A stretch of 40,156 nt of DNA from Shigella phage ESh23, in the sequence record ON528733. The stretch is one strand, 5' to 3'. How positions within the stretch are numbered: the stretch's first letter is position 1; every line of letters begins with the position of its first letter. This document shows positions 1-40,156 of this stretch, one piece after another. The notes below the pieces were generated by a model. The model ran no database searches. It was given only the letters and a program-made list of their open reading frames with translations, and was not told where the DNA came from. The translations under genes were made by a program, and so were the position numbers.

Positions 1-518
1 AGGCCAAGGCTGAGGGTGCTGCCATCGACGCTCAGAACAGACAGGCTCAGGAGATGATTAAGCAGATGAACTACTCTGACGCCAACCTCACTATGCAGGA
101 ACGAGACCTTAAGGAGCAACAGGTAGCTGAGCTTACCGAGACAACTCTGAATGGTATTCGCAATCAGGGCATGGTCCGTGCAGCAGTGGCTGAGTCTGGT
201 CTTGAAGGCAACTCCATGAAACGCATTGAGCGCTCAGTGGAAGGCGACACCGTGAAAGAACGTGCTGGCATCACCGAAAGTTACAACCGCGACTATGCGG
301 CTATCTTCGGGAACCGTATTGCCAACATCGAGAACACCAAGTCTGCCATCAAGGGTCAGGCCAAAATCATCAAGACCAGCCCTCTGGCTCACGCACTTAA
401 TGTCACCTCTGCTGGTATGCAGGGCTACATGGCTGGGGAATCTCTGGCTGCGTCTAAGCCGTCTGGCGGTGCTGCTCCAATTAGTGCTGCTAAAGGCACA
501 CCTACAGGTCATAGCTAA
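1..518 (+). CDS. internal virion protein B (T7 gp14-like), C-terminal part; the N-terminal 23 codons lie at 40087..40156 (circular permutation)
   Basis: ORF is open from window position 1 in the frame of ORF 54..518; joined to 40087..40156 it gives about 195 aa (T7 gp14 is 196 aa); synteny directly upstream of gp15. Confidence 0.8.
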   Translation, partial: AKAEGAAIDAQNRQAQEMIKQMNYSDANLTMQERDLKEQQVAELTETTLNGIRNQGMVRAAVAESGLEGNSMKRIERSVEGDTVKERAGITESYNRDYAAIFGNRIANIENTKSAIKGQAKIIKTSPLAHALNVTSAGMQGYMAGESLAASKPSGGAAPISAAKGTPTGHS

Positions 519-529
519 TAGGAGGACCA

Positions 530-2812
530 ATGGCTAGTAATATCGAATCAGCTTTAGCTAACCGGACTATGGGCCGTGGTCGCGCTCCGGGTAAAGCTAT
601 CAGTGTAGACTATCAGGCGGCGAACATTCAGGGGCAGACTGGTGACTCCGGTCTTGCCCGTGCGCTCACTAACTTCGTTGAGTCGGGCACAGGTCTGTAC
701 AAGCAGTTCCAAGAGAAGTCCAAGAACCTTGGTGACGAGCGGTCTAACGAGATTATCCGTAAGCTGACTCCCCAGCAAAGGCGTGAGGCTATCCAGAATG
801 GTACTCTGCTGTATCAGGACGACCCGTATGCAATGGAGGCACTGAAGGTCAAGACTGGTCGAAACGCTGCCTATGCGGTAGACGATGAGATTAACGTCAA
901 GATTCAGAACGGTGAGTTCCGCACCCGTCAGGAAATGGAGGAGTACCGCCACCAGCGACTTCAGGATGCCGCTAAGTCTTATGCTGACGAGGCTGGTATT
1001 AACCCCAATGATGAGCACTTCCAGCGTGGATTTAACGCAGACATCACGGACAGAAACGTAGCCATCTATGGGTCGTTCAATAAGTATTTCTCTAAGCAAT
1101 CCGAGAATACTGCTATGCTGAACACCCGTGTAGAGCTAAACTCGTTCCTGAATGATGGGGACCTGATGCGCTCACCTGAGGCAGGCAAGTCTTTCATGGC
1201 GTATCTTCGCGATGGGCTGACCACTGCTGCCATTCCGTCCGACCAACGGGCGACTGAAGTTATCTCTCAGACGGTACGGGACGCAATCCAGAAGTCTGGT
1301 GGGGCTAACTTCCTTCAGCAGATTCGACAAGAACGTATCACCCTTAACGGAGTGGACGCCACGGTCGAGGAGATTGTCGGACCAGAGGTATTCAACGCCG
1401 CTCTGATTGAGGCCCAAGGAACCGAGTACAAGCTGGTGGCTAAGTATCAGGAAGACCTAGCGTTGGGAGTTCAGTCTGCCCTGCTTCAGGATGACCCGTC
1501 TATTGGTCTGGCTCAAATCCAGAAACTCAAGGCTCAGAACAACCAGCTCCAGCCGGGTGAGGAGATGACACCACAACGTCAGATGCTCATCAATGCTGAG
1601 GCCAGCCTCTTAGAGACCGTGAAGCGCAAGTCCGCTGAGCAGGCCAAGGAGAACGTTAAGCTCATCCAGACGCAGAACAAGCAGTTGGTCATCGACCAAG
1701 TGTATCAGCGACGACTGGCTGGGGACAACGTGTCCACCAACTATGAGGACCTCCCGGTATCCGAGGCCACTGGTGAGTTCAAGCGTTCGGACATGAACAA
1801 CTACGCCATGGGCAAACTCCGGCAGATTGACCAGATGGATATACCTCAGGCTGCTAAGGATGCTCAGAAGGTGGCGCTGCTGCGGGCTGATACCAACAAT
1901 GGCCCGTTCCGTAACGCCTTCCAGACGCTGACTCAGGATGCTGCGGGTGAGTGGCAAGCTGCGGTAATCCGAGGTCAATACGACCCAGACAAGATGCAGC
2001 GCTTCGAGTCCCTGCGTAAGGTCTACACTCAGGACCCTTCCAGCTTCGCGGCCCTCTACCCTGAGCAGGCCCAATTGTTCACGACTTTCGAGCAGATGGA
2101 CAAGATGGGTCTGGACCCTCAGACTATGATTGACGCTGACAAACAGGCTGCAAGTCAGTCCCGTGAGATGCGCATTGAGTCTGACAAGGCGTGGCGGGAG
2201 CTGAAGAACGACTCGAAGAATAAGGACCTCTCGCGTCTCCCTACGAGTCTGGATGCAAGTGCTCGTAAGGTCTGGGACTCATGGTATTACCGCACAGGTA
2301 ACGCCGATGCAGCTACCCAGAACACTCAGAAGTGGCTGAACGAGAACACCGTGACTTTCAATGATGATGGTCAGGATGGTAAGTCCATCGGCATGGTGTC
2401 CAAACATCAACTTATGGTAGGGGATAACCCTGAGTCGTGGCAGGTTGGTCGAGACATTATAGACACAGCTCGCAAGCAACTCATCAAAACTAACCCTTGG
2501 GTCGTGAACTCTCAGCTCTCTGTAGTTGAGCAGAACGGCTCGGTCTTCCTGCAAGACGCCACTGGGACCATTCGTATTCGCTACGATAAGGAACTGGTGG
2601 GTAAACTGTACCGTGAACAACAGAAACAAGCCGAGGATAAAGCCTACGCTGAAGCTGAACGTAAAGCCAACACCCGCGCTCGCATCGTCGAGACTAAAGC
2701 GGCTGGCGATAAGCGTCGGGCCGAACGTGAAGGTAACATCCAGAAACGCGGTGGTCTGTACGGTGATGTCTCGCTGGAGGGTATCGCAAACACCTTAATC
2801 GGTAAGGAGTAA
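530..2812 (+). CDS. internal virion protein C (T7 gp15-like), 760 aa
   Basis: Size and position between gp14 and gp16; SD GGAGGA upstream of ATG; T7 gp15 is 747 aa. Confidence 0.85.
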   Translation: MASNIESALANRTMGRGRAPGKAISVDYQAANIQGQTGDSGLARALTNFVESGTGLYKQFQEKSKNLGDERSNEIIRKLTPQQRREAIQNGTLLYQDDPYAMEALKVKTGRNAAYAVDDEINVKIQNGEFRTRQEMEEYRHQRLQDAAKSYADEAGINPNDEHFQRGFNADITDRNVAIYGSFNKYFSKQSENTAMLNTRVELNSFLNDGDLMRSPEAGKSFMAYLRDGLTTAAIPSDQRATEVISQTVRDAIQKSGGANFLQQIRQERITLNGVDATVEEIVGPEVFNAALIEAQGTEYKLVAKYQEDLALGVQSALLQDDPSIGLAQIQKLKAQNNQLQPGEEMTPQRQMLINAEASLLETVKRKSAEQAKENVKLIQTQNKQLVIDQVYQRRLAGDNVSTNYEDLPVSEATGEFKRSDMNNYAMGKLRQIDQMDIPQAAKDAQKVALLRADTNNGPFRNAFQTLTQDAAGEWQAAVIRGQYDPDKMQRFESLRKVYTQDPSSFAALYPEQAQLFTTFEQMDKMGLDPQTMIDADKQAASQSREMRIESDKAWRELKNDSKNKDLSRLPTSLDASARKVWDSWYYRTGNADAATQNTQKWLNENTVTFNDDGQDGKSIGMVSKHQLMVGDNPESWQVGRDIIDTARKQLIKTNPWVVNSQLSVVEQNGSVFLQDATGTIRIRYDKELVGKLYREQQKQAEDKAYAEAERKANTRARIVETKAAGDKRRAEREGNIQKRGGLYGDVSLEGIANTLIGKE

Positions 2813-2817
2813 TAACA

Positions 2818-5800
2818 ATGGCGACTCGTGGTATTCGCAACAATAACATCGGGAACATTCGTGTTTCCAAAGACCAGTGGGAAGGAGCTACAGGAGACGA
2901 TGGGTCTTTCGTAACGTTCGACACTCCTGACTCTGGCGTCCGCGCTCTGGCGAAGAACCTGATGTCCTACGGTCGCCAAGGCTACGACTCAATCGAGAAG
3001 ATTATCAACCGATGGGCACCACCTAGCGAGAACGACACCCAGTCTTACATCTACTCTGTGGTTGCTGCTACTGGCATCCCGGCGACCCAAAGTATCGACT
3101 TGACGAACCCTGATGTCCTCGCCTCTCTGTCTGAGGCTATCGGCTACCACGAGACTGGTTCCCGGTATGACCCTGAGGTCTACAAGCTCGGAGTCTCTCG
3201 CGCCTTAAGTGGTGCTGGAGGCATCACCACAAAGACCCCACCAGTAAGCGCTAACGTCTTCGACGCTCTCACGGAGGGCTTGAAGTCTAAACCTAAAGTC
3301 GCTCTGGGAGAGAACCTTCCGGGCGTTACTGGTATGAACATCGAAGGTCAGGAACCTGAGGCTCCTAACGAGTCTTTCGGAGAGATGTTCTATAAGTCAA
3401 CTGGCGAGACGCTGGACCAAAGAGCTGACCGCTCTACATGGTTCGGCTTCGGTGGAGCTGCTGAGGCTGAAGTGAAGAACTCTCTGGTTGGCGTGGCTGT
3501 CCGCGCTGGTCAGACTGAGGACTCGCTCGATGTCATTGGCGATGTGTTTAACCCTACCCGCTGGAATAACCACAAGTGGTCCCGCGAGGAGTTAGACCAG
3601 ATTCGTAACGCTGGGGTACTTCCTCAGTATTACGGAGTCATCACTGGTGGTTCGCCTCAGAATCTGACCGAGCTGATTAACTTGGCGCTGGAGAACCAGA
3701 AGTTAGACGCTGAGAAGGCTAAGGCCGGGACTGGCGCTCAACTGGCGGCTGGTGTGATTGGTGCTGGCGTGGACCCACTGACCTATGTTCCTATTGCCGG
3801 ACAGGTAGGTAAAGGCGGTAAGCTGGTTAACAAGATGTTCACCGTGGCTGCTCAGTCTGGTGCGTTGGCTGGCGTGTCTGAGATTGCTCGTACCTCTGTT
3901 GCTGGTGGTGATGCTCACGTTGCCGAGGCAATTATGGGCGGTGCTCTATTCGGTGGTGGCATGACTGCTATCGGGGACGCTCTTGGCAAGGTTCTTGGAA
4001 AGTCGACCAATGAGTTCGCTGGTCCAGCTACACGTCTTGAGGCACGTGAGACTGCTCGCAACGTTGATGGTCAGGACCTGTCGCGTCTACCAATCCGTGA
4101 AGGAGAGGAGACCTTCAGTCACCAAGGCGTTAAGTTTGCTGACGTTCCTAACGAGCCGGGAAGTGTGCGACTGGAAGATGGTTCAATCCTGATTGGCGAG
4201 AACCCACTGAACCCTAAGACACGCCAAGTCTTCGACGAGGTGATTGAGCCTGAACGTGCTGCTGCTGGTGTAAACCTTGGTGGACTTACCGAGATTGGCT
4301 TGAAGCTCTTGAGGTCTGAGAACCCTGAGATTCGCGGACTTGCCGCTGACTTGGTGCGTTCCCCTACAGGTATGCAGTCAGGTGCGAGCGGGAAGATTGG
4401 GACTACAGCGTCAGACGTATTCGAGCGACTTCGTGCAGTGGACCATCGGTTCTACAACGACATCGACGATGCGGTGACTGAGGCCCTGAAGGACCCGTAC
4501 TTCCAGACCAACTTCAACCGTGACACTGGGGCTTTCCGTCAGGACATCTACCAGCGTGTGGCTTTGGCTATCGAGGACGGAAGCGGGAACCTGAAGTCTG
4601 AGCTGACTCCGGGCGAACTGAAGGTCTACGACCTGCTGAAGAACCAGTTCGACGCTAAGCGTGAGATGATGGAGAACCCTGCGATGTTCGGTCGGGCGGA
4701 CGCTAAGACCATCTTCCCCGGCAGCCGCTTCAAGGGGACATACGTTCCTCACGTCTACAGCAACCAGATGAAGGAGCTGTACATCAAGGAGCTTGGAAGC
4801 CCTGAGGCGCTGCAAGAAGCAATCAAGAAGTCGTGGCTCACGAGCTATGCGTCAAGACCTGAGGTCAAAGCTCGGGTGGATGAGGCCCTGATGGAAGCTG
4901 ACCCTAATCTGACTCCAGAAGGACTTGCGGCTGCGGTGGATAAGTACGCCAATGATAAGGCTTACGGTATCTCTCACACCGACCTATTCGAGCGCTCGTC
5001 TGTCATGGAAGAGAACATCAACGGTCTGGTGGGTCTGGAGAACAACAACTTCCTTGAGGCCCGTAACCTGTTCGATAGCGATATGTCTATCATCCTGCCA
5101 AACGGTCAACCGTTCAATGTGAACAGTCTCCGTGAGTGGGACATGGATAAGATTGTCCCGGCGTACAACCGTCGAGTCAATGGGGACATTGCTATCATGG
5201 CTGGGACCGGGAAGACCACGAAGGAGATGAAGGACGCCGTAGAGACCCTGATGAACCGTGCTGGTGATGACGGTAAGCTGAAGGGTGAAGTCTCTACATT
5301 GCGTGACACCCTGAAGATTCTGACTGGTCGTGCTCGACGTGATGGTGCAGACGATGCGGCCTTCTCTACTGTGATGCGCACCATGACAGACCTGTCCTTC
5401 TTCGCCAAGAACGCCTATATGGGGGTACAGAACTTGACGGAGATTGGCGGTATGCTGGCCCGTGGTAACGTCCGTGCGATGCTGCATGGTATTCCTATCT
5501 TCCGTGACCTAGCCTTCCGTAGCAAGAAGATGGGAGCCTCGGAGATTAAGGAGCTTCATAACGTGGTCTTCGGAAAGGAGCTTGACGACTCAATCCGTCC
5601 GTCCAAACAGGATGTCATCGACCGCCTGCGAGCGTACAGCGACCTGAGTAAACCAGTAGCTACCGCTTTAGGTTCTGCCAAGTATTACACTGGGGAACTT
5701 GCGGTCCGCTCTCCGTTTACGAAGGTCCTGAACGGGACGACTAACTACCTGCTGGATGCTGGACGTCAAGGCTTCCTGTCTGACATCGTGGAGCACAGCC

Positions 5801-6714
5801 TGACCGGAAGTAAGCGTAAGTTTGATGACCGCTGGTTGAAGACCGCTGGTATTTCGGACGAGCAGTGGAAGGGCATTAAGTCCCTCATCCGTGAGTCAGT
5901 GACTCGTGGTCCAGACGGGAAGTACACCATCAAGGATAAGAAGGCGTTCAGTCAGGACCCAAGGTCTATGGACCTCTGGCGTATGGGTGATGCCATCGCT
6001 GACGAGACCCTGCTCCGTCCGCACAAGCTGAGCAACATGGATGCCAAGGCGTATGGACCTCTGGCGAAGACTGTCTTGCAGTTTAAGAACTTCGTCATCA
6101 AGTCCATCAACGGTCGAACCATGCGTACCTTCTACAATGCCACCAAGAACAACCGAGCGATGGACGCTGCGCTGTCAACGGTTATGTCTATGGGTCTGGC
6201 TGGAATGTACTACATGGCTCAGGCGCACATCAAGGCTTACGCTATGCAGGACGGTCGTGACCGAGAGTATCTGAAGCAAGCCCTTAACCCGACAATGATT
6301 GGCTATGCTGCTCTGTCCCGTAGCTCCCACTTAGGTGGTCCTCTTGGGGTCGCCAACATTCTGGGCGGAATCGCTGGGTATGAGGACACTAAGATGCTCC
6401 GCTCGTCAATCCTTCCACGCTCACCTACCGAGAAACCTGAACGTGCTATTACCTATGGCGCTGCGAAGAGTGACCCGGTGATGAATGTGGTCGGTAACTT
6501 CCTTGAGCAGGTTCCGGCTTTTGGATACGCCGCTAACGTTGGTGCTTCGGCCTACAACTTGGCTGGATACCTGAAGGCTGATACCAGAGTGAACGAACGA
6601 GACTACATGACCGGGATGTATAACACTTTCCGAGAGCTGGTCCCGAACGACCCTATCACTCAGAAGCTCCTGTTGGGAACCTTTGAGGAACAAGGCATTC
6701 ACATCAAGGACTAA
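2818..6714 (+). CDS. internal virion protein D (T7 gp16-like), 1298 aa, with a divergent N-terminal domain
   Basis: From about residue 190 onward collinear with recalled T7 gp16 (e.g. TGGSPxNL, AGxIGAGVDPL, VRSPTGMQSGASGK, PHVY, ARRxNGDIAIMG motifs); first ~150 aa do not match the T7 transglycosylase domain. Confidence 0.9.
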   Translation: MATRGIRNNNIGNIRVSKDQWEGATGDDGSFVTFDTPDSGVRALAKNLMSYGRQGYDSIEKIINRWAPPSENDTQSYIYSVVAATGIPATQSIDLTNPDVLASLSEAIGYHETGSRYDPEVYKLGVSRALSGAGGITTKTPPVSANVFDALTEGLKSKPKVALGENLPGVTGMNIEGQEPEAPNESFGEMFYKSTGETLDQRADRSTWFGFGGAAEAEVKNSLVGVAVRAGQTEDSLDVIGDVFNPTRWNNHKWSREELDQIRNAGVLPQYYGVITGGSPQNLTELINLALENQKLDAEKAKAGTGAQLAAGVIGAGVDPLTYVPIAGQVGKGGKLVNKMFTVAAQSGALAGVSEIARTSVAGGDAHVAEAIMGGALFGGGMTAIGDALGKVLGKSTNEFAGPATRLEARETARNVDGQDLSRLPIREGEETFSHQGVKFADVPNEPGSVRLEDGSILIGENPLNPKTRQVFDEVIEPERAAAGVNLGGLTEIGLKLLRSENPEIRGLAADLVRSPTGMQSGASGKIGTTASDVFERLRAVDHRFYNDIDDAVTEALKDPYFQTNFNRDTGAFRQDIYQRVALAIEDGSGNLKSELTPGELKVYDLLKNQFDAKREMMENPAMFGRADAKTIFPGSRFKGTYVPHVYSNQMKELYIKELGSPEALQEAIKKSWLTSYASRPEVKARVDEALMEADPNLTPEGLAAAVDKYANDKAYGISHTDLFERSSVMEENINGLVGLENNNFLEARNLFDSDMSIILPNGQPFNVNSLREWDMDKIVPAYNRRVNGDIAIMAGTGKTTKEMKDAVETLMNRAGDDGKLKGEVSTLRDTLKILTGRARRDGADDAAFSTVMRTMTDLSFFAKNAYMGVQNLTEIGGMLARGNVRAMLHGIPIFRDLAFRSKKMGASEIKELHNVVFGKELDDSIRPSKQDVIDRLRAYSDLSKPVATALGSAKYYTGELAVRSPFTKVLNGTTNYLLDAGRQGFLSDIVEHSLTGSKRKFDDRWLKTAGISDEQWKGIKSLIRESVTRGPDGKYTIKDKKAFSQDPRSMDLWRMGDAIADETLLRPHKLSNMDAKAYGPLAKTVLQFKNFVIKSINGRTMRTFYNATKNNRAMDAALSTVMSMGLAGMYYMAQAHIKAYAMQDGRDREYLKQALNPTMIGYAALSRSSHLGGPLGVANILGGIAGYEDTKMLRSSILPRSPTEKPERAITYGAAKSDPVMNVVGNFLEQVPAFGYAANVGASAYNLAGYLKADTRVNERDYMTGMYNTFRELVPNDPITQKLLLGTFEEQGIHIKD

Positions 6715-6731
6715 ACTATCACTATAGGAAA
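6712..6731 (+). promoter_or_regulatory. phage RNAP promoter (phi17 position): TAAACTATCACTATAGGAAACG
   Basis: One of 12 copies of the conserved 17-19 nt motif; sits between gp16 stop and tail fibre start. Confidence 0.7.
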
Positions 6732-6772
6732 CGGGAGTGCTACCATAGGCTCCCATTTAATTCAACACTTAA

Positions 6773-9280
<2,508 letters not shown>

Positions 9281-9326
9281 CCGATAACTTTGGGTCAAGG
9301 ACGACCCGTTTAACAACGGAGGTATT

Positions 9327-9521
9327 ATGATTGAGTTCGACTTCAAGAATGAGGTCCTCAAAGCCTCGCCTATCGTCGGGACCGCTGCGGCTGATGGTGC
9401 CAGTCGGTTCTTCTTTGGGTTAACACTCAACGAGTGGTTCTACGTCGCTGCTATCGCGTATACCGTGGTGCAGATTGGCGTACTGATTTACAAGACGATT
9501 AAGAGCGGAGGTAAGACATGA
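9327..9521 (+). CDS. class II holin (T7 gp17.5-like), 64 aa
   Basis: Strong match to recalled T7 gp17.5 (PIVGT, FFGLxLNEWFYVAAIAYTVVQIG); SD GGAGG upstream. Confidence 0.85.
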   Translation: MIEFDFKNEVLKASPIVGTAAADGASRFFFGLTLNEWFYVAAIAYTVVQIGVLIYKTIKSGGKT

Positions 9522-9781
9522 CACAGATGGACTTAGAGAAGTTCCTGTTAATGCTGGACACTGAACGTGCAAGACTTATGCTGCAAGACCTGCGGGATGA
9601 CTCCAAGCGTTCACCTCAGCTTTACAACGCCATCGAGAAGCTGCTAGCTCGCCACAACTTTGTGCTCAGCAAGGTGTCTGTGGACGAGAAACAGTTAGCT
9701 GACATGGAGGCGCTGAACAGGGAGTACGATAAGGTTCTCTCAGCTACTGAGGATAATGACACCGGGTATGGTGTACAGTAA
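9518..9781 (+). CDS. terminase small subunit (T7 gp18 position), 87 aa
   Basis: Synteny between holin and spanins; size similar to T7 gp18 (89 aa); start overlaps holin stop. Confidence 0.65.
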   Translation: MTQMDLEKFLLMLDTERARLMLQDLRDDSKRSPQLYNAIEKLLARHNFVLSKVSVDEKQLADMEALNREYDKVLSATEDNDTGYGVQ

Positions 9782-9785
9782 GTGT

Positions 9786-9830
9786 TAGACTCAAGGTCAT
9801 TACCACTATGTGTAGTGGCCTTTATGATTA
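9786..9830 (+). promoter_or_regulatory. conserved hairpin element (RNase III site, R18.5 position): AGACTCAAGGTCAT-stem-GGCCTTTATGATTA
   Basis: Element repeated at 19949..19991 and 27027..27067; inner stem CCACTA/TAGTGG; position matches T7 R18.5. Confidence 0.4.
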
Positions 9831-9885
9831 ACACACACTACGGGCGGCGACGCTACGTGGATTCTGAGAAACGAGGAGGGCAACT

Positions 9886-10335
9886 ATGCTCGAACTTTTA
9901 CGTAGATGCGCACCTTGGCTGGTGGCAGGACTCCTGTTCTGCTCAGGTTACTGGGTGGCAGACAATAAGTGGGAGGCGAAGGTAAGCAATGAGTACATCA
10001 CGAAACTTGAGGCACGAGAGAATCAACGGGCTGCTGTCCAAGGTGAAATCGACAAAGTGTCAGCAGAGTGGCAAGACAAGATGTCCGCGCTGGAAGGCTC
10101 TACTGATAGGATTATTGCTGACCTTAACCGCGATAACAAGCGGCTGCGCATCCGAGTCAAACCCACCAGTGGCACAGTCCAGACTGACGGTCGATGCGTC
10201 ATTGATGGTTACGCCGAACTTGACGAACGAGATGCTAAGCGTCTTATCGCCATCGGACTGAAAGGAGACGAATGGATTAAGGCCCTCCAGAAGACCGTGA
10301 GAGCCATGCAGCAAGAGAAGGAGGTGAAACCTTGA
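9886..10335 (+). CDS. i-spanin (Rz-like, T7 gp18.5-like), 149 aa
   Basis: N-terminal TM segment plus coiled-coil; matches recalled T7 gp18.5 ([24 protein letters not shown]). Confidence 0.85.
9989..10261 (+). CDS. o-spanin (Rz1-like, T7 gp18.7-like) embedded in the +1 frame of the i-spanin gene; true start probably internal
   Basis: Embedded ORF with lipoprotein-type signal and lipobox LTAITSGC. Confidence 0.55.
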   Translation: MSTSRNLRHERINGLLSKVKSTKCQQSGKTRCPRWKALLIGLLLTLTAITSGCASESNPPVAQSRLTVDASLMVTPNLTNEMLSVLSPSD

Positions 10336-12095
10336 GTCAAGACTTAGCGGCGCGTCAGGCGCTTATGACTGCACGTATGAAGGCAGACTTCGTGTTCTTC
10401 CTGTTCGTTCTGTGGAAAGCTCTGTCACTTCCGGTCCCGACTCGCTGTCAGATTGACATGGCGAAGAAACTATCGGCTGGGGACAACAGGCGTTTCATCT
10501 TGCAGGCGTTCCGTGGTATCGGGAAGTCCTTCATTACGTGCGCCTTCGTGGTCTGGAAGCTATGGAATAACCCGGACTTGAAGTTCATGATTGTGTCGGC
10601 CTCAAAGGAACGAGCCGATGCTAACTCCATCTTCATCAAGCGTATCATCGACCTGATGCCTCAGCTCCAAGAGTTGAAGCCTAAGCAGGGACAGCGAGAC
10701 GCAGTAATCAGCTTTGACGTAGGGCCTGCCAAGCCTGACCACTCTCCGTCGGTTAAGTCCGTTGGTATCACTGGTCAGTTAACTGGTAGTCGTGCTGACA
10801 TCCTGATTGCCGATGACGTAGAGGTCCCCGGTAACTCAGCTACTCAGGCGGCTCGTGACCGACTGTCAGAGCTGGTGAAGGAGTTCGACGCAATCCTGAA
10901 GCCGGGTGGTACGGTTATCTATCTGGGTACGCCTCAGACCGAGATGACCCTGTATCGACAGCTTGAGGGCCGTGGCTACTCAACTACCATCTGGCCTGCT
11001 CGCTATCCACGCGATGAGAAGGACTGGAAGTCTTATGGCGACCGTCTGGCTCCGATGCTTCAGGCCGAGCTTGAGTCTGACCCTGAGGGCTACTACTGGA
11101 GACCTACCGATGAGGTTCGCTTCGATGATGAGGACCTGAAGGAACGTGAGCTGTCCTACGGTAAGGCTGGCTTCGCTCTACAGTTCATGCTCAACCCGAA
11201 CCTAGGGGATGCCGAGAAGTACCCTCTGAAGCTGCGTGACCTTATCGTAGCGGACTTGGACCCTGAGTCTAGCCCTATGGTCTACCAGTGGCTTCCGAAC
11301 CTTCAGAACAAGCGTGAGGACGTTCCTAACGTTGGACTCATGGGTGACGCCTACCACACGTATCAGACTGTAGGTTCTGCCTTCAGCTCGTACACCCAGA
11401 AGATTCTGGTCATTGACCCTAGTGGTCGTGGTAAGGATGAGACCGGGTATGCGGTGCTGTATCAACTCAACGGCTACATCTTCGTGATGGAAGCTGGTGG
11501 TATGCGTGGTGGTTACGAGGACTCAACGCTGGAAGCTCTGGCGAAGATTGGTCGCAAGTGGAAGATTAACGAGTACGTCATTGAGGGTAACTTCGGTGAT
11601 GGCATGTATCTCGAATTATTCAAGCCTGTAGCGGCCCGTATTCACCCGGCAGCAGTGACTGAGGTCAAGAGTAAGGGCCAGAAGGAACTCCGCATCTGCG
11701 ACGTTCTGGAGCCTATCATGGGGTCTCACCGACTCATCGTGAACTCCTCGACCATTGTGTCTGACTACCAGACTGCCGCTGATAATGATGGAGTCCGCAA
11801 CCCTATCTACTCACTGTTCTATCAGATGACCCGTATAAGCCGTGAACGTGGAGCCTTGGCTCACGATGACCGACTCGATGCTCTGGCTATCGGTGTGCAG
11901 TTCTTCGTAGAGTCTATGGCGAAGGATGCCGTAAAGGGACAGCGTGAAGTAACCGAGGAGTGGCTGGAGGAACAGATGGAGGACCCACGGAAAGGCTTTA
12001 AGTCCATCGAGACTGACTATTGGGACAATGGGGTCCGGGTCCAGTTCAATACAGATGACGACTTGGGCTTAGGGTCCTACGTCCAGTTCCACTAA
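10332..12095 (+). CDS. terminase large subunit (T7 gp19-like), 587 aa if TTG start
   Basis: Near-collinear with recalled T7 gp19 ([23 protein letters not shown], [41 protein letters not shown]); AAGGAGGTGA SD before TTG at 10332 (alternative ATG at 10368). Confidence 0.93.
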
Positions 12096-12190
12096 CCTAA
12101 TGAATACCTACGCATGAAATCTGCATGTATAAGCAGTAAGTAGTGCGTTAGGTATCTCTCGTAACTTAATGATTCTAAAGGGAAATGGAC

Positions 12191-12212
12191 TTAACTATCA
12201 CTATAGGGAAGA
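12191..12212 (+). promoter_or_regulatory. phage RNAP promoter (phiOR position): TTAACTATCACTATAGGGAAGA
   Basis: Conserved promoter motif downstream of the terminase gene. Confidence 0.7.
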
Positions 12213-12384
12213 CCCCCGGTTGCTTATAGTAAAGACTCAATGAATAAGCATATGCACACTTTATGCAAGACCTTAGGAGGCAGACTCCTGAGTTCTTACC
12301 TAAGGTTAGCACCGATGGAGAGGGTGATTGTAATCATCACACCCTCATAACTTAAGTAGACCCTAAGCGACAGGAGGTATGTAG

Positions 12385-12534
12385 CATGGGTAAGACCAAA
12401 GCTGTTCTCAAAGCTCTGGCGACCAATAGAGCTACATACAGGTTTCTTGCTGCTGTTCTACTTGCTGCTGGCGTTACTGCTGGAAGTCAGTGGGTCGGGT
12501 GGGTCGAGACTCTCGTATGTACTCTGGTGTCTGA
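12385..12534 (+). CDS. small protein, T7 gp19.5-like, 49 aa
   Basis: 49 codons with GGAGG SD; contains TYRFL motif as in recalled T7 gp19.5 (49 aa); last gene before the genome end region. Confidence 0.55.
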
Positions 12535-12577
12535 GTGCCATTAACGCAATCATGGTAACAATCAACGAAAGACGGAC

Positions 12578-12618
12578 CTAAGGTCAGTTCATAGCTGACG
12601 CTACTCTACTGACCTTAG
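12578..12618. repeat. inverted repeat (11 bp arms CTAAGGTCAGT / ACTGACCTTAG, 19 bp spacer) downstream of gp19.5
   Basis: Read directly from sequence; arms are exact reverse complements. Confidence 0.6.
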
Positions 12619-12781
12619 CTACTGTAGTCAAGGACTTTAGGTAACACCTTAAGAGAAGCTCACTTAGGGTCATCCTACTTACTGGTCTATCCTAGTGTCG
12701 CCTGACCTACGGTCCTTGACCTACAGTAGCTGGGTCCTACAGTAGGGACGATGAGTTTTGGACCAAAAGTTTGAGACCACA

Positions 12782-12960
12782 TCTCACAGTTCAAGAACCT
12801 CAAGTCTCCCCATAGGCCTCTTTAAGTCTCGACCAAAGGCCCTACCCTAGACCTTCGGTCTAAACCTCAAGTCATTGACGTCTGGTCAGGACCAAAAGTC
12901 TACCTCAAGGGCCTATATCTTGTGGTTGGGACGATTGGTCGGGACTATATGTTGTGTCTC
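12782..12960. repeat. candidate terminal repeat (collapsed single copy) beginning with the T7/T3-type left-end signature TCTCACAGTTCAAGAACC; extent approximate
   Basis: TCTCACAGT matches the first bases of the T7 genome; region is non-coding with short repeats (CCTCAAGTC x3, GACCAAAAGT x2); boundaries cannot be fixed from one copy. Confidence 0.35.
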
Positions 12961-13000
12961 CGAGTCCCTATCTGTATCAGCCTAAGGTCCTCACCTCAAG

Positions 13001-13065
13001 TCTCACTACCTACAGTCAATCCACTGGTAACGGGGCTACCTACAGTCTCACTACCTACAGTCAAT
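13001..13065. repeat. two perfect 20-bp direct repeats TCTCACTACCTACAGTCAAT (13001..13020 and 13046..13065) within a CCTACAGT-rich array
   Basis: Read directly; CCTACAGT-type motif recurs at least six times between 12700 and 13090, analogous to the CCTAAAG repeats of the T7 left end. Confidence 0.8.
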
Positions 13066-13290
13066 AGACACCTTGTTGACCTACAGTTTATCAGAGTCCT
13101 AAGGTCTAGACTCACAGGTTATCACATCCGGTCCGTTTAGCAGTCAGAGACCATAGCTGACTAGGGTTATCGTTGTTGGTGTCTGCCAACTGGACTCTTA
13201 TTATCCATAGTCCTGACCTAAAGTCAATCATCTGTAGTCATCCTTATATAGTCACTGGACTACTGTATAAATTAACATGATAAATAGTTG

Positions 13291-13319
13291 TTGACAGTAG
13301 GTCTAACTTTTGGTTTAAT
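13291..13319 (+). promoter_or_regulatory. host sigma70-type early promoter (T7 A1-like): TTGACA-17 nt-TTTAAT
   Basis: TTGACAGTAGGTCTAACTTTTGGTTTAAT resembles T7 A1 (TTGACTTAAAGTCTAACCTATAGGATACT). Confidence 0.5.
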
Positions 13320-13440
13320 AGCTTCCGTCAACACGACACGGCAACAACCGGATAGTGAAGACGCCGGGTCGGTCCGGTTAAGTAGTCAGCCTGTAAGACA
13401 TACGAACAACAGGCAACCGACAAGAAGGTGAAACAAACGC

Positions 13441-13470
13441 TTGACAAGATGTGCCGACTTAAAGTAGTAT
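13441..13470 (+). promoter_or_regulatory. host sigma70-type early promoter (T7 A3-like): TTGACA-18 nt-TAGTAT
   Basis: AAGGTGAAACAAACGCTTGACAAGATG...TAGTATGTACCACATCAACACGAC parallels the T7 A3 region (AAGGTGAAACAAAACGGTTGACAACATG...TACGATGTACCACATGAAACGAC). Confidence 0.55.
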
Positions 13471-13589
13471 GTACCACATCAACACGACGGTGAGGCCCAA
13501 CACTGAAACGGGATAGCGAGGCGACGACAGCTAAGCGAATGTTCTTTAACAATCTGGATAACTCTTAATGTGCGCCGATAGCGACTAAC

Positions 13590-13665
13590 TACAGGGCCTT
13601 GAGTCTACCGCGAGACGGGCTTGACTTGAGCGACTCAGGGTCCTGACTGATAGTCACTAACAACT
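13590..13665 (+). promoter_or_regulatory. structured leader element upstream of the first early gene (R0.3 position); shares the CCTGACTGAT-AGTCACT 3' motif with the elements at 14465 and 14905
   Basis: Position and partial match to the T7 R0.3 region (CTTTAACAATCTGG...); fold not verified. Confidence 0.3.
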
Positions 13666-13679
13666 GAGAGGATATAACT

Positions 13680-14186
13680 ATGGAACGTAACACTAACGCA
13701 TACTATGACCTGCTGGCTGCAACCGTTGAGCTGTTCAACGAGCGTATTCAGCAAGACGAAATAGCTGAAGGTGATGACTACAGCGATGCGCTGCATGAAG
13801 TCGTAGACGGTCAGGTTCCGCACTATTACAGCGAGATTTTCACGGTGATGGCTGCTGATGGTATTGACCACGAGTTCGAAGACTCTGGGCTGATGCCTGA
13901 TACCAAGGACGTAACGCGTATACTGCAAGCTCGCATCTATGAGGCACTGTATAACGATGTGTACAATAGCTCGGATGTAGTCTGGTTCGAGGCTGAAGAG
14001 AGCGACGAGGAGGACGAATACTGGGTGGTTGACGCTAAGACAGGTGCATTCATTGAGCAAGCTGTATCACTTGAGGTCGCTACTGCATGTGCCAAGGACC
14101 ACTATGCGATAGGTCGCCGCCTGAAAGTCGAAGACATCAACGACAACGTAGTGTTCGACCCTGCGGCTGCTGAGGACTGCGAGTGA
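13680..14186 (+). CDS. ocr: Ocr (T7 gp0.3-like anti-restriction DNA mimic) with ~50 aa C-terminal extension, 168 aa
   Basis: Core VPHYYSEIFTVMAADGIDHEFEDSGLMPDTKDVTRILQARIYE is near-identical to recalled T7 Ocr; acidic; first gene after the early promoters. Confidence 0.9.
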   Translation: MERNTNAYYDLLAATVELFNERIQQDEIAEGDDYSDALHEVVDGQVPHYYSEIFTVMAADGIDHEFEDSGLMPDTKDVTRILQARIYEALYNDVYNSSDVVWFEAEESDEEDEYWVVDAKTGAFIEQAVSLEVATACAKDHYAIGRRLKVEDINDNVVFDPAAAEDCE

Positions 14187-14335
14187 TGGTAACTTATGGT
14201 CTCTGCCAGCACCACATGGAGAACGCCCGGCTATCTCTGGCGACTCTGAAACACGACGCTATTATGCGTCACCTGAAAGCGGTCTACGAGGGCCGCAAGC
14301 GTATACACGACAGCTTACACTCTGAGGGCAAGTGA
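14186..14335 (+). CDS. small early ORF, 49 aa (T7 0.4-0.6 position)
   Basis: ATG overlaps Ocr stop (TGATG); weak SD; below the ORF-track length cutoff. Confidence 0.35.
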   Translation: MVTYGLCQHHMENARLSLATLKHDAIMRHLKAVYEGRKRIHDSLHSEGK

Positions 14336-14337
14336 AC

Positions 14338-14463
14338 ATGTACCAGATAGCTTATAGCAGTGAACAGGCCTTCTACGATGGTCTCGTTGAGCTGATGAAG
14401 CGCGGGGCCTGCTACACGGCTAACCACCATGCGCTAACCATAACGCTGACAGGCGGGTACTGA
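14338..14463 (+). CDS. small early ORF, 41 aa
   Basis: ATG 2 nt after the previous stop; weak SD. Confidence 0.3.
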   Translation: MYQIAYSSEQAFYDGLVELMKRGACYTANHHALTITLTGGY

Positions 14464-14464
14464 G

Positions 14465-14510
14465 TGTTAAACTACAGGTCATCTACATGGTGGCCTGAGT
14501 GATTACCACT
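14465..14510 (+). promoter_or_regulatory. conserved early-region element (ACTACAGGTCATC..CATGGTGGCCTGA.TGATT..CACTT), likely RNase III site
   Basis: Near-identical copy at 14905..14950, each directly upstream of an early gene RBS. Confidence 0.3.
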
Positions 14511-14534
14511 TGACAAATATAGAAGGAAAGAATA

Positions 14535-14882
14535 ATGACTGCTAAAACTCGCAATGTATTCTCGTTAGCATTTAAACTCAACGTTGTTGAATACTACACC
14601 TCTCTACCTGAGGGCGTTATGGATAGGGTGACGGAAACAGCCCAAAAGTTCGGGGTGGGGACGAGCTCGGTGAAGCGCTGGTTTACTCAGTATAGCCGTG
14701 GTGAGCTTGCCATGGAAAACGCTATTGCGGTAAGTCGCAGTCCATCTAAGGTAATAACAGGGGACACATACCACCTTGCTGGTAAGGACTTTAAGTCCAA
14801 AGAAGAGGCGATACGCTATGCAGTCGAGCTGGCTGGGGGTCTTACTGTAACCAAGATGACAACCATCTCGGTGGAGGTGTAG
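14535..14882 (+). CDS. small HTH DNA-binding protein with a transposase (IS3 OrfA-type) helix-turn-helix signature, 115 aa
   Basis: FSLAFKLNVVEYY...AQKFGVGTSSVKRWFTQY fits the FxxEFKxxxV...GVSxxxLxxWxKxY pattern of IS3-family HTH domains; good RBS AAGGAAAG. Confidence 0.75.
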   Translation: MTAKTRNVFSLAFKLNVVEYYTSLPEGVMDRVTETAQKFGVGTSSVKRWFTQYSRGELAMENAIAVSRSPSKVITGDTYHLAGKDFKSKEEAIRYAVELAGGLTVTKMTTISVEV

Positions 14883-14904
14883 GAACAAGCGATGTAGGTG
14901 AGTG

Positions 14905-14950
14905 CCAGACTACAGGTCATCCATGCTGGTGGCCTGACTGATTGTCACTT
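14905..14950 (+). promoter_or_regulatory. second copy of the conserved early-region element, upstream of the kinase gene
   Basis: Matches 14465..14510 copy. Confidence 0.3.
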
Positions 14951-14974
14951 AACCACAAGAAGGAAACACACGTA

Positions 14975-15709
14975 ATGAACGCACACGATAAAGTAATCAT
15001 GAATAACCTGATGTATCAGCTCCACGCTATCATCTGCGAGGAGTGCTATAAGATTGAGGACTCTAGCGCTGGCATAGCTGGTCAACCTCGCTGGGGAGCC
15101 TTTGAGATACTGGCGCGGGAACATGGTTACAAGCTGTTAGGCCTTGGACATTTCGCCGCTGCCTTTGAGCATGAGGACCTGCCGGGATATGCAATCAAGG
15201 TAGGCTTTAAGAAGGATGACTCAGGCGCTGCATATGCGGCCTTCTGCCGAGAGAACGAGGGTCTGGCTGGGCTTCCGGTCATCCATCTGGTCAAGCGCTT
15301 TAGCAGGGCATACATGGTCGCTATGGATAAGTACCGCTCACTGAATGACATTGGCGGTGACTACTGCCGGGATGGTGAGACCTACGAGCAGCGAGTCTTA
15401 AACGTGTCGTGGCGTGTAGTCAACGCGATAATAGACCATTGCGAGCAACCGTCTGAGGCCCTGAGCTGGTGGCTGGACCAAGACGCACGGGCTGAGTTTG
15501 GACACGTCGAGGCCCAGTATATCAAGGACCTTGCGCAGACCGCTAAGAAGATTAACAGTTTCTTCTACGGGCTGGCATCATTCGACACACACCGCGCTAA
15601 TGTGATGGTTGATAACAATGGGCGACTGATAATCACAGACCCAGTGTCTTGGACTCAGGCAGACCATCAAGACGAGCTGCAAGGCAGGCTGAACGCAATA
15701 GCTGAGTGA
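14975..15709 (+). CDS. serine/threonine protein kinase (T7 gp0.7-like kinase domain only), 244 aa
   Basis: Motifs LGxGHFxAA, IKVGFKKDDSGAAYAAFCR, FFYGLASFDTHRANVM, ITDPVS match recalled T7 gp0.7; ATG 14975 with RBS preferred over TTG 14942. Confidence 0.85.
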   Translation: MNAHDKVIMNNLMYQLHAIICEECYKIEDSSAGIAGQPRWGAFEILAREHGYKLLGLGHFAAAFEHEDLPGYAIKVGFKKDDSGAAYAAFCRENEGLAGLPVIHLVKRFSRAYMVAMDKYRSLNDIGGDYCRDGETYEQRVLNVSWRVVNAIIDHCEQPSEALSWWLDQDARAEFGHVEAQYIKDLAQTAKKINSFFYGLASFDTHRANVMVDNNGRLIITDPVSWTQADHQDELQGRLNAIAE

Positions 15710-15716
15710 TAGACGA

Positions 15717-15754
15717 GAGGCCACTACATCTAGTGGTCTCAAAGATTATTTCTC
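15717..15754 (+). terminator. stem-loop (10 bp stem GAGGCCACTA/TAGTGGTCTC, loop CATC) followed by AAAGATTATTTCTC; possible weak terminator or processing site
   Basis: Read directly; U-tract is not contiguous with the stem. Confidence 0.3.
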
Positions 15755-15774
15755 ACAACATATAGAGGTGAACT

Positions 15775-15864
15775 ATGAACATCGGGTACTGGGTGTGCTT
15801 ATCTCCGGTCATCTTTCTGATAGCTTGGGGTCTTCTGGATGCAATCAAGCGAGGGTCTCTGTAA
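15775..15864 (+). CDS. 29-aa hydrophobic peptide (MNIGYWVCLSPVIFLIAWGLLDAIKRGSL)
   Basis: GAGGTG SD 7 nt upstream; stop overlaps next start (TAATG). Confidence 0.35.
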   Translation: MNIGYWVCLSPVIFLIAWGLLDAIKRGSL

Positions 15865-16058
15865 TGGGCTGGATACTTCTGGTCATCGGCTACGGGCTAA
15901 TACTCGCAGTCATCACGAAAGACATCATCAAGGCACGTAAAGTCTACCGCTTCCAGTATGTATCACTGGGGCGCTGGACTGTAAGACAACCGAACGGACG
16001 CTTTCTGCGCAACCTCGCAAACGTCTGGGATATAGCAACCTTAGGGAGTAAACTGTAA
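15864..16058 (+). CDS. small membrane protein, 65 aa (N-terminal TM helix, basic C-terminus)
   Basis: ATG-initiated version of track ORF 15768..16058; translationally coupled on both sides. Confidence 0.5.
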   Translation: MGWILLVIGYGLILAVITKDIIKARKVYRFQYVSLGRWTVRQPNGRFLRNLANVWDIATLGSKL

Positions 16059-16384
16059 TGAATAAGTCATACGGGATTAATCTGGTTCATGCTCTGGACG
16101 CAGACCTTAACCTGCTTTCAGCACTGGCTACAGGATACCGTCACAGGACCTCAAGTCACACCATTCGTCAACAGCAGGAGCGCGACCGGGTGCTGCAAGC
16201 AAGACTCCGGGCCGAGGGCCATAAGTCCGAGCTGATGTGTCTGGCGTATGGTGGACGACCTCGCACGGACGATGGTAAACTTCTGGTCTCAGGCTGGATG
16301 GCGATAGACCAGCGGTCAGGCATCAAGCATACATCCAAAGGCGACTTCAGCCATCTCCACGCTAACACACTGATATGCAAGTAG
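16058..16384 (+). CDS. hypothetical early protein, 108 aa
   Basis: ORF coupled to the upstream ORF (TAATGA); no motif recognised. Confidence 0.55.
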   Translation: MNKSYGINLVHALDADLNLLSALATGYRHRTSSHTIRQQQERDRVLQARLRAEGHKSELMCLAYGGRPRTDDGKLLVSGWMAIDQRSGIKHTSKGDFSHLHANTLICK

Positions 16385-16391
16385 TTTGGAC

Positions 16392-16410
16392 TAAACTATC
16401 ACTAAAGGAC
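16392..16410 (+). promoter_or_regulatory. variant phage-type promoter upstream of the RNAP gene: TAAACTATCACTAAAGGAC
   Basis: Matches the consensus except A for T at -2 (T3-like CACTAAAGG). Confidence 0.45.
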
Positions 16411-16487
16411 TCAAGGTCGAAAGACTCTAAGTCAGGACTGAAGTGAAAGACTTTAGTGATAAGACAACAGTTATAAGGACTTTAAGT

Positions 16488-19169
16488 ATGAGCGTCATCT
16501 CAATTGACAAACACGACTTCTCTGATGTGTCGAATGCAATCGAACCTTTCAACGTACTGGCGGACCACTACGGGCAAGACCTCGCAGTCAAACAGCTCCA
16601 GCTAGAGCATGAGGCATACACTGAAGGTGAGCGACGTTTCATTAAGAACCTTGAGCGTCAGACTGAGCGCGGGGAACTGGCAGACAATCAGGTTGCTAAG
16701 CCACTGATGCAAACGCTGGTCCCAACCATCGCTAAGGCTGTGCGTGAGTGGCATGAAGGCCCGGACGGTAAGTCCTCGACCTCTCGCCCAAGCGTAGCGT
16801 TTACCATGCTGAGCACTGACGAGAAGGCTGTCAAAGACCGCTCTCTGCGCATCTCTCCAGAGTCCGCTGCGGTCATCATACTGAAGGTCATTCTCAGCAA
16901 GCTGGTCAAGCCTGAGGGCATCCCGATAACTCCTATGGCGTCCGCGATAGGTCGCACACTGGAAGATGAAATCCGCTTTGGTCGAATCCGTGAGCAGGAG
17001 CAGGAGCATTTCAAGAAGACCATAGCGGAGAACCTGAAGAAACGCGCTGGCGCAAGCTACAAGAAGGCCTACATGCAGGCAGTCGAGGCGTCTATGCTTG
17101 AGCAGGGACAACTGGCTGACGCGTGGGGGACTTGGAGTCCGACCGAGGCAGTTCATGTAGGCATAAAGATGCTAGAGCTGGTCATCCAGTCATCGCAACT
17201 GGTCGAGCTGAAGCGCTACGGTGCAGGCAATGCTGCGGTAGACGTCGAGATGGTTCACCTGTCTGACTTCTGGGTCAAGAAGATGGCTCAGCGTGGCTTC
17301 TCTCTGGCTGGAATTTCCCCAGTTTACCAGCCCTGCGTCGTGCCACCTAAGCCGTGGACCGGGGTGGTTGGCGGTGGGTACTGGGCTAAGGGTCGCAGGC
17401 CACTCCCTCTGATTCGCTTAGGGTCTAAGGCTGCGGTCCAGCGCTACGAAGACGTGTACATGCCTGAAGTGTATGAGGCAGTGAACATCATTCAGCAGAC
17501 TCCTTGGAAGGTAAACAAGAAGGTGCTGGAAGTGGTGAACATGGTCGAGAAGCTGAATAACACGCCTATCGCTGACATCCCTCAGATGGAGCCGCTGAAG
17601 CCTGAAGACTATGCGGGTGAGACCGAGGAGGAGCTTAAGGCTTGGAAGAAATCTGCGGCTGGCATCTATCGACGCGAGAAGGCCCGACAGTCTCGCCGTT
17701 TATCGCTGAGCTTCATCGTCTCACAGGCTAACAAGTTCTCTCAGTTCAAGGCCATATGGTTCCCGTACAACATGGACTGGCGAGGTCGTGTTTACGCAGT
17801 CCCGATGTTCAACCCTCAGGGCAACGATATGCAGAAGGGCCTGCTGACTCTGGCGGTAGGCAAGCCAATCGGTGCGGACGGCTTCAAATGGCTGAAGGTA
17901 CACGGTGCAAACTGCGCGGGTGTAGATAAAGTCACCTTTGAGGAGCGCATCAAGTGGGTTGAGGACAACCACGACAACATCCTAGCGACTGCTAAGAGTC
18001 CGATGGATAGCATTGACTGGTGGGGCCAGTTAGACTCTCCGTTCTGCTTCCTCGCGTTCTGCTTTGAGTATGCCGGGGTTATGCACCACGGGCTGAGCTA
18101 CTCCTGCTCTCTGCCTATCGCGTTCGATGGGTCCTGCTCTGGGATTCAGCACTTCAGCGCTATGCTCCGTGACCACGTTGGTGGACATGCGGTAAACCTG
18201 ACGCCTTCCGGTAAGGTCCAAGACATCTACCGCATTGTGTCCGACCGGGTGGAAGAACAGCTCAAGGAGCTGCTGGTCAACGGCAGTGACAACGAGGTGA
18301 AGACCTTCGAGGACAAGAAGACAGGCGAGATTACTGAACGTCTGGTCCTTGGGACCCGTGAGCTGGCCCGACAGTGGCTGACCTACGGGATGTCACGCTC
18401 GGTCACTAAACGCTCGGTAATGACTCTGGCCTATGGGTCGAAGGAATACGGGTTCGCGGACCAAGTGTTTGAGGATACCGTGATGCCAGCGATTGATAGT
18501 GGCAAGGGAGCAATGTTCACGGACCCAAGCCAAGCGTCTCGCTTCATGGCTAAGATGATATGGGACGCTGTGAGTGTGACCGTAGTGGCTGCGGTGGATG
18601 CAATGAAGTGGCTTCAGGGTGCGGCTAAACTGCTGGCTGCCGAGGTCAAGGACAAGAAGACCAAAGAGGTCCTTAAGCCTTGCCTTCCGGTTCACTGGGT
18701 AACACCTGATGGCTTCCCGGTATGGCAGGAATACCGCAAGAAAGACACAACGCGCCTGAATCTACTGTTCCTTGGGTCGTTCAACCTGCAACCGACAGTC
18801 AATAAGGGGTCGAAGAAAGAGCTGGACAAGCACAAGCAGGAGTCCGGTATCAGCCCTAACTTTGTACACTCACAGGATGGCAGTCACCTGAGGAAGACTG
18901 TGGTCCACACCCACCGCAAGTATGGCGTGATGTCCTTCGCGGTGATTCACGACAGCTTTGGGACCATACCAGCAGACGCTGAGTTCCTGTTCAAGGGAGT
19001 CCGTGAGACGATGGTCGAGACCTACCGCGACAACGATGTGCTGCAAGACTTCTACGAGCAGTTCGCGGACCAGCTTCACGAGAGCCAGCGCGACAAGTTG
19101 CCTGAGCTGCCTAAGCGCGGTAAACTGAACATCGAAGACATTCTGTTATCTGACTTTGCATTCGCCTGA
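16488..19169 (+). CDS. single-subunit DNA-directed RNA polymerase (T7 gp1-like), 893 aa
   Basis: Collinear with recalled T7 RNAP from N-terminus (DFSDxxxAxxPFNxLADHYG) to C-terminus (LHESQxDKxPxLPxxGxLNxxDILxSDFAFA); ATG 16488 preferred over GTG 16443. Confidence 0.97.
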   Translation: MSVISIDKHDFSDVSNAIEPFNVLADHYGQDLAVKQLQLEHEAYTEGERRFIKNLERQTERGELADNQVAKPLMQTLVPTIAKAVREWHEGPDGKSSTSRPSVAFTMLSTDEKAVKDRSLRISPESAAVIILKVILSKLVKPEGIPITPMASAIGRTLEDEIRFGRIREQEQEHFKKTIAENLKKRAGASYKKAYMQAVEASMLEQGQLADAWGTWSPTEAVHVGIKMLELVIQSSQLVELKRYGAGNAAVDVEMVHLSDFWVKKMAQRGFSLAGISPVYQPCVVPPKPWTGVVGGGYWAKGRRPLPLIRLGSKAAVQRYEDVYMPEVYEAVNIIQQTPWKVNKKVLEVVNMVEKLNNTPIADIPQMEPLKPEDYAGETEEELKAWKKSAAGIYRREKARQSRRLSLSFIVSQANKFSQFKAIWFPYNMDWRGRVYAVPMFNPQGNDMQKGLLTLAVGKPIGADGFKWLKVHGANCAGVDKVTFEERIKWVEDNHDNILATAKSPMDSIDWWGQLDSPFCFLAFCFEYAGVMHHGLSYSCSLPIAFDGSCSGIQHFSAMLRDHVGGHAVNLTPSGKVQDIYRIVSDRVEEQLKELLVNGSDNEVKTFEDKKTGEITERLVLGTRELARQWLTYGMSRSVTKRSVMTLAYGSKEYGFADQVFEDTVMPAIDSGKGAMFTDPSQASRFMAKMIWDAVSVTVVAAVDAMKWLQGAAKLLAAEVKDKKTKEVLKPCLPVHWVTPDGFPVWQEYRKKDTTRLNLLFLGSFNLQPTVNKGSKKELDKHKQESGISPNFVHSQDGSHLRKTVVHTHRKYGVMSFAVIHDSFGTIPADAEFLFKGVRETMVETYRDNDVLQDFYEQFADQLHESQRDKLPELPKRGKLNIEDILLSDFAFA

Positions 19170-19181
19170 GGAGGCATCTAC

Positions 19182-19382
19182 ATGAAATTCGCACACAAGC
19201 AAACTGGCGTTAAAGGCGGAACTCAAATCGTGACCGTGACCGAACATAATGGCAAGGGTCTGGTAAAGACCACGGTCATTCCAACCGAGATGTCAAAGCA
19301 GCTTAACGTCCCATTCAAATGGCTGGTGCAGCAGGTTGAGAAGTCACACGAACAGGCCTTGACCGAGGCTGTGACGAAATGA
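19182..19382 (+). CDS. hypothetical protein, 66 aa (inserted after the RNAP gene relative to T7)
   Basis: Strong SD GAGGAGG 7 nt upstream of ATG. Confidence 0.6.
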   Translation: MKFAHKQTGVKGGTQIVTVTEHNGKGLVKTTVIPTEMSKQLNVPFKWLVQQVEKSHEQALTEAVTK

Positions 19383-19456
19383 CGGACCTTCAGTGGCTGG
19401 CCTTATGGCTGGCCTTCTTAGCAGTGTACACTTTAATCCAACGCAGAAGAGGTTAA
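19379..19456 (+). CDS. 25-aa hydrophobic peptide (MTDLQWLALWLAFLAVYTLIQRRRG)
   Basis: ATG overlaps upstream stop (ATGA); single TM-like segment; no clear SD. Confidence 0.3.
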   Translation: MTDLQWLALWLAFLAVYTLIQRRRG

Positions 19457-19460
19457 CCAT

Positions 19461-19931
19461 ATGTTTGGTAAGTCAAAACTTAAAGCGCAAATCAAAGAGT
19501 TGAGCATGAAGGCGGCATACTTGGAGCGAGCCGTAGAGGTCCGTGACAAGGACAACGAGAGGCTGAAGGATAAACTTGCTGAGTCCGAGCGCAGACGCTT
19601 AACGCCGCCAGAGCCTGTGACTGTGAAGCGTATGGTAGGCCTGAAGTTCAGGGCGCTGTTCAATGGCCTCTATCAGCCGACTGAGTTCAAGACCGGGCCT
19701 GGGCCATGTGGCAAGACAGTGACTCACTTCACCACGAGTCGTACCGAGCGGGAGCTGACTATCCACCAGCACCACACGGATGGCTCTCAGAAGGACTTTG
19801 AGTATCGACTTAGCGACATCGACGGTCGAATCCAGTACGACTATGAGCAAGTTAAAGTATACGGAGAAGAGGCCGAACGCGAGCGAGCGCTTCAGGCATT
19901 CGTTCGGGTAAGACCTCGCGTCGTCATCTAA
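19461..19931 (+). CDS. hypothetical protein with N-terminal coiled-coil, 156 aa
   Basis: SD AGAGG upstream; ends at the phi1.1-position promoter. Confidence 0.6.
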   Translation: MFGKSKLKAQIKELSMKAAYLERAVEVRDKDNERLKDKLAESERRRLTPPEPVTVKRMVGLKFRALFNGLYQPTEFKTGPGPCGKTVTHFTTSRTERELTIHQHHTDGSQKDFEYRLSDIDGRIQYDYEQVKVYGEEAERERALQAFVRVRPRVVI

Positions 19932-19948
19932 ACTATCACTATAGGATT
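19929..19948 (+). promoter_or_regulatory. phage RNAP promoter (phi1.1 position): TAAACTATCACTATAGGATT
   Basis: Conserved promoter motif. Confidence 0.7.
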
Positions 19949-19991
19949 AGACTCAAGGTCATGACTCAAAGTCGTGGCCTTTATGATTAAC
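19949..19991 (+). promoter_or_regulatory. conserved hairpin element (RNase III site, R1.1 position)
   Basis: AGACTCAAGGTCATGACTCAAAGTCGTGGCCTTTATGATTAAC; same family as 9786 and 27027. Confidence 0.4.
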
Positions 19992-20020
19992 CCTAACTCA
20001 ATACAATCAGGAGCTACACC

Positions 20021-20200
20021 ATGTATCAGAATACCATCAACTTCGAGCGCATCCGTGAACGTCAGCAGACTGAAGGCTACATTCCGAAGGGCCGCAAGCT
20101 GAACAAGACTAAACGTGGAGGAGGCGTGAAGGGTGCTTTCCGCAACGCTGAAGGTAAAGACTCGCTGGTTAACCAAGAGAAGTATTTCGTAGGAGCATAA
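20021..20200 (+). CDS. T7 gp1.1-like small basic protein, 59 aa
   Basis: GRKLNKTKR matches recalled T7 gp1.1; SD CAGGAG. Confidence 0.6.
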   Translation: MYQNTINFERIRERQQTEGYIPKGRKLNKTKRGGGVKGAFRNAEGKDSLVNQEKYFVGA

Positions 20201-20204
20201 CGCT

Positions 20205-20468
20205 ATGGGCCGACTTTATAGTGGCAACCTCAACGCTTTCAGAGCAGCGTGTAACAGGCTCTATCAGTTAGACTTCGCTGTTATATCTCAGGAGTTTCAA
20301 GACCTTGCGTCTCGCCAAGAGTGCATGAAACTCAGTGTCGAGGACCGGGCGGGTAACATATTCGCTCGTGAGTCCTTCGCACACTATGATGAAGACGTAA
20401 TGTACAACACTGCAACCGCCTTCCTTAACGGTCTCGCTGACCAACTCGACACATGGAGCAAAATATAA
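20205..20468 (+). CDS. inhibitor of host dGTPase (T7 gp1.2-like), 87 aa
   Basis: MGRLYSGNLNAFRAA...HYDEDV closely matches recalled T7 gp1.2 (MGRLYSGNLAAFKAA...). Confidence 0.85.
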   Translation: MGRLYSGNLNAFRAACNRLYQLDFAVISQEFQDLASRQECMKLSVEDRAGNIFARESFAHYDEDVMYNTATAFLNGLADQLDTWSKI

Positions 20469-21523
20469 TGACTACGACTATCAAAACTAACCCGCATCGC
20501 GCTGTAGATTACTCTGAGTCCGGCGTTAAGAAAGCACTGGAAGCTGCCGGGTCACTGGAAGCTGAAGTGAAGTATGACGGTGTGCGCCTGAACCTCCCGG
20601 TATTCCCAACTGGCGAGACCCAATGGCTGAGCCGCGAGTCTAAACCTCTTCCGGCCCTGAGCTGGATGAATACATCCGGTGAGGACATCGGGGCGACCAA
20701 GGCAAGCGACTGGCGGTGGTTCCTGAAGCAGGCTGGCTACGAAGGAACTGGCCTGATGATTGACGGCGAGGTCATGGTCAAAGGCGTGGACTTCAATACA
20801 TCTTCGGGCCTAATTCGCACGAAGAACCTCAAGCCTAACAACTATGAGTATTCGATGGACGCCCTTGAAAGCGAGTGGACCAAGGACATGAAGGGTCGCC
20901 AGTTCCGGTTAATCCCTGAGATGGTGACTGTGGTAGTTTACGGTATCATTGACATTAACGTCATCACTGACCCGAAAGCCGAAGGTCCTATCCATAGCGT
21001 CACTCGCCTGAAGGCCGAAGCTATCGTCCCTCTCCTCCAGAAATACTTCCCGGAAATCGACTGGGTTCTGTCTGAGTCACACACGGTCTATGACCTTGAG
21101 TCGCTCAACTCCCTGTACGAAGAGAAGCGTCTGGAAGGACACGAGGGTCTGGTAGTCAAGGACCCGCTGGGTAAGTACAAGCGTGGCAAGAAGTCAGGCA
21201 TGTGGAAGATGAAGCCTGAGGAGACCGTAGACGGGACCGTGTGTGGCCTCGTGTGGGGGACTCCGGGTAAGGCCAACGAAGGTAAGGTCATCGGCTTCGA
21301 GGTCCTGCTGGAGGATGGCATGGTGGTCAATGCCTGCGGTCTGACTGAAACACAGAAGGACGAGTTCACCACAGCGGTAAAAGAGTACCCAGAAGGTGAG
21401 GAGTTCTTCAACGGCTGGCAGTGTGAAGTCCTCTTCATGGAGCGGTTCCCAGATGGCTCCCTTCGTCATCCCAGCTTCAAGTGCTGGCGTGGAACTGAAG
21501 ACAATCCAACCGTTAAGAGTTAA
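20468..21523 (+). CDS. ATP-dependent DNA ligase (T7 gp1.3-like), 351 aa
   Basis: IKTNP, EVKYDGVR (adenylation lysine motif), MIDGEVMVKGVDFNTSSGLIRTK, EGHEGLVVKDP, KRGKKSGMWKMKPE, DGSLRHPSF; ATG overlaps gp1.2 stop. Confidence 0.95.
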   Translation: MTTTIKTNPHRAVDYSESGVKKALEAAGSLEAEVKYDGVRLNLPVFPTGETQWLSRESKPLPALSWMNTSGEDIGATKASDWRWFLKQAGYEGTGLMIDGEVMVKGVDFNTSSGLIRTKNLKPNNYEYSMDALESEWTKDMKGRQFRLIPEMVTVVVYGIIDINVITDPKAEGPIHSVTRLKAEAIVPLLQKYFPEIDWVLSESHTVYDLESLNSLYEEKRLEGHEGLVVKDPLGKYKRGKKSGMWKMKPEETVDGTVCGLVWGTPGKANEGKVIGFEVLLEDGMVVNACGLTETQKDEFTTAVKEYPEGEEFFNGWQCEVLFMERFPDGSLRHPSFKCWRGTEDNPTVKS

Positions 21524-21533
21524 CTAAACGTCA

Positions 21534-21565
21534 ACCCAGTGGTCTTCGTACTGCTGGGTCTTTTC
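21534..21565 (+). terminator. intrinsic terminator-like hairpin + CTTTTC (early terminator TE position, after ligase)
   Basis: 10-bp stem (ACCCAGTGGT/ACTGCTGGGT with 2 G-U pairs) followed by T-run. Confidence 0.5.
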
Positions 21566-21586
21566 GCATTCTGGAGGACCATACTC

Positions 21587-21679
21587 ATGCTTATGCTCTA
21601 TATTACATTAGTTTTCTTGTTGTCATGCCTGCTGGTCTACGGCCTTACGTGGCTGGTAGGGGAGTGCCTAGACGACTAA
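21587..21679 (+). CDS. 30-aa hydrophobic peptide (MLMLYITLVFLLSCLLVYGLTWLVGECLDD), T7 gene 1.4/1.5 position
   Basis: SD GGAGGA 8 nt upstream. Confidence 0.35.
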   Translation: MLMLYITLVFLLSCLLVYGLTWLVGECLDD

Positions 21680-21697
21680 GCTATCACTATAGGACAA
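21677..21697 (+). promoter_or_regulatory. phage RNAP promoter: TAAGCTATCACTATAGGACAA
   Basis: Conserved promoter motif (G at the position where others have A). Confidence 0.65.
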
Positions 21698-21725
21698 CAA
21701 TAACTTCGACCTAAGGAGGCCGACC

Positions 21726-21986
21726 ATGTTTAAGAACTTAATGTTCAACCGTTATTCCAATACCTTCCATCTGTCCCACAACCCGTTCGCTTGCATTAAG
21801 CGCAACGAGAAGCTGGGCTACTTCGGGAAGGCCGTTAAGCTGTCACCTACAGTCTTCGCTTTGATTACTCCGGGCAAAGCTGAAGAGGCTCGACAGAAGC
21901 GTGAGACCCACGTACCAGTGGTCTACACCAAGTGGCCTCGCGTTCGTCTGTTCGTTGAGTTTGTGAAGGAGGTGGTCAATGACTAA
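21726..21986 (+). CDS. hypothetical class II protein, 86 aa (T7 gene 1.6 position)
   Basis: SD AAGGAGG upstream; synteny. Confidence 0.6.
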   Translation: MFKNLMFNRYSNTFHLSHNPFACIKRNEKLGYFGKAVKLSPTVFALITPGKAEEARQKRETHVPVVYTKWPRVRLFVEFVKEVVND

Positions 21987-22287
21987 AAATGAACAGCCTA
22001 TCTACACGGGAGGTTCTGCTGACTACTATCAGGTCCACATAAAGAGCACCACTACCCCCGGTCGACCTGAGTACATCGCTGAGTGCAACGACATCATCGA
22101 AGCTCTGGGTATGAACTTTGCGGAAGGCAATGCGTTCAAGGCAATATGGCGTCGAGCCGCCCAGCGGACCTTGGGTCTGCGTAAAGCTGGCGCTAAAGAT
22201 GATGGTCTTTACGATGCAGAGAAAGTCGAGTTCTTCGGTGCTCGTATGGTAGCTCAGAGTAAGGCTGGTAATCATGACTCCGAGTGA
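21979..22287 (+). CDS. hypothetical protein, 102 aa; possibly related to the gp1.7 nucleotide-kinase family (GGSADYYQ motif)
   Basis: Start overlaps upstream stop; GGSxxYYQ motif recalled from DUF3310-type phage proteins; assignment uncertain. Confidence 0.55.
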   Translation: MTKNEQPIYTGGSADYYQVHIKSTTTPGRPEYIAECNDIIEALGMNFAEGNAFKAIWRRAAQRTLGLRKAGAKDDGLYDAEKVEFFGARMVAQSKAGNHDSE

Positions 22288-22369
22288 ATGGTGCGAGATG
22301 ATGTTCGAGAGGACAGGTAACACTGACTACCTCGAAATGTATAACATCTGGAAAGGGAGAGGGCTATGA
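22274..22369 (+). CDS. small ORF, 31 aa (T7 gene 1.8 position)
   Basis: Fills the gap between flanking genes; overlapping start/stop with neighbours. Confidence 0.3.
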
Positions 22370-22530
22370 GTCAGGACGAGAAGAAGTACATCGTGGAGCT
22401 TGAGGGTCGCGTTCAGTCCTTTGAGGTCCCGGTATACGCCAAGTCTCTGGACGAGGCGACCCTAAAGTCTCAGGAGTACGAAGATGCTGGTTTCGTGGTA
22501 GGCCGCATCCGACCTGAGCTGCACGACTAA
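22366..22530 (+). CDS. inhibitor of host RNA polymerase (T7 gp2-like), 54 aa
   Basis: [14 protein letters not shown] matches recalled T7 gp2 (SFEVPIYAETLDEA). Confidence 0.75.
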
Positions 22531-22547
22531 ACTATCACTTTAGGAAC
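22528..22547 (+). promoter_or_regulatory. variant phage promoter (phi2.5 position): TAAACTATCACTTTAGGAAC
   Basis: Consensus with T at -2. Confidence 0.55.
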
Positions 22548-22577
22548 ACCTTAACTTTAACTAGGAGATTTACACCG

Positions 22578-23276
22578 ATGGCTAAAGAGCAACTGAAGAC
22601 TTTCACCACTCCGGTAGCTGGTATCGTTGAGCCTTACGCATGGCTTAACAAAGCAGACACCAAGTACAACGAGCGCGGTGAACATAAAGTCAACCTGACA
22701 TTCGACCTGAGCGACCAGAAGGTCCGCAAGATGATTGATGTCTTGCAGAAGATTCACGACGATGCGTATGCGAAAGCACTCGCAGACCACGAGAAGAACC
22801 CACCTCAGGTTCAGCGTGGCAAGAAGCCTATCGAACCACGTGAAGGCGACATGCCGTGGATTGAGAACGGTGACGGCACTGTTACCCTGAAGTTCAAATG
22901 CTTTGCGTCTTACTTGAAAGACGGCAAGTCCGAGCCTATCGTATTACGGTTCTACGACACCGATGCTAAACTCATCCGTGACGTCCCGAATATTGGCTCA
23001 GGGTCTAAGCTGAAGGTCAAGTTCAAAGTCCTGCCGTTCAAATGGAACGCTGCGACTGGTGCTGGCGTGAAGCTGCAACTGGAGTCCTGCCTGCTGGTAG
23101 AACTGAAAGAGTGGTCCGGCGATGGCACTGGTGGCGATGGTGGCTGGGGTGACGATGAAGACATCGGCTCCGGTGGCTACAAAGCGTCTACTGACGGTGA
23201 CTTCGGGTCTGACGACTTCGGTGAAGATGCCGAGGGTGGTGATGACTCTGAGTCCGGTGGCGATTACGACTTCTAA
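22578..23276 (+). CDS. single-stranded DNA-binding protein (T7 gp2.5-like), 232 aa
   Basis: RGKKP, EGDMPW, NGDGT, KFKC, GSKLKVK, VKLQLES; acidic C-terminal tail ending DF as in T7 gp2.5. Confidence 0.95.
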   Translation: MAKEQLKTFTTPVAGIVEPYAWLNKADTKYNERGEHKVNLTFDLSDQKVRKMIDVLQKIHDDAYAKALADHEKNPPQVQRGKKPIEPREGDMPWIENGDGTVTLKFKCFASYLKDGKSEPIVLRFYDTDAKLIRDVPNIGSGSKLKVKFKVLPFKWNAATGAGVKLQLESCLLVELKEWSGDGTGGDGGWGDDEDIGSGGYKASTDGDFGSDDFGEDAEGGDDSESGGDYDF

Positions 23277-23278
23277 TC

Positions 23279-23731
23279 GTGGCTGCATGGACACCAAAAC
23301 GGGGGCACTCTGTGGGTGCCTACCGCTCTGGACTTGAGGCCAAGAACCAGCAGTGGCTGGAGCAGAATGGCGTCAAAGCGGAGTACGAAAGCCATTATAT
23401 CAACTATGTGATTCCGGCTTCCGACCACAAGTACACACCAGACTTCATACTTCCGAACGGAATCATCGTCGAGACAAAAGGTATCTTCGACAGTGAGGAC
23501 CGTAAGAAGCATATGCTGGTGCGCGAGCAACACCCTGAGCTGGACATCCGGTTCGTGTTCTCGTCCTCCCGCTCCAAGCTGTACAAAGGGTCCCCGACCA
23601 CGTATGGCGCATGGTGCGAAAAGAACGGCTTTAAGTTTGCCGACAAGTTTATCCCGGTTGAGTGGCTGAAAGAGGCGACTGTACGTCTGCCCTCAGGTAT
23701 ACTCATCCCGAAGAAAGGAGCTAAGAAATGA
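23279..23731 (+). CDS. endonuclease I, Holliday junction resolvase (T7 gp3-like), 150 aa, GTG start
   Basis: GAYRSGLE, YVIPAS, YTPDFxLPNGIxVETKG, DRKKHxLxREQHPELDIRxVFSSSRxKLYKGSPT. Confidence 0.95.
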   Translation: MAAWTPKRGHSVGAYRSGLEAKNQQWLEQNGVKAEYESHYINYVIPASDHKYTPDFILPNGIIVETKGIFDSEDRKKHMLVREQHPELDIRFVFSSSRSKLYKGSPTTYGAWCEKNGFKFADKFIPVEWLKEATVRLPSGILIPKKGAKK

Positions 23732-23952
23732 CTAAAGAAGTGCAGGTAGTCCGCGAGCGACTGACCATTGATAAAATCCCGGTGGGCTACGCGTTCATCG
23801 TTCATGGTCGACCGGACGAAGTGTACGTGAAGATTAGCAACTCGCATGTCTTCAACCATAAGCGCCTCCAGATGCACACGACTGTTAGCGAGCGCTTCAA
23901 GTCTCACCTGAATCTCGTAATCGTCGAGCTGGTGGTGTACAATGGTAAGTAA
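23728..23952 (+). CDS. hypothetical protein, 74 aa, inserted between endonuclease I and lysozyme genes
   Basis: Strong SD AAAGGAG; overlapping start and stop with neighbours. Confidence 0.6.
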   Translation: MTKEVQVVRERLTIDKIPVGYAFIVHGRPDEVYVKISNSHVFNHKRLQMHTTVSERFKSHLNLVIVELVVYNGK

Positions 23953-24400
23953 GGTTCAGTTCAAACCGCGTACAGTAACTGACGCAATCTTCGTCCACTG
24001 TAGTGCGACCCAACCGTCTCAGGACATCGGGGTAGACACCATCCGAATGTGGCACAAGCAGCAGGGCTGGCTGGACGTAGGCTATCACTTCGTCATCAAG
24101 CGTGATGGCACTGTGGAGTCTGGACGTCCGGTCGATGTAGTAGGGTCACACGTTAAGGACTGGAACTCCCGGTCCGTAGGCGTCTGCCTTGTAGGTGGAA
24201 TTGACGCCAAGGGTAAGTTTGAAGCTAACTTCACACCTGCCCAGATGAGCGCTCTACGAAACAAGCTGGCCGAACTGAAGGCATTGTACCCTCAGGCAGA
24301 CATCAAGGCTCACCACGATGTAGCACCAAAGGCTTGCCCAAGTTTTGACTTGCAGCGCTGGCTTAATACTAACGAACTGGTCACTTCCGACCGAGGCTAA
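23942..24400 (+). CDS. lysozyme / N-acetylmuramoyl-L-alanine amidase (T7 gp3.5-like), 152 aa
   Basis: DAIFVHCSAT, WLDVGYHF, KRDGTVE, GVCLVGGID, KACPSFDL, NELVTSDRG match recalled T7 gp3.5. Confidence 0.95.
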   Translation: MVSKVQFKPRTVTDAIFVHCSATQPSQDIGVDTIRMWHKQQGWLDVGYHFVIKRDGTVESGRPVDVVGSHVKDWNSRSVGVCLVGGIDAKGKFEANFTPAQMSALRNKLAELKALYPQADIKAHHDVAPKACPSFDLQRWLNTNELVTSDRG

Positions 24401-24414
24401 CAAGGAGCATTAAC

Positions 24415-24627
24415 ATGATTAAGTTTATTGAATTTCTGGGTCGTCTGGTTGTGCGTGGCTATGCTCGTGCTGCGAGTGTGGAACGAAAAGTCGCATCTGC
24501 TGCGGCTAAAGGTGCGGAAGCGGCTGCTGCGGAAGCGGATAGCCTGCGCATCAAGTCTCTGGACGCTGGCCTACGTGCCAAAGGTCTTGACAAGAAAGCC
24601 GAGCAACTGAAAGGCTTCTTCAGCTAA
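24415..24627 (+). CDS. hypothetical protein, 70 aa, Ala/Lys-rich helical
   Basis: SD AAGGAG 8 nt upstream. Confidence 0.55.
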   Translation: MIKFIEFLGRLVVRGYARAASVERKVASAAAKGAEAAAAEADSLRIKSLDAGLRAKGLDKKAEQLKGFFS

Positions 24628-24643
24628 ACTATCACCTTAGGGA
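24625..24643 (+). promoter_or_regulatory. variant phage promoter (phi4 position): TAAACTATCACCTTAGGGA
   Basis: Consensus with CT at -3/-2. Confidence 0.5.
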
Positions 24644-24692
24644 TGAGACCATGAGTCTTGTCCCTTTGTTCGCATTATTGACTAAGGAGTGA

Positions 24693-26477
<1,785 letters not shown>

Positions 26478-26478
<1 letters not shown>

Positions 26479-27011
26479 TGAGAAACTTAATCAACGGTAA
26501 GACCCTGACCGAGGTGCAGCTTGAACTTGGCCCGAAGGAGGGACTTGAGGTCTTCACCTCCCGCTGCACTGGTCGGACTTTGGGTCGGGCACTACTGTTC
26601 ATATCTACAGCTATGGCCCAAGGGTCCATCGACATCGGGCCGCTACGCTCTAACTTGGGAGACCAAGAGATTGATAGCGTGAAGTATCAAATCACACAGC
26701 GTCTAGACCAGATGGGCCTCGTTGGGTTCAAGCTGGAAGGAGACGTTCTGTCCTATTATCCATTTGAGGAGTACCAAGATGTTAAAGAGGTTGTGCGAGA
26801 AGTTACAGTCCAAGTATCACCTTTCGCTGGCGAAGTGGTATCACCACGAAGCTACAGTGTTGAGCAACATCCTGAAGGACCAGCGGTTCCAGTCGGTAGC
26901 ATGGAACAAAGCTACCCAGAAGTGCGCGTATCATCTGGCGAGAGTCCTTTAGTAGAACCGATGGAGGTCATAGAGCCGTTGGTCCCAGACATGACTCCGC
27001 CTAAGGCTTAA
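26478..27011 (+). CDS. hypothetical protein, 177 aa (T7 gene 4.3-4.7 position), GTG start
   Basis: GGAGGA SD 7 nt upstream of GTG; ends at the promoter before the DNA polymerase gene. Confidence 0.6.
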
Positions 27012-27027
27012 CTATCACTGTAGGATA
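27008..27027 (+). promoter_or_regulatory. phage RNAP promoter (phi4.7 position): TTAACTATCACTGTAGGATA
   Basis: Consensus with G at -2. Confidence 0.6.
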
Positions 27028-27067
27028 GACTCAAGGCCATTCACTTCGAGTGGTCTTTATGATTAGA
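27027..27067 (+). promoter_or_regulatory. conserved hairpin element (RNase III site, R4.7 position)
   Basis: AGACTCAAGGCCATTCACTTCGAGTGGTCTTTATGATTAGAC; third copy of the family. Confidence 0.4.
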
Positions 27068-27081
27068 CTATAGGAGACATT

Positions 27082-29253
27082 ATGATTGACTTACAGAATA
27101 TCTGGGGTTCGGACATAGAGACCAACGGTCTTCTTGATACCGTCTCTCAGTTCCACTGTGGGGTCCTGATTAACGCCGAGTCGAATGAGACCCTGAAGTA
27201 CGGGGTAGCTCCGATGGTAGGTATCGTCGGTGGCTTCAAAGAGTATGTGCAGAAGGTCGAAGAGATTGCAGCCACACCGCATGGACTTCTGGTCTTCCAC
27301 AACGGGATTAACTATGACGTCCCGGCTATTGACATTCTGAAGCGTAAGTATTTTGGTAAACGTTTCAACTTCCCTAAACACAAGATGATTGACACGCTGG
27401 TCATGGGCCGCCTGATGTACCCGAACATTAAGTTCTCGGACATGGGCGCTGTGAAAGCTGGTCGTCTTCCGCCTAAGATGATGGGACGACAGTCTCTTGA
27501 AGCATGGGGCTACCGTCTCGGTGAGATGAAGGGTGAGTACAAGACCGATTACATTGCCAAGTGCAAGGCAGAAGGTATCGAATATAAGGCTGGTGACGAG
27601 TGGTTATTCCCAAGCCAAGAGATGCTGGACTATAACGTCCAAGACGTTGTGGTCACTCTGGCCCTGTTCAAGAAGTTCCTTACCGACAAGTACTACTTCG
27701 GGTCTCCTGAGGCCGGACTTGAGGCTGTGTACGCACTGCGTCTCGAACATGATGCTGCGTGGACATGCGCTAAGATGGAACGTAACGGCTACCCGATGAA
27801 CTCGGAGATAGTCGAGGGCTTGTATCGCGAGCTATCAGTCAAACGTGCGGAGCTTTTGGATAAGCTGCGGTCGACGTTCGGTAGTTGGTATTCACCTAAG
27901 GGTGGCAAAGAGTTCTTCAAGCACCCACGAACCGGGGCAGACATGCCGAAATACCCGCGAGTCATCTATCCGAAGGTGGGGGCAATCTTCAAGAAGCCGA
28001 AGAACAAAGCTCAGCGCTTAGGTCTGGAGCCTTGCGAACGAGACTCACGAGATACGATGGAAGGCGCACCGTTCACACCAATTACCTTCGTTGAGTTCAA
28101 TCCGGGCAGTGGCGACCACTTAGCTAAGGTTCTGATGGACCGGGGCTGGGAGCCTACTGAGTTCACGGATACAGGGAAGCCTAAGTGTGATGATGAAACT
28201 CTGGAGCACGTTAAGCTGGCAGACCCAGAAGCTCAGGCCTGCGTAGAGCTGGTCCGTGAGTATCTGGTGGTCCAGAAGCGCATTGGTCAGGCGGCTGAAG
28301 GTAAGAACGCATGGCTTCGACTTGTAGGTCCTGACGGAAGGATGCACGGGTCGATTAACCCCTGTGGTGCTGTAACCGGACGTGCGACTCACAGTTCACC
28401 GAACATGGCTCAGGTCCCGGCTAACGGTGCTCCTTGGGGTGAAATCTGCCGAAGTGCTTTCGGTGCTCAGTGGAACAAGAACAATGGCAAGGACGAACCG
28501 TGGATTCAGGTTGGCGTTGATGCCTCAGGCCTTGAACTCCGCTGTCTGGGGAACCGTGCGTCCCCGTTCGATGGTGGAGAATATGCGAAGACTGTGGTAG
28601 AGGGTGACATCCACTGGGCTAATGCGGTCAACGCCGGGTTAGCGCCTAACGTCCAACGCGACAAGTCTAACCACGACCACGATGCTTTCCGTAACAACGC
28701 CAAGACGTTCATCTATGCGTTCCTGTATGGTGCAGGGGCCGCGAAGATTGGACTGATAGTAGGAGGCGGCAAGAAGGAAGGCTCAGCCCTGATGAAGAAA
28801 TTCATTGAGGGTACACCAGCTATCAAGGACCTGCGAGAGGCTGTTCAGAACACGCTCATCTCTGAGTCCAAGTGGGTAGACGGTGAGAACATCGTGAAGT
28901 GGAAACGCCGCTGGCTTAAAGGTCTGGACGGTAGACGTATCCACATCCGGTCTCCACACTCAGCACTTAACGCCTTACTTCAGGGCGATGGTGCGGTAGT
29001 ATGTAAGCACTGGATTGTCGAGACTGAACGTATGCTAGAAGAGGCCGGGTATGTCCACGGCTGGGAGGGAGACTTTGCGTACATGGCTTGGGTCCACGAC
29101 GAATTGCAGATTGCGTGTCGTACTCAGGAGATTGCCGAAGAAGTCGTCAAGATTGCTCAACTTGCTATGCGTAAGGTGGGTGAGTTCTATAACTTTAAAT
29201 GTGTCCTTGATACCGAAGGTAAGATTGGACCAACGTGGAAGGAGTGTCACTAA
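27082..29253 (+). CDS. DNA polymerase (T7 gp5-like, family A) with 3'-5' exonuclease and thioredoxin-binding region, 723 aa
   Basis: DIETNGLL, FHNGxNYDVPA (exo motifs); TFGSWYSPKGG...KYPRV (TBD region); RDNAKTFIYAFLYGAG (motif B), YMAWVHDELQ (motif C). Confidence 0.97.
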   Translation: MIDLQNIWGSDIETNGLLDTVSQFHCGVLINAESNETLKYGVAPMVGIVGGFKEYVQKVEEIAATPHGLLVFHNGINYDVPAIDILKRKYFGKRFNFPKHKMIDTLVMGRLMYPNIKFSDMGAVKAGRLPPKMMGRQSLEAWGYRLGEMKGEYKTDYIAKCKAEGIEYKAGDEWLFPSQEMLDYNVQDVVVTLALFKKFLTDKYYFGSPEAGLEAVYALRLEHDAAWTCAKMERNGYPMNSEIVEGLYRELSVKRAELLDKLRSTFGSWYSPKGGKEFFKHPRTGADMPKYPRVIYPKVGAIFKKPKNKAQRLGLEPCERDSRDTMEGAPFTPITFVEFNPGSGDHLAKVLMDRGWEPTEFTDTGKPKCDDETLEHVKLADPEAQACVELVREYLVVQKRIGQAAEGKNAWLRLVGPDGRMHGSINPCGAVTGRATHSSPNMAQVPANGAPWGEICRSAFGAQWNKNNGKDEPWIQVGVDASGLELRCLGNRASPFDGGEYAKTVVEGDIHWANAVNAGLAPNVQRDKSNHDHDAFRNNAKTFIYAFLYGAGAAKIGLIVGGGKKEGSALMKKFIEGTPAIKDLREAVQNTLISESKWVDGENIVKWKRRWLKGLDGRRIHIRSPHSALNALLQGDGAVVCKHWIVETERMLEEAGYVHGWEGDFAYMAWVHDELQIACRTQEIAEEVVKIAQLAMRKVGEFYNFKCVLDTEGKIGPTWKECH

Positions 29254-29537
29254 TGGCTATTACTAAACGTATTCGTGTGAGTTTTGACCTGAGGATGGTT
29301 GTTAGCTCAAAGGAAGAAGAGACCATGTGTTGTCAGCTCGCTGAGATGACTAAAGCCTACGCCGAGGGTGAGAAGCTGGATGGACTTCAGTTGGCTCTGG
29401 TCAAAACAGCAATCGAGTCAGGTCCTGAGTCTGCCCTTGAAATTGCCATCAAGAAGACCATCAAGGAGGAGCTGGTAGACGCCTTTGGTGATGACCAGTT
29501 CGGAGTATCCAACCTGCGATTCGAGGTCAAGCAATGA
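29253..29537 (+). CDS. hypothetical protein, 94 aa, possibly T7 gp5.5-like
   Basis: ATG overlaps gp5 stop; AAGGAG SD; N-terminus MAITKRIRVSFD resembles my recollection of gp5.5; uncertain. Confidence 0.55.
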   Translation: MAITKRIRVSFDLRMVVSSKEEETMCCQLAEMTKAYAEGEKLDGLQLALVKTAIESGPESALEIAIKKTIKEELVDAFGDDQFGVSNLRFEVKQ

Positions 29538-29743
29538 GTGAATACTTACGGGTCCTAGCGGCCCTTAAGTCCTGCCCGAAGACCTTCCAGTCAAACTACG
29601 TGCGCAACAATGCGGCACTGGTGGCTGAGGCTGCGAGTCGTGGACATCTAAGCTGCCTGTCTATGGACGGGCGTAACAACGGTGCGTGGGAGATTACCGC
29701 TGCTGGCACCAAGTTCCTGAACCAACACGGAGGCTGTCTATGA
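29534..29743 (+). CDS. T7 gp5.7-like protein (inhibitor of sigma-S RNAP in T7), 69 aa
   Basis: MSEYLRVLAALKSCPKTFQSNYVRNNAALVAEAASRGHLSCL...GAWEITAAGTKFL nearly collinear with recalled T7 gp5.7. Confidence 0.85.
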   Translation: MSEYLRVLAALKSCPKTFQSNYVRNNAALVAEAASRGHLSCLSMDGRNNGAWEITAAGTKFLNQHGGCL

Positions 29744-30189
29744 AGATACCTGAAAGTCTGAAAGAGCTGGTCCTTGAAATGGGTGAGTGCGAGAAGGAGC
29801 ACCGCAAGTACGCGGAGTTCTACGCATCTTGGTCGTACACCCTGTCAGAGAAGGACGTTGAGAACTACGCCGAGTCTCCTTCTGAGGCTTATGAATGGCG
29901 TCCGTTCATCGGCCTGACCATCGTAGCCAGCGGTATGTGGAATGACAGCTATGGCTCAGAGGTAAATGATTGGGGAGTGTATCGCCCGGTTGAGAAGGAG
30001 ACCGAAATTTCTTCAAGCTTCTGGAGCCTAATGTCCCACCTCAACTCAGAGGACAACGACATGGCCCATGAGTTCGCCCACAAATGGCTGAAGCCTGAGG
30101 TGACTCTAGAGCGTATTGAGGAGCCGAAAGTTTCCTTGATGCCAGCTACAGTTGCTATGGCTACAGGAGGTCTGGACGATGGGTTCTGA
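29740..30189 (+). CDS. acidic hypothetical protein, 149 aa, at the position of T7 gene 5.9
   Basis: ATG overlaps gp5.7 stop; Glu/Asp-rich; not similar to recalled gp5.9. Confidence 0.6.
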   Translation: MKIPESLKELVLEMGECEKEHRKYAEFYASWSYTLSEKDVENYAESPSEAYEWRPFIGLTIVASGMWNDSYGSEVNDWGVYRPVEKETEISSSFWSLMSHLNSEDNDMAHEFAHKWLKPEVTLERIEEPKVSLMPATVAMATGGLDDGF

Positions 30190-31048
30190 GAAGAAGATTG
30201 CTCTGGTGCTTGATGGCGACTATCTGGTCTTCTCCTCTATGGCTGCGGCTGAAGATGAGACTGACTGGGGCGACGACATCTGGACCATTATCTGCGACCA
30301 CGAGAAAGCCCGTCGTATCCTTGAGAACACCATCGCTGAAATCGTCAAGAAGCGCAAGGCGTGGAAAGACGCTAAGATTGTGATGTGCTTCACCGATGAT
30401 GCTAACTGGCGTAAGGACGTTCTGCCTACCTATAAGGCCAACCGTAAAGGTTCTCGCAAGCCTGTTGGTTACAAGAAGTTCGTAGCTGAAGTGATGGCTG
30501 ACCCACGGTTCAACAGCTTCCTGAAGCCAACGCTTGAGGGCGATGACTGTATGGGAATCATTGGTACACGACCTCAGATTGTCGGATGTGACCATGCTGT
30601 GCTGGTGTCCTGTGATAAGGACTTCAAGACTATCCCGAACTGTGAGTTCTTCTGGTTAACCACTGGTGAAATCCTGAGCCACACGACTGCCGAGGCAGAT
30701 TACTGGCACATGGAGCAGACCATCAAGGGTGACATGACGGATGGCTACGGCGGTATTCCGGGGTACGGTGAGGACACTACCCGTGCTTTCCTTGACGAGC
30801 CGTACTACTTCGTACAAGAGACCCGCGAGCTGAAGACTGGCAAGAACAAAGGTCAGCTCAAGGTCGAGTGGAAGAAGTATCCGAAGCGCGAAGACCAGAC
30901 GCTGTGGGACTGCATGGTGACTCTGGCTGCTAAAGCCGGGATGACCGAACAGGAACTACTGGTCCAAGCTCAGGTAGCTCGCATCTGTCGCGCATCTGAC
31001 TACGACCCTAAGTCCAAGGAGGTCATTCTGTGGACACCCTCCATGTAG
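30179..31048 (+). CDS. 5'-3' exonuclease (T7 gp6-like), 289 aa
   Basis: VLDGDYLVF, CDHEKARRILE, YKANRK, KPVGY, CDKDFKTIPNC, TIKGDMTDGYGGIPG, LWDC; GGAGG SD before ATG 30179. Confidence 0.95.
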   Translation: MGSEKKIALVLDGDYLVFSSMAAAEDETDWGDDIWTIICDHEKARRILENTIAEIVKKRKAWKDAKIVMCFTDDANWRKDVLPTYKANRKGSRKPVGYKKFVAEVMADPRFNSFLKPTLEGDDCMGIIGTRPQIVGCDHAVLVSCDKDFKTIPNCEFFWLTTGEILSHTTAEADYWHMEQTIKGDMTDGYGGIPGYGEDTTRAFLDEPYYFVQETRELKTGKNKGQLKVEWKKYPKREDQTLWDCMVTLAAKAGMTEQELLVQAQVARICRASDYDPKSKEVILWTPSM

Positions 31049-31054
31049 TGTATT

Positions 31055-31078
31055 GGGCCGGACTTCTGGCCCTTTACT
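31055..31078 (+). terminator. hairpin GGGCCGG-ACTT-CTGGCCC followed by TTTACTT; possible weak terminator after exonuclease gene
   Basis: Read directly; U-tract imperfect. Confidence 0.3.
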
Positions 31079-31172
31079 TACTGTACACGTTCAGCGGGAC
31101 AAACCGTCCTAAGAATTGAGTTTAACCGATAGTCATAACCTATCGCCCTACAGATACCCATAGGTGAAACAC

Positions 31173-31192
31173 TAAACTATCACTATAGGGAC
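31173..31192 (+). promoter_or_regulatory. phage RNAP promoter (phi6.5 position): TAAACTATCACTATAGGGAC
   Basis: Conserved promoter motif. Confidence 0.7.
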
Positions 31193-31255
31193 TTTAGGAC
31201 CTAAGTTATGACTATAAGATAAACTTAAGTTAATACTTTAAGAGGAGACTTTAAG

Positions 31256-31528
31256 ATGGGCCTGAAAGCCATTGATGATATTGTTAATCAGCAACTCGAC
31301 GAGAGACTTAAGGTCCCTGCATTCTCCGAGTCCGCTATCCAATTCCTTCACGTTCTGTTTAACGAGCGGTACGTATCCCGTTGTGGGACCATCCGTGACC
31401 TGAAGGCTGCTGGGTATAGTGATGCCTATATTGCTGGGTTCATCGCTGGTCTGGGCTATGCCTCGGAGTCTGTGGACTCTGCTCTGGCTAAGCGTCAGAA
31501 CCTGAAGGACAACATCCAGTTCGACTAA
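31256..31528 (+). CDS. hypothetical protein, 90 aa (T7 gene 6.5 position)
   Basis: SD AGAGGAG; synteny. Confidence 0.6.
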   Translation: MGLKAIDDIVNQQLDERLKVPAFSESAIQFLHVLFNERYVSRCGTIRDLKAAGYSDAYIAGFIAGLGYASESVDSALAKRQNLKDNIQFD

Positions 31529-31538
31529 AGGAGGGACT

Positions 31539-31763
31539 ATGTGTTTCAGTCCGAAGATTAGCACTCCGAAGCCTTCTACCGCTGCACCTGAGCCTGCTCC
31601 TCTGAGTGAGGAAGTAGCCAGTGTCGACATCGGGGCAGAGGCTGACGCAGACACCAAGGAGACCAAAGGTATTTCAGACCTGAAAGTCAAGAAGGAGTCT
31701 GCACCTAAAGATAAGTCGTCCGTTAGCCGCGCTATGCGAGCTTCCGGCGTAAACATGGGGTAA
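31539..31763 (+). CDS. small virion protein (T7 gp6.7-like), 74 aa
   Basis: N-terminus MCFSPKISTPK...EPAPL matches recalled T7 gp6.7 (MCFSPKIKTPK...EPAPL); SD AAGGAGGG. Confidence 0.75.
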   Translation: MCFSPKISTPKPSTAAPEPAPLSEEVASVDIGAEADADTKETKGISDLKVKKESAPKDKSSVSRAMRASGVNMG

Positions 31764-31766
31764 GAC

Positions 31767-32171
31767 ATGCTTCCATATCTCAACTCACGCGATGGTCGCC
31801 TCATGGCTGCGTATCGCCTCTGGGAAGACGGACAGTCTAACTTCAAGTCGTTTGAGGACTTCAAGGCTCATACTTACCGTATGGCTGATGAGTTCGATGG
31901 CGAAGAGTATACAATCTACGATGTCTCAGGTTCACCAGTAGCGTACGTGTACATGCTGGCTACCGCATCTTGGCACCGACCGACTCCCGGTCTTGACCTT
32001 TCCATCCTCGCTATTCGTAGTGACTCGCAGTCCTCCCGCAAGGTTCTTGAGACTGTCAGACACATCATAGACGAAGAATGTAAGCGATGGGGTCTGGGCT
32101 GGTATTCCCGTATCAAGCATGTTTCTGGGTCGGTAGACATCGTTACAACCAAGGAGATTAACCGTGGGTAA
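31767..32171 (+). CDS. T7 gp7-like virion/host-range protein, 134 aa
   Basis: Synteny and size (T7 gp7 133 aa). Confidence 0.6.
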   Translation: MLPYLNSRDGRLMAAYRLWEDGQSNFKSFEDFKAHTYRMADEFDGEEYTIYDVSGSPVAYVYMLATASWHRPTPGLDLSILAIRSDSQSSRKVLETVRHIIDEECKRWGLGWYSRIKHVSGSVDIVTTKEINRG

Positions 32172-32415
32172 ATCCATTAGTAAAGCCTTTAAGAAAGTTG
32201 TCGGTGGCGCTCTGAATACCGTTGGTCTGGGACCCTCTGCTCCTCAGCCTAAAGCTCAGGACGCTCAGGTAGCTGCTGCTCCGGTAGAAGTTCCTCAGGA
32301 CCAAGTGACTGACGTTGAGACTGATGTGACCGAGACCGATAAGAAGAAGGTCAAGTCAACTGGTAAGCGCGGACTTCAGGTCTCTCGCACATCAGGTGGC
32401 GGTATCTCAATTTAA
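32164..32415 (+). CDS. tail/adsorption protein (T7 gp7.3-like), 83 aa, GTG start
   Basis: VEVPQ and C-terminal SxxRxSGGGIxI match recalled T7 gp7.3. Confidence 0.75.
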   Translation: MGKSISKAFKKVVGGALNTVGLGPSAPQPKAQDAQVAAAPVEVPQDQVTDVETDVTETDKKKVKSTGKRGLQVSRTSGGGISI

Positions 32416-32429
32416 GCAGGAGGTGACAA

Positions 32430-33998
32430 ATGGCTGAACGTGAAGGCTTCGCTGCTGAAGGAGCCAAAGCGGTCTATGACCGACTGAAGAACGGACGACA
32501 GCCGTATGAGACCCGTGCTCAGAACTGCGCTGCTGTCACCATACCGTCGCTGTTTCCGAAAGAGTCTGACAACTCCTCAACCGAGTATACGACTCCGTGG
32601 CAGGCGGTGGGCGCTCGCTGTCTGAACAACCTCGCTGCTAAGCTGATGCTGGCCCTGTTCCCGCAAGCCCCGTGGATGAGACTTACCGTCTCTGAATATG
32701 AGGCAAAGGCCTTGAGTCAAGACTCCGAGGCTGCTGCCCGTGTTGACGAGGGGCTGGCTATGGTCGAGCGTGTCCTGATGGCCTACATGGAGACTAACAG
32801 TTTCCGTGTACCGCTGTTCGAGGCACTTAAGCAACTTATCGTCGCAGGCAACTGTCTACTGTACGTTCCTGAACCTGAGCAAGGGACCTATAGTCCTATG
32901 CGCATGTATCGTCTGGTCTCCTATGTGGTCCAGCGTGATGCGTTCGGTAACGTGCTCCAGATTGTCACCCTCGACAAGGTGGCGTATAGCGCACTGCCGG
33001 AAGACGTTAAGTCTCAGCTAAACGCTGATGACTACGAGCCGGACACCGAGCTGGAAGTCTACACGCACATCTATCGTCAGGACGATGAGTACCTGCGATA
33101 TGAGGAAGTGGAGGGCATAGAGGTGAAAGGGACCGATGGTTCCTACCCGCTGAATGCCTGTCCTTACATCCCAGTACGAATGGTTCGACTGGATGGTGAA
33201 GACTATGGTCGTTCTTACTGCGAGGAATATCTGGGAGACCTGAACTCGCTGGAGACGATTACAGAAGCTATCACCAAAATGGCTAAGGTAGCCTCCAAAG
33301 TGGTGGGCCTCGTTAACCCGAACGGTATCACGCAACCTCGACGTCTGAACAAGGCGTCTACAGGTGAGTTCGTGGCGGGTCGAGTAGAGGACATCAACTT
33401 CCTGCAACTGACGAAGGGTCAGGACTTTACGATTGCTAAGTCGGTGGCTGACGCTATCGAGCAACGTTTAGGCTGGGCCTTCCTTCTTAATAGTGCTGTT
33501 CAGCGTAATGCTGAGCGAGTAACTGCTGAAGAGATTCGTTATGTTGCTGGCGAACTGGAGGCGACCTTAGGTGGCGTGTACTCTGTGCAGTCTCAGGAGA
33601 TGCAGTTACCTCTGGTCCGTGTGCTGTTGAACCAGCTTCAGTCCGCTGGCATGATTCCTGACCTTCCGAAAGAAGCGGTAGAGCCTACGGTCTCCACTGG
33701 TCTGGAAGCGTTGGGGCGCGGTCAGGACTTGGAGAAGCTGACTCAGGCTGTGAACATGATGACTGGACTTCAGCCTCTGGCTCAGGACCCGGACATTAAC
33801 TTGCCTACCCTTAAGCTGCGACTTCTCAACGCTCTGGGTATCGACACATCCGGTCTACTCCTGACGCAGGACGAGAAGATTCAGCGCATGGCTGAGCAGT
33901 CGTCTCAAAATGCAGTAGTCCAAGGTGCGGGTGCTGCTGGTGCTAACATGGGCGCTGCTGTTGGTCAAGGGGCTGGTGAGGATATGGCTCAGGCTTAA
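32430..33998 (+). CDS. head-to-tail connector / portal protein (T7 gp8-like), 522 aa
   Basis: Long collinear matches to recalled T7 gp8 (PYETRAQNCA, IPSLFPK, TPWQAVGAR, YRLxSYVVQRDAFGNVLQ, RMVRLDGExYGRSY, AEEIRYVAxELE, VEPTxSTGLEAxGRGQDL). Confidence 0.97.
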   Translation: MAEREGFAAEGAKAVYDRLKNGRQPYETRAQNCAAVTIPSLFPKESDNSSTEYTTPWQAVGARCLNNLAAKLMLALFPQAPWMRLTVSEYEAKALSQDSEAAARVDEGLAMVERVLMAYMETNSFRVPLFEALKQLIVAGNCLLYVPEPEQGTYSPMRMYRLVSYVVQRDAFGNVLQIVTLDKVAYSALPEDVKSQLNADDYEPDTELEVYTHIYRQDDEYLRYEEVEGIEVKGTDGSYPLNACPYIPVRMVRLDGEDYGRSYCEEYLGDLNSLETITEAITKMAKVASKVVGLVNPNGITQPRRLNKASTGEFVAGRVEDINFLQLTKGQDFTIAKSVADAIEQRLGWAFLLNSAVQRNAERVTAEEIRYVAGELEATLGGVYSVQSQEMQLPLVRVLLNQLQSAGMIPDLPKEAVEPTVSTGLEALGRGQDLEKLTQAVNMMTGLQPLAQDPDINLPTLKLRLLNALGIDTSGLLLTQDEKIQRMAEQSSQNAVVQGAGAAGANMGAAVGQGAGEDMAQA

Positions 33999-34015
33999 CT
34001 ATCACTATAGGAACA
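33995..34015 (+). promoter_or_regulatory. phage RNAP promoter (phi9 position): TTAACTATCACTATAGGAACA
   Basis: Conserved promoter motif. Confidence 0.7.
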
Positions 34016-34102
34016 ACGGGACACACATTCACCGCGAGTGTGCCACTGGGAGCTACCATACTCTGTCCCGTAACCTATTAACTACCAAAGGAGAACGACT
34101 CA

Positions 34103-34984
34103 ATGTCCCAATCAGTTTATGCCGAGTTCGGAGTTAGTCCTAATGCAATCACTGGTTCCGTTGAGGACCTGAACGAACACCAGCGGTCTATGCTCGAACA
34201 GGACGTAGCAGTTCGCGATGGCGATGATGCTATTACCTTCAAGCAACTGGAAGCCGAGAACGAAGAGGCTACCGAAGAAGACGATAACGTCGAAGAGACT
34301 GAAGGTGATGATACCGAAGGTAACGACGATGAGTATGATACCGAAGGTGAGGACCAAGAGTTTGTCGAACTGGGTGAAACTCCTAAAGAGCTGACCGAAA
34401 GTGTCACCGCCCTGAACGAGAACGAAGCTGCATTCGACGACATGGTGTCTGCTGCTGTAGAGGCTGGCAAGGTCACTGCTGACGACATCACCGCTATTAA
34501 GGCCGAATACGCCTCTAAAGGTGAGCTATCCGAGGCATCCTATGCTAAGCTGGCTGAAGCTGGTTACACAAAGCGTTTCGTCGATTCATTCGTCCGTGGT
34601 CAGGAAGCTCTGGCTGAGCAGTATGCTGCTGGTGTGGTTCGCTACGCTGGTGGGGCTGAGCAGTTTAACCGAATCCTGTCACATCTTGAGGCTAACGATA
34701 AGTCCACCAAGGAAGCCCTTGAGTCTGCAATCATCCGTAAGGACCTTGCGACCGCTAAGGCTATCCTGAATCTGGCTGGTCGTAACCTCGGTAAGACCCG
34801 TGGCGTTGCACCTCAGCGAACCCTGACTACTCAAGGTAAGCCAGCGGTATCCGCACCGAAGGTCAAGACCGAAGGTTTCAGCTCCAAGGCCGATATGGTC
34901 AAGGCGATGAGTGACCCACGCTACCTGCGTGACGCGAAGTACACAATGGAGGTACGCGCTAAGGTTGCAGCGTCTAGTCTGTAA
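34103..34984 (+). CDS. capsid assembly (scaffolding) protein (T7 gp9-like), 293 aa
   Basis: Acidic; VRDGDDAI, SYAKLAExGYTK, FVRGQEALAEQY, KAMSDPRY match recalled T7 gp9. Confidence 0.95.
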   Translation: MSQSVYAEFGVSPNAITGSVEDLNEHQRSMLEQDVAVRDGDDAITFKQLEAENEEATEEDDNVEETEGDDTEGNDDEYDTEGEDQEFVELGETPKELTESVTALNENEAAFDDMVSAAVEAGKVTADDITAIKAEYASKGELSEASYAKLAEAGYTKRFVDSFVRGQEALAEQYAAGVVRYAGGAEQFNRILSHLEANDKSTKEALESAIIRKDLATAKAILNLAGRNLGKTRGVAPQRTLTTQGKPAVSAPKVKTEGFSSKADMVKAMSDPRYLRDAKYTMEVRAKVAASSL

Positions 34985-34990
34985 GAGGAC

Positions 34991-35013
34991 TAAACTATCA
35001 CTATAGGGAGACC
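34991..35013 (+). promoter_or_regulatory. phage RNAP promoter (phi10 position): TAAACTATCACTATAGGGAGACC, followed by a 5' leader hairpin (GAGACC...GGTCTC, 35008..35034)
   Basis: Best match to the T7 class III initiation region CACTATAGGGAGACCAC. Confidence 0.85.
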
Positions 35014-35114
35014 ACGAGTATGACTCAAGGTCTCCTGTAACTTCAGTCCATACGGATTGGGCATAGCGAAGTAACTAAACTTTATTTCTTTCATTCGAAT
35101 AGGAGAATTATCAT

Positions 35115-36164
35115 ATGGCAAACGTTCCGGGTCAGAAAATTGGTGCAGACCAAGGTAAGGGCAAATCTAGTGCAGACCAGCTCGCACTGTTCCTTAAGGT
35201 CTTCGCTGGTGAAGTCCTGACAGCTTTCACTCGCCGCTCTGTTACCGCTGATAAGCATATTGTCCGCACCATTCAGAATGGTAAGTCCGCACAGTTCCCG
35301 GTAATGGGTCGCACCTCCGGTGTGTATCTTGCTCCCGGTGAGCGCCTGAGCGATAAGCGCAAGGGTATTAAACACACTGAGAAGGTTATCACCATTGATG
35401 GTCTGCTGACAGCTGACGTGATGATTTTCGACATCGAAGACGCCATGAACCACTATGACGTGGCTGGCGAGTATTCCAACCAGCTCGGTGAGGCTCTGGC
35501 TATCGCTGCTGATGGCGCGGTACTGGCTGAGATGGCGATTCTGTGTAACCTCCCGGCTGCATCCGACGAGAACATCGCTGGTCTGGGCAAGGCGTCCGTT
35601 CTGGAAGTTGGTACTAAAGCAGACCTGAACACTCCAGCCAAGCTGGGTGAAGCAATCATCGGTCAACTGACCATCGCACGTGCTAAGCTGACTGCCAACT
35701 ACGTGCCTGCTGGCGACCGCTACTTCTATACTACGCCTGACAACTACTCCGCGATTCTGGCGGCTCTGATGCCTAACGCTGCTAACTACGCTGCGCTGAT
35801 TGACCCTGAGACGGGTAACATCCGTAACGTAATGGGCTTCGTTGTGGTTGAAGTGCCTCACCTGACTCAGGGTGGTGCTGGCGAAACCCGTGGCGACGAT
35901 GGTATCTCCATTGCTTCCGGTCAGAAACACGCATTCCCGGCTACCTCCAGCTCTACCGTTAAGGTTGCTCTGGACAACGTTGTGGGTCTGTTCTCTCACC
36001 GTTCTGCTGTCGGTACTGTTAAGCTGCGCGACTTGGCGCTGGAACGTGACCGCGACGTCGATGCTCAGGGCGACCTGATTGTCGGTAAGTACGCTATGGG
36101 TCACGGCGGTCTGCGTCCAGAAGCGGCAGGCGCACTGGTTTTCAAGGCAGCGTCAGCGGGTTAA
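35115..36164 (+). CDS. major capsid protein 10A (T7 gp10A-like), 349 aa
   Basis: LALFLKVFxGEVLTAF, KSAQFPVxGRT, KVITIDGLLTADV, DIEDAMNHYDV, ALMPNAANYAALIDPE, HRSAVGTVKLRDLALER, KYAMGHGGLRPEAAGA. Confidence 0.97.
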   Translation: MANVPGQKIGADQGKGKSSADQLALFLKVFAGEVLTAFTRRSVTADKHIVRTIQNGKSAQFPVMGRTSGVYLAPGERLSDKRKGIKHTEKVITIDGLLTADVMIFDIEDAMNHYDVAGEYSNQLGEALAIAADGAVLAEMAILCNLPAASDENIAGLGKASVLEVGTKADLNTPAKLGEAIIGQLTIARAKLTANYVPAGDRYFYTTPDNYSAILAALMPNAANYAALIDPETGNIRNVMGFVVVEVPHLTQGGAGETRGDDGISIASGQKHAFPATSSSTVKVALDNVVGLFSHRSAVGTVKLRDLALERDRDVDAQGDLIVGKYAMGHGGLRPEAAGALVFKAASAG

Positions 36165-36427
36165 TGACCTTTAAGGCCCTCTCTACAGAGGGTCCTACCT
36201 TAGAGACATACAGTTCTACGGTGGGAACCAGCTTGAAGGTTGACTTCCCTGAGCTTTCAGACGTGACCGATTGGTCGCTGCTTGAGGTGACTACGCCTGA
36301 TGGTGTTAGCTACTCCCGTAGAACCAACAGTCTCTACTTCAAGGCCACCTCTGGCGTGGAAGGTCTGGTGATTGTTGGGTATGACGGTACGCCTGTGCGT
36401 TCCTTCAACGTATCTTTCACAAACTAA
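35115..36427 (+). CDS. minor capsid protein 10B produced by programmed -1 ribosomal frameshift at GGTTTTC (36137..36143), adding a ~94-aa C-terminal extension
   Basis: T7-type slippery heptamer GGTTTTC 7 codons before the 10A stop; the -1 frame is open from there through track ORF 36164..36427 and ends directly before the Tphi-like terminator. Confidence 0.6.
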
Positions 36428-36433
36428 TTGAAA

Positions 36434-36469
36434 CCCCTTGGGTGCCTTCGGGTGCTTGAGGGGTTTTTT
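36434..36469 (+). terminator. Tphi-like intrinsic terminator (long GC-rich hairpin with UUCG loop + TTTTTT)
   Basis: CCCCTTGGGTGCCTTCGGGTGCTTGAGGGGTTTTTT closely parallels T7 Tphi (AACCCCTTGGGGCCTCTAAACGGGTCTTGAGGGGTTTTTTG). Confidence 0.85.
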
Positions 36470-36484
36470 GCTTAAGGAGGGCCT

Positions 36485-37051
36485 ATGGCTCAATACATTC
36501 CGCTTAACGCTAATGACGACTTGGATGCTGTTAACGATATGCTGGCTGCTATCGGTGAACCAGCAGTCCTACAGCTTGACGAAGGTAACGCAGACGTATC
36601 AAACGCACAGCGCATCCTGCATCGAGTCAATCGTCAGGTCCAAGCTAAAGGCTGGAACTTTAACATCAACGAGTCTGCCATACTCACACCGGATGTCCAA
36701 GACCAAAGGATTCGATTCCTCCCGTCTTACCTCCGGGTCATGACTGCTGGAGCTACCAGCTACTACAGTAACATGGGTGGCTATCTCTACGACCTCAGCA
36801 CTCAGTCGACAACCTTCACTGGGCCGATTACAGTCGAGCTGGTTGAGATGAAGCCGTTCTCAGAGATGCCTGTGGTCTTCCGTGACTACATCGTGACCAA
36901 GGCCAGCCGAGAGTTCAACGCTAAGTTCTTCGGAAGCCCAGAGTCTGAGGCCTATCTGCGGGAGCAGGAAGCAGAGCTGTACCAGCAGGTGATGGAGTAC
37001 GAGATGGACACCGGGCGCTACAACATGATGTCTGACATCGGTCGAGACTAA
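36485..37051 (+). CDS. tail tubular protein A (T7 gp11-like), 188 aa
   Basis: AVNDxLAxIGEP, NAxRILxxxNRQxQxxGWxFNI, FRxYIVTKASRxFN, MEYEMD match recalled T7 gp11. Confidence 0.95.
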   Translation: MAQYIPLNANDDLDAVNDMLAAIGEPAVLQLDEGNADVSNAQRILHRVNRQVQAKGWNFNINESAILTPDVQDQRIRFLPSYLRVMTAGATSYYSNMGGYLYDLSTQSTTFTGPITVELVEMKPFSEMPVVFRDYIVTKASREFNAKFFGSPESEAYLREQEAELYQQVMEYEMDTGRYNMMSDIGRD

Positions 37052-37062
37052 TAGGAGGTGAT

Positions 37063-39432
37063 ATGCCACTTTACACGCAATCAATCAAGAACCTGAAGGG
37101 TGGCATTAGCCAACAGCCGGACATCCTGAGGTTCTCTGACCAAGGTGAACAGCAGATTAACGGCTGGTCATCCGAGAGTGATGGGCTTCAGAAGCGACCA
37201 CCGACCGTCTGGAAGAAAAGACTTTCAGCCGTGAACTGGGTCATCCCGAACAACGCTAAGTTCCACCTGATTAACAGGGACGAGAACGAGCAGTATTACA
37301 TCGTCTTCACAGGAAAGGAAATCATGGTCTTTGACCTTGAGGGGAACCAGTACGCTGTTTCAGGTGTAACGGACTACGTTAACACTTCCAAGCCGCGTGA
37401 CGACATCCGGGTCATTACAGTAGCTGACTACACGTTCGTGGTGAATCGCCGCACTGTGGTAGCTCAGGGTTCCACTAAAGCTAACCCTACGTACAACATG
37501 AAGAACCGCGCACTGATTAACCTTCGTGGTGGTCAGTACGGTAGATTGCTGAAAGTAGGGATTAATGGTGGGACAAAGGTTGGGCACCAGCTTCCTCCGG
37601 GAGATAACGCCAAAGATGACCCACCTAAAGTCGACGCTCAGGCTATCGGCAAGGCGTTAGTGGACCTGCTTGTCGTGGCCTATCCGAACTACACGTTCAC
37701 CCTTGGGTCTGGCTACATCGAGATTAAAGCCCCAGCAGGGACCAACATCAACTCGGTGGAGACTGAGGATGGTTATGCCAACCAGCTAATCAATGCTGTA
37801 CTTGATACTGTGCAGACTATCAGTAAGCTACCTCTGGCGGCACCTGAAGGCTACATCATCCGTATTCAAGGTGAGACCAACAGCTCAGCCGATGAGTATT
37901 TCGTGAAGTATGACTCAGCGAAGAAGACTTGGCGCGAGACTGTGGAGCCGGGTACTGTAACGGGATTCGACGCCTCAACCATGCCACACGCTTTGGTCAG
38001 ACAGGCAGATGGGAACTTTACGTTCCAGACCCTAGACTGGACTGAGCGTGGAGCTGGTAACGACGAGACCAACCCGATGCCGAGCTTCGTGAATTCAACG
38101 ATTAACGATGTGTTCTTCTATCGTAACCGATTAGGGTTCCTCTCCGGTGAGAACGTCATTATGTCCCGGTCCGCTGGATACTTTGCGTTCTTCCCTAAGA
38201 GCGTGGCGACCCTCAGTGATGATGACCCGATTGATGTGGCTGTGAGTCACCCTCGAATCTCCATCCTGAAGTATGCTGTACCGTTCGCAGAACAGCTACT
38301 GCTGTGGTCTGATGAGGTGCAGTTCGTGATGACCAGCTCCGGGGTACTGACCGCCAAGTCCATCCAACTAGATGTTGGCTCTGAGTTCGCTGTTAGTGAT
38401 AATGCGCGACCGTTCGCCATTGGACGTTCAGTCTTCTTCGCTGCCCCTCGCGGCTCGTTCACCAGTATTAACCGTTACTTTGCGGTGGCTGACGTTACGG
38501 ACGTGAAGGACGCAGACGATACGACCGGGCATGTGCTGTCCTACATTCCTAATGGAGTATTCGACATCCAAGGGTCCTCTACTGAGAACTTCATCACCGT
38601 GTCTACTGAGGGCGCTCCGAACAAGCTGTTCATCTACAAGTTCCTCTTCAAGGATGGCGTACAGCTTCAAGCCTCGTGGTCACACTGGGAGCTGGAGCAG
38701 GGCGAGCAGATTATGGCCTCAGCCTGTATCGGGTCCGCTATGTACATCGTGCGTAAGCATGGCTATGGCGTGGACTTGGAGAAGCTGGAGTTCATCAAGG
38801 AGACTGTGGACATCGCTGGCGAACCATGCCGCCTGCATCTTGACGGCAAAACCACTATGGTCATCCCGACTAACGCATTCAACCCTAACACATACACCTC
38901 GTCCTTCGACGTTGGCGCTGCCTATGGTGGAGTTTTCCCACCAGCAGGGAAGTACGTCATGGTAGACTCCAGTGGGCGATTCGTCCAACTGCCAGATACC
39001 GTATGGTCCAGCACTCGGTGGGTGACTGTGAAGGGGGACTGGTCAGGCAAGACAGTGTTCCTTGGTCGCGTCTATAAGTTCACCTACGCCTTCTCTCGGT
39101 TCCTCATTAAGTATGAAGACCAGAACGGGACGGTGACGGAAGACTCCGGTCGACTTCAGCTTCGCCGCGCTTGGGTGAACTATCAGCGAACTGGTGCTCT
39201 GGTGATGCGGGTCGTCAACCAGCACCGTGAGTTCCTGAACACGCTGAACGGCTACAAGCTGGGCCTACAGGACATCGGTCGGGTAAACATTGGTGACGGT
39301 CAGTTCAGGTTCCCAATGAACGGAGATGCTCTACACACTCGGTTAATCCTTGAGTCAGATTATCCGACCCCAGTGTCTATCGTTGGTTGCGGCTGGGAGG
39401 CTTCATATGCCCGTAAAGCCAAAGCTATCTAA
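37063..39432 (+). CDS. tail tubular protein B (T7 gp12-like), 789 aa
   Basis: QSIKNLKGGISQQPDILR, NGWSSE, GLQKRPP, HLINRDExEQYY, VTVADYTFVVNR, MPHALVR, SINDVFFxRNRLGFLSGEN, RLQLRRAWVNY, IxGCGWE. Confidence 0.96.
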   Translation: MPLYTQSIKNLKGGISQQPDILRFSDQGEQQINGWSSESDGLQKRPPTVWKKRLSAVNWVIPNNAKFHLINRDENEQYYIVFTGKEIMVFDLEGNQYAVSGVTDYVNTSKPRDDIRVITVADYTFVVNRRTVVAQGSTKANPTYNMKNRALINLRGGQYGRLLKVGINGGTKVGHQLPPGDNAKDDPPKVDAQAIGKALVDLLVVAYPNYTFTLGSGYIEIKAPAGTNINSVETEDGYANQLINAVLDTVQTISKLPLAAPEGYIIRIQGETNSSADEYFVKYDSAKKTWRETVEPGTVTGFDASTMPHALVRQADGNFTFQTLDWTERGAGNDETNPMPSFVNSTINDVFFYRNRLGFLSGENVIMSRSAGYFAFFPKSVATLSDDDPIDVAVSHPRISILKYAVPFAEQLLLWSDEVQFVMTSSGVLTAKSIQLDVGSEFAVSDNARPFAIGRSVFFAAPRGSFTSINRYFAVADVTDVKDADDTTGHVLSYIPNGVFDIQGSSTENFITVSTEGAPNKLFIYKFLFKDGVQLQASWSHWELEQGEQIMASACIGSAMYIVRKHGYGVDLEKLEFIKETVDIAGEPCRLHLDGKTTMVIPTNAFNPNTYTSSFDVGAAYGGVFPPAGKYVMVDSSGRFVQLPDTVWSSTRWVTVKGDWSGKTVFLGRVYKFTYAFSRFLIKYEDQNGTVTEDSGRLQLRRAWVNYQRTGALVMRVVNQHREFLNTLNGYKLGLQDIGRVNIGDGQFRFPMNGDALHTRLILESDYPTPVSIVGCGWEASYARKAKAI

Positions 39433-39458
39433 CTAATTGAATGGCCTATAGTTTCAAC

Positions 39459-39479
39459 TTAACTATCACTATAGGGACT
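39459..39479 (+). promoter_or_regulatory. phage RNAP promoter (phi13 position): TTAACTATCACTATAGGGACT, bracketed by a 9-bp inverted repeat (39443..39451 / 39478..39486)
   Basis: Conserved promoter motif; GGCCTATAG and CTATAGGCC read directly. Confidence 0.7.
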
Positions 39480-39507
39480 ATAGGCCCTTTAAGTTATAGG
39501 AGACTTT

Positions 39508-39966
39508 ATGTATATTCGTAAGGCTACTGAACCAGATGTTCACTACCTATTGGGACATCTCTCACAGGATGACGTTAATGAGTGCATGGCAAACTTCGGG
39601 TCGACCAAAGGTCTGACCGACAGAATGCTCAGCCACCTCACTCCGTCATCTGTGGTTTTGACGAATGGCGTAGGCGAAGTGTTTGCCTATGGAGGGAACC
39701 AAGGAGATAACGTGTGGTTCCTGACTTCAAGTCTTGTCGAAAGGTTACGTCCTAAAGACAAGCGTGAGTTCATTCAGCGCATCTCTGAGTACAGGGACTT
39801 AATGTTAGACCAATACGGGACCATCTGGAACTACGTGTGGTCAGGCAACAAGTCTCACATTAGATTCTTGCGGTTGCTGGGAGCTAAGTTTCACCCTGAG
39901 GTGACTATTAGTCCGGTAACAGGTGAGCGTTTTCAACTATTCACAATCTCTAAGGAGGACGTATGA
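39508..39966 (+). CDS. internal virion/assembly protein (T7 gp13 position), 152 aa
   Basis: Synteny between tail tube B and gp14; SD AGGAG; sequence identity to T7 gp13 not confirmed from memory. Confidence 0.6.
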   Translation: MYIRKATEPDVHYLLGHLSQDDVNECMANFGSTKGLTDRMLSHLTPSSVVLTNGVGEVFAYGGNQGDNVWFLTSSLVERLRPKDKREFIQRISEYRDLMLDQYGTIWNYVWSGNKSHIRFLRLLGAKFHPEVTISPVTGERFQLFTISKEDV

Positions 39967-40094
39967 GCCTTAAAGGTTTAATAGCCACCAAGCTCCTATG
40001 CCCTAAGTGCGGACTACATCCAACATTAGCTGGCTACTCCGGGTCTTCGTATTGGTGGTGCTACAAGTGCAACCGGGAGGTGAAAGATGTGTGA
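39963..40094 (+). CDS. zinc-ribbon mini-protein, 43 aa (CPKC-x16-CYKC)
   Basis: ATG overlaps gp13 stop and stop overlaps gp14 ATG; two CxxC pairs spaced as a zinc ribbon. Confidence 0.45.
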   Translation: MSLKGLIATKLLCPKCGLHPTLAGYSGSSYWWCYKCNREVKDV

Positions 40095-40156
40095 ACCAGT
40101 AAGTATCGGCATGGGTATACTGGCTGTAGCCGGGGCCACTATGTCCGCATCTCAAC
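40087..40156 (+). CDS. internal virion protein B (T7 gp14-like), N-terminal 23 codons; continues at window position 1
   Basis: MCEPVSIGMGILAVAGATMSASQ resembles the T7 gp14 N-terminus (MCWAAAIPIAISGAQAISG...); reading frame is continuous across the window junction. Confidence 0.8.
   Translation, partial: MCEPVSIGMGILAVAGATMSASQ

What the first reader, a model, noticed from the sequence alone, without database searches (positions are those of the whole stretch)
23728..23952. Extra 74-aa gene wedged between endonuclease I and lysozyme
In T7 genes 3 and 3.5 abut. Here a 74-aa ORF with a strong SD (AAAGGAG) overlaps both neighbours' termini (MTKEVQVVRERLTIDKIPVGYAFIVHGRPDEVYVKISNSHVFNHKRLQMHTTVSERFKSHLNLVIVELVVYNGK).
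Basis: partly seen in the sequence, partly recalled or inferred. Interest (0 to 1): 0.4.

Follow-up and report, generated by a model that had tools for sequence, protein, structure and literature searches.

The report
Kayfunavirus gene 3.2, short form
The 74-codon ORF is a real, selected gene (gp3.2) found in K1F-like relatives of phage T7. It is already annotated as a hypothetical protein in many genomes, is predicted to fold as a small SH3-like barrel, and has no known function.

Summary
An ATG ORF at 23728..23952 (+) follows an AAAGGAG ribosome-binding site with a 7-nt spacer. It overlaps the endonuclease I stop (ATGA) and the first 11 nt of the amidase/lysozyme gene. T7 has no gene at this junction.

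It is not new. The window is a complete Kayfunavirus genome, 98% identical to Citrobacter phage SH4 across the 1.3-kb gene 3-3.5 region. The identical protein is annotated in 16 phage records as SH4 gp18 or Dev2 gp3.2. About 220 phage records carry the gene, essentially the whole genus, always right after gene 3. It matches PHROG 15211, which has no assigned function.

Coding is well supported: pN/pS is 0.21 in frame against 1.4-1.8 out of frame, and 0.17 among short forms alone.

What this work adds:
- The protein is the stand-alone form of a conserved C-terminal module.
- At least 80 related phage genomes carry that module behind one of at least five unrelated, locus-specific N-terminal modules.
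- A divergent clade in a Providencia phage and related metagenomic contigs keeps the same position.

The function is unknown. My best guess is a non-enzymatic binding or adaptor module made with the middle (DNA-metabolism) genes. Interest is low.

The parts
22527..22544 (+). Phage-RNA-polymerase promoter (phi2.5 equivalent) that starts the transcription unit holding genes 2.5-3-3.2-3.5-3.7
   Evidence: One of 12 + strand matches to CTAAACTATCACTATAGG; 0.03 are expected by chance. It corresponds to the annotated phi2.5 promoter of EcoDS1.
23279..23731 (+). Gene 3, endonuclease I (Holliday-junction resolvase), 150 aa, apparent GTG start. Its TGA stop overlaps the gene 3.2 start.
   Evidence: ORF listing. 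Homologous ORFs are annotated as endonuclease I in all related records.
23714..23720 (+). Shine-Dalgarno sequence AAAGGAG of gene 3.2, 7 nt before the ATG, inside the end of gene 3
   Evidence: Read directly from the sequence.
23728..23952 (+). Gene 3.2, short form: 74 aa, 8.6 kDa, pI 9.7
   Evidence: Searches give the ORF. PHROG 15211 matches at E=7.5e-52 over the full length. The protein is 100% identical in 16 phage records. pN/pS is 0.21, and 0.17 among short forms.
23758..23919 (+). Codons 11-64: the predicted SH3-like β-barrel core. It carries the family-invariant residues G20, F23, Y33, S37-N38-S39-H40, F42, N43, Q48-M49-H50-T51-T52, R56, F57 and L61.
   Evidence: The AlphaFold2 model m4cefa4de151e has block pLDDT of 86-93 over residues 11-60, with strands 22-25, 28-35, 40-43, 48-51 and 61-64 and a helical turn at 55-58. 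The invariant columns come from alignment A2.
23929..23952 (+). Tail of gene 3.2 (ELVVYNGK*), which also carries the GGTGGTG ribosome-binding stretch and the ATG (23942) of gene 3.5. This segment is doubly constrained.
   Evidence: Sequence. Codons 69-74 show almost no synonymous variation, unlike the rest of the gene. The segment has low pLDDT in the model.
23942..24400 (+). Gene 3.5, N-acetylmuramoyl-L-alanine amidase (T7 lysozyme homologue), 152 aa
   Evidence: ORF. tblastn finds 1535 records; 216 are at least 80% identical and correspond to Kayfunavirus.
24624..24641 (+). The next phage promoter, upstream of the primase/helicase gene 4. It marks the end of the unit that holds gene 3.2.
   Evidence: No terminator-like site lies between 22400 and 24800.

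Best explanation
The ORF is gene 3.2 of a Kayfunavirus (a K1F-like member of the T7 group). It is a genuine middle, class II-type gene.

(a) Expression. It is transcribed by the phage RNA polymerase from the promoter upstream of gene 2.5. It is translated from its own strong ribosome-binding site. The ATGA overlap with gene 3 and the 11-nt overlap with gene 3.5 are consistent with translational coupling on both sides.

(b) Product. The 8.6-kDa protein is predicted to be one SH3-like small β-barrel: five strands with a short helical turn before the last. A polar and aromatic patch is strictly conserved (SNSHxFN...QMHTT...RF).

(c) Family architecture. This barrel is the constant C-terminal module of a two-part protein. 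At least 80 Kayfunavirus genomes, and the divergent Providencia-phage clade, carry it behind a Pro/Ser-rich linker and one of at least five unrelated N-terminal modules. The 74-aa form in this window appears to have lost the N-terminal module but remains under selection.

(d) Inferred mechanism. The barrel acts without catalysis. It docks onto a partner that is conserved across all hosts of these phages, either a phage replication/recombination protein or a universal host protein. Where N-terminal modules are present, they add lineage- or host-specific contacts.

What is shown and what is inferred:
- Shown: gene reality, conservation, synteny and modular architecture.
- Predicted: the fold.
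- Inferred: that the protein works by binding. The partner's identity is unknown.
For: Gene reality:
- ORF, ribosome-binding site and overlaps are in the sequence.
- pN/pS is 0.21 in frame against 1.4 and 1.8 out of frame. It is 0.17 within short forms alone.
- Invariant residues use several synonymous codons.

Distribution:
- 220 phage records carry the gene, against 216 records with a Kayfunavirus-type amidase at 80% identity or more.
- In other genera the sampled rows often list endonuclease as the feature overlapping the amidase match; in the sampled Kayfunavirus rows it is mostly a hypothetical protein.
- An exhaustive HMMER search of 1.84 billion representative proteins found only 14 hits.
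- In the distant clade (35-40% identity) the gene still directly follows endonuclease I with overlapping stop and start.

Transcription unit: promoters lie at 22527 and 24624 with no terminator between them.

Modularity:
- Long forms of 134-226 aa carry unrelated N-terminal modules.
- One protein carries two N-terminal modules in tandem (P0013).
- Independent in-frame partial deletions always keep the C-terminal module (P0004-P0006).
- Within the same long-form genes, pN is 0.24 for the type A N-terminal module and 0.042 for the C-terminal module.
- The N-terminal modules occur only at this locus.

Fold:
- AlphaFold2 gives pLDDT 78.8 overall and 86-93 in the core, with SH3-like strand order.

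No enzyme signature was found in Pfam, NCBIfam, PADLOC or PDB sequence searches.
Against: - No experiment or paper assigns any function. The only literature mention found is a table entry.
- The model rests on only 19 sequences. A run with 8 sequences gave pLDDT 37.
- An invariant Ser/Asn/His/Thr cluster could just as well be a catalytic or metal site.
- The link between N-terminal module type and host genus is confounded by phage phylogeny.
- Expression has not been shown by RNA or protein data.
Confidence: 0.6

Rival explanations
1. gp3.2 is an accessory factor of DNA recombination or maturation that works with its upstream neighbour, endonuclease I. It might bind the resolvase or branched DNA and so tune or restrain junction cleavage.
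For: The gene directly follows gene 3 with overlapping stop and start in Kayfunavirus and in the distant clade found in a Providencia phage and related metagenomic contigs. It sits in the DNA-metabolism transcription unit. The Kayfunavirus barrel is basic, with pI 9.2-9.7. SH3-like barrels often bind nucleic acids.
Against: T7 and more than 1300 other amidase-carrying relatives run the same resolvase without it. The barrel of the distant clade is not basic (pI 6.3), and the invariant residues are polar or aromatic rather than Lys/Arg. Adjacency in a tightly packed T7-like genome is weak evidence of partnership.
Confidence: 0.15
2. The invariant Ser-Asn-Ser-His / Gln-Met-His-Thr-Thr cluster is an active or metal-binding site. 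On this reading gp3.2 is a very small enzyme or a metal- or ligand-binding protein, not an adaptor.
Confidence: 0.1
3. The short form is a relic. After losing its N-terminal module it is kept only as a spacer that carries the ribosome-binding site and start of gene 3.5 and passes ribosomes on from gene 3. The peptide itself does nothing.
For: The last six codons are constrained at the nucleotide level by the gene 3.5 start. Both ends overlap their neighbours. N-terminal modules have been lost repeatedly.
Against: Short forms alone show pN/pS of 0.17 with pS of 0.37. The most conserved residues (33-52) lie far from either overlap and vary synonymously. A spacer would not need an intact 74-codon frame in about 140 genomes. 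T7 needs no spacer at this junction.
Confidence: 0.05
4. It is not a gene: a chance ORF, or the neighbouring genes' boundaries are miscalled.
For: None beyond its small size. A 167-aa antisense ORF (23404..23907) overlaps it.
Against: All of the conservation, frame-specific selection and synteny evidence argues against this. All genes and all 12 promoters of this genome are on the + strand.
Confidence: 0.01

Closest known systems
gp18 of Citrobacter phage SH4 (YP_009279746.1), gp3.2 of Cronobacter phage Dev2, and the same ORF in SFPH2, GW1, SH5 and EP1 (PHROG 15211)
   Same: The 74-aa protein is 100% identical, sits in the same position between endonuclease I and the amidase, and has the same overlaps.
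   Different: Nothing. It is the same gene. All these records call it a hypothetical protein.
gp3.2 of coliphages K1F and EcoDS1 (PHROG 16385, long form, 156-163 aa)
   Same: The C-terminal 70 residues are 80-81% identical to the window's protein. The locus is the same, and so are the start at the gene 3 stop and the overlap with gene 3.5.
   Different: They carry an extra N-terminal module of about 75 aa (GWPxGTIVTKC...QPDGMWGAWV) and a Pro/Ser-rich linker, both absent here. That module shows no profile similarity to the barrel. It evolves about six times faster at the protein level.
SH3-like small β-barrel domains (EF-P domain I/KOW, FeoA, the DtxR/IdeR C-terminal domain, ribosomal L2, Tudor)
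   Different: There is no sequence relationship (3-15% identity). The scores are below the usual confidence line, and Foldseek finds nothing significant. This is a fold-class resemblance, not family membership.
Small host-takeover proteins of T7, such as Gp2 (RNA polymerase inhibitor), gp0.4, gp4.5, gp5.5 and gp5.9 (from general knowledge of T7 biology)
   Same: Similar size, early or middle expression, lineage-restricted distribution and no enzymatic domain. This is the kind of role proposed here.
   Different: There is no sequence or demonstrated structural similarity to any of them, and no target is known. The resemblance is an analogy recalled from knowledge, not a test.

Membership tests
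Kayfunavirus gp3.2 (PHROG 15211 short form / PHROG 16385 long form) | Full-length sequence match to the family profile | tested here: met
   phrog_15211 matches at E=7.5e-52 over residues 1-74 of 74. phrog_16385 matches at E=9.6e-34 to profile positions 88-157.
Kayfunavirus gp3.2 (PHROG 15211 short form / PHROG 16385 long form) | Position directly after endonuclease I (gene 3) and before the amidase (gene 3.5), with overlapping stop and start | tested here: met
   Window. The layout is the same in EcoDS1, K1F, EPr2, LET1 and SH4.
Kayfunavirus gp3.2 (PHROG 15211 short form / PHROG 16385 long form) | Invariant core motif Y-x3-SNSHxFN-x4-QMHTT-x3-RF | tested here: met
   Residues Y33, S37-H40, F42, N43, Q48-T52, R56 and F57 are present. 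They are invariant even in the relatives at 35-40% identity.
SH3-like small β-barrel fold | Five-stranded barrel with a short helical turn between strands 4 and 5 | tested here: met
   The AlphaFold2 model has strands 22-25, 28-35, 40-43, 48-51 and 61-64 and a helix at 55-58, with core pLDDT of 86-93. This is a prediction only.
SH3-like small β-barrel fold | Significant structural superposition on solved SH3-like domains | tested here: inconclusive
Pfam Imm11 (PF07791), the only Pfam hit | Score at or above the Pfam gathering threshold | tested here: not met
   13.2 bits against a cut-off of 22.1, E=0.057, covering only 27 residues. This is noise.
Canonical T7 gene set | A counterpart at the gene 3 / gene 3.5 junction of T7 | tested here: not met
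   T7 genes 3 and 3.5 abut at 10706. Of the 222 records with a tblastn match at E up to 10, all but a chance hit in a lemur virus are Kayfunavirus-type or Providencia phages.
Phage anti-defence / host-takeover proteins | A demonstrated host or defence-system target, or a phenotype on defence-carrying hosts | not testable with these tools
   There are no hits to PADLOC models and no functional literature.

The most novel reading that the evidence does not exclude
gp3.2 is a modular host-interaction factor. On this reading, a constant SH3-like docking barrel is fused to interchangeable, fast-evolving N-terminal 'heads' that are exchanged by recombination at a conserved linker. These heads would adapt each Kayfunavirus lineage to its host, for example by neutralising a defence system or a host factor. 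The bare 74-aa barrel in this window would be the minimal, head-less version that still does the core job.
Probability: 0.2. Interest if true: 0.55.

Novelty: already known. Interest (0 to 1): 0.2.

Why it matters
As an ORF it changes nothing. It is annotated in many deposited genomes and is a reliable marker of the genus Kayfunavirus.

Its value is as a candidate for functional work. It is a near-universal, strongly selected small protein of unknown function in phages that are being developed for therapy against E. coli K1, Shigella, Salmonella Typhi, Citrobacter, Cronobacter and Enterobacter.

The constant-barrel, variable-head architecture described here points to where lineage-specific adaptation may sit. 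It also tells experimenters which 60 residues to mutate first.

Tried and rejected
- Pfam, NCBIfam, PADLOC and PDB-sequence searches of the short form, six to ten long forms, and the family profiles gave nothing meaningful. The Imm11, VhuG and Cas6 hits are sub-threshold noise.
- The word-indexed protein search found only 7 close clusters. The profile search added the divergent clade.
- The exhaustive HMMER search found only 14 representatives, so there is no wider family.
- The first AlphaFold2 run, with 8 sequences, was useless at pLDDT 37. The second, with 19 sequences including divergent ones, was usable.
- Foldseek against the PDB gave no significant hit. BFVD returned only family members and unnamed small phage proteins. 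The afdb50 library was not available.
- I looked for a paralogue in the window and found none.
- I tested whether the type A N-terminal module is an internal duplicate of the barrel. It is not: hhalign probability was 0.1%.
- I looked for the type A N-terminal module in 185,579 bacterial and archaeal genomes and in IMG/VR. It occurs only in the same Kayfunavirus contigs.
- Literature searches for gp3.2, gene 3.2, Kayfunavirus accessory genes and anti-defence roles found no functional study.
- The apparent 'endonuclease VII' annotation over the match in phage SHAK9454 came from feature coordinates offset from the sequence in an UNVERIFIED record. It is not a different context.

Full report
1. 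THE OBSERVATION

ATG is at 23728 and the TAA stop ends at 23952. It has 74 codons and encodes the quoted peptide. AAAGGAG lies at 23714-23720, seven bases before the ATG.

The ATG overlaps the TGA stop of the 150-codon endonuclease I ORF (23279..23731) as ATGA. The last 11 bases overlap the 152-codon amidase/lysozyme ORF, which starts at 23942.

2. WHAT GENOME THIS IS

The 1.3 kb around the ORF is 98% identical to Citrobacter phage SH4, Shigella phage SFPH2 and Cronobacter phage Dev2, which are Kayfunavirus or close relatives (Autographiviridae, Studiervirinae).

All large ORFs are on the + strand. Twelve copies of a phage-polymerase promoter, CTAAACTATCACTATAGG, are also all on the + strand, where 0.03 would be expected by chance. 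The window is therefore a complete, circularly permuted K1F-like genome.

Its length of 40,156 bp equals that reported for Shigella phage ESh23 (ON528733), whose closest relative is SFPH2, in PMC9686686. That match is suggestive only.

3. IT IS A REAL AND ALREADY ANNOTATED GENE

tblastn finds the protein in 220 phage records. Sixteen of them are 100% identical. Where annotated, the match is labelled 'hypothetical protein' or 'gp3.2' (Dev2, EcoDS1, K1F AM084414). In SH4 it is gp18, YP_009279746.1. It matches PHROG 15211 over its full length at E=7.5e-52; that family has no assigned function.

The number of records with the gene (220) is about the same as the number with a Kayfunavirus-type amidase at 80% identity or more (216). 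In the roughly 1300 amidase-carrying phages of other genera, the sampled rows often list 'endonuclease' as the feature overlapping the amidase match. In the sampled Kayfunavirus rows it is mostly a 'hypothetical protein'. Gene 3.2 is thus a genus signature.

Selection is clear:
- Over 26 distinct nucleotide versions of the last 66 codons, pS is 0.47 and pN is 0.097, a ratio of 0.21. The other two + frames give 1.39 and 1.79.
- Within the 13 short forms alone the ratio is 0.17.
- Invariant residues use several synonymous codons, so conservation is at the protein level.
- The exception is the last six codons, which barely vary even synonymously. They carry the ribosome-binding stretch and ATG of gene 3.5.

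4. TRANSCRIPTIONAL CONTEXT

The nearest promoters are at 22527-22544, upstream of gene 2.5, and at 24624-24641, upstream of the primase/helicase gene. No terminator-like site lies between them. Gene 3.2 is therefore part of a 2.5-3-3.2-3.5-3.7 middle-gene message. Its overlaps with both neighbours are consistent with translational coupling.

5. THE WIDER FAMILY: A CONSTANT BARREL WITH VARIABLE HEADS

In at least 80 phage records the homologous ORF is 134-164 aa long, and up to 226 aa in one metagenomic representative (P0013). Only its C-terminal 70 residues or so match the window's protein.

The N-terminal parts fall into at least five unrelated types:
- EcoDS1/K1F type: GWPxGTIVTKC...QPDGMWGAWV
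- SHAK9454 and Enterobacter-phage type
- IMM-002 type
- CR8 type
- ZH4/Monomax type

Further types occur in divergent members. One protein carries two N-terminal modules in tandem (P0013). Most types join the barrel through a conserved linker, PQVLPASSVPPVTVKRE.

Metagenomic variants show independent in-frame partial deletions of the type A module, and each keeps the barrel (P0004-P0006). Within type A genes, the N-terminal module has pN of 0.24 (pN/pS 0.38), the linker pN/pS is 0.14, and the barrel has pN of 0.042 (pN/pS 0.11). Both parts are functional, but the N-terminal module evolves about six times faster.

The N-terminal modules occur only at this locus. tblastn found 81 places in 80 records, and every listed one lies next to or overlaps gene 3. 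None was found in 185,579 bacterial and archaeal genomes. In IMG/VR they occur only in the same Kayfunavirus contigs. Type A shows no profile similarity to the barrel.

Long forms are common in Escherichia phages (47 of 87 records) and Enterobacter phages (12 of 18), and nearly absent from Salmonella phages (1 of 59). This association is confounded by phylogeny.

The family barely exists outside the genus. An exhaustive HMMER search of 1.84 billion representative proteins gave 14 hits. The most distant, at 35-40% identity in the barrel, belong to Providencia phage PSTRCR_120 and related metagenomic contigs. There too the gene directly follows endonuclease I with overlapping stop and start. All these distant members have N-terminal modules. 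The 74-aa form therefore looks derived by loss.

6. STRUCTURE

With 8 close sequences, AlphaFold2 failed at pLDDT 37. With 19 sequences including the divergent clade, it gave pLDDT 78.8 and pTM 0.65, with the core (residues 11-60) at 86-93.

The model has strands at 22-25, 28-35, 40-43 and 48-51, a helical turn at 55-58, and a strand at 61-64. That is the order of elements of an SH3-like small β-barrel.

- Foldseek against the PDB finds nothing significant.
- BFVD returns family members and unnamed small phage proteins.

So the fold class is probable but no specific relative emerges.

The family-invariant residues are G20, F23, Y33, S37-N38-S39-H40, F42, N43, Q48-M49-H50-T51-T52, R56, F57 and L61. 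They sit on strands 3-4 and the helical turn, and are polar or aromatic rather than basic. The Kayfunavirus barrel has pI 9.2-9.7, but the divergent clade's is 6.3. A purely electrostatic DNA-binding role is therefore not conserved.

7. HOW IT MOST LIKELY WORKS

The following are shown: it is a real middle gene; it is conserved, selected and syntenic with gene 3; and it is the stand-alone form of a constant module that elsewhere carries variable N-terminal modules. The fold is predicted to be an SH3-like barrel.

The rest is inferred. There is no enzyme signature. The domain is only about 60 residues. Its conserved patch is polar. It is fused to interchangeable N-terminal modules.

The most economical reading is a non-enzymatic binding or adaptor module. 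Its partner would be conserved across Escherichia, Salmonella, Shigella, Citrobacter, Cronobacter, Enterobacter, Klebsiella, Pectobacterium, Hafnia and Providencia hosts. That partner would be either a phage replication/recombination protein or a universal host protein. The N-terminal modules would add lineage-specific contacts.

I put about 0.97 on 'real gene gp3.2', about 0.7 on the fold, and about 0.4-0.5 on the binding-module mechanism. The partner is unknown.

Rivals, with probabilities:
- A cofactor of endonuclease I or junction DNA: 0.15
- A tiny metal-binding or catalytic site built on H40/H50: 0.10
- A relic kept only as a coupling spacer: 0.05, contradicted
- Not a gene: 0.01

8. COMPARISON WITH WHAT IS KNOWN, AND VERDICT

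The protein is identical to annotated proteins of SH4, Dev2, SFPH2 and others. It belongs to an existing PHROG. As a sequence feature it is already known.

No paper in the searchable library assigns it a function. The only mention found is a BLAST-table entry in the SH1-SH5 paper, PMC4925675.

What this work adds is modest: frame-specific selection statistics, the genus-signature distribution, the constant-barrel/variable-head architecture, the divergent clade with conserved synteny, and a usable fold prediction.

Interest is low (0.2). The most novel reading not excluded is a docking barrel with exchangeable, host-adaptive N-terminal modules. It would be moderately interesting if shown.

Noticed in passing
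window 1-40156: The window is a whole, circularly permuted Kayfunavirus genome with all genes on the + strand. Its length of 40,156 bp equals that published for Shigella phage ESh23 (ON528733; closest relative SFPH2) in PMC9686686. That record did not appear among the BLAST hits.
   Followed up: partly
window 6711, 12190, 16391, 19928, 21676, 22527, 24624, 27007, 31172, 33994, 34990, 39458 (+): Twelve phage-RNA-polymerase promoters match CTAAACTATCACTATAGG with at most 3 mismatches, where 0.03 are expected by chance. A weaker thirteenth candidate lies at about 26258.
   Followed up: partly
window 23279-23290; L057 (SH4) 9870-10088: Endonuclease I appears to start at a GTG two bases after the gene 2.5 stop. 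The conserved N-terminal GAYRSGLE region lies upstream of any ATG. In the SH4 RefSeq record the endonuclease CDS is annotated as only 219 bp (72 aa), so that record probably truncates the gene.
   Followed up: partly
window 23404-23907 (-): A 167-aa antisense ORF covers the end of gene 3 and most of gene 3.2. No gene or promoter of this genome is on the - strand, so it is almost certainly spurious.
   Followed up: no
L002 (K1F NC_007456) 1240-1710: K1F gp3.2 in this record departs from the family after ...QMHTT and ends in an unrelated 21 residues (GRTTLHPAHESSGRRIGGVQW). This looks like a frameshift, either a sequencing error or a real lesion, that removes the last strand of the barrel.
   Followed up: no
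L003 (OR594184.1, phage SHAK9454): The feature coordinates of this UNVERIFIED record are offset from the sequence: 'endonuclease VII' and 'DNA polymerase' labels lie over gene 3.2 and the amidase. The locus also holds a 148-aa ORF (376-822) with HNH-like Cys/His motifs, read by eye, directly upstream of gene 3, where T7 has gene 2.8.
   Followed up: partly
L052 (Providencia phage PSTRCR_120) 1659-2012: In the divergent clade a further 117-aa hypothetical gene sits between the gp3.2 homologue and the endolysin. The gene 3 / gene 3.5 junction thus appears to be a recurrent insertion site for accessory genes.
   Followed up: no
window 12993-13065, and about 12200-13680: A 28-nt direct repeat occurs twice, 45 nt apart, in a stretch of about 1.5 kb that has no ORF of 90 aa or more. 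This is probably the region of the genome ends, terminal repeat and early control elements of the permuted assembly.
   Followed up: no
window 24415-24627 (+): A 70-aa alanine-rich ORF follows the amidase in the position of gene 3.7. Its 3' end overlaps the first 4 bases of the next phage promoter (24624-24641). Related records annotate it as a hypothetical protein.
   Followed up: no

What the first reader, a model, noticed from the sequence alone, without database searches (positions are those of the whole stretch)
26478..27011. 177-aa protein of unknown function between primase-helicase and DNA polymerase
This slot holds three small genes in T7 (4.3, 4.5, 4.7). Here it holds a single GTG-initiated 177-aa ORF with a GGAGGA SD, including an acidic Pro/Val-rich C-terminal half. 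The T7 gene in this region (4.5) is an anti-Lon factor, so the locus is a plausible site for anti-host functions.
Basis: partly seen in the sequence, partly recalled or inferred. Interest (0 to 1): 0.4.

Follow-up and report, generated by a model that had tools for sequence, protein, structure and literature searches.

The report
Two overlapping genes, not one
The 177-codon gene is real, but its proline/valine-rich back half is read, in a different frame, across an older 57-codon gene that is still intact, so this slot of a T7-like phage holds two overlapping genes of unknown function rather than one.

Summary
The ORF is present exactly as described: GTG at 26478, stop at 27011, GGAGGA six bases upstream. 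The window is a Kayfunavirus (K1F-like). The ORF is the annotated hypothetical "gp4.1" of Cronobacter phage Dev2 (PHROG 18700). It shows no similarity to T7 gp4.3, 4.5 or 4.7.

It has two parts:
- Residues 1-100 form a confidently folded, winged-helix-like domain. The family has about 300 clusters, mostly 100-aa stand-alone phage proteins. Where the neighbours are informative, they are helicase, polymerase or ligase genes.
- Residues 101-177 are predicted disordered. This half overlaps, in the +1 frame, a 57-aa ORF (26779-26952, own GAGGAG and ATG, PHROG 13039). That small gene stands alone in the same slot in about 200 other Kayfunavirus genomes and is predicted as a high-confidence helical hairpin.

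Both frames are intact in all 14 phages that carry the long ORF. Substitution patterns indicate purifying selection on both frames, stronger on the embedded one, and on the 18 codons beyond the overlap.

The tail is therefore best read as an overprinted extension of a domain gene that lost its stop. Neither protein has a known function. A replication-module accessory role is inferred from context only. An anti-host role is neither supported nor excluded. Interest is modest.

The parts
26466..26471 (+). Shine-Dalgarno GGAGGA of the 177-aa ORF, 6 nt before the GTG
   Evidence: Read directly from the sequence.
26478..27011 (+). Main ORF of 177 aa with a GTG start, the gp4.1 / PHROG 18700 family
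   Evidence: Listed. PHROG 18700 matches over the full length at E 1.1e-107. It is 94.9% identical to Dev2 gp4.1 and EP1. It is intact in 14 phages, at 150-177 aa.
26478..26777 (+). Codons 1-100: folded winged-helix-like domain, the conserved core of the family
   Evidence: AF2 gives pLDDT of about 81-97 over residues 1-100, with H10-17, H19-31, H33-48, E50-52, H56-60, H62-79, E84-87 and E90-93. pN/pS is 0.24. A profile search finds 309 clusters at 50% identity.
26765..26770 (+). Shine-Dalgarno GAGGAG of the embedded gene, 8 nt before its ATG (it also encodes Glu97-Glu98 of the main ORF)
   Evidence: Read from the sequence. GAGGAG is kept in all 13 Kayfunavirus genomes and is AAGGAG in CR8.
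26779..26952 (+). Embedded +1-frame gene of 57 aa with an ATG start (PHROG 13039), a basic helical hairpin
   Evidence: PHROG 13039 at E 1.9e-25. It is 47% identical to the stand-alone 54-aa gene of phage IME278. tblastn finds it in 220 phage records. AF2 gives pLDDT 95.8 with H2-38 and H40-56. pN/pS is 0.30 in this frame against 0.77 in the main frame.
26955..27008 (+). Codons 160-177 of the main ORF, downstream of the embedded stop: single-coding end of the tail
   Evidence: pN/pS is 0.24 in the main frame, and changes concentrate at codon position 3 (21 changes at 17 sites, against 6 at 16 and 3 at 17). This stretch is absent from stand-alone loci, absent in CR8, and cut short in GW1.
27008..27029 (+). 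Phage-promoter-like site that overlaps the stop codon of the main ORF and precedes gene 5
   Evidence: One of 12 + strand matches to AACTATCACTATAGGGA, where 0.05 are expected by chance. It is conserved in relatives that lack the long ORF.

Best explanation
The locus is a dual-coding cassette. An ancestral small gene (57 aa, PHROG 13039, a basic helical hairpin) is the usual occupant of the helicase-polymerase slot in Kayfunavirus.

In one clade (this window, EP1, Dev2, SH3/4/5, SFPH2, GW1 and others, plus Caroctavirus CR8), a roughly 100-aa winged-helix-like domain gene sits directly in front of it. That domain gene is common in phage replication modules and ends at about residue 100 in other subfamilies. 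Here it has no stop of its own. Ribosomes that start at GTG 26478 therefore read on in the -1 frame relative to the small gene. They cross all of it and 18 further codons, which adds a 77-residue acidic, Pro/Val/Glu-rich disordered tail.

The small gene is still translated separately from its own SD and ATG, which lie inside codons 97-101 of the long ORF.

Shown here: both ORFs, their homologies, the fold predictions, and purifying selection on both frames.

Inferred: the origin of the tail by overprinting; and the function. I take the domain protein to be a replication-module accessory that binds nucleic acid or a replisome partner through the winged-helix-like domain, with the acidic tail adding a second contact or a regulatory handle. 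I put the architecture at about 0.85-0.9 and the functional part at about 0.3.
For: Architecture:
- Both ORFs are present in the window.
- The stand-alone homologue aligns at DNA level to 26763-26940 and at protein level.
- Both ORFs are intact in 14 of 14 phages.
- The frame equivalent to the main ORF carries 1-5 stops in 13 of 13 stand-alone loci and none in 14 of 14 fused loci.

Selection in the overlap:
- Changes that are non-synonymous in the embedded frame are accepted 4.1 times more often when silent in the main frame (16/114 against 9/235, p = 0.0013).
- Changes that are non-synonymous in the main frame are accepted 8.6 times more often when silent in the embedded frame (25/98 against 9/235, p = 2e-8).
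- The non-overlapping control region shows no +1-frame effect (p = 0.89).
- Main-frame synonymous-site change falls from 1.20 per site in codons 1-100 to 0.28 in the overlap, and is 1.24 (21 changes at 17 sites) after it.
- pN/pS after the overlap is 0.24.

Which frame is older:
- The embedded protein folds at pLDDT 95.8, while the main-frame tail is below 50 from residue 107.
- The order-to-disorder boundary coincides with the embedded ATG at main codon 101.
- The domain occurs without any tail in PhiM1 gp17 (100 aa, ending just after the YYPF motif) and as the C-terminus of 230-aa proteins in Molineuxvirinae.

Function:
- The domain gene lies between helicase and DNA polymerase in four Autographiviridae lineages.
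- Distant 97-98-aa homologues lie next to a DnaB-type helicase and a family-B polymerase, next to PC4-like, ligase and DnaB genes, and next to a T7-type primase-helicase.
Against: - No expression data were examined. Selection counts use related genomes and are not independent events.
- A cruder test comparing codon-position profiles between stand-alone and overlapped copies of the small gene was not significant (p = 0.41).
- The tail is dispensable in part. CR8-type proteins stop at 136-158 aa, and GW1 has a premature stop at codon 166.
- The domain in this clade is acidic (pI 4.9-5.3), whereas the family is mostly basic (median pI 8.6). This argues against simple DNA binding for this particular protein.
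- Four of seven sampled distant contexts were uninformative.
- No member of either family has a tested function.
Confidence: 0.6

Rival explanations
1. Only the N-terminal 100-residue domain matters. The tail is a tolerated run-on product caused by loss of a stop codon and has no function of its own. Its apparent conservation is a by-product of the embedded gene and of the gene 5 promoter.
For: - The tail is predicted disordered.
- Selection in the overlap is dominated by the embedded frame (pN/pS 0.30 against 0.77).
- The conserved tail motif V.VQVSPF.GE.V.PRSY coincides with the best-conserved part of the embedded protein.
- CR8-type proteins lack the distal tail, and GW1 carries a nonsense codon at 166.
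Against: - The main frame stays open over 57 overlapped codons in 14 of 14 genomes, whereas 13 of 13 stand-alone copies have 1-5 stops in that frame.
- Inside the overlap, changes silent in the main frame are accepted 4.1 times more often (p = 0.0013).
- The 18 codons after the overlap show pN/pS 0.24 with a third-position excess, and they lie upstream of the promoter match.
Confidence: 0.22
2. One or both proteins are anti-host effectors (anti-defence or host take-over), as T7 gp4.5 is said to be. Their position in the replication module would then be incidental.
For: - The slot is variable among T7-like phages: three unrelated genes in T7, only the small gene in most Kayfunavirus genomes, and the cassette here.
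- The cassette has a patchy distribution, with mosaic upstream junctions of at least five different sequences.
- This clade has shifted from the basic character of the family to an acidic domain plus an acidic tail, as might suit a protein-binding or DNA-mimic role.
Against: - There is no similarity to gp4.5 or to any other characterised effector.
- PADLOC gives no match and Pfam none.
- The domain family keeps its place beside helicase and polymerase genes across subfamilies, and even in phages with a family-B polymerase. That is more typical of a core-associated accessory than of a host-specific weapon.
Confidence: 0.13
3. The embedded 57-aa ORF is a relic that is no longer translated in this clade. 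It is conserved only because the main frame constrains the DNA.
For: Most GenBank records of this clade do not annotate it; CR8 annotates it as gene 4.22. The second CDS annotated under the match in SH3, SH4 and SH5 is instead the gene 4.2-like ORF (gp22.2/gp21.2), not the embedded gene.
Against: - The ATG, the SD and the full 57-codon frame are kept in 14 of 14 genomes.
- Purifying selection is stronger in this frame than in the main frame.
- Most variation falls at its third codon positions (28 changes, against 7 and 16).
- It is predicted to fold at pLDDT 95.8.
Confidence: 0.05

Closest known systems
Cronobacter phage Dev2 gp4.1 / PHROG 18700 (annotated hypothetical proteins of Kayfunavirus)
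   Same: It has the same gene, position and length (177 aa). It is 94.9% identical, and the HMM matches over the full length at E 1e-107.
   Different: Nothing differs in substance. In the window, EP1 and SH4 the start codon is GTG rather than ATG, and the upstream junction differs. The family has no described function.
Citrobacter phage CR8 genes 4.21 and 4.22
   Same: It has the same overlapping arrangement: a domain gene with a 57-aa gene embedded in the +1 frame. Identity is 51% for the main protein and 63-64% for the embedded one. It is the one record inspected here that annotates both ORFs.
   Different: The CR8 main ORF ends at 150 aa, at the end of the overlap, and lacks the 18-codon distal tail. 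The record gives no analysis of the overlap.
Stand-alone small gene of Kayfunavirus (PHROG 13039; 'gp4.3' in the EcoDS1 record; hypothetical in the other annotated records; in the K1F record the match is unannotated, lying under the gene 4.0 CDS)
   Same: It is homologous to the embedded ORF (44-54% identity), sits in the same slot between genes 4 and 5, and precedes the same downstream promoter.
   Different: It is not overlapped by any other gene, and the other frame contains stops. It is 54 aa with a different C-terminal end.
K1-5 gp10-type proteins of Molineuxvirinae and PhiM1 gp17 of Corkvirinae (PHROGs 25669 and 6703)
   Same: They share the roughly 100-aa domain (30-40% identity, with motif N.I.GKT...G...G..F..R..G.[ST]...AL..I..AM ... 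GF ... P), and they lie between helicase and DNA polymerase.
   Different: They have no acidic tail and no overlap. PhiM1 gp17 is the bare domain. The Molineuxvirinae proteins add an N-terminal SH3-like domain and are basic.
Winged-helix domains (SSV1 F-112, Pol delta p66 N-terminal WH, cullin WHB)
   Different: Sequence identity is 3-8%, two extra N-terminal helices are present, and the scores are weak. Alba-like folds score similarly. No binding activity is known.
T7 gp4.3, gp4.5 and gp4.7
   Same: Only the position between the helicase and DNA polymerase genes is shared.
   Different: No sequence or profile similarity was detected. The gp4.3 homologue of this phage lies upstream of gene 4.

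Membership tests
T7 gp4.3 / gp4.5 / gp4.7 | Detectable sequence similarity to the T7 proteins | tested here: not met
   BLASTP gave no alignment with gp4.3 or gp4.5, and only a 5-residue match at E 1.7 with gp4.7. tblastn against the whole window found nothing significant. hhalign of the domain profile against gp4.7 gave probability 0.1%.
PHROG 18700 (gp4.1-like) | Full-length match to the family HMM | tested here: met
   E 1.1e-107, covering residues 1-176 of the protein and positions 1-176 of the 176-position profile.
PHROG 13039 (embedded small gene) | Match to the family HMM, and the same genomic slot | tested here: met
   E 1.9e-25, with residues 6-56 matching profile positions 2-52 of 54. 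The stand-alone members examined lie between genes 4 and 5.
Overlapping (dual-coding) gene pair | Both reading frames intact in all relatives | tested here: met
   14 of 14 genomes keep both ORFs. The main-equivalent frame has stops in 13 of 13 stand-alone loci.
Overlapping (dual-coding) gene pair | Purifying selection acting on each frame independently | tested here: met
   Fisher p = 0.0013 for the main frame and 2e-8 for the embedded frame, with the control region at p = 0.89. The counts are not phylogenetically independent, and a cruder codon-position test was not significant.
Overlapping (dual-coding) gene pair | Both proteins produced during infection | not testable with these tools
   No proteomic or ribosome-profiling data were available. 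Both ORFs have a Shine-Dalgarno sequence at suitable spacing.
Winged-helix fold | Topology H1-S1-H2-H3-S2-S3, with significant structural similarity to solved winged helices | tested here: inconclusive
Winged-helix fold | Nucleic-acid binding | not testable with these tools
   The family is mostly basic (median pI 8.6), but the domain in this clade has pI 4.9-5.3.
P-loop NTPase (Walker A) | GxxxxGK[ST] with an invariant Lys, preceded by a beta-strand | tested here: not met
   The motif here is R-C-T-G-R-T. The Lys/Arg position is Asn, Asp or Ala in close relatives, and only R29 and G32 are conserved. AF2 places a helix, not a strand, before it. Pfam and NCBIfam P-loop hits are confined to a few members at E of about 1e-4 to 1e-1.
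Ribbon-helix-helix (FitA-like) | Significant sequence match, and a strand-helix-helix dimer fold | tested here: not met
   The best PDB sequence hit, FitA, has E 0.3 over 40 residues. The AF2 model is an alpha/beta domain with a three-stranded sheet.

The most novel reading that the evidence does not exclude
A functional, selected, intrinsically disordered C-terminal extension was born de novo in a T7-like phage. A replication-module domain gene lost its stop and overprinted an older, still-functional small gene, which gave a protein whose two halves differ in evolutionary age. In addition, the roughly 100-aa domain may define a widespread and so far unrecognised accessory factor of phage replisomes, used with both family-A and family-B polymerases.
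Probability: 0.35. Interest if true: 0.5.

Novelty: new member of a known kind. Interest (0 to 1): 0.33.

Why it matters
**Annotation.** Most GenBank records of this clade list only the long ORF and miss a conserved 57-aa gene. SH4 also mis-starts the long ORF at Met46. Any knockout or engineering of "gp4.1" would hit two genes at once. The two silent-in-one-frame mutations given under next steps allow them to be separated.

**Evolution.** The locus is a tidy and datable example of overprinting in a dsDNA phage. The ancestral frame is known from about 200 stand-alone copies, and the donor domain is known without a tail from other subfamilies.

**Function.** The analysis flags a roughly 300-cluster family of about 100-aa phage proteins that sit beside helicase, polymerase or ligase genes where the neighbours could be identified, and whose role is unknown.

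Tried and rejected
- **T7 homology.** BLASTP, tblastn and hhalign against T7 gp4.3, 4.5 and 4.7 found nothing.
- **Family libraries.** Pfam, NCBIfam and PADLOC gave no match for the window proteins. Rfam found nothing in 26200-27200.
- **Transcription signals.** No sigma-70 promoter or intrinsic terminator was found in 26200-27300.
- **P-loop reading.** I rejected a P-loop or terminase-fragment reading of the R-x-T-G-K-S-T-G motif. The Lys is not conserved and a helix precedes the motif.
- **RHH reading.** I rejected a ribbon-helix-helix reading based on the FitA hit (E 0.3).
- **Conserved gene pair.** I tested whether the small genes downstream of the domain gene in PhiM1, S2 and Kp7 are homologous to the embedded gene. 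They are not; they belong to different PHROGs or match none.
- **Codon-position chi-square.** Comparing stand-alone and overlapped copies gave p = 0.41. I replaced it with a per-opportunity two-frame classification.
- **afdb50 fold library.** It was not available.
- **IMG/VR scan with the domain profile.** It added only 10 loci, mostly ones already seen.
- **Literature.** Searches found no functional study. The SH3/4/5 paper only lists Dev2 gp4.1 as the best hit.
- **Programmed frameshift.** A +1 frameshift that fuses the domain to the helical hairpin was considered but could not be tested. No evidence for it was seen.

Full report
**1. The observation**

The ORF is present as described. It runs 26478..27011 on the + strand, is 177 aa long and starts with GTG. 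GGAGGA lies at 26466-26471, six bases upstream. The ORF sits between the primase-helicase gene (24696..26399) and the DNA polymerase gene (27082..29253).

The frame opens only after a TAA at 26454-26456, so GTG is the first possible start. Ten of 13 relatives have ATG at the homologous codon. The first 48 residues are the best-conserved part of the family. The start is therefore sound, whereas the SH4 record starts its CDS at Met46.

Residues 101-177 have pI 4.3 and contain 12 Pro, 16 Val and 11 Glu.

**2. Where the window comes from**

The region is 96.8% identical to Enterobacter phage EP1. It is 82-94% identical to Citrobacter phages SH4 and SH5, Cronobacter phages Dev2 and GW1, and Shigella phages SFPH2, SFP21B and SFP20. 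SH3 matches at 79.7%, and MopsHU1, IMEP24 and Ro45lw at about 81%. The records that give a taxonomy are classed as Kayfunavirus (Studiervirinae).

The ORF is annotated there as a hypothetical protein, "gp4.1" in Dev2. It matches PHROG 18700 over its full length (E 1e-107). It has no Pfam family.

**3. No relation to the T7 genes of this slot**

- BLASTP against T7 gp4.3 and gp4.5 gave nothing, and against gp4.7 only a 5-residue chance match.
- tblastn of those three proteins against the whole window found nothing significant.
- hhalign of the domain profile against gp4.7 gave probability 0.1%.
- The gp4.3 homologue of this phage lies upstream of gene 4, at 24415..24627 (32% identity, E 4e-5).

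**4. The N-terminal half is a conserved folded domain**

AlphaFold2, run on a 37-sequence alignment, gives pLDDT of about 81-97 for residues 1-100. The elements are H10-17, H19-31, H33-48, E50-52, H56-60, H62-79, E84-87 and E90-93. From residue 107 onward pLDDT is below 50.

This 100-residue unit occurs in several forms:
- It stands alone as PhiM1 gp17 (Corkvirinae, 100 aa).
- It forms the C-terminal domain of roughly 230-aa proteins in Molineuxvirinae (Kp7_10, S2 gp11, the "K1-5 gp10" type).
- In all of these it lies between helicase and DNA polymerase.

A profile search of 1.8 billion cluster representatives found 309 clusters at E <= 1e-3. Most are stand-alone proteins of about 100 aa. The core pattern is R-x-x-G-x-[ST]-T-G..AL..IG.AM.NP...I.I.D ... 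L.GF ... Y.P.

I sampled seven distant members for genomic context:
- One lies between a DnaB-type helicase and a family-B polymerase.
- One lies beside PC4-like, DNA ligase and DnaB genes.
- One lies directly after a T7-type primase-helicase.
- One lies among an AAA_33 kinase-like and a faint RNA-ligase-like gene.
- Three were uninformative.

Fold searches gave only weak matches:
- Foldseek against the PDB gave no significant hit, but its top weak hits are almost all winged helices.
- BFVD returned only uncharacterised phage homologues.

The Walker-A-like look of the motif produces weak AAA and terminase Pfam hits for a few members. However, the Lys position is not conserved (Arg here; Asn, Asp or Ala in relatives), and a helix rather than a strand precedes it. 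I therefore reject an NTPase reading.

The family is mostly basic (median pI 8.6), but the domain in this clade is acidic (pI 4.9-5.3).

**5. The C-terminal half overlaps another gene**

Kayfunaviruses that lack the long ORF, such as IME278 and ST56, carry a 54-aa gene in the same slot. At DNA level that gene aligns to window positions of about 26763-26940.

In the window it corresponds to a +1-frame ORF with these features:
- It runs from ATG 26779 to the stop at 26952, giving 57 aa (MLKRLCEKLQSKYHLSLAKWYHHEATVLSNILKDQRFQSVAWNKATQKCAYHLARVL).
- GAGGAG lies at 26765-26770.
- It matches PHROG 13039 at E 1.9e-25.
- It is 47% identical to the IME278 protein and 63% identical to CR8 gene 4.22.
- tblastn finds it in 220 phage records, about 200 of which match at under 60% identity; these include K1F and EcoDS1, and the 13 such loci read here carry it as a stand-alone gene.
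- AF2 predicts a helical hairpin (H2-38, H40-56) at pLDDT 95.8, and its pI is 9.9.

The embedded ATG falls at main-frame codon 101. That is where the long protein changes from ordered to disordered, and where the bare domain ends in PhiM1.

**6. Are both frames real?**

All 14 genomes with the long ORF keep both ORFs, the embedded ATG and its SD. In 13 of 13 stand-alone loci the frame equivalent to the main ORF carries 1-5 stop codons. In the 14 fused loci it carries none.

Pooled Nei-Gojobori estimates over 13 Kayfunavirus genomes:

| Region | Main frame pN/pS | Other frames |
|---|---|---|
| Codons 1-100 | 0.24 | about 1.5 |
| Overlap | 0.77 | embedded 0.30; third frame 2.37 |
| After the overlap | 0.24 | about 1.0-1.9 |

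Main-frame third-position change is 1.20 per site in codons 1-100, 0.28 in the overlap and 1.24 after it. Such a drop in synonymous change is expected where a second functional element overlaps.

I then classified each observed allele by its effect in both frames, relative to the mutational opportunities:
- Changes that are non-synonymous in the embedded frame are accepted 4.1 times more often if silent in the main frame (16/114 against 9/235, p = 0.0013).
- Changes that are non-synonymous in the main frame are accepted 8.6 times more often if silent in the embedded frame (25/98 against 9/235, p = 2e-8).
- The same test in codons 1-100 shows no +1-frame effect (p = 0.89).

Caveats apply:
- The genomes are related, so the counts are not independent events.
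- A simpler comparison of codon-position profiles was not significant (p = 0.41).
- GW1 has a stop at codon 166, and CR8-type proteins end at 136-158 aa, so the distal tail is not indispensable.

**7. Interpretation**

The small gene is the older resident of the slot. It is widespread, stands alone elsewhere and is predicted to be well folded. The domain is an older unit of different origin that normally ends at about residue 100.

In this clade the domain gene abuts the ribosome-binding site of the small gene and has no stop of its own. Translation therefore continues across the small gene in another frame, and through 18 extra codons that are absent from stand-alone loci. The result is a disordered acidic tail. 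This is the standard overprinting pattern: the ancestral frame is structured and the novel frame is disordered.

The conserved tail motif V.VQVSPF.GE.V.PRSY lies over the best-conserved part of the small protein. Part of its conservation is therefore borrowed from the other frame.

Transcription:
- No phage promoter lies between gene 4 and the ORF.
- The nearest promoters are at 24627, before gene 4, and at 27010, overlapping the ORF's stop and serving gene 5.
- Both genes are therefore most likely co-transcribed with gene 4. This differs from T7, which has promoters phi4.3 and phi4.7 in this slot.

**8. Function**

Nothing is known experimentally for either family. The only paper found merely lists Dev2 gp4.1 as the best hit.

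My preferred reading, at about 0.3, comes from the persistent association with helicase, polymerase and ligase genes and from the winged-helix-like fold. On that reading the domain protein is a replication-module accessory that binds nucleic acid or a replisome partner. The acidity of this clade's domain and tail favours a protein partner over DNA.

It remains possible, given the patchy distribution and the mosaic junctions.

**9. Verdict**

The ORF is real and already annotated as a hypothetical protein. The locus is an overlapping gene pair, with an overprinted tail and an under-annotated small gene. It is a tidy evolutionary case and a useful correction to annotation, but it is not a new kind of system.

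Noticed in passing
window 26128-26478 (+): A 116-aa ORF in the +1 frame overlaps the 3' end of the helicase gene and runs 79 nt past its stop. Its TAG (26476-26478) shares a base with the GTG start of the 177-aa ORF (TAGTG). It is 51% identical to T7 gp4.2 over 70 aa and is annotated as gp21.2/gp22.2 in SH3, SH4 and SH5. The similarity may only reflect the conserved helicase frame beneath it. The stop-start overlap could allow translational coupling.
   Followed up: partly
window 26400-26477, and the same junction in L001, L002, L006 and L011-L020: The sequence between the helicase stop and the start of the ORF is mosaic among close relatives. At least five unrelated upstream sequences occur, the SDs differ, and the start is ATG or GTG. 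This suggests repeated recombination at this junction.
   Followed up: partly
window 24415-24627 (+): The homologue of T7 gp4.3 (70 aa, 32% identity, E 4e-5) lies upstream of gene 4 in this phage, not between genes 4 and 5. It is followed directly by a phage promoter at 24627.
   Followed up: yes
window, + strand: 6714, 12193, 16394, 19931, 21679, 22530, 24627, 27010, 31175, 33997, 34993, 39461: There are twelve copies of a phage-RNA-polymerase promoter-like consensus, AACTATCACTATAGGGA, with up to 3 mismatches, all on the + strand. Chance expectation is 0.05. The copy at 27010 overlaps the TAA of the 177-aa ORF.
   Followed up: partly
L005:3638-4348 (Kp7_10), L007:2644-3348 (S2 gp11), and P0013-P0120: Molineuxvirinae homologues carry an extra N-terminal SH3/KOW-like segment (L.L.VGD.VRNI...GW.G.V...Y.V.Y.NG). 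hhalign against T7 gp4.7 residues 67-105 gives a weak hint (probability 12%, E 0.0024). T7 gp4.7 might therefore be related to that other half of the slot's protein. This is not established.
   Followed up: partly
alignments A5 and A6 (domain family): There is a charge switch within the family. Most members are basic (median pI 8.6, with 37 of 60 at pI 8 or above). The Kayfunavirus/CR8 clade domain is acidic (pI 4.9-5.3), and it is also the only clade with the acidic tail.
   Followed up: partly
L014 (Cronobacter phage GW1) 395-892: The GW1 copy of the long ORF has a TAG at codon 166, where relatives have GAG, yet the DNA stays homologous beyond it. This is either a recent nonsense mutation or a sequencing error. 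It removes the last 12 residues.
   Followed up: no
L008 (Enterobacter phage Entb_48) 2992-3318: A 108-aa homologue of the domain lies in a record where the upstream gene is annotated as 'portal protein' and everything else as hypothetical. The context looks mis-annotated and was not resolved.
   Followed up: no

What the first reader, a model, noticed from the sequence alone, without database searches (positions are those of the whole stretch)
29740..30189. Acidic 149-aa protein occupies the slot of the RecBCD inhibitor gp5.9
Between gp5.7 and the exonuclease gene T7 encodes the 52-aa acidic DNA mimic gp5.9. This genome instead has an unrelated acidic protein about three times larger (MKIPESLKELVLEMGECEKEHRKYAEFYASWSYTLSEKDVENYAESPSE...). 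Same locus and same charge character but a different sequence suggests a functionally analogous, possibly novel DNA mimic or nuclease inhibitor.
Basis: partly seen in the sequence, partly recalled or inferred. Interest (0 to 1): 0.55.

Follow-up and report, generated by a model that had tools for sequence, protein, structure and literature searches.

The report
Mosaic acidic protein in gp5.9 slot
A real, conserved, acidic 149-residue phage gene sits where T7 keeps its RecBCD inhibitor gp5.9; its main domain is of unknown function and unmatched fold, but a 29-residue piece of it is homologous to the N-terminal module of long-form gp5.9-family proteins.

Summary
Observation confirmed. Window 29740-30189 (+) encodes a 149-aa protein (pI 4.5, net charge -16) with a GGAGG ribosome-binding site, wedged between gp5.7 and the gene 6 exonuclease of a K1F-like (Kayfunavirus) genome. 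It is under purifying selection (dN/dS 0.08-0.25). The genome has no gp5.9-family gene.

Interpretation partly supported. Position alone is weak evidence. The 5.7/6 slot is a cassette hot spot: empty in K1F and in 23 of 83 surveyed loci, and otherwise filled by at least six unrelated families, one of them basic.

The protein has three parts:
- A core (res 1-88) belonging to PHROG 4382, a family seen only in phages. It has no Pfam, NCBIfam or PDB sequence match and no PDB fold match. It is also a standard gene between nrdD and nrdG in Felix O1-like phages.
- Module A (res 89-118). This is homologous to the N-terminal module of long-form gp5.9-family proteins (hhalign 96.9%, E 1.7e-10), which fill the same slot in sister phages.
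- A disordered tail (res 119-149) shared with other slot cassettes.

One metagenomic contig has a core gene directly followed by a gp5.9-family gene.

The function is untested. A host-factor-binding inhibitor linked to the gp5.9 pathway is the best guess. Neither DNA mimicry nor RecBCD targeting is shown.

The parts
29534..29743 (+). gp5.7 gene, the left flank of the cassette slot. Its stop overlaps the ATG of the slot gene.
   Evidence: PHROG 1334 E 7e-39. 77% identical to T7 gp5.7 and 100% to K1F gp5.7. DNA identity to sister Kayfunaviruses with other cassettes stops at 29743 or 29744.
29729..29733 (+). GGAGG ribosome-binding site of the slot gene, 6 nt before the ATG
   Evidence: Read directly from the sequence.
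29740..30189 (+). The 149-aa acidic ORF (the finding), stop codon included
   Evidence: PHROG 4382 E 2.6e-46. dN/dS 0.08-0.25.
29740..30003 (+). Core domain, residues 1-88: helix, beta hairpin, two helices, beta hairpin
   Evidence: AF2 model pLDDT 82-93 over this stretch. This is the part conserved in all family members, including the 112-aa Grimontviridae-type forms.
29791..29823 (+). Conserved motif 1, residues 18-28: E-K-E-H-R-K-x-S-x-F-Y at the first beta-hairpin turn
   Evidence: Column conservation over 67 diverse members.
29932..29961 (+). Conserved motif 2, residues 65-74: G-x-W-x-D-x-x-G-x-E at the second beta-hairpin turn
   Evidence: G72 is invariant and G65 is 97% conserved.
30004..30093 (+). 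Module A, residues 89-118 (helix-loop-helix, F..LMSHLNSEDN.MA.EF). Homologous to the N-terminal module of long-form gp5.9-family proteins.
   Evidence: hhalign 96.9%, E 1.7e-10 over residues 90-118. PHROG 6163 E 3.2e-4. 13 of 19 residues identical to Cronobacter phage GW1 protein. A module-A profile retrieves mostly PF25708 proteins. Same secondary structure in both AF2 models.
30094..30186 (+). C-terminal tail, residues 119-149. One beta strand, then a disordered stretch with the LMPATVAMATGGLDDGF motif.
   Evidence: pLDDT below 50 for residues 130-149. The same tail occurs on the SH3-like and NPW slot proteins and in phage Jarilo. Its last codons encode the gene 6 RBS.
30165..30170 (+). AGGAGG ribosome-binding site of gene 6, embedded in the tail codons (T-G-G)
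   Evidence: Sequence. DNA identity to sister phages resumes between 30154 and 30187.
30179..31048 (+). Gene 6 5'-3' exonuclease, the right flank. Overlaps the slot gene by 11 nt.
   Evidence: PHROG 107 E 2e-79; PF02739.

Best explanation
Shown:
- This is an expressed-looking accessory gene carried on a swappable cassette in the hypervariable gp5.7/gene 6 slot of T7-like phages.
- The protein has three parts: an acidic alpha/beta core of a phage-only family (PHROG 4382) with no match among solved structures; a helix-loop-helix module A shared with long-form gp5.9-family proteins; and a disordered tail shared with other cassettes of this slot.

Inferred:
- It is a middle-gene host-takeover or counter-defence protein that works by stoichiometric binding, not catalysis.
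- The conserved hairpin patch (EKEHRK.S.FY and G.W.D..G.E) on an otherwise acidic surface engages a partner.
- Module A supplies the same, still unknown, contact or assembly function that it supplies to long gp5.9-family proteins.
- That places the protein in the same pathway as gp5.9, meaning host DNA-end processing and the defences wired to it, without it being a gp5.9 homologue or a demonstrated DNA mimic.
For: - Real gene under purifying selection.
- Sharp cassette boundaries at 29743 and 30154-30187 between otherwise 87-95% identical genomes.
- Among 25 Kayfunavirus-type loci the slot is empty in 8, holds this gene in 6, SH3-like+tail in 6, SH3-like in 2, NPW+tail in 2 and module A+gp5.9 domain in 1.
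- Module A homology: hhalign 96.9%, E 1.7e-10. 99 of 119 further module-A proteins carry the gp5.9 domain.
- P0081 has module A before the core, so the two modules travel together in either order.
- A core gene lies adjacent to a PF25708 gene in L118.
- Distribution appears complementary in the surveys made. No surveyed T7-like slot holds both. In Ounavirinae, phages of Escherichia, Salmonella, Shigella and Citrobacter (Felix O1-like, Mooglevirus, Suspvirus) have the core, while Erwinia Kolesnikvirus and Arno162 have the long gp5.9. Moogle, scanned whole, has no gp5.9 domain.
- Acidity is conserved family-wide.
- The flanking genes gp5.5 and gp5.7 are known host-factor inhibitors (record annotations).
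- No catalytic family matches in Pfam, NCBIfam, PADLOC or PDB.
- No relative was found in 185,579 bacterial and archaeal species genomes, searched with two peptide patterns.
Against: - No partner is identified.
- The 0 of 83 co-occurrence in the slot is not statistically significant: about 0.8 co-occurrences are expected by chance, and the loci are not independent.
- The L118 adjacency is a single 1.7-kb contig, and coexistence argues against simple redundancy.
- Module A is only about 29 residues, and T7 gp5.9, the only biochemically tested family member I know of, lacks it.
- A conserved His-Arg-Lys/Trp-Asp patch could equally be a ligand pocket or an active site.
- The Felix O1-type context (nrdD|X|nrdG, near prs and NAPRTase) points to nucleotide metabolism rather than DNA ends.
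- No model coordinates were available, so the surface charge pattern is unknown.
Confidence: 0.4

Rival explanations
1. One reading: a direct functional analogue of gp5.9. The acidic surface mimics duplex DNA and blocks the DNA-end binding site of RecBCD.
For: - Same slot, and no gp5.9-family gene in the genome.
- Net charge -16, with acidity conserved across the family.
- Module A is shared with PF25708 proteins.
- DNA mimics have very diverse folds, so an unmatched fold is no objection (PMC9836394).
Against: - The slot holds many unrelated cassettes and is often empty, in K1F itself for example, so slot identity carries little weight.
- Charge density (-0.107 per residue) is well below gp5.9 (-0.154) and this phage's own Ocr (-0.19).
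- The best-conserved residues are basic and aromatic, not acidic.
- The predicted fold is a compact alpha/beta domain, not an elongated helical rod.
- The core coexists with a gp5.9-family gene in L118.
Confidence: 0.15
2. Unrelated cargo. The slot is simply a recombination-permissive junction. The core is a ligand-binding or enzymatic domain, for example a sponge for a nucleotide-based immune signal or an accessory factor of nucleotide or NAD metabolism. Module A would be a generic structural cap.
For: - Two conserved hairpin motifs rich in His, Arg, Lys, Tyr, Phe, Trp and Asp look like a pocket.
- The family is a fixed gene between nrdD and nrdG in Felix O1-like phages (353 records), sits next to prs+NAPRTase in a 121-kb phage, and lies between PolA and Grx-RNR in another.
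- Another slot cassette (NPW) weakly matches a PHROG annotated 'ribonucleotide reductase'.
- Size and acidity resemble known sponge proteins (my own knowledge of Tad1, Tad2 and Acb2).
Against: - No sequence or fold similarity to any solved sponge, phosphodiesterase or nucleotide-binding protein.
- T7-like hosts of the gene encode no Nrd or NAD pathway.
- The tie between module A and the gp5.9 family is left unexplained.
Confidence: 0.3
3. It serves the phage's own replication or recombination machinery, for example as a modulator of the gene 6 exonuclease or the DNA polymerase. The shared tail would act as a docking peptide.
For: - Always translationally coupled to gene 6 in T7-like phages of five or more genera.
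- The disordered tail with a conserved short motif recurs on three unrelated slot proteins.
- In other phages the gene lies in the replication gene region.
Against: - K1F and 8 of 25 Kayfunavirus loci manage without any slot gene.
- Przondovirus, Berlinvirus and Ounavirinae versions lack the tail.
- The tail's most conserved codons coincide with the gene 6 RBS, so the conservation may act at RNA level.
Confidence: 0.12

Closest known systems
T7 gp5.9 (Pfam PF25708, PHROG 9014), RecBCD inhibitor and DNA mimic
   Same: Same genomic slot (5.7|X|6) with translational coupling to gene 6. Small and acidic. Non-essential accessory middle gene.
   Different: No PF25708 domain (no Pfam hit at E <= 1; hhalign probability 0.2% against a gp5.9-family alignment). 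149 aa against 52 aa. Predicted alpha/beta globule against a dimeric parallel coiled coil. Lower charge density. T7 gp5.9 lacks module A.
Long-form gp5.9-family proteins (PHROG 6163: Cronobacter phage GW1, Klebsiella phage 175002, Erwinia phage Panisse, Pectobacterium phage Arno162)
   Same: They share module A (F..LMSHLN.E[ED]N.MA.EF; 13-14 of 19 identical; hhalign 96.9%), predicted as the same helix-loop-helix. In T7-like phages they occupy the same slot, in one case in the same genus (GW1). Acidic.
   Different: In them module A is N-terminal and followed by the PF25708 'GVDNW' domain. Here it is C-terminal to an unrelated 88-residue core, and the PF25708 domain is absent.
PHROG 4382, the Felix O1-like 'hypothetical protein' between nrdD and nrdG
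   Same: True homologues of the core (E 2.6e-46 to the PHROG; tblastn E 1e-8 to 1e-11 to Moogle and Sf13), with the same two hairpin motifs and the same acidity.
   Different: 130 aa, with a degenerate module A and no tail. Different genomic neighbourhood (anaerobic ribonucleotide reductase genes) in roughly 88-kb myoviruses.
Ocr (gp0.3, PF08684)
   Same: An acidic phage protein of the DNA-mimic class, present in this same genome at 13680-14186.
   Different: No sequence or fold relation. Ocr is far more acidic (net -32 over 168 aa) and is an early gene.

Membership tests
PHROG 4382 (uncharacterised phage protein family) | Significant full-length match to the family profile | tested here: met
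   E 2.6e-46; residues 1-130 against profile positions 6-129 of 130. BFVD fold hits are all family members.
gp5.9 family (Pfam PF25708) | Match to the PF25708 domain model | tested here: not met
   No PF25708 hit at E <= 1, whereas T7 gp5.9, the L109, GW1 and Klebsiella 53-aa proteins and the L118 neighbour all pass the gathering score. hhalign of the core family against a gp5.9 alignment gives probability 0.2%.
gp5.9 family (Pfam PF25708) | Elongated all-helical (coiled-coil) architecture | tested here: not met
   The AF2 monomer model is mixed alpha/beta with about five strands. The long-form gp5.9 protein of phage GW1 is predicted all-helical. The oligomeric state was not modelled.
gp5.9 family (Pfam PF25708) | Location between gene 5.7 and gene 6 of a T7-like phage | tested here: met
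gp5.9 family (Pfam PF25708) | Binds and inhibits RecBCD | not testable with these tools
   Needs biochemistry or complex prediction.
Long-form gp5.9 proteins (PHROG 6163) | N-terminal module A followed by the PF25708 domain | tested here: inconclusive
   Module A is present (PHROG 6163 E 3.2e-4 to profile positions 2-28; hhalign 96.9%). It sits at residues 90-118, and the PF25708 part is missing. The homology is partial and does not amount to membership.
DNA-mimic proteins (functional class) | Strong net negative charge | tested here: met
   pI 4.51, net -16, conserved in 95 family members. The charge is moderate compared with gp5.9 and Ocr.
DNA-mimic proteins (functional class) | Surface carboxylates spaced like a DNA phosphate backbone | not testable with these tools
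   Model coordinates are not exposed. Only E13, E18, E20, D69 and E74 are conserved acidic columns.
DNA-mimic proteins (functional class) | Competes with DNA for a DNA-binding protein | not testable with these tools
   Experimental.
Ocr (PF08684) | Match to the Ocr domain | tested here: not met
   No hit for this ORF. The genome's Ocr is a different ORF.

The most novel reading that the evidence does not exclude
The core plus module A is a new, structurally unprecedented inhibitor of the same host hub that gp5.9 attacks (RecBCD and/or MukBEF). Module A would be a portable docking element that lets phages exchange 'warheads' (PF25708 domain, PHROG 4382 core, or nothing) in one hot-spot slot. 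The driver would be host guard systems such as retron Ec48, Gabija and OLD, which detect RecBCD inhibition.
Probability: 0.15. Interest if true: 0.75.

Novelty: new variant of a known kind. Interest (0 to 1): 0.5.

Why it matters
If the core plus module A proves to act on RecBCD or another DNA-end hub, it would add a third, unrelated fold to the anti-RecBCD repertoire after Gam and gp5.9. It would also identify module A as a reusable docking element.

Even without that, the 5.7/6 junction is shown to be a compact, precisely bounded cassette exchange site. It has at least six protein families, plus empty states, among phages that are otherwise about 90% identical. That makes it a practical place to mine and to engineer counter-defence genes in therapeutic T7-like phages.

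The family is also a fixed, unannotated gene in several hundred Felix O1-like and T7-like phage genomes.

Tried and rejected
- Sequence searches gave nothing beyond PHROG 4382 and a weak PHROG 6163 hit: Pfam (best SLT_L, E 0.11), NCBIfam (E 0.01, far below cut-off), PADLOC (E 0.025), and PDB by phmmer and by profile (E >= 0.5).
- An apparent resemblance between the core's 'EVNDWGVY' and the gp5.9-family 'GVDNWEGY' was tested and rejected (blastp E 0.13; hhalign probability 0.2%).
- A first single-linkage clustering wrongly merged all slot proteins into one cluster. Shared modules caused this, and module-level labelling resolved it.
- I considered that the C-terminal acidic tail ending in Phe might mimic the gp2.5 and gp4 tails that bind T7 DNA polymerase. 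I dropped the idea because those codons are the gene 6 RBS and start region, and the terminal residue varies (F, C or E).
- A scan of 185,579 bacterial and archaeal genomes with two family peptide patterns found no relative.
- Mutual exclusivity with gp5.9 within the slot (0 of 83 loci) is not statistically meaningful.
- The literature search found no paper on this family or on cassette exchange at this slot.

Full report
**What the window is.** The 40,156-bp window is a complete, circularly permuted genome of a K1F-like phage (Autographiviridae, Studiervirinae, Kayfunavirus). The slot gene (29740-30189) is 98.9% identical in DNA to Enterobacter phages EcL30g and IME278, where it is annotated 'hypothetical protein' between 'HNS binding protein'/hypothetical (gp5.5 and gp5.7) and 'exonuclease'.

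- Window 29740-30189 (+) is an ATG-initiated ORF of 149 codons. GGAGG lies 6 nt upstream. The ATG overlaps the gp5.7 stop, and the last 11 nt overlap the gene 6 start.
- The neighbours are confirmed as gp5.5 (PHROG 1452), gp5.7 (PHROG 1334; 77% identical to T7 gp5.7) and the gp6 exonuclease (PHROG 107, PF02739).
- The protein has pI 4.51 and net charge -16. That is the second-highest negative charge density among 49 ORFs of the genome, though less extreme than T7 gp5.9 or this phage's own Ocr.
- It is a real gene. 54 phage records carry it at 80-99% nucleotide identity, and pairwise dN/dS is 0.08-0.25.
- Neither T7 gp5.9 (tblastn best E 0.35) nor an HMM of the wider gp5.9 family (best E 2.7) finds anything in the window.

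**The slot is a cassette hot spot, so position says little.**
- In K1F, the type species, gene 5.7 is followed immediately by gene 6.
- I fetched 80 IMG/VR loci by their gp5.7 and added T7, K1F and the window. The distance from gp5.7 to gene 6 ranges from -6 to about 580 nt.
- Module-level labelling of the slot ORFs gave these counts:

| Slot content | Loci (of 83) |
|---|---|
| Empty | 23 |
| SH3-like protein (PHROG 2251), with or without the tail | 22 |
| Basic 58-aa protein (PHROG 12303), alone or combined | 15 |
| The family studied here | 10 |
| 'NPW' protein (PHROG 18166) | 8 |
| gp5.9-family proteins | 7 |

- The sample is biased towards Kayfunavirus and Przondovirus because loci were ranked by gp5.7 similarity to the window.
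- Among the 25 loci whose gp5.7 is at least 90% identical to the window's, the states are: empty 8, this gene 6, SH3-like+tail 6, SH3-like 2, NPW+tail 2, and module A+gp5.9 domain 1.
- DNA identity between the window and Kayfunaviruses carrying other cassettes stops at 29743/29744 and resumes between 30154 and 30187. The exchange unit is therefore bounded by the two translational-coupling junctions.

**What the protein is made of.**
- Homologues are few and come only from phages. There are 46 clusters among 1.84 billion representative proteins, all 68-163 aa apart from one very short fragment and one 1,124-aa repeat protein that is probably spurious. None turned up in 185,579 bacterial and archaeal species genomes scanned with two family peptide patterns.
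- The family is PHROG 4382, function unknown.
- It occupies the same slot in Przondovirus, in a Berlinvirus, in Jarilovirus, in Providencia phage PSTCR2 and in metagenomic T7-like contigs.
- It is also a standard gene between nrdD and nrdG in Felix O1-like, Mooglevirus and Suspvirus myoviruses. There are 353 records with a tblastn match to the Moogle protein; these also include T7-like phages.
- Shorter 112-aa forms occur in roughly 90-kb phages such as Proteus phage J3S.
- An AlphaFold2 model built on 38 sequences has mean pLDDT 80 and pTM 0.64. Its order is: helix, beta hairpin, two helices, long beta hairpin, helix-loop-helix, strand. Residues 130-149 are disordered.
- Across 67 diverse members the conserved columns are E13, E18-K-E-H-R-K-x-S-x-F-Y28, G58 and G65-x-W-x-D-x-x-G-x-E74. 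These fall in two hairpin regions.
- All 95 members examined are acidic (pI 4.1-5.6).

**The link to gp5.9.**
- Pfam PF25708 ('Phage T7 gp5.9 RecBCD inhibitor') unites T7 gp5.9 with the more common 'GVDNW' proteins of the same slot.
- The core of the window protein is unrelated to that domain (hhalign probability 0.2%).
- Residues 90-118 (ISSSFWSLMSHLNSEDNDMAHEFAHKWLK) are homologous to the N-terminal module of long-form family members. Evidence: PHROG 6163 E 3.2e-4; 13 of 19 identical to the 66-aa slot protein of the Kayfunavirus Cronobacter phage GW1; the family HMM hits the Erwinia Panisse and Klebsiella 175002 proteins at E 1e-4 and 7e-4; profile-profile probability 96.9%, E 1.7e-10 over 29 columns.
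- A profile of this module alone retrieves about 200 proteins from 5.8 billion, at E down to 2e-13 among proteins outside this family. Of the 119 new sequences held, 99 carry the gp5.9 domain. The rest have other tails or are 39-46-aa miniproteins.
- AF2 predicts the same helix-loop-helix in both contexts.
- In P0081 the module precedes the core.
- In contig L118 a core-family gene is followed directly by a PF25708 gene.
- The window and GW1 share no DNA similarity across the module, so the sharing is old rather than a recent crossover.

**Distribution.**
- No surveyed slot contains both the core and a gp5.9-family gene. With 10 and 7 occurrences in 83 non-independent loci, that is not significant.
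- In Ounavirinae the core is found in phages of Escherichia, Salmonella, Shigella and Citrobacter. The long gp5.9 is found in Erwinia (Kolesnikvirus) and Arno162-type phages.
- Erwinia is absent from the ten commonest organism names in both core searches. Moogle, scanned in six frames, has no gp5.9 domain and no separate module A.
- This pattern is suggestive of alternative use, but it is not a census.

**The tail.**
- Residues 119-149 end in LMPATVAMATGGLDDGF.
- Similar tails close the SH3-like and NPW cassettes in Kayfunaviruses and some Klebsiella phages, and the core-family protein of Jarilo.
- Some synonymous variation accompanies conserved residues (V/L-A-M-A). The most conserved codons (A-T-G-G-L-D-D) are the AGGAGG RBS and start region of gene 6.
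- Whether the constraint acts on the peptide or on the RNA is therefore unresolved.

**Mechanism.**
- Shown: a real accessory gene on a swappable cassette, with a three-part composition, conserved acidity and a conserved hairpin patch.
- Inferred: a stoichiometric binder of a host factor, functionally tied to the gp5.9 pathway through module A. This is my best explanation, at confidence about 0.4.
- The slot neighbours gp5.5 and gp5.7 are annotated as host-factor inhibitors. T7 gp5.9 blocks RecBCD by DNA mimicry as a dimeric coiled coil (PMC9836394) and also inhibits MukBEF (PMC7617805).
- Host systems that sense RecBCD inhibition, namely retron Ec48 (10.1101/2020.06.21.156273) and Gabija (PMC12407980), offer a plausible reason why this slot turns over. 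That step is inference.
- Rivals: a direct DNA-mimic RecBCD inhibitor (0.15); a ligand-binding or metabolic protein unrelated to gp5.9 (0.3); a modulator of the phage's own replication or recombination proteins (0.12).

**Novelty and score.**
- The family is catalogued but uncharacterised, and I found no paper on it.
- To my knowledge, three things are not described: the partial homology to long-form gp5.9 proteins, the module network (core, module A, PF25708 domain, tail) and the precise cassette behaviour of the slot.
- I rate it a new variant of a known kind, namely a phage accessory host-takeover protein of the gp5.9 locus, with interest 0.5. There is a solid testable lead but no functional evidence.

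Noticed in passing
window 13680-14186 (+): A 168-aa, extremely acidic ORF (pI 4.05, net -32) is an Ocr DNA mimic (PF08684, E 7.6e-33 over residues 7-98). It carries a roughly 70-residue C-terminal extension with no match to the Pfam Ocr model.
   Followed up: partly
window 30094-30186; loci L046, L042, L059, L111, L003: The tail L(M/L)PATVAMA..GG recurs on three unrelated N-terminal domains occupying the same slot, and in phage Jarilo. Its last codons are the gene 6 RBS, so it is unresolved whether the peptide or the RNA is conserved.
   Followed up: partly
83 loci L037-L116 plus T7, K1F and the window; slot = window 29744-30178: The gp5.7/gene 6 junction is a precisely bounded cassette exchange site. 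It has at least six unrelated protein families plus empty states among phages that are otherwise about 90% identical.
   Followed up: yes
P0134, P0146, P0156, P0163, P0173: Module A also exists as free-standing 39-46-aa miniproteins, some on roughly 40-45-kb phage contigs. This suggests it is a self-sufficient unit.
   Followed up: no
L028 3377-4324; L118 3-245: An HNH endonuclease ORF lies directly upstream of core-family genes in roughly 50-90-kb phages. In L028 it runs in frame into the core ORF (315 aa with no intervening stop). This could be a homing-endonuclease association or a fusion.
   Followed up: no
L042/L045 slot ORFs (PHROG 18166); Moogle L004 2968-3360; L119, L120: Two different slot cassettes have relatives in the nrd and nucleotide-metabolism regions of large virulent phages. 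The NPW protein weakly hits a PHROG annotated 'ribonucleotide reductase'. The core family lies between nrdD and nrdG, or next to prs+NAPRTase. Together these hint at traffic of small genes between those regions and the T7-like slot.
   Followed up: partly
window 22366-22530 (+); 26478-27011 (+); 31767-32171 (+): A gp2-type host RNA polymerase inhibitor (PF16857) is present. An acidic ORF after the primase-helicase gene, and a 134-aa ORF between the 31539-31763 ORF and the 32164-32415 ORF, have no Pfam match.
   Followed up: no
L002 3371-3547 and 15 surveyed loci: A basic 58-aa protein (PHROG 12303) shares the slot in Klebsiella Przondoviruses. It occurs alone or next to the core family or a gp5.9-family gene, so the slot can hold two cassettes in tandem.
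   Followed up: partly

What the first reader, a model, noticed from the sequence alone, without database searches (positions are those of the whole stretch)
36137..36427. Programmed -1 frameshift in the capsid gene with an unusually long, beta-rich extension
The T7-type slippery site GGTTTTC lies 7 codons before the 10A stop, and the -1 frame is open for 94 further codons up to the Tphi terminator. The predicted extension (…TFKALSTEGPTLETYSSTVGTSLKVDFPELSDVTDWSLLEVTTPDGVSYSRRTNSLYFKATSGVEGLVIVGYDGTPVRSFNVSFTN) has the alternating pattern of an Ig-like decoration domain and is clearly longer than the ~50-aa T7 10B tail. It would display a folded domain on a subset of capsid subunits.
Basis: partly seen in the sequence, partly recalled or inferred. 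Interest (0 to 1): 0.5.

Follow-up and report, generated by a model that had tools for sequence, protein, structure and literature searches.

The report
T7-type capsid frameshift, Ig-like tail

Summary
GGTTTTC occurs once in the window (36137-36143), in the register G_GTT_TTC, and its TTC is the 7th codon before the 10A stop. The -1 frame stays open for 94 more codons, to a TAA at 36425-36427 that lies 2 nt before the T-phi hairpin. The window is a permuted Kayfunavirus genome, about 98% identical to Citrobacter phage SH4.

In all 30 loci from five Studiervirinae genera that carry this extension, NGTTTTC sits in the same register and the -1 frame runs unbroken into the domain. The ATG at 36164 is ACG in most relatives and has no Shine-Dalgarno sequence. 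Val and Phe are always GTT and TTC, although nearby synonymous sites vary freely. The extension shows third-position-biased variation in the -1 frame.

The extension is not unusually long. T3 10B is 433 aa and carries a Big_2 domain. The same 437-aa 10B is annotated as a -1 frameshift product in phage Peacock, and a 430-aa homologue in CR8. The module occurs in 454 phage records.

One small addition: the 112 nt after the slip site are unusually structured (z -3.5).

The parts
34995..35017 (+). phi10-type phage RNA polymerase promoter upstream of gene 10
   Evidence: The core ATCACTATAGGGAGA matches perfectly at 34997-35011. Nine promoter-like sites lie on the + strand against about 1 expected. 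Sequence read.
35115..36164 (+). Gene 10A, major capsid protein (349 aa, 36.4 kDa), zero frame
   Evidence: ORF. Pfam PF21703 Gp10A-like, E 3.5e-105. PHROG 267. PDB T7-like capsid chains up to E 2.8e-210. Strong SD, -7.3 kcal/mol.
36137..36143 (+). Slippery heptanucleotide G_GTT_TTC, the same sequence and register as in T7 gene 10
   Evidence: Unique in the window. NGTTTTC is in the same register in 30/30 loci that carry the extension. Val is always GTT and Phe always TTC in 25 unique non-T3 sequences, while neighbouring Ala/Gly third positions use 3 bases each.
36143..36427 (+). -1 frame segment of 10B: 94 codons plus TAA. The fused product is 437 aa, 46.0 kDa
   Evidence: PHROG 7473, E 6.8e-37. 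tblastn hits in 454 phage records.
36143..36199 (+). Linker, extension residues 1-19: predicted disordered, variable, and overlapping the last 6 codons of 10A
   Evidence: AF2 pLDDT <50 for residues 1-3 and 7-17. 11 of 21 sites are variable in the overlap, at all codon positions. The linker differs completely between genera but never contains a stop.
36200..36424 (+). Ig-like beta-sandwich domain, extension residues 20-94, seven strands
36164..36166 (+). ATG overlapping the 10A stop (TAATG): the rival start for an independent 87-aa product
   Evidence: Present here and in the PE3-1/LS2-type phages. It is ACG in most Kayfunavirus relatives. SD energy is -2.8 kcal/mol, which is background level.
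36149..36255 (+). Candidate frameshift-stimulating RNA structure: a branched fold whose first pair lies 5 nt after the heptamer. Its role is inferred, not shown
   Evidence: MFE -44.4 kcal/mol, z -3.52, 0/200 shuffles. It is in the most stable 0.45% of 112-nt windows in this genome, 0.1% after GC correction. The consensus fold is kept in 12 Kayfunavirus sequences but with little covariation.
36175..36194 (+). Core 8-bp hairpin GGCCCUCU-CUAC-AGAGGGUC inside that structure
   Evidence: dG -12.7 kcal/mol. The pairs are conserved, with only wobble or loop changes, in relatives. A non-homologous hairpin lies at a similar offset from the slip site in Przondovirus, with two compensatory pairs.
36430..36467 (+). 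T-phi transcription terminator hairpin (AAACCCCUUGGG...UGAGGGGUUU), followed by a T run to about 36470
   Evidence: It aligns with T-phi of T7, T3, K1F, CR8 and a Przondovirus, and the 10B stop lies just upstream of the stem in five of those six phages (all but T3). In T7 a CCCC in this terminator is reported to be involved in frameshifting (review PMC5009743).
36485..37051 (+). Gene 11 (tail tubular protein A), the downstream neighbour; defines the end of the unit
   Evidence: SD -12.6 kcal/mol. Annotated in relatives.

Best explanation
This is a programmed -1 ribosomal frameshift of the T7 gene-10 type. A minority of ribosomes translating the capsid mRNA slip back one base on G_GUU_UUC: the P-site tRNA-Val moves from GUU to GGU and the A-site tRNA-Phe from UUC to UUU. 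These ribosomes miss the 10A stop and continue for 94 codons to a TAA just before T-phi. The product is 10B (437 aa, 46 kDa). It consists of the complete HK97-fold capsid protein through F343, a flexible linker of about 20 residues, and a C-terminal Ig-like beta-sandwich of about 75 residues. 10B co-assembles with 10A, so a fraction of capsid subunits display the Ig-like domain on the outer surface. That domain most likely gives weak accessory adhesion to glycans on cells or mucus. What the data show: the sequence anatomy, its conservation, coding selection in the -1 frame, and a predicted Ig-like fold. What is inferred from relatives: the frameshift itself, its efficiency (about 10% in T7), incorporation into capsids, the role of the downstream RNA structure or T-phi as stimulator, and the adhesion function.
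For: (1) The heptamer is identical to that of T7, in the same register and at the homologous codons (...AGA(L/V)VF...).
(2) All 30 loci that carry the extension, from Kayfuna-, Caroct-, Przondo-, Pektos- and Ningirsuvirus, keep NGTTTTC in register. All keep an unbroken -1 frame through linkers that differ completely in sequence and length.
(3) Synonymous sites within the heptamer are frozen (GTT and TTC in 25/25 unique sequences), whereas flanking Ala/Gly third positions vary. The only GTG variant is T3, which slips elsewhere, at CCCAAAG.
(4) No gene caller ever finds an in-frame fusion, and no conserved start exists. ATG 36164 is ACG in most relatives. The candidate starts have SD energies of -2.7 to -5.6 kcal/mol, against -7.3 to -12.6 for nine of the ten real gene starts checked in this window.
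(5) The 64-68-aa ORFs annotated in relatives start at residues 27 or 31 of the extension. That is after predicted beta-strand 1 (residues 22-26) and, for the 64-aa ORF, inside strand 2, so they would truncate the fold.
(6) There is purifying selection in the -1 frame: 17/12/49 variable sites at codon positions 1/2/3.
(7) Relatives: K1F (same genus, same heptamer) gives stable fluorescent virions when GFP is fused to the -1 frame (PMC6277420). The CR8 10B record is annotated as a -1 frameshift product 'matching mass spectrometry'. Peacock 10B is annotated as a 437-aa joined CDS. Kvp1 10B was proven by MS at TTTTCA (PMC2579914).
(8) The fold is Ig-like. An Ig-like 10B tail made by frameshifting is already established for T3 (PMC5009743; Big_2 E 3.6e-10).
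Confidence: 0.85

Rival explanations
1. The extension is a separate small protein (87 aa from ATG 36164, or 64-68 aa from the internal GTG/TTG, as annotated 'gp10.1/hypothetical/minor capsid protein' in most GenBank relatives). It would be made by independent initiation or by termination-reinitiation at TAATG, and would bind the capsid non-covalently.
For: ATG 36164 overlaps the 10A stop. Most deposited relatives, and one comparative paper, treat it as a separate gene (PMC7693777). Lineages related to CR8 and EV136_1 also have an ATG a few nt after the 10A stop.
Against: The ATG is ACG in most Kayfunavirus relatives and absent in the Przondovirus, Pektosvirus and Ningirsuvirus loci. SD energy is at background level (-2.8, -2.7, -5.6 kcal/mol). 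The internal starts cut off predicted strand 1. Independent expression would not explain why the -1 frame stays open back to the slip site in 30/30 loci, nor why the heptamer's synonymous sites are frozen. T7 also has TAATG at the 10A stop, yet its 10B is a proven frameshift product (Condron 1991 as cited).
Confidence: 0.08
2. The frame change happens in the mRNA: the phage RNA polymerase slips on the T4 run and makes -1 transcripts. Ribosomal slippage is not involved.
For: The site contains a T run, and the protein product would be nearly indistinguishable.
Against: Four T residues are far shorter than the homopolymer runs known to cause useful transcriptional slippage (established knowledge; review PMC5009743). 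The conserved element is the tandem-slippage heptamer in a fixed codon register, which matters only to ribosomes. T7 gene 10, with the same site, is treated as ribosomal frameshifting in that review.
Confidence: 0.03
3. The -1 ORF is an unexpressed relic, or the open frame and motif are there by chance.
For: GGTTTTC alone is expected about 5 times in 80 kb of sequence. One natural relative (L028, probably phage ZG49) has lost the second half of the domain.
Against: There is strong third-position bias in the -1 frame. Protein-level conservation extends down to 42-50% identity across five genera and 454 records. The fold is predicted with confidence.
Confidence: 0.02

Closest known systems
Bacteriophage T7 gene 10A/10B -1 programmed ribosomal frameshift (Condron, Atkins & Gesteland 1991)
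   Same: The heptamer G_GUU_UUC is identical and sits at the homologous codons of a homologous capsid gene. The -1 ORF ends immediately before T-phi, whose AACCCC...GGGGTTTTT stem is conserved.
   Different: The T7 tail is 57 aa after the shift. It is not a folded Ig-like domain and carries the LTP(A/Q)QxAARTRAAN motif. Here the tail is 94 aa and unrelated in sequence. The 112 nt after the T7 site are not unusually structured (z -0.16), whereas here z is -3.52.
Bacteriophage T3 gp10B: an Ig-like (Big_2) C-terminal extension of the capsid protein made by -1 frameshifting (Fraser et al. 2006; Atkins et al. 2016)
   Same: The overall design is the same: a capsid protein plus an Ig-like domain of about 85-90 aa reached by a -1 shift. 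The sizes are similar (433 vs 437 aa).
   Different: T3 slips at CCC_AAA_G, on lysine. Its domain is a Pfam Big_2 (E 3.6e-10), whereas the domain here has no Pfam match and no detectable profile similarity to it (hhalign probability 0.8%).
Escherichia phage Peacock minor capsid protein QEG09703.1 and Citrobacter phage CR8 gp10B YP_009004195.1
   Same: The same extension family (91.5% and about 49% identity), the same heptamer, and annotation as joined -1 frameshift CDSs. Peacock 10B is also 437 aa.
   Different: None of substance. These are database annotations; I found no published characterisation of the domain.
Escherichia phage K1F gene 10b (same genus, Kayfunavirus)
   Same: The same heptamer and the same capsid. 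Expression of the -1 frame and its incorporation into virions were shown by a g10b::gfp fusion (PMC6277420).
   Different: The K1F tail is the short T7-like one, 48 codons after the shift. The genus therefore carries at least two alternative tails.

Membership tests
T7-type gene 10 -1 programmed ribosomal frameshift (10A/10B) | The host gene is a homologue of T7 gp10A | tested here: met
   PF21703, E 3.5e-105. T7 10A chain 2xvr_A, E 5.3e-144.
T7-type gene 10 -1 programmed ribosomal frameshift (10A/10B) | Slippery heptamer G_GUU_UUC in the zero-frame register, a few codons before the 10A stop | tested here: met
   36137-36143, register confirmed. Homologous to the T7 site.
T7-type gene 10 -1 programmed ribosomal frameshift (10A/10B) | The -1 frame is open across the site and beyond the 10A stop, and this is conserved among relatives | tested here: met
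   Open 36089-36427. 30/30 related loci.
T7-type gene 10 -1 programmed ribosomal frameshift (10A/10B) | Two capsid products sharing an N-terminus, with the minor one at about 10% and incorporated in virions | not testable with these tools
   This needs SDS-PAGE or MS. Only relatives have data.
T7-type gene 10 -1 programmed ribosomal frameshift (10A/10B) | Dependence on a distal 3' element that includes the CCCC of T-phi | tested here: inconclusive
   A T-phi with the conserved AACCCC stem is present at 36430-36467. Its function cannot be tested. A proximal structured region is an alternative stimulator.
Phage Ig-like domains added to structural proteins by frameshifting (Fraser et al. 2006) | The added C-terminal module has an Ig-like beta-sandwich fold | tested here: met
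Phage Ig-like domains added to structural proteins by frameshifting (Fraser et al. 2006) | Membership of one of the sequence families used to define the class (Pfam Big_2, I-set, FN3) | tested here: not met
   No Pfam hit above threshold. There are only sub-threshold Big_3 hits in 3 of 19 members. hhalign against the Big_2-type 10B tails gives 0.8% probability.
PHROG 7473 (unknown function) | Significant match to the family profile over its full length | tested here: met
   E 6.8e-37, profile positions 2-82 of 82.

The most novel reading that the evidence does not exclude
The conserved slip site may act as a fixed joint at which T7-like phages exchange whole 'tail cassettes'. I found at least three classes: the short T7/K1F tail, Big_2, and the VTDWS...RRTNSLYFK Ig-like module seen here. 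On this reading, the cassettes that encode folded domains bring their own proximal, unusually stable RNA structure, which stimulates frameshifting. T7 instead relies on a distal element. The Ig-like module itself would be an undescribed glycan- or mucus-adhesion domain family, distantly related to BACON-type domains.
Probability: 0.2. Interest if true: 0.4.

Novelty: already known. Interest (0 to 1): 0.17.

Why it matters
The main value is for annotation. Most deposited relatives split this gene into a capsid protein, sometimes mislabelled 'minor capsid protein', and a 64-87-aa 'hypothetical protein' that would lack the first strand of its own fold. Reading it as 10B gives the correct virion protein: 46 kDa, with an Ig-like domain on the outside of the capsid. 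It also identifies a natural display site on phages that are being developed for therapy against E. coli, Shigella, Salmonella, Enterobacter and Klebsiella. The domain family has no Pfam model, and its ligand is unknown. The structured RNA after the slip site could help explain how gene-10 frameshifting is stimulated, which is still unclear even for T7.

Tried and rejected
- Rfam scan of 35900-36600 at a permissive threshold: only two chance-level hits.
- Pfam on the extension and on 19 family members: nothing above threshold.
- PDB sequence search with the full 10B: only capsid bodies of 328-375 aa matched, and none included the extension.
- Word-indexed protein search and exhaustive profile search for in-frame capsid-domain fusions: none found. 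The phage hits were all short ORFs. The distant hits (E 1e-12 to 1e-4) were multi-repeat bacterial proteins; of the five checked, only one had Pfam BACON domains. They matched mainly a 25-residue strand-turn-strand motif, so I treat them as a weak hint.
- Profile-profile comparison with the T3-type Big_2 tails: no relationship.
- Long-range pairing between the T-phi CCCC and a G-run after the slip site (GCGGGTT here): the G-run is not conserved in relatives, by inspection of the sequences, so I did not pursue it.
- The CR8 and Peacock genome announcements were read for protein evidence: neither discusses 10B. Condron 1991 is not held in the library.
- Covariation for the downstream structure in Kayfunavirus: the sequences are too similar to be informative.
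- I did not model full-length 10B, because no deep alignment of the capsid part was available within the allowed inputs.

Full report
**What the window is.** The 40,156-nt window is a circularly permuted, complete genome of a T7-like phage of the genus Kayfunavirus (Autographiviridae, Studiervirinae).
- The gene-10 region is 98.6% identical to Citrobacter phage SH4 and 98.1% to Cronobacter phage Dev2.
- The extension protein is 100% identical to the corresponding stretch of Shigella phage SFP21B.
- Gene 10A (35115-36164, 349 aa) is a Gp10A-like major capsid protein (PF21703, E 3.5e-105; PDB T7-like capsids).
- A perfect phage-promoter core precedes it at 34997-35011. A T-phi-type terminator (36430-36467) and then gene 11 follow it.

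**Check of the observation.**
- GGTTTTC is unique in the window (36137-36143). Its register is G_GTT_TTC, and TTC is the 7th codon before TAA.
- The -1 frame is open from 36089 to the TAA at 36425-36427, which is 94 codons after the shift.
- The fused product is 437 aa and 46.0 kDa, against 36.4 kDa for 10A.
- The heptamer alone would be expected about five times by chance in this much sequence. The significance lies in its position and its conservation.

**Is the extension coding, and in which frame?**
- Among 16 distinct close relatives, the 60 nt before the heptamer vary only at zero-frame third positions (0/0/11 of 20 each).
- The domain part of the extension varies 17/12/49 (of 73 each) at -1-frame codon positions 1/2/3. 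This is clear purifying selection on the -1 reading.
- At protein level the module is found by tblastn in 454 phage records, down to about 42% identity: Kayfunavirus, Przondovirus/KP32-like Klebsiella phages, Caroctavirus CR8, Pektosvirus PP81 and Ningirsuvirus Ninurta.

**Frameshift or separate gene?** Four lines of evidence favour the frameshift.
- Conservation. In all 30 loci that I retrieved by similarity to the extension or the region, and not by the slip site, NGTTTTC is in the same register. The -1 frame runs without a stop from the site into the domain. The intervening linker differs completely in sequence and length between lineages.
- Frozen synonymous sites. In 25 unique non-T3 sequences Val is always GTT and Phe always TTC, while the neighbouring Ala and Gly codons use three different third bases each. 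The one GTG sequence is T3, which slips at CCCAAAG instead.
- No conserved start.
  - The ATG at 36164 is ACG in most Kayfunavirus relatives and absent in several other genera.
  - The three possible starts (36164, 36221, 36233) have Shine-Dalgarno energies of -2.8, -2.7 and -5.6 kcal/mol. The genome-wide median is -2.5, and nine of the ten real gene starts checked here score -7.3 to -12.6.
- Truncated fold. The 64-68-aa ORFs that most GenBank records annotate start at extension residues 27 or 31. That is after predicted strand 1 and, for the 64-aa ORF, inside strand 2 of the domain.
- No gene caller ever reports an in-frame capsid-domain fusion, so the need for a frame change is itself conserved.

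**Experimental support from relatives only.**
- T7 has the same heptamer at the homologous codons, and its 10B is the classic case (cited).
- K1F, in the same genus and with the same heptamer, yields stable fluorescent virions when GFP is fused to the -1 frame (PMC6277420).
- Kvp1 10B was demonstrated by MS (PMC2579914).
- The CR8 record annotates 10B as a -1 frameshift product 'matching mass spectrometry'. The Peacock record annotates a 437-aa joined CDS by similarity to it.
- Proteomics of SH4, the closest relative, reported only the 36-kDa protein, and 10B is not among that paper's annotated ORFs (PMC4925675).

**What the extension is.**
- AlphaFold2 with a 19-sequence alignment gives mean pLDDT 81.6. 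Residues 1-19 are disordered. Residues 20-94 score about 90 and form seven strands.
- Foldseek's best PDB hit is the C-terminal Ig-like domain of the lambda tail tube protein (2l04, E 1e-3, TM about 0.55).
- In BFVD the only strong hit is the homologous PP81 'minor capsid protein'.
- The Ig-like reading is therefore supported at fold level with moderate scores. It is not supported at sequence-family level. There is no Pfam match, only PHROG 7473 'unknown function', and no profile similarity to the Big_2 tails of T3-type 10B.
- An exhaustive profile search found, beyond phage homologues, only weak matches to repeat proteins (one of five checked has Pfam BACON domains) over a short motif.

**Is it unusual?** No.
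- T3 10B is 433 aa with a Pfam Big_2 tail. The literature already describes Ig-like domains added to phage structural proteins by frameshifting, with T3 as the capsid example and T7 as the exception (PMC5009743).
- I scanned IMG/VR for the slip-site context. The -1 tails attached at GTTTTC fall into at least three classes:
  - short T7/K1F tails of 44-55 aa with the motif LTPQQKAA(R/I)TRA;
  - Big_2 tails of 87-89 aa;
  - the present module of 91-96 aa.
- In five of the six phages aligned (all but T3) the 10B stop lies just upstream of the conserved T-phi stem.

**RNA context.**
- The 112 nt directly after the heptamer fold to -44.4 kcal/mol, with the first pair 5 nt downstream (z -3.52; 0/200 shuffles).
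- This places the segment in the most stable 0.45% of all 112-nt windows of this genome, or 0.1% after GC correction.
- Representatives of the other folded-tail classes also score low (z -2.4 to -4.4 in 10 of 11). T7 (-0.16) and K1F (-1.76) do not.
- In Przondovirus an 18-bp hairpin a similar distance beyond the slip site is 99.5% paired. It has two compensatory pairs whose changes alter the encoded amino acids (T to V, S to P). They may reflect a single event.
- Within Kayfunavirus the structure is conserved, but the sequences are too similar to show covariation.
- I treat this as a candidate stimulator, not a demonstrated one.

**Verdict.** It describes a known mechanism in a known place with a known kind of payload, and the same product is already annotated in two relatives. 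What remains of interest is the widespread mis-annotation, the lack of a family assignment for the domain, and the possible proximal RNA stimulator.

Noticed in passing
L028 1640-1790 (IMGVR_UViG_2974604219, 40,291 bp; possibly phage ZG49, which has the same genome length): This is a natural truncation. The 10B extension is intact up to '...EVTTPE'. A deletion then joins it to the T run of T-phi, removing the second half of the Ig-like domain and the terminator stem. A new small hydrophobic ORF (MFYLLTALGLFVSFWAIILLTGPCSPYDR) with its own SD lies before gene 11. This suggests the domain is dispensable.
   Followed up: partly
L077, L132 and other IMG/VR loci, compared with window 36137-36427: At the same GTTTTC slip site, T7-like phages carry at least three unrelated -1 tails: a short T7/K1F tail, a Big_2 domain, and the module of this window. 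Big_2 tails therefore occur both at GGTTTTC and, in T3, at CCCAAAG. This suggests cassette exchange at the slip site.
   Followed up: partly
window 36021-36132: The single most stable 112-nt RNA window of the whole genome (-47.8 kcal/mol, GC 0.64) lies immediately upstream of the slip site, at the 3' end of gene 10A. Together with the structured region after the site, the frameshift site sits between two exceptionally structured segments.
   Followed up: no
window 36162-36166; T7 locus L017, at the 10A stop: The 10A stop overlaps an ATG in the 10B frame (TAATG) both here and in T7, but not in most Kayfunavirus relatives, which have TAACG. This may be coincidence, or an occasional reinitiation site.
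   Followed up: partly
window 35091-36104, minus strand: A 337-aa ORF runs antisense across almost the whole of gene 10. It is most likely a shadow ORF caused by the codon bias of the highly expressed capsid gene.
   Followed up: no
GenBank relatives, loci L002, L004, L012, L014: Annotation is inconsistent. The 349-aa 10A is labelled 'minor capsid protein' in some records (Ro103C3lw, IME278). The short downstream ORF is labelled 'minor capsid protein' in others (NS1, PP81, KP32 isolate 196). Of the 15 extension-carrying GenBank records inspected, only CR8 and Peacock annotate the joined frameshift CDS.
   Followed up: yes
proteins P0033-P0051: The extension profile weakly matches multi-repeat bacterial surface proteins. 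One (P0033) has BACON/BACON_2 domains and a Por secretion tail. The matches lie mainly over the RRTNSLYFK...G.V.V strand-turn-strand motif. This could reflect distant homology or convergence of Ig-like repeats.
   Followed up: partly
window, whole length: The window is a circular permutation of a complete genome of about 40 kb. Genes 14-17 are at 54-9280, the RNA polymerase at 16443-19169, and genes 8-13 at 32430-39966. Nine phage-promoter-like sites, all on the + strand, match ATCACTATAGGGAGA with at most 3 mismatches.
   Followed up: no

What the first reader, a model, noticed from the sequence alone, without database searches (positions are those of the whole stretch)
39963..40094. Zinc-ribbon mini-protein between gp13 and gp14
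A 43-codon ORF is exactly nested between the gp13 stop and the gp14 start (ATGA and ATGTGTGA overlaps). It encodes two CxxC pairs 16 residues apart (CPKC…CYKC), the signature of a zinc ribbon. T7 has no gene here as far as I recall. Its position among internal virion protein genes suggests a small structural or regulatory nucleic-acid-binding factor.
Basis: partly seen in the sequence, partly recalled or inferred. Interest (0 to 1): 0.45.

Follow-up and report, generated by a model that had tools for sequence, protein, structure and literature searches.

The report
Relocated zinc-ribbon mini-gene, T7-like phage
A real, conserved but mostly unannotated 43-codon zinc-ribbon gene sits as a clean 124-base insertion between two internal-virion-protein genes of this T7-like (Kayfunavirus) phage. 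Its relatives normally lie in the DNA-metabolism region of other phages, so it looks like a roaming accessory gene of unknown function, not a virion part.

Summary
ORF 39963..40094 (+) encodes 43 aa with CPKC-16-CYKC. It overlaps the gp13 stop (ATGA) and the gp14 start (ATGTGTGA).

It is a genuine gene:
- dN/dS is 0.09 against an 81%-identical phage.
- One diverged relative shows 6 synonymous and 0 non-synonymous changes.
- The four Cys and a YWW motif are invariant in 18 homologues.
- AlphaFold gives a helix plus a three-stranded zinc ribbon.

Its position is secondary. The ORF is an exact 124-nt presence/absence polymorphism. It is present in SH5, Dev2, vB_EclP_26 and seven metagenome contigs. 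It is absent from SH4, SFPH2, K1F and most other Kayfunavirus.

Homologues (60-71% identity) normally lie directly after gene 5.7 in Studiervirinae, or after a dGTP-diphosphohydrolase-like gene in Molineuxvirinae-type phages. The family's K/R-E-V tail is encoded by AAGGAGGTG, a Shine-Dalgarno site for whatever gene follows.

The same gp13|gp14 junction carries an Endo VII homing endonuclease in other Kayfunavirus. The insert is less diverged than its flanks in all eight comparisons.

The family is uncatalogued: four clusters among 1.84 billion proteins, and no Pfam, PHROG or literature record. Function is unknown. A small host-factor-binding or nucleic-acid-binding accessory protein is likelier than a virion component. 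Interest is moderate.

The parts
39462..39477 (+). Phage-RNA-polymerase promoter-like site (phi13 equivalent) upstream of gp13. It would drive late transcription of gp13, the mini-gene and gp14.
   Evidence: Perfect match to ACTATCACTATAGGGA. This motif occurs 12 times on the + strand against 0.29 expected. T7 has promoter phi13 at the equivalent place. Function is inferred, not shown.
39508..39966 (+). gp13 (internal virion/assembly protein A), 152 aa. It is shortened by 4 codons compared with relatives that have an empty site (…KEDV* instead of …KEDVCVNP*).
   Evidence: Pfam Phage_T7_Gp13 E 6e-40. PHROG 308 E 4e-44. Compared with SFPH2 gp13.
39952..39958 (+). Shine-Dalgarno AAGGAGG. It serves gp14 in empty-site phages and is taken over here by the mini-gene.
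   Evidence: Read from the sequence. Alignment of filled and empty alleles.
39963..40086 (+). The 124-nt insertion itself (ATGAGCC…GTGAAAG). It is bounded by ATG on both sides, so its position is ambiguous by 3 nt.
   Evidence: Exact gap of 124 columns in SFPH2 against window/SH5/Dev2/EclP26. The two-piece megablast matches of most relatives lack it.
39963..40094 (+). Mini-gene: a 43-aa zinc-ribbon protein.
   Evidence: dN/dS 0.09. 6 synonymous / 0 non-synonymous changes. 18-sequence alignment. AF2 model pLDDT 76.
39999..40010 (+). First zinc knuckle, CPKC (C13, C16).
   Evidence: Invariant Cys. Regex scan.
40050..40070 (+). Invariant YWW followed by the second zinc knuckle CYKC (Y30, W31, W32, C33, K35, C36).
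   Evidence: Invariant columns in 18 homologues, including the 39%-identical L031.
40075..40082 (+). Shine-Dalgarno GGGAGGTG carried inside the mini-gene's R-E-V codons. It is the new ribosome-binding site for gp14.
   Evidence: Sequence. The same AAGGAGGTG/GGGAGGTG tail is found in family members at other loci. The SH5 authors listed CCGGGAGGTgaaagATG as the gp14 SD (PMC4925675).
40087..40156 (+). 5' end of gp14 (internal virion protein B). It continues at window 1..518.
   Evidence: 70 + 518 = 588 nt. The translation is 87-100% identical to gp14 of EclP26, SH5 and Dev2.

Best explanation
SHOWN:
- The ORF is a genuine protein-coding accessory gene for a 43-aa basic single zinc-ribbon protein.
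- It belongs to a small, uncatalogued family found almost only in Autographiviridae.
- Family members are compact, translationally coupled units. Their ATG overlaps the stop of the upstream gene. Their last conserved codons (K/R-E-V = AAGGAGGTG or GGGAGGTG) form the ribosome-binding site of the downstream gene.
- The family's usual home is the DNA-metabolism (class II) region: directly after gene 5.7 in Studiervirinae, or after a dGTP-diphosphohydrolase-like gene in Molineuxvirinae-type phages.
- In this Kayfunavirus lineage a copy sits as an exact 124-nt, start-codon-to-start-codon insertion in the gp13|gp14 junction. It takes over the original SD and ATG of gp14, gives gp14 a new SD, and trims four codons from gp13.
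- The insertion is polymorphic among near-identical phages. It is embedded in a recombination tract (SH4 vs SH5). It is less diverged than its flanks.

INFERRED:
- It reached this junction by illegitimate recombination at SD/ATG microhomology.
- It has since been exchanged among Kayfunavirus by homologous recombination.
- It is now transcribed late from the phi13-like promoter.
- The protein acts on its own as a small binder of a host protein or of nucleic acid. That would make it a host-takeover or counter-defence accessory factor of the same kind as its usual neighbours gp5.5, gp5.7 and gp5.9.
- It is not an obligatory virion or assembly component.
For: Coding:
- dN/dS 0.09 against EclP26.
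- 6 synonymous / 0 non-synonymous changes against L023.
- Invariant 4 Cys plus YWW in 18 sequences.
- Strong SD AAGGAGG 4 nt before the ATG.
- AF2 model: helix 4-10 plus three strands between two knuckles, pLDDT 76.
- The top Foldseek matches are zinc ribbons, though none is significant.

Insertion:
- Exact 124-nt gap in SFPH2.
- Most of the 222 related records match in two pieces that lack it.

Other contexts:
- tblastn found 31 phage records. Only SH5, Dev2 (two records) and EclP26 have the gene at 13|14. The rest lie beside 5.5/5.7/5.9/exonuclease or the ligase gene.
- Neighbour table of 25 loci.
- The window's own 5.7 junction lacks the gene.

Built-in SD.

Recombination:
- Within the 3.6 kb compared, SH5 and SH4 show 0 differences outside locus positions 1983-2776 and 39 inside, around the indel.
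- The mini-ORF is at the low extreme of divergence in all 8 comparisons. Against L023 it has 6 differences, while no 43-codon flank window has fewer than 13.

Dispensability:
- SH4 lacks the gene, is viable, and lysed the same 3 of 31 strains as SH5 and Dev2 (PMC4925675).

Late promoter.

Phage-restricted small family:
- 4 clusters in 1.84e9 representatives.
- None in 185,579 GTDB genomes.
- No significant Pfam, PHROG, NCBIfam or PADLOC hit.
Against: - No direct evidence of expression, zinc binding or any binding partner.
- The functional guess rests only on guilt by association with class II neighbours. That association is broken in this very genome, where timing would be late rather than middle.
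- The lower divergence of the insert could reflect nucleotide-level constraint rather than recent spread.
- The direction of the SH4/SH5 event (gain or loss) is unresolved. At most of the 39 sites SH4 carries the odd allele, which fits loss in SH4 as well as gain in SH5.
- Small ORFs are under-called, so the family may be larger than the protein databases suggest.
Confidence: 0.6

Rival explanations
1. Virion-associated or assembly factor. The mini-protein is made with gp13-gp16. It is either packaged in the internal core or helps core assembly, perhaps by binding the DNA end.
For: - It is co-transcribed and translationally coupled with gp13 and gp14 behind a phi13-like promoter.
- It uses the strong SD that otherwise serves gp14.
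- It is basic (net about +4, counted from the sequence).
- T7 virions do contain small proteins (established knowledge).
Against: - It is absent from most Kayfunavirus, including SH4, which is identical to SH5 in the rest of the region compared, and from T7.
- Homologues sit in the DNA-metabolism region in most of the records that carry one.
- No consistent structural neighbour across contexts.
- The published virion proteomics covered only SH1, SH3 and SH4, none of which has the ORF, so it says nothing either way.
Confidence: 0.12
2. Selfish or site-occupying element linked to homing-endonuclease traffic. The gp13|gp14 junction is the home of an Endo VII-family homing endonuclease gene. The mini-gene allele may persist and spread because it disrupts or competes for that site, giving immunity to cleavage. 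Alternatively it may hitch-hike on double-strand-break repair there.
For: - A 133-aa Endo VII gene (Pfam E 5e-28) is inserted within 5 nt of the same point in Kayfunavirus PDP21P1.
- Similar ~390-nt larger spans occur in pO91, CY1, U8 and ST21.
- A stump of the endonuclease gene remains in Dickeya phage Monomax.
- The mini-gene shows a presence/absence polymorphism with an ~800-nt conversion-like tract.
- It is younger-looking than its flanks.
Against: - It has no nuclease domain.
- The family's main locations (after 5.7, near ligase) are not known to be homing sites of that endonuclease.
- The gp14 5' sequence of the mini-gene allele is the same as in empty alleles, so a target inside gp14 would still be cleavable.
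- Protein-level purifying selection across genera argues that the product has a function of its own.
Confidence: 0.1
3. Remnant or derivative of another zinc-binding module. It could be a decayed stump of the Endo VII homing endonuclease's N-terminal CxxC region, or a copy of the primase (gp4) zinc-binding domain acting as a decoy.
For: - Monomax shows that homing-endonuclease stumps do persist at this junction.
- Pairwise BLASTP against the window's own primase N-terminus gives 9/28 identities, E 8e-4 for that single comparison, with similar CxxC-15/16-CxxC spacing.
Against: - hhalign of the family against the Endo VII protein gives probability 0.6%.
- The BLASTP score against primase (39 raw) comes almost entirely from the four aligned Cys.
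- Pfam Prim_Zn_Ribbon is not among the hits even at E <= 10.
- The family keeps a fixed 40-46 aa length, start and stop in several genera and contexts. That is not how a decaying fragment behaves.
Confidence: 0.04
4. Not a gene. The 124 nt would be a non-coding spacer or RNA element that merely happens to be open, for example to uncouple gp13 and gp14 translation.
For: - The ORF is unannotated in SH5 and Dev2.
- The chance of an open 43-codon frame is not small.
- The insert supplies an SD for gp14.
Against: - Substitutions are overwhelmingly synonymous.
- Protein homologues at 60-71% identity occur in other genera and contexts, where DNA identity is low.
- No Rfam match.
- The predicted RNA fold is weaker than shuffled sequence, z = +1.39.
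Confidence: 0.03

Closest known systems
Small class II accessory proteins of T7-like phages (gp5.5 H-NS/tRNA binder, gp5.7 RNA-polymerase inhibitor, gp5.9 RecBCD inhibitor)
   Same: - Size class of 40-100 aa.
- Non-essential and patchily distributed.
- The family's usual position is between gene 5.7 and 5.9/6.
- Translationally coupled to its neighbours.
   Different: - No sequence similarity to any of them.
- It is a Cys4 zinc ribbon.
- In this genome it has left that region and sits in the late structural operon.
- Its target is unknown.
Generic zinc-ribbon mini-proteins and domains (RNA polymerase subunit Rpo12/RpoP, TFIIB/TFS-type ribbons, IS1595 transposase Zn ribbon PF12760, E. coli YfgJ, Thermus ZifS)
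   Same: - Two CxxC knuckles flanking a three-stranded sheet in the AF2 model.
- These are the top, weak, fold and profile matches.
   Different: - No match reaches a family threshold: PF12760 scores 18.2 bits against a 25.4 cut-off, and the best Foldseek E is 0.43.
- The invariant YWW before the second knuckle and the conserved MSLKGL N-terminus are specific to this family.
Free-standing homing endonuclease genes of T7-like phages (here the Endo VII-family gene at the same gp13|gp14 junction)
   Same: - Precise intergenic presence/absence polymorphism at the same junction.
- A flanking recombination tract.
- The insert is younger-looking than its flanks.
- Both inserts end in GGAGGTGAA, which supplies the SD for gp14.
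   Different: - 43 aa with no nuclease domain.
- No evidence that it promotes its own transfer.
Phage morons (independently acquired accessory genes between conserved genes)
   Same: An extra, dispensable gene wedged between two conserved late genes and absent from close relatives.
   Different: - Classical morons bring their own promoter and terminator.
- This unit has neither. It relies on overlapping start/stop codons and a built-in SD, that is, on translational coupling.

Membership tests
Zinc-ribbon fold (Cys4) | Two CxxC/CPxCG-type zinc knuckles | tested here: met
   C13-x2-C16 and C33-x2-C36. All four Cys are invariant in 18 homologues.
Zinc-ribbon fold (Cys4) | Three-stranded antiparallel sheet with the knuckles at its ends | tested here: met
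   The AF2 model has strands 21-25, 28-33 and 38-40. Mean pLDDT is 76 (84-88 over residues 11-40) from a 2-sequence alignment. The best fold matches are zinc ribbons but are not significant.
Zinc-ribbon fold (Cys4) | Binds one Zn2+ | not testable with these tools
   Needs ICP-MS or a PAR assay on the peptide.
Any curated zinc-ribbon family (Pfam PF12760 Zn_ribbon_IS1595, PF14369, PF08273 Prim_Zn_Ribbon; NCBIfam; PHROGs) | Score at or above the family's curated cut-off | tested here: not met
   Best Pfam hit is 18.2 bits against a cut-off of 25.4. Prim_Zn_Ribbon is not listed. NCBIfam best is 15.5 against 54. No PHROG at E below 0.004.
T7-type internal virion / core proteins | Gene conserved at this position across T7-like phages | tested here: not met
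   Absent from T7, K1F, SH4, SFPH2 and most of 286 related records.
T7-type internal virion / core proteins | Protein detected in purified virions | not tested
   The published proteomics covered SH1, SH3 and SH4 only, and none of these has the ORF (PMC4925675).
Homing endonuclease gene | Encodes a nuclease domain (HNH/Endo VII, GIY-YIG, LAGLIDADG…) | tested here: not met
   43 aa with no nuclease family hit. hhalign against the local Endo VII gene gives probability 0.6%.
Homing endonuclease gene | Presence/absence polymorphism at a fixed site with co-converted flanks | tested here: met
   Exact 124-nt indel. The 39 SH4/SH5 differences are confined to ~800 nt around it.
Moron | Own promoter and terminator flanking the inserted gene | tested here: not met
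   The insert is coding from its first to its last base and overlaps both neighbours. None of the 12 promoter-like sites lies in it.
The 'MSLKGL…YWWCxKC' mini-protein family defined here | 40-46 aa; M-S-L-x-G-L N-terminus; CxxC-16(15)-CxxC; YWW before the second knuckle; K/R-E-V tail encoding an SD | tested here: met
   The window protein carries every feature. HMMER E is 1.9e-27 to the 2-sequence profile, which includes it. tblastn E values to other members are 1e-8 to 1e-14.

The most novel reading that the evidence does not exclude
The mini-gene would be a minimal 'plug-in' mobile unit. It is a start-codon-to-start-codon cassette whose conserved C-terminal K/R-E-V codons double as a consensus Shine-Dalgarno site. 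That lets it be spliced by SD/ATG microhomology into any translationally coupled gene junction without disturbing the downstream gene.

Under this reading, its spread through diverged Kayfunavirus at the gp13|gp14 junction reflects competition with, or immunity against, the Endo VII homing endonuclease that uses the same junction. This would be a non-nuclease element taking part in homing-site conflict.
Probability: 0.1. Interest if true: 0.7.

Novelty: new member of a known kind. Interest (0 to 1): 0.38.

Why it matters
- It is a clean example of a functional small gene that standard annotation misses. It is unannotated in SH5, Dev2, TM1, Ninurta, KpV763, NJ2 and others.
- It defines a compact zinc-ribbon family with no entry in Pfam, PHROGs or the literature searched.
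- It shows that the gp13|gp14 junction of T7-like phages tolerates foreign inserts: this gene, or an Endo VII homing endonuclease. That is useful for phage engineering.
- It shows how a translationally coupled unit with a built-in ribosome-binding site can move from the middle to the late region of a genome.
- Nature provides a near-isogenic pair, SH4 (without the gene) and SH5 (with it). The two are identical outside an ~800-nt patch in the 3.6 kb compared here, and the SH5 paper reports 33 of 45 SH5 genes as 100% identical to SH4, so other differences exist. This still makes a functional test cheap.
- If the product proves to be a host-factor or defence inhibitor, it would add a new small-protein tool. 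If not, the finding is an ordinary accessory ORF.

Tried and rejected
1. Curated family assignment. Pfam, PHROGs (single protein and all 8 members), NCBIfam and PADLOC gave only sub-threshold generic zinc-ribbon hits.
2. Solved-structure relatives by sequence. Nothing below E 0.2; only the Rpo12 knuckle.
3. Foldseek against PDB. 0 hits at E <= 0.001.
4. Distant homologues.
   - HMMER over 1.84e9 representatives found only 4 clusters.
   - The word-indexed search found 2.
   - IMG/VR gave 3 loci.
   - The GTDB genome collection (185,579 species representatives) gave none.
   - Metagenomes gave 5 loci, including one distant relative, L031.
5. Paralogue in the window. None; the only other CxxC…CxxC is the primase zinc-binding domain.
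6. Origin from the primase zinc-binding domain. The weak pairwise hit is driven by the Cys residues. Rejected.
7. Origin from the N-terminus of the Endo VII homing endonuclease. hhalign probability 0.6%. Rejected.
8. RNA element. No Rfam match, and the fold is weaker than shuffles. Rejected.
9. Literature. 'Kayfunavirus + zinc', 'Autographiviridae + zinc ribbon' and 'gp5.7 + gp5.9 + zinc' returned nothing on this gene. The SH5 paper does not annotate it.
10. Dickeya phage Monomax seemed to align across the insert. It actually carries a stump of the homing endonuclease, not the mini-gene.
11. The direction of the SH4/SH5 event (gain or loss) could not be resolved from allele sharing.

Full report
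**1. The observation.**
- The window carries an ATG-initiated ORF at 39963..40094 (+). It encodes MSLKGLIATKLLCPKCGLHPTLAGYSGSSYWWCYKCNREVKDV.
- Its ATG overlaps the TGA of the upstream gene (ATGA at 39963-39966).
- Its TGA lies in ATGTGTGA (40087-40094), where the downstream gene starts.
- The upstream gene (39508..39966) is gp13: Pfam Phage_T7_Gp13 E 6e-40, PHROG 308.
- The downstream gene is gp14. It runs off the end of the window and continues at 1..518, so the window is a circularly permuted complete genome (70 + 518 = 588 nt).
- T7 has only a 4-nt gap between genes 13 and 14.
- The description is therefore accurate.

**2. What the genome is.**
- The region is 98.5% identical to Citrobacter phage SH5 and 97.8% identical to Cronobacter phage Dev2. 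Both belong to Kayfunavirus (Studiervirinae, Autographiviridae).

**3. It is a real gene.**
- Against Enterobacter phage vB_EclP_26 (81% DNA identity; the only GenBank record seen that annotates the ORF, as 'hypothetical protein'), the ORF shows 13 synonymous and 6 non-synonymous differences. That gives dN/dS 0.09, compared with 0.16 for gp13 and 0.08 for gp14.
- Against metagenome contig L023 it shows six differences, all synonymous.
- In an alignment of 18 homologues at 39-91% identity, M1, C13, C16, Y30, W31, W32, C33, K35, C36 and E39 are invariant.
- AlphaFold2, run on a 2-sequence alignment, gives a short N-terminal helix (residues 4-10) and three strands between the two knuckles. Mean pLDDT is 76.
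- Foldseek against the PDB returns no significant hit. Its top matches are zinc ribbons such as the NUDIX N-terminal ribbon, ZifS, YfgJ and RPC10/C11.
- There is no Rfam match, and the RNA folds less well than shuffled sequence.
- The 'spurious ORF' and 'RNA element' readings are rejected.

**4. It is an insertion.**
- An alignment with Shigella phage SFPH2 shows an exact 124-column gap.
  - SFPH2 reads …AAGGAGGACGT|ATGTGTGAACC….
  - The window reads …AAGGAGGACGT[ATGAGCC…GGGAGGTGAAAG]ATGTGTGAACC….
- In empty-site phages, gp13 is 156 aa and overlaps gp14 by 16 nt.
- The insertion has three effects.
  - It truncates gp13 by four codons.
  - It takes over the SD (AAGGAGG, 39952-39958) and the ATG that served gp14.
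  - It supplies gp14 with a new SD (GGGAGGTG, 40075-40082), which lies inside the mini-gene's own R-E-V codons.
- Most of the 222-286 related phage records match in two pieces that lack the 124 nt.
- The gene is present in SH5, Dev2 and vB_EclP_26, and on seven metagenome or SRA contigs, always between gp13 and gp14.

**5. Where its relatives live.**
- tblastn against 50,697 phage records finds 31 true hits.
- Apart from SH5, Dev2 (two records) and EclP26, every fetched example falls into one of two contexts.
  - (A) Directly after gene 5.7, again with an ATGA overlap. It is followed by gene 6, by gp5.9 (Pfam Phage_T7_Gp5_9 E 1e-17), or by another ORF. This holds in Kayfunavirus TM1, Ningirsuvirus Ninurta, Berlinvirus NJ2 and Citrof5, and Przondovirus KpV763 and 175007.
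  - (B) Directly after a dGTP_diPhyd_N protein and upstream of DNA ligase. This holds in the Molineuxvirinae phage F5M1D and similar contigs.
- In most of these records the ORF is unannotated.
- The window's own 5.7 junction (29740) lacks it. There, 5.7 is followed by a 149-aa ORF that is homologous to the ORF following the mini-gene in Citrof5.
- No record has two copies.
- One distant relative (37-39% identity, keeping GGYWWCYKCxKE) lies among other small CxxC ORFs on an unrelated metagenome contig.
- The gp13|gp14 position is therefore a secondary relocation. It cannot be used to infer a virion role.

**6. Cassette anatomy.**
- In every context the last conserved codons, K/R-E-V, are AAGGAGGTG or GGGAGGTG. 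They lie 4-8 nt before the start of the next gene.
- TM1 ends …AAGGAGGTGAAAGAATGA, and the window ends …GGGAGGTGAAAGATGTGTGA. The unit therefore runs from its own ATG to the ATG of the next gene.
- I infer that it was inserted by illegitimate recombination at SD/ATG microhomology. This is not shown.

**7. Population behaviour.**
- SH4 (no insert) and SH5 (insert) are identical over the flanking 1.8 kb and 0.85 kb. They differ at 39 sites, all confined to locus positions 1983-2776 around the indel. This is a recombination tract.
- At most of those sites SH4 carries the odd allele, so the direction (gain or loss) is unresolved.
- Across eight comparisons the mini-ORF is always at the low end of divergence relative to 43-codon windows of gp13 and gp14.

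| Contig | Mini-ORF | gp13 | gp14 |
|---|---|---|---|
| L023 | 6 differences (no flank window below 13); dS 0.24 | dS 0.88 | dS 0.78 |
| L025 | 99.2% identity | 76.7% identity | not compared here |

- Either the cassette has spread recently by recombination through diverged backgrounds, or its synonymous sites are constrained. This is unresolved.

**8. A hot junction.**
- In Kayfunavirus PDP21P1 the same junction, within 5 nt, carries a 133-aa Endo VII-family homing endonuclease (Pfam E 5e-28). It also ends in GGAGGTGAA just before gp14.
- Similar spans suggest the endonuclease is also present in pO91, CY1, U8 and ST21.
- Dickeya phage Monomax keeps a 29-codon stump of it.
- The mini-protein is not related to the endonuclease (hhalign probability 0.6%).
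- It is not convincingly related to the primase zinc-binding domain either. The BLASTP hit is driven by the four Cys, and there is no Prim_Zn_Ribbon hit.

**9. Expression context.**
- A perfect copy of the phage promoter-like motif ACTATCACTATAGGGA lies at 39462-39477, before gp13. The motif has 12 sites on the + strand against 0.29 expected.
- T7 has promoter phi13 at the equivalent position.
- The relocated gene is therefore probably expressed late, whereas at its usual locus it would be a middle gene. This is an inference.

**10. Function.**
- Nothing is catalogued.
  - HMMER over 1.84 billion representatives finds four clusters, all named 'hypothetical' or 'uncharacterized'.
  - There is no bacterial or archaeal copy.
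  - No paper was found.
- SH4, SH5 and Dev2 lysed the same 3 of 31 strains (PMC4925675). The gene is therefore dispensable and not a host-range determinant on that panel.
- My best guess, at roughly one chance in three, is a stand-alone binder of a host protein or nucleic acid, of the host-takeover or counter-defence type. This rests on three things:
  - its usual neighbours gp5.5, gp5.7 and gp5.9;
  - its patchy distribution;
  - its small, basic zinc-ribbon build.
- A virion role (about 0.12) and a role in homing-site conflict (about 0.1) remain open.

**11. Verdict.**
- This is a new, uncatalogued member of a known kind, the small phage zinc-ribbon accessory protein.
- Two features are of extra interest. 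It has moved from the middle to the late region as a self-contained, translationally coupled cassette. It also shares its junction with a homing endonuclease.
- Interest is moderate (0.38).

Noticed in passing
window 40087..40156 joined to 1..518: The window is a circularly permuted complete phage genome. gp14 starts 70 nt before the window end and continues for 518 nt from position 1. gp15, gp16 and gp17 follow at 530.., 2818.. and 6782...
   Followed up: partly
L007 (Kayfunavirus PDP21P1) 2037..2438; L019 (Dickeya phage Monomax) about 1481..1569: An Endo VII-family homing endonuclease (133 aa) occupies the same gp13|gp14 junction in other Kayfunavirus. It turns the gp14 start into GTG. Monomax keeps only a 29-codon stump of it (MKVCVRCGELK…).
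   Followed up: partly
window 29534..30189; L008, L018, L033: The gene 5.7 | gene 6 junction is a variable slot in Kayfunavirus. Spans run from about 537 nt (empty, ST31) to about 980 nt. The window holds a 149-aa ORF of unknown function (29740..30189), homologous to an ORF in Berlinvirus Citrof5. TM1 holds the zinc-ribbon mini-gene there instead.
   Followed up: partly
window, + strand: 6715, 12194, 16395, 19932, 21680, 22531, 24628, 27011, 31176, 33998, 34994, 39462: There are twelve phage-RNA-polymerase promoter-like sites matching ACTATCACTATAGGGA with up to 3 mismatches, against 0.29 expected by chance. Four are perfect matches.
   Followed up: no
L001 vs L016 (SH5 vs SH4), locus positions 1983..2776: SH4 and SH5 are identical across the rest of the 3.6-kb region compared. 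They differ at 39 sites in one ~800-nt patch covering the end of gp13, the indel and gp14. This looks like a discrete recombination tract.
   Followed up: yes
L009 (Dickeya phage Ninurta) 2126..2488: The 120-aa ORF immediately downstream of the mini-gene also begins with a Cys-rich motif (MSHYDCKKCGAYPTCDC…). It has no Pfam hit.
   Followed up: no
L031 (metagenome contig SDBU01003110.1) 513..1745: A distant homologue of the mini-protein (MKIYICPICG…GGYWWCYKCMKE) sits in a run of small ORFs. At least two others carry paired CxxC motifs. The contig does not look like a T7-like phage.
   Followed up: no
GenBank MT350292.1: A record named 'Enterococcus phage EFA-1', with host listed as Enterococcus faecalis, matches Kayfunavirus gp13-gp14 and 5.7-6 regions at 87-96% identity. 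The host label is probably wrong, or the isolate was contaminated.
   Followed up: no
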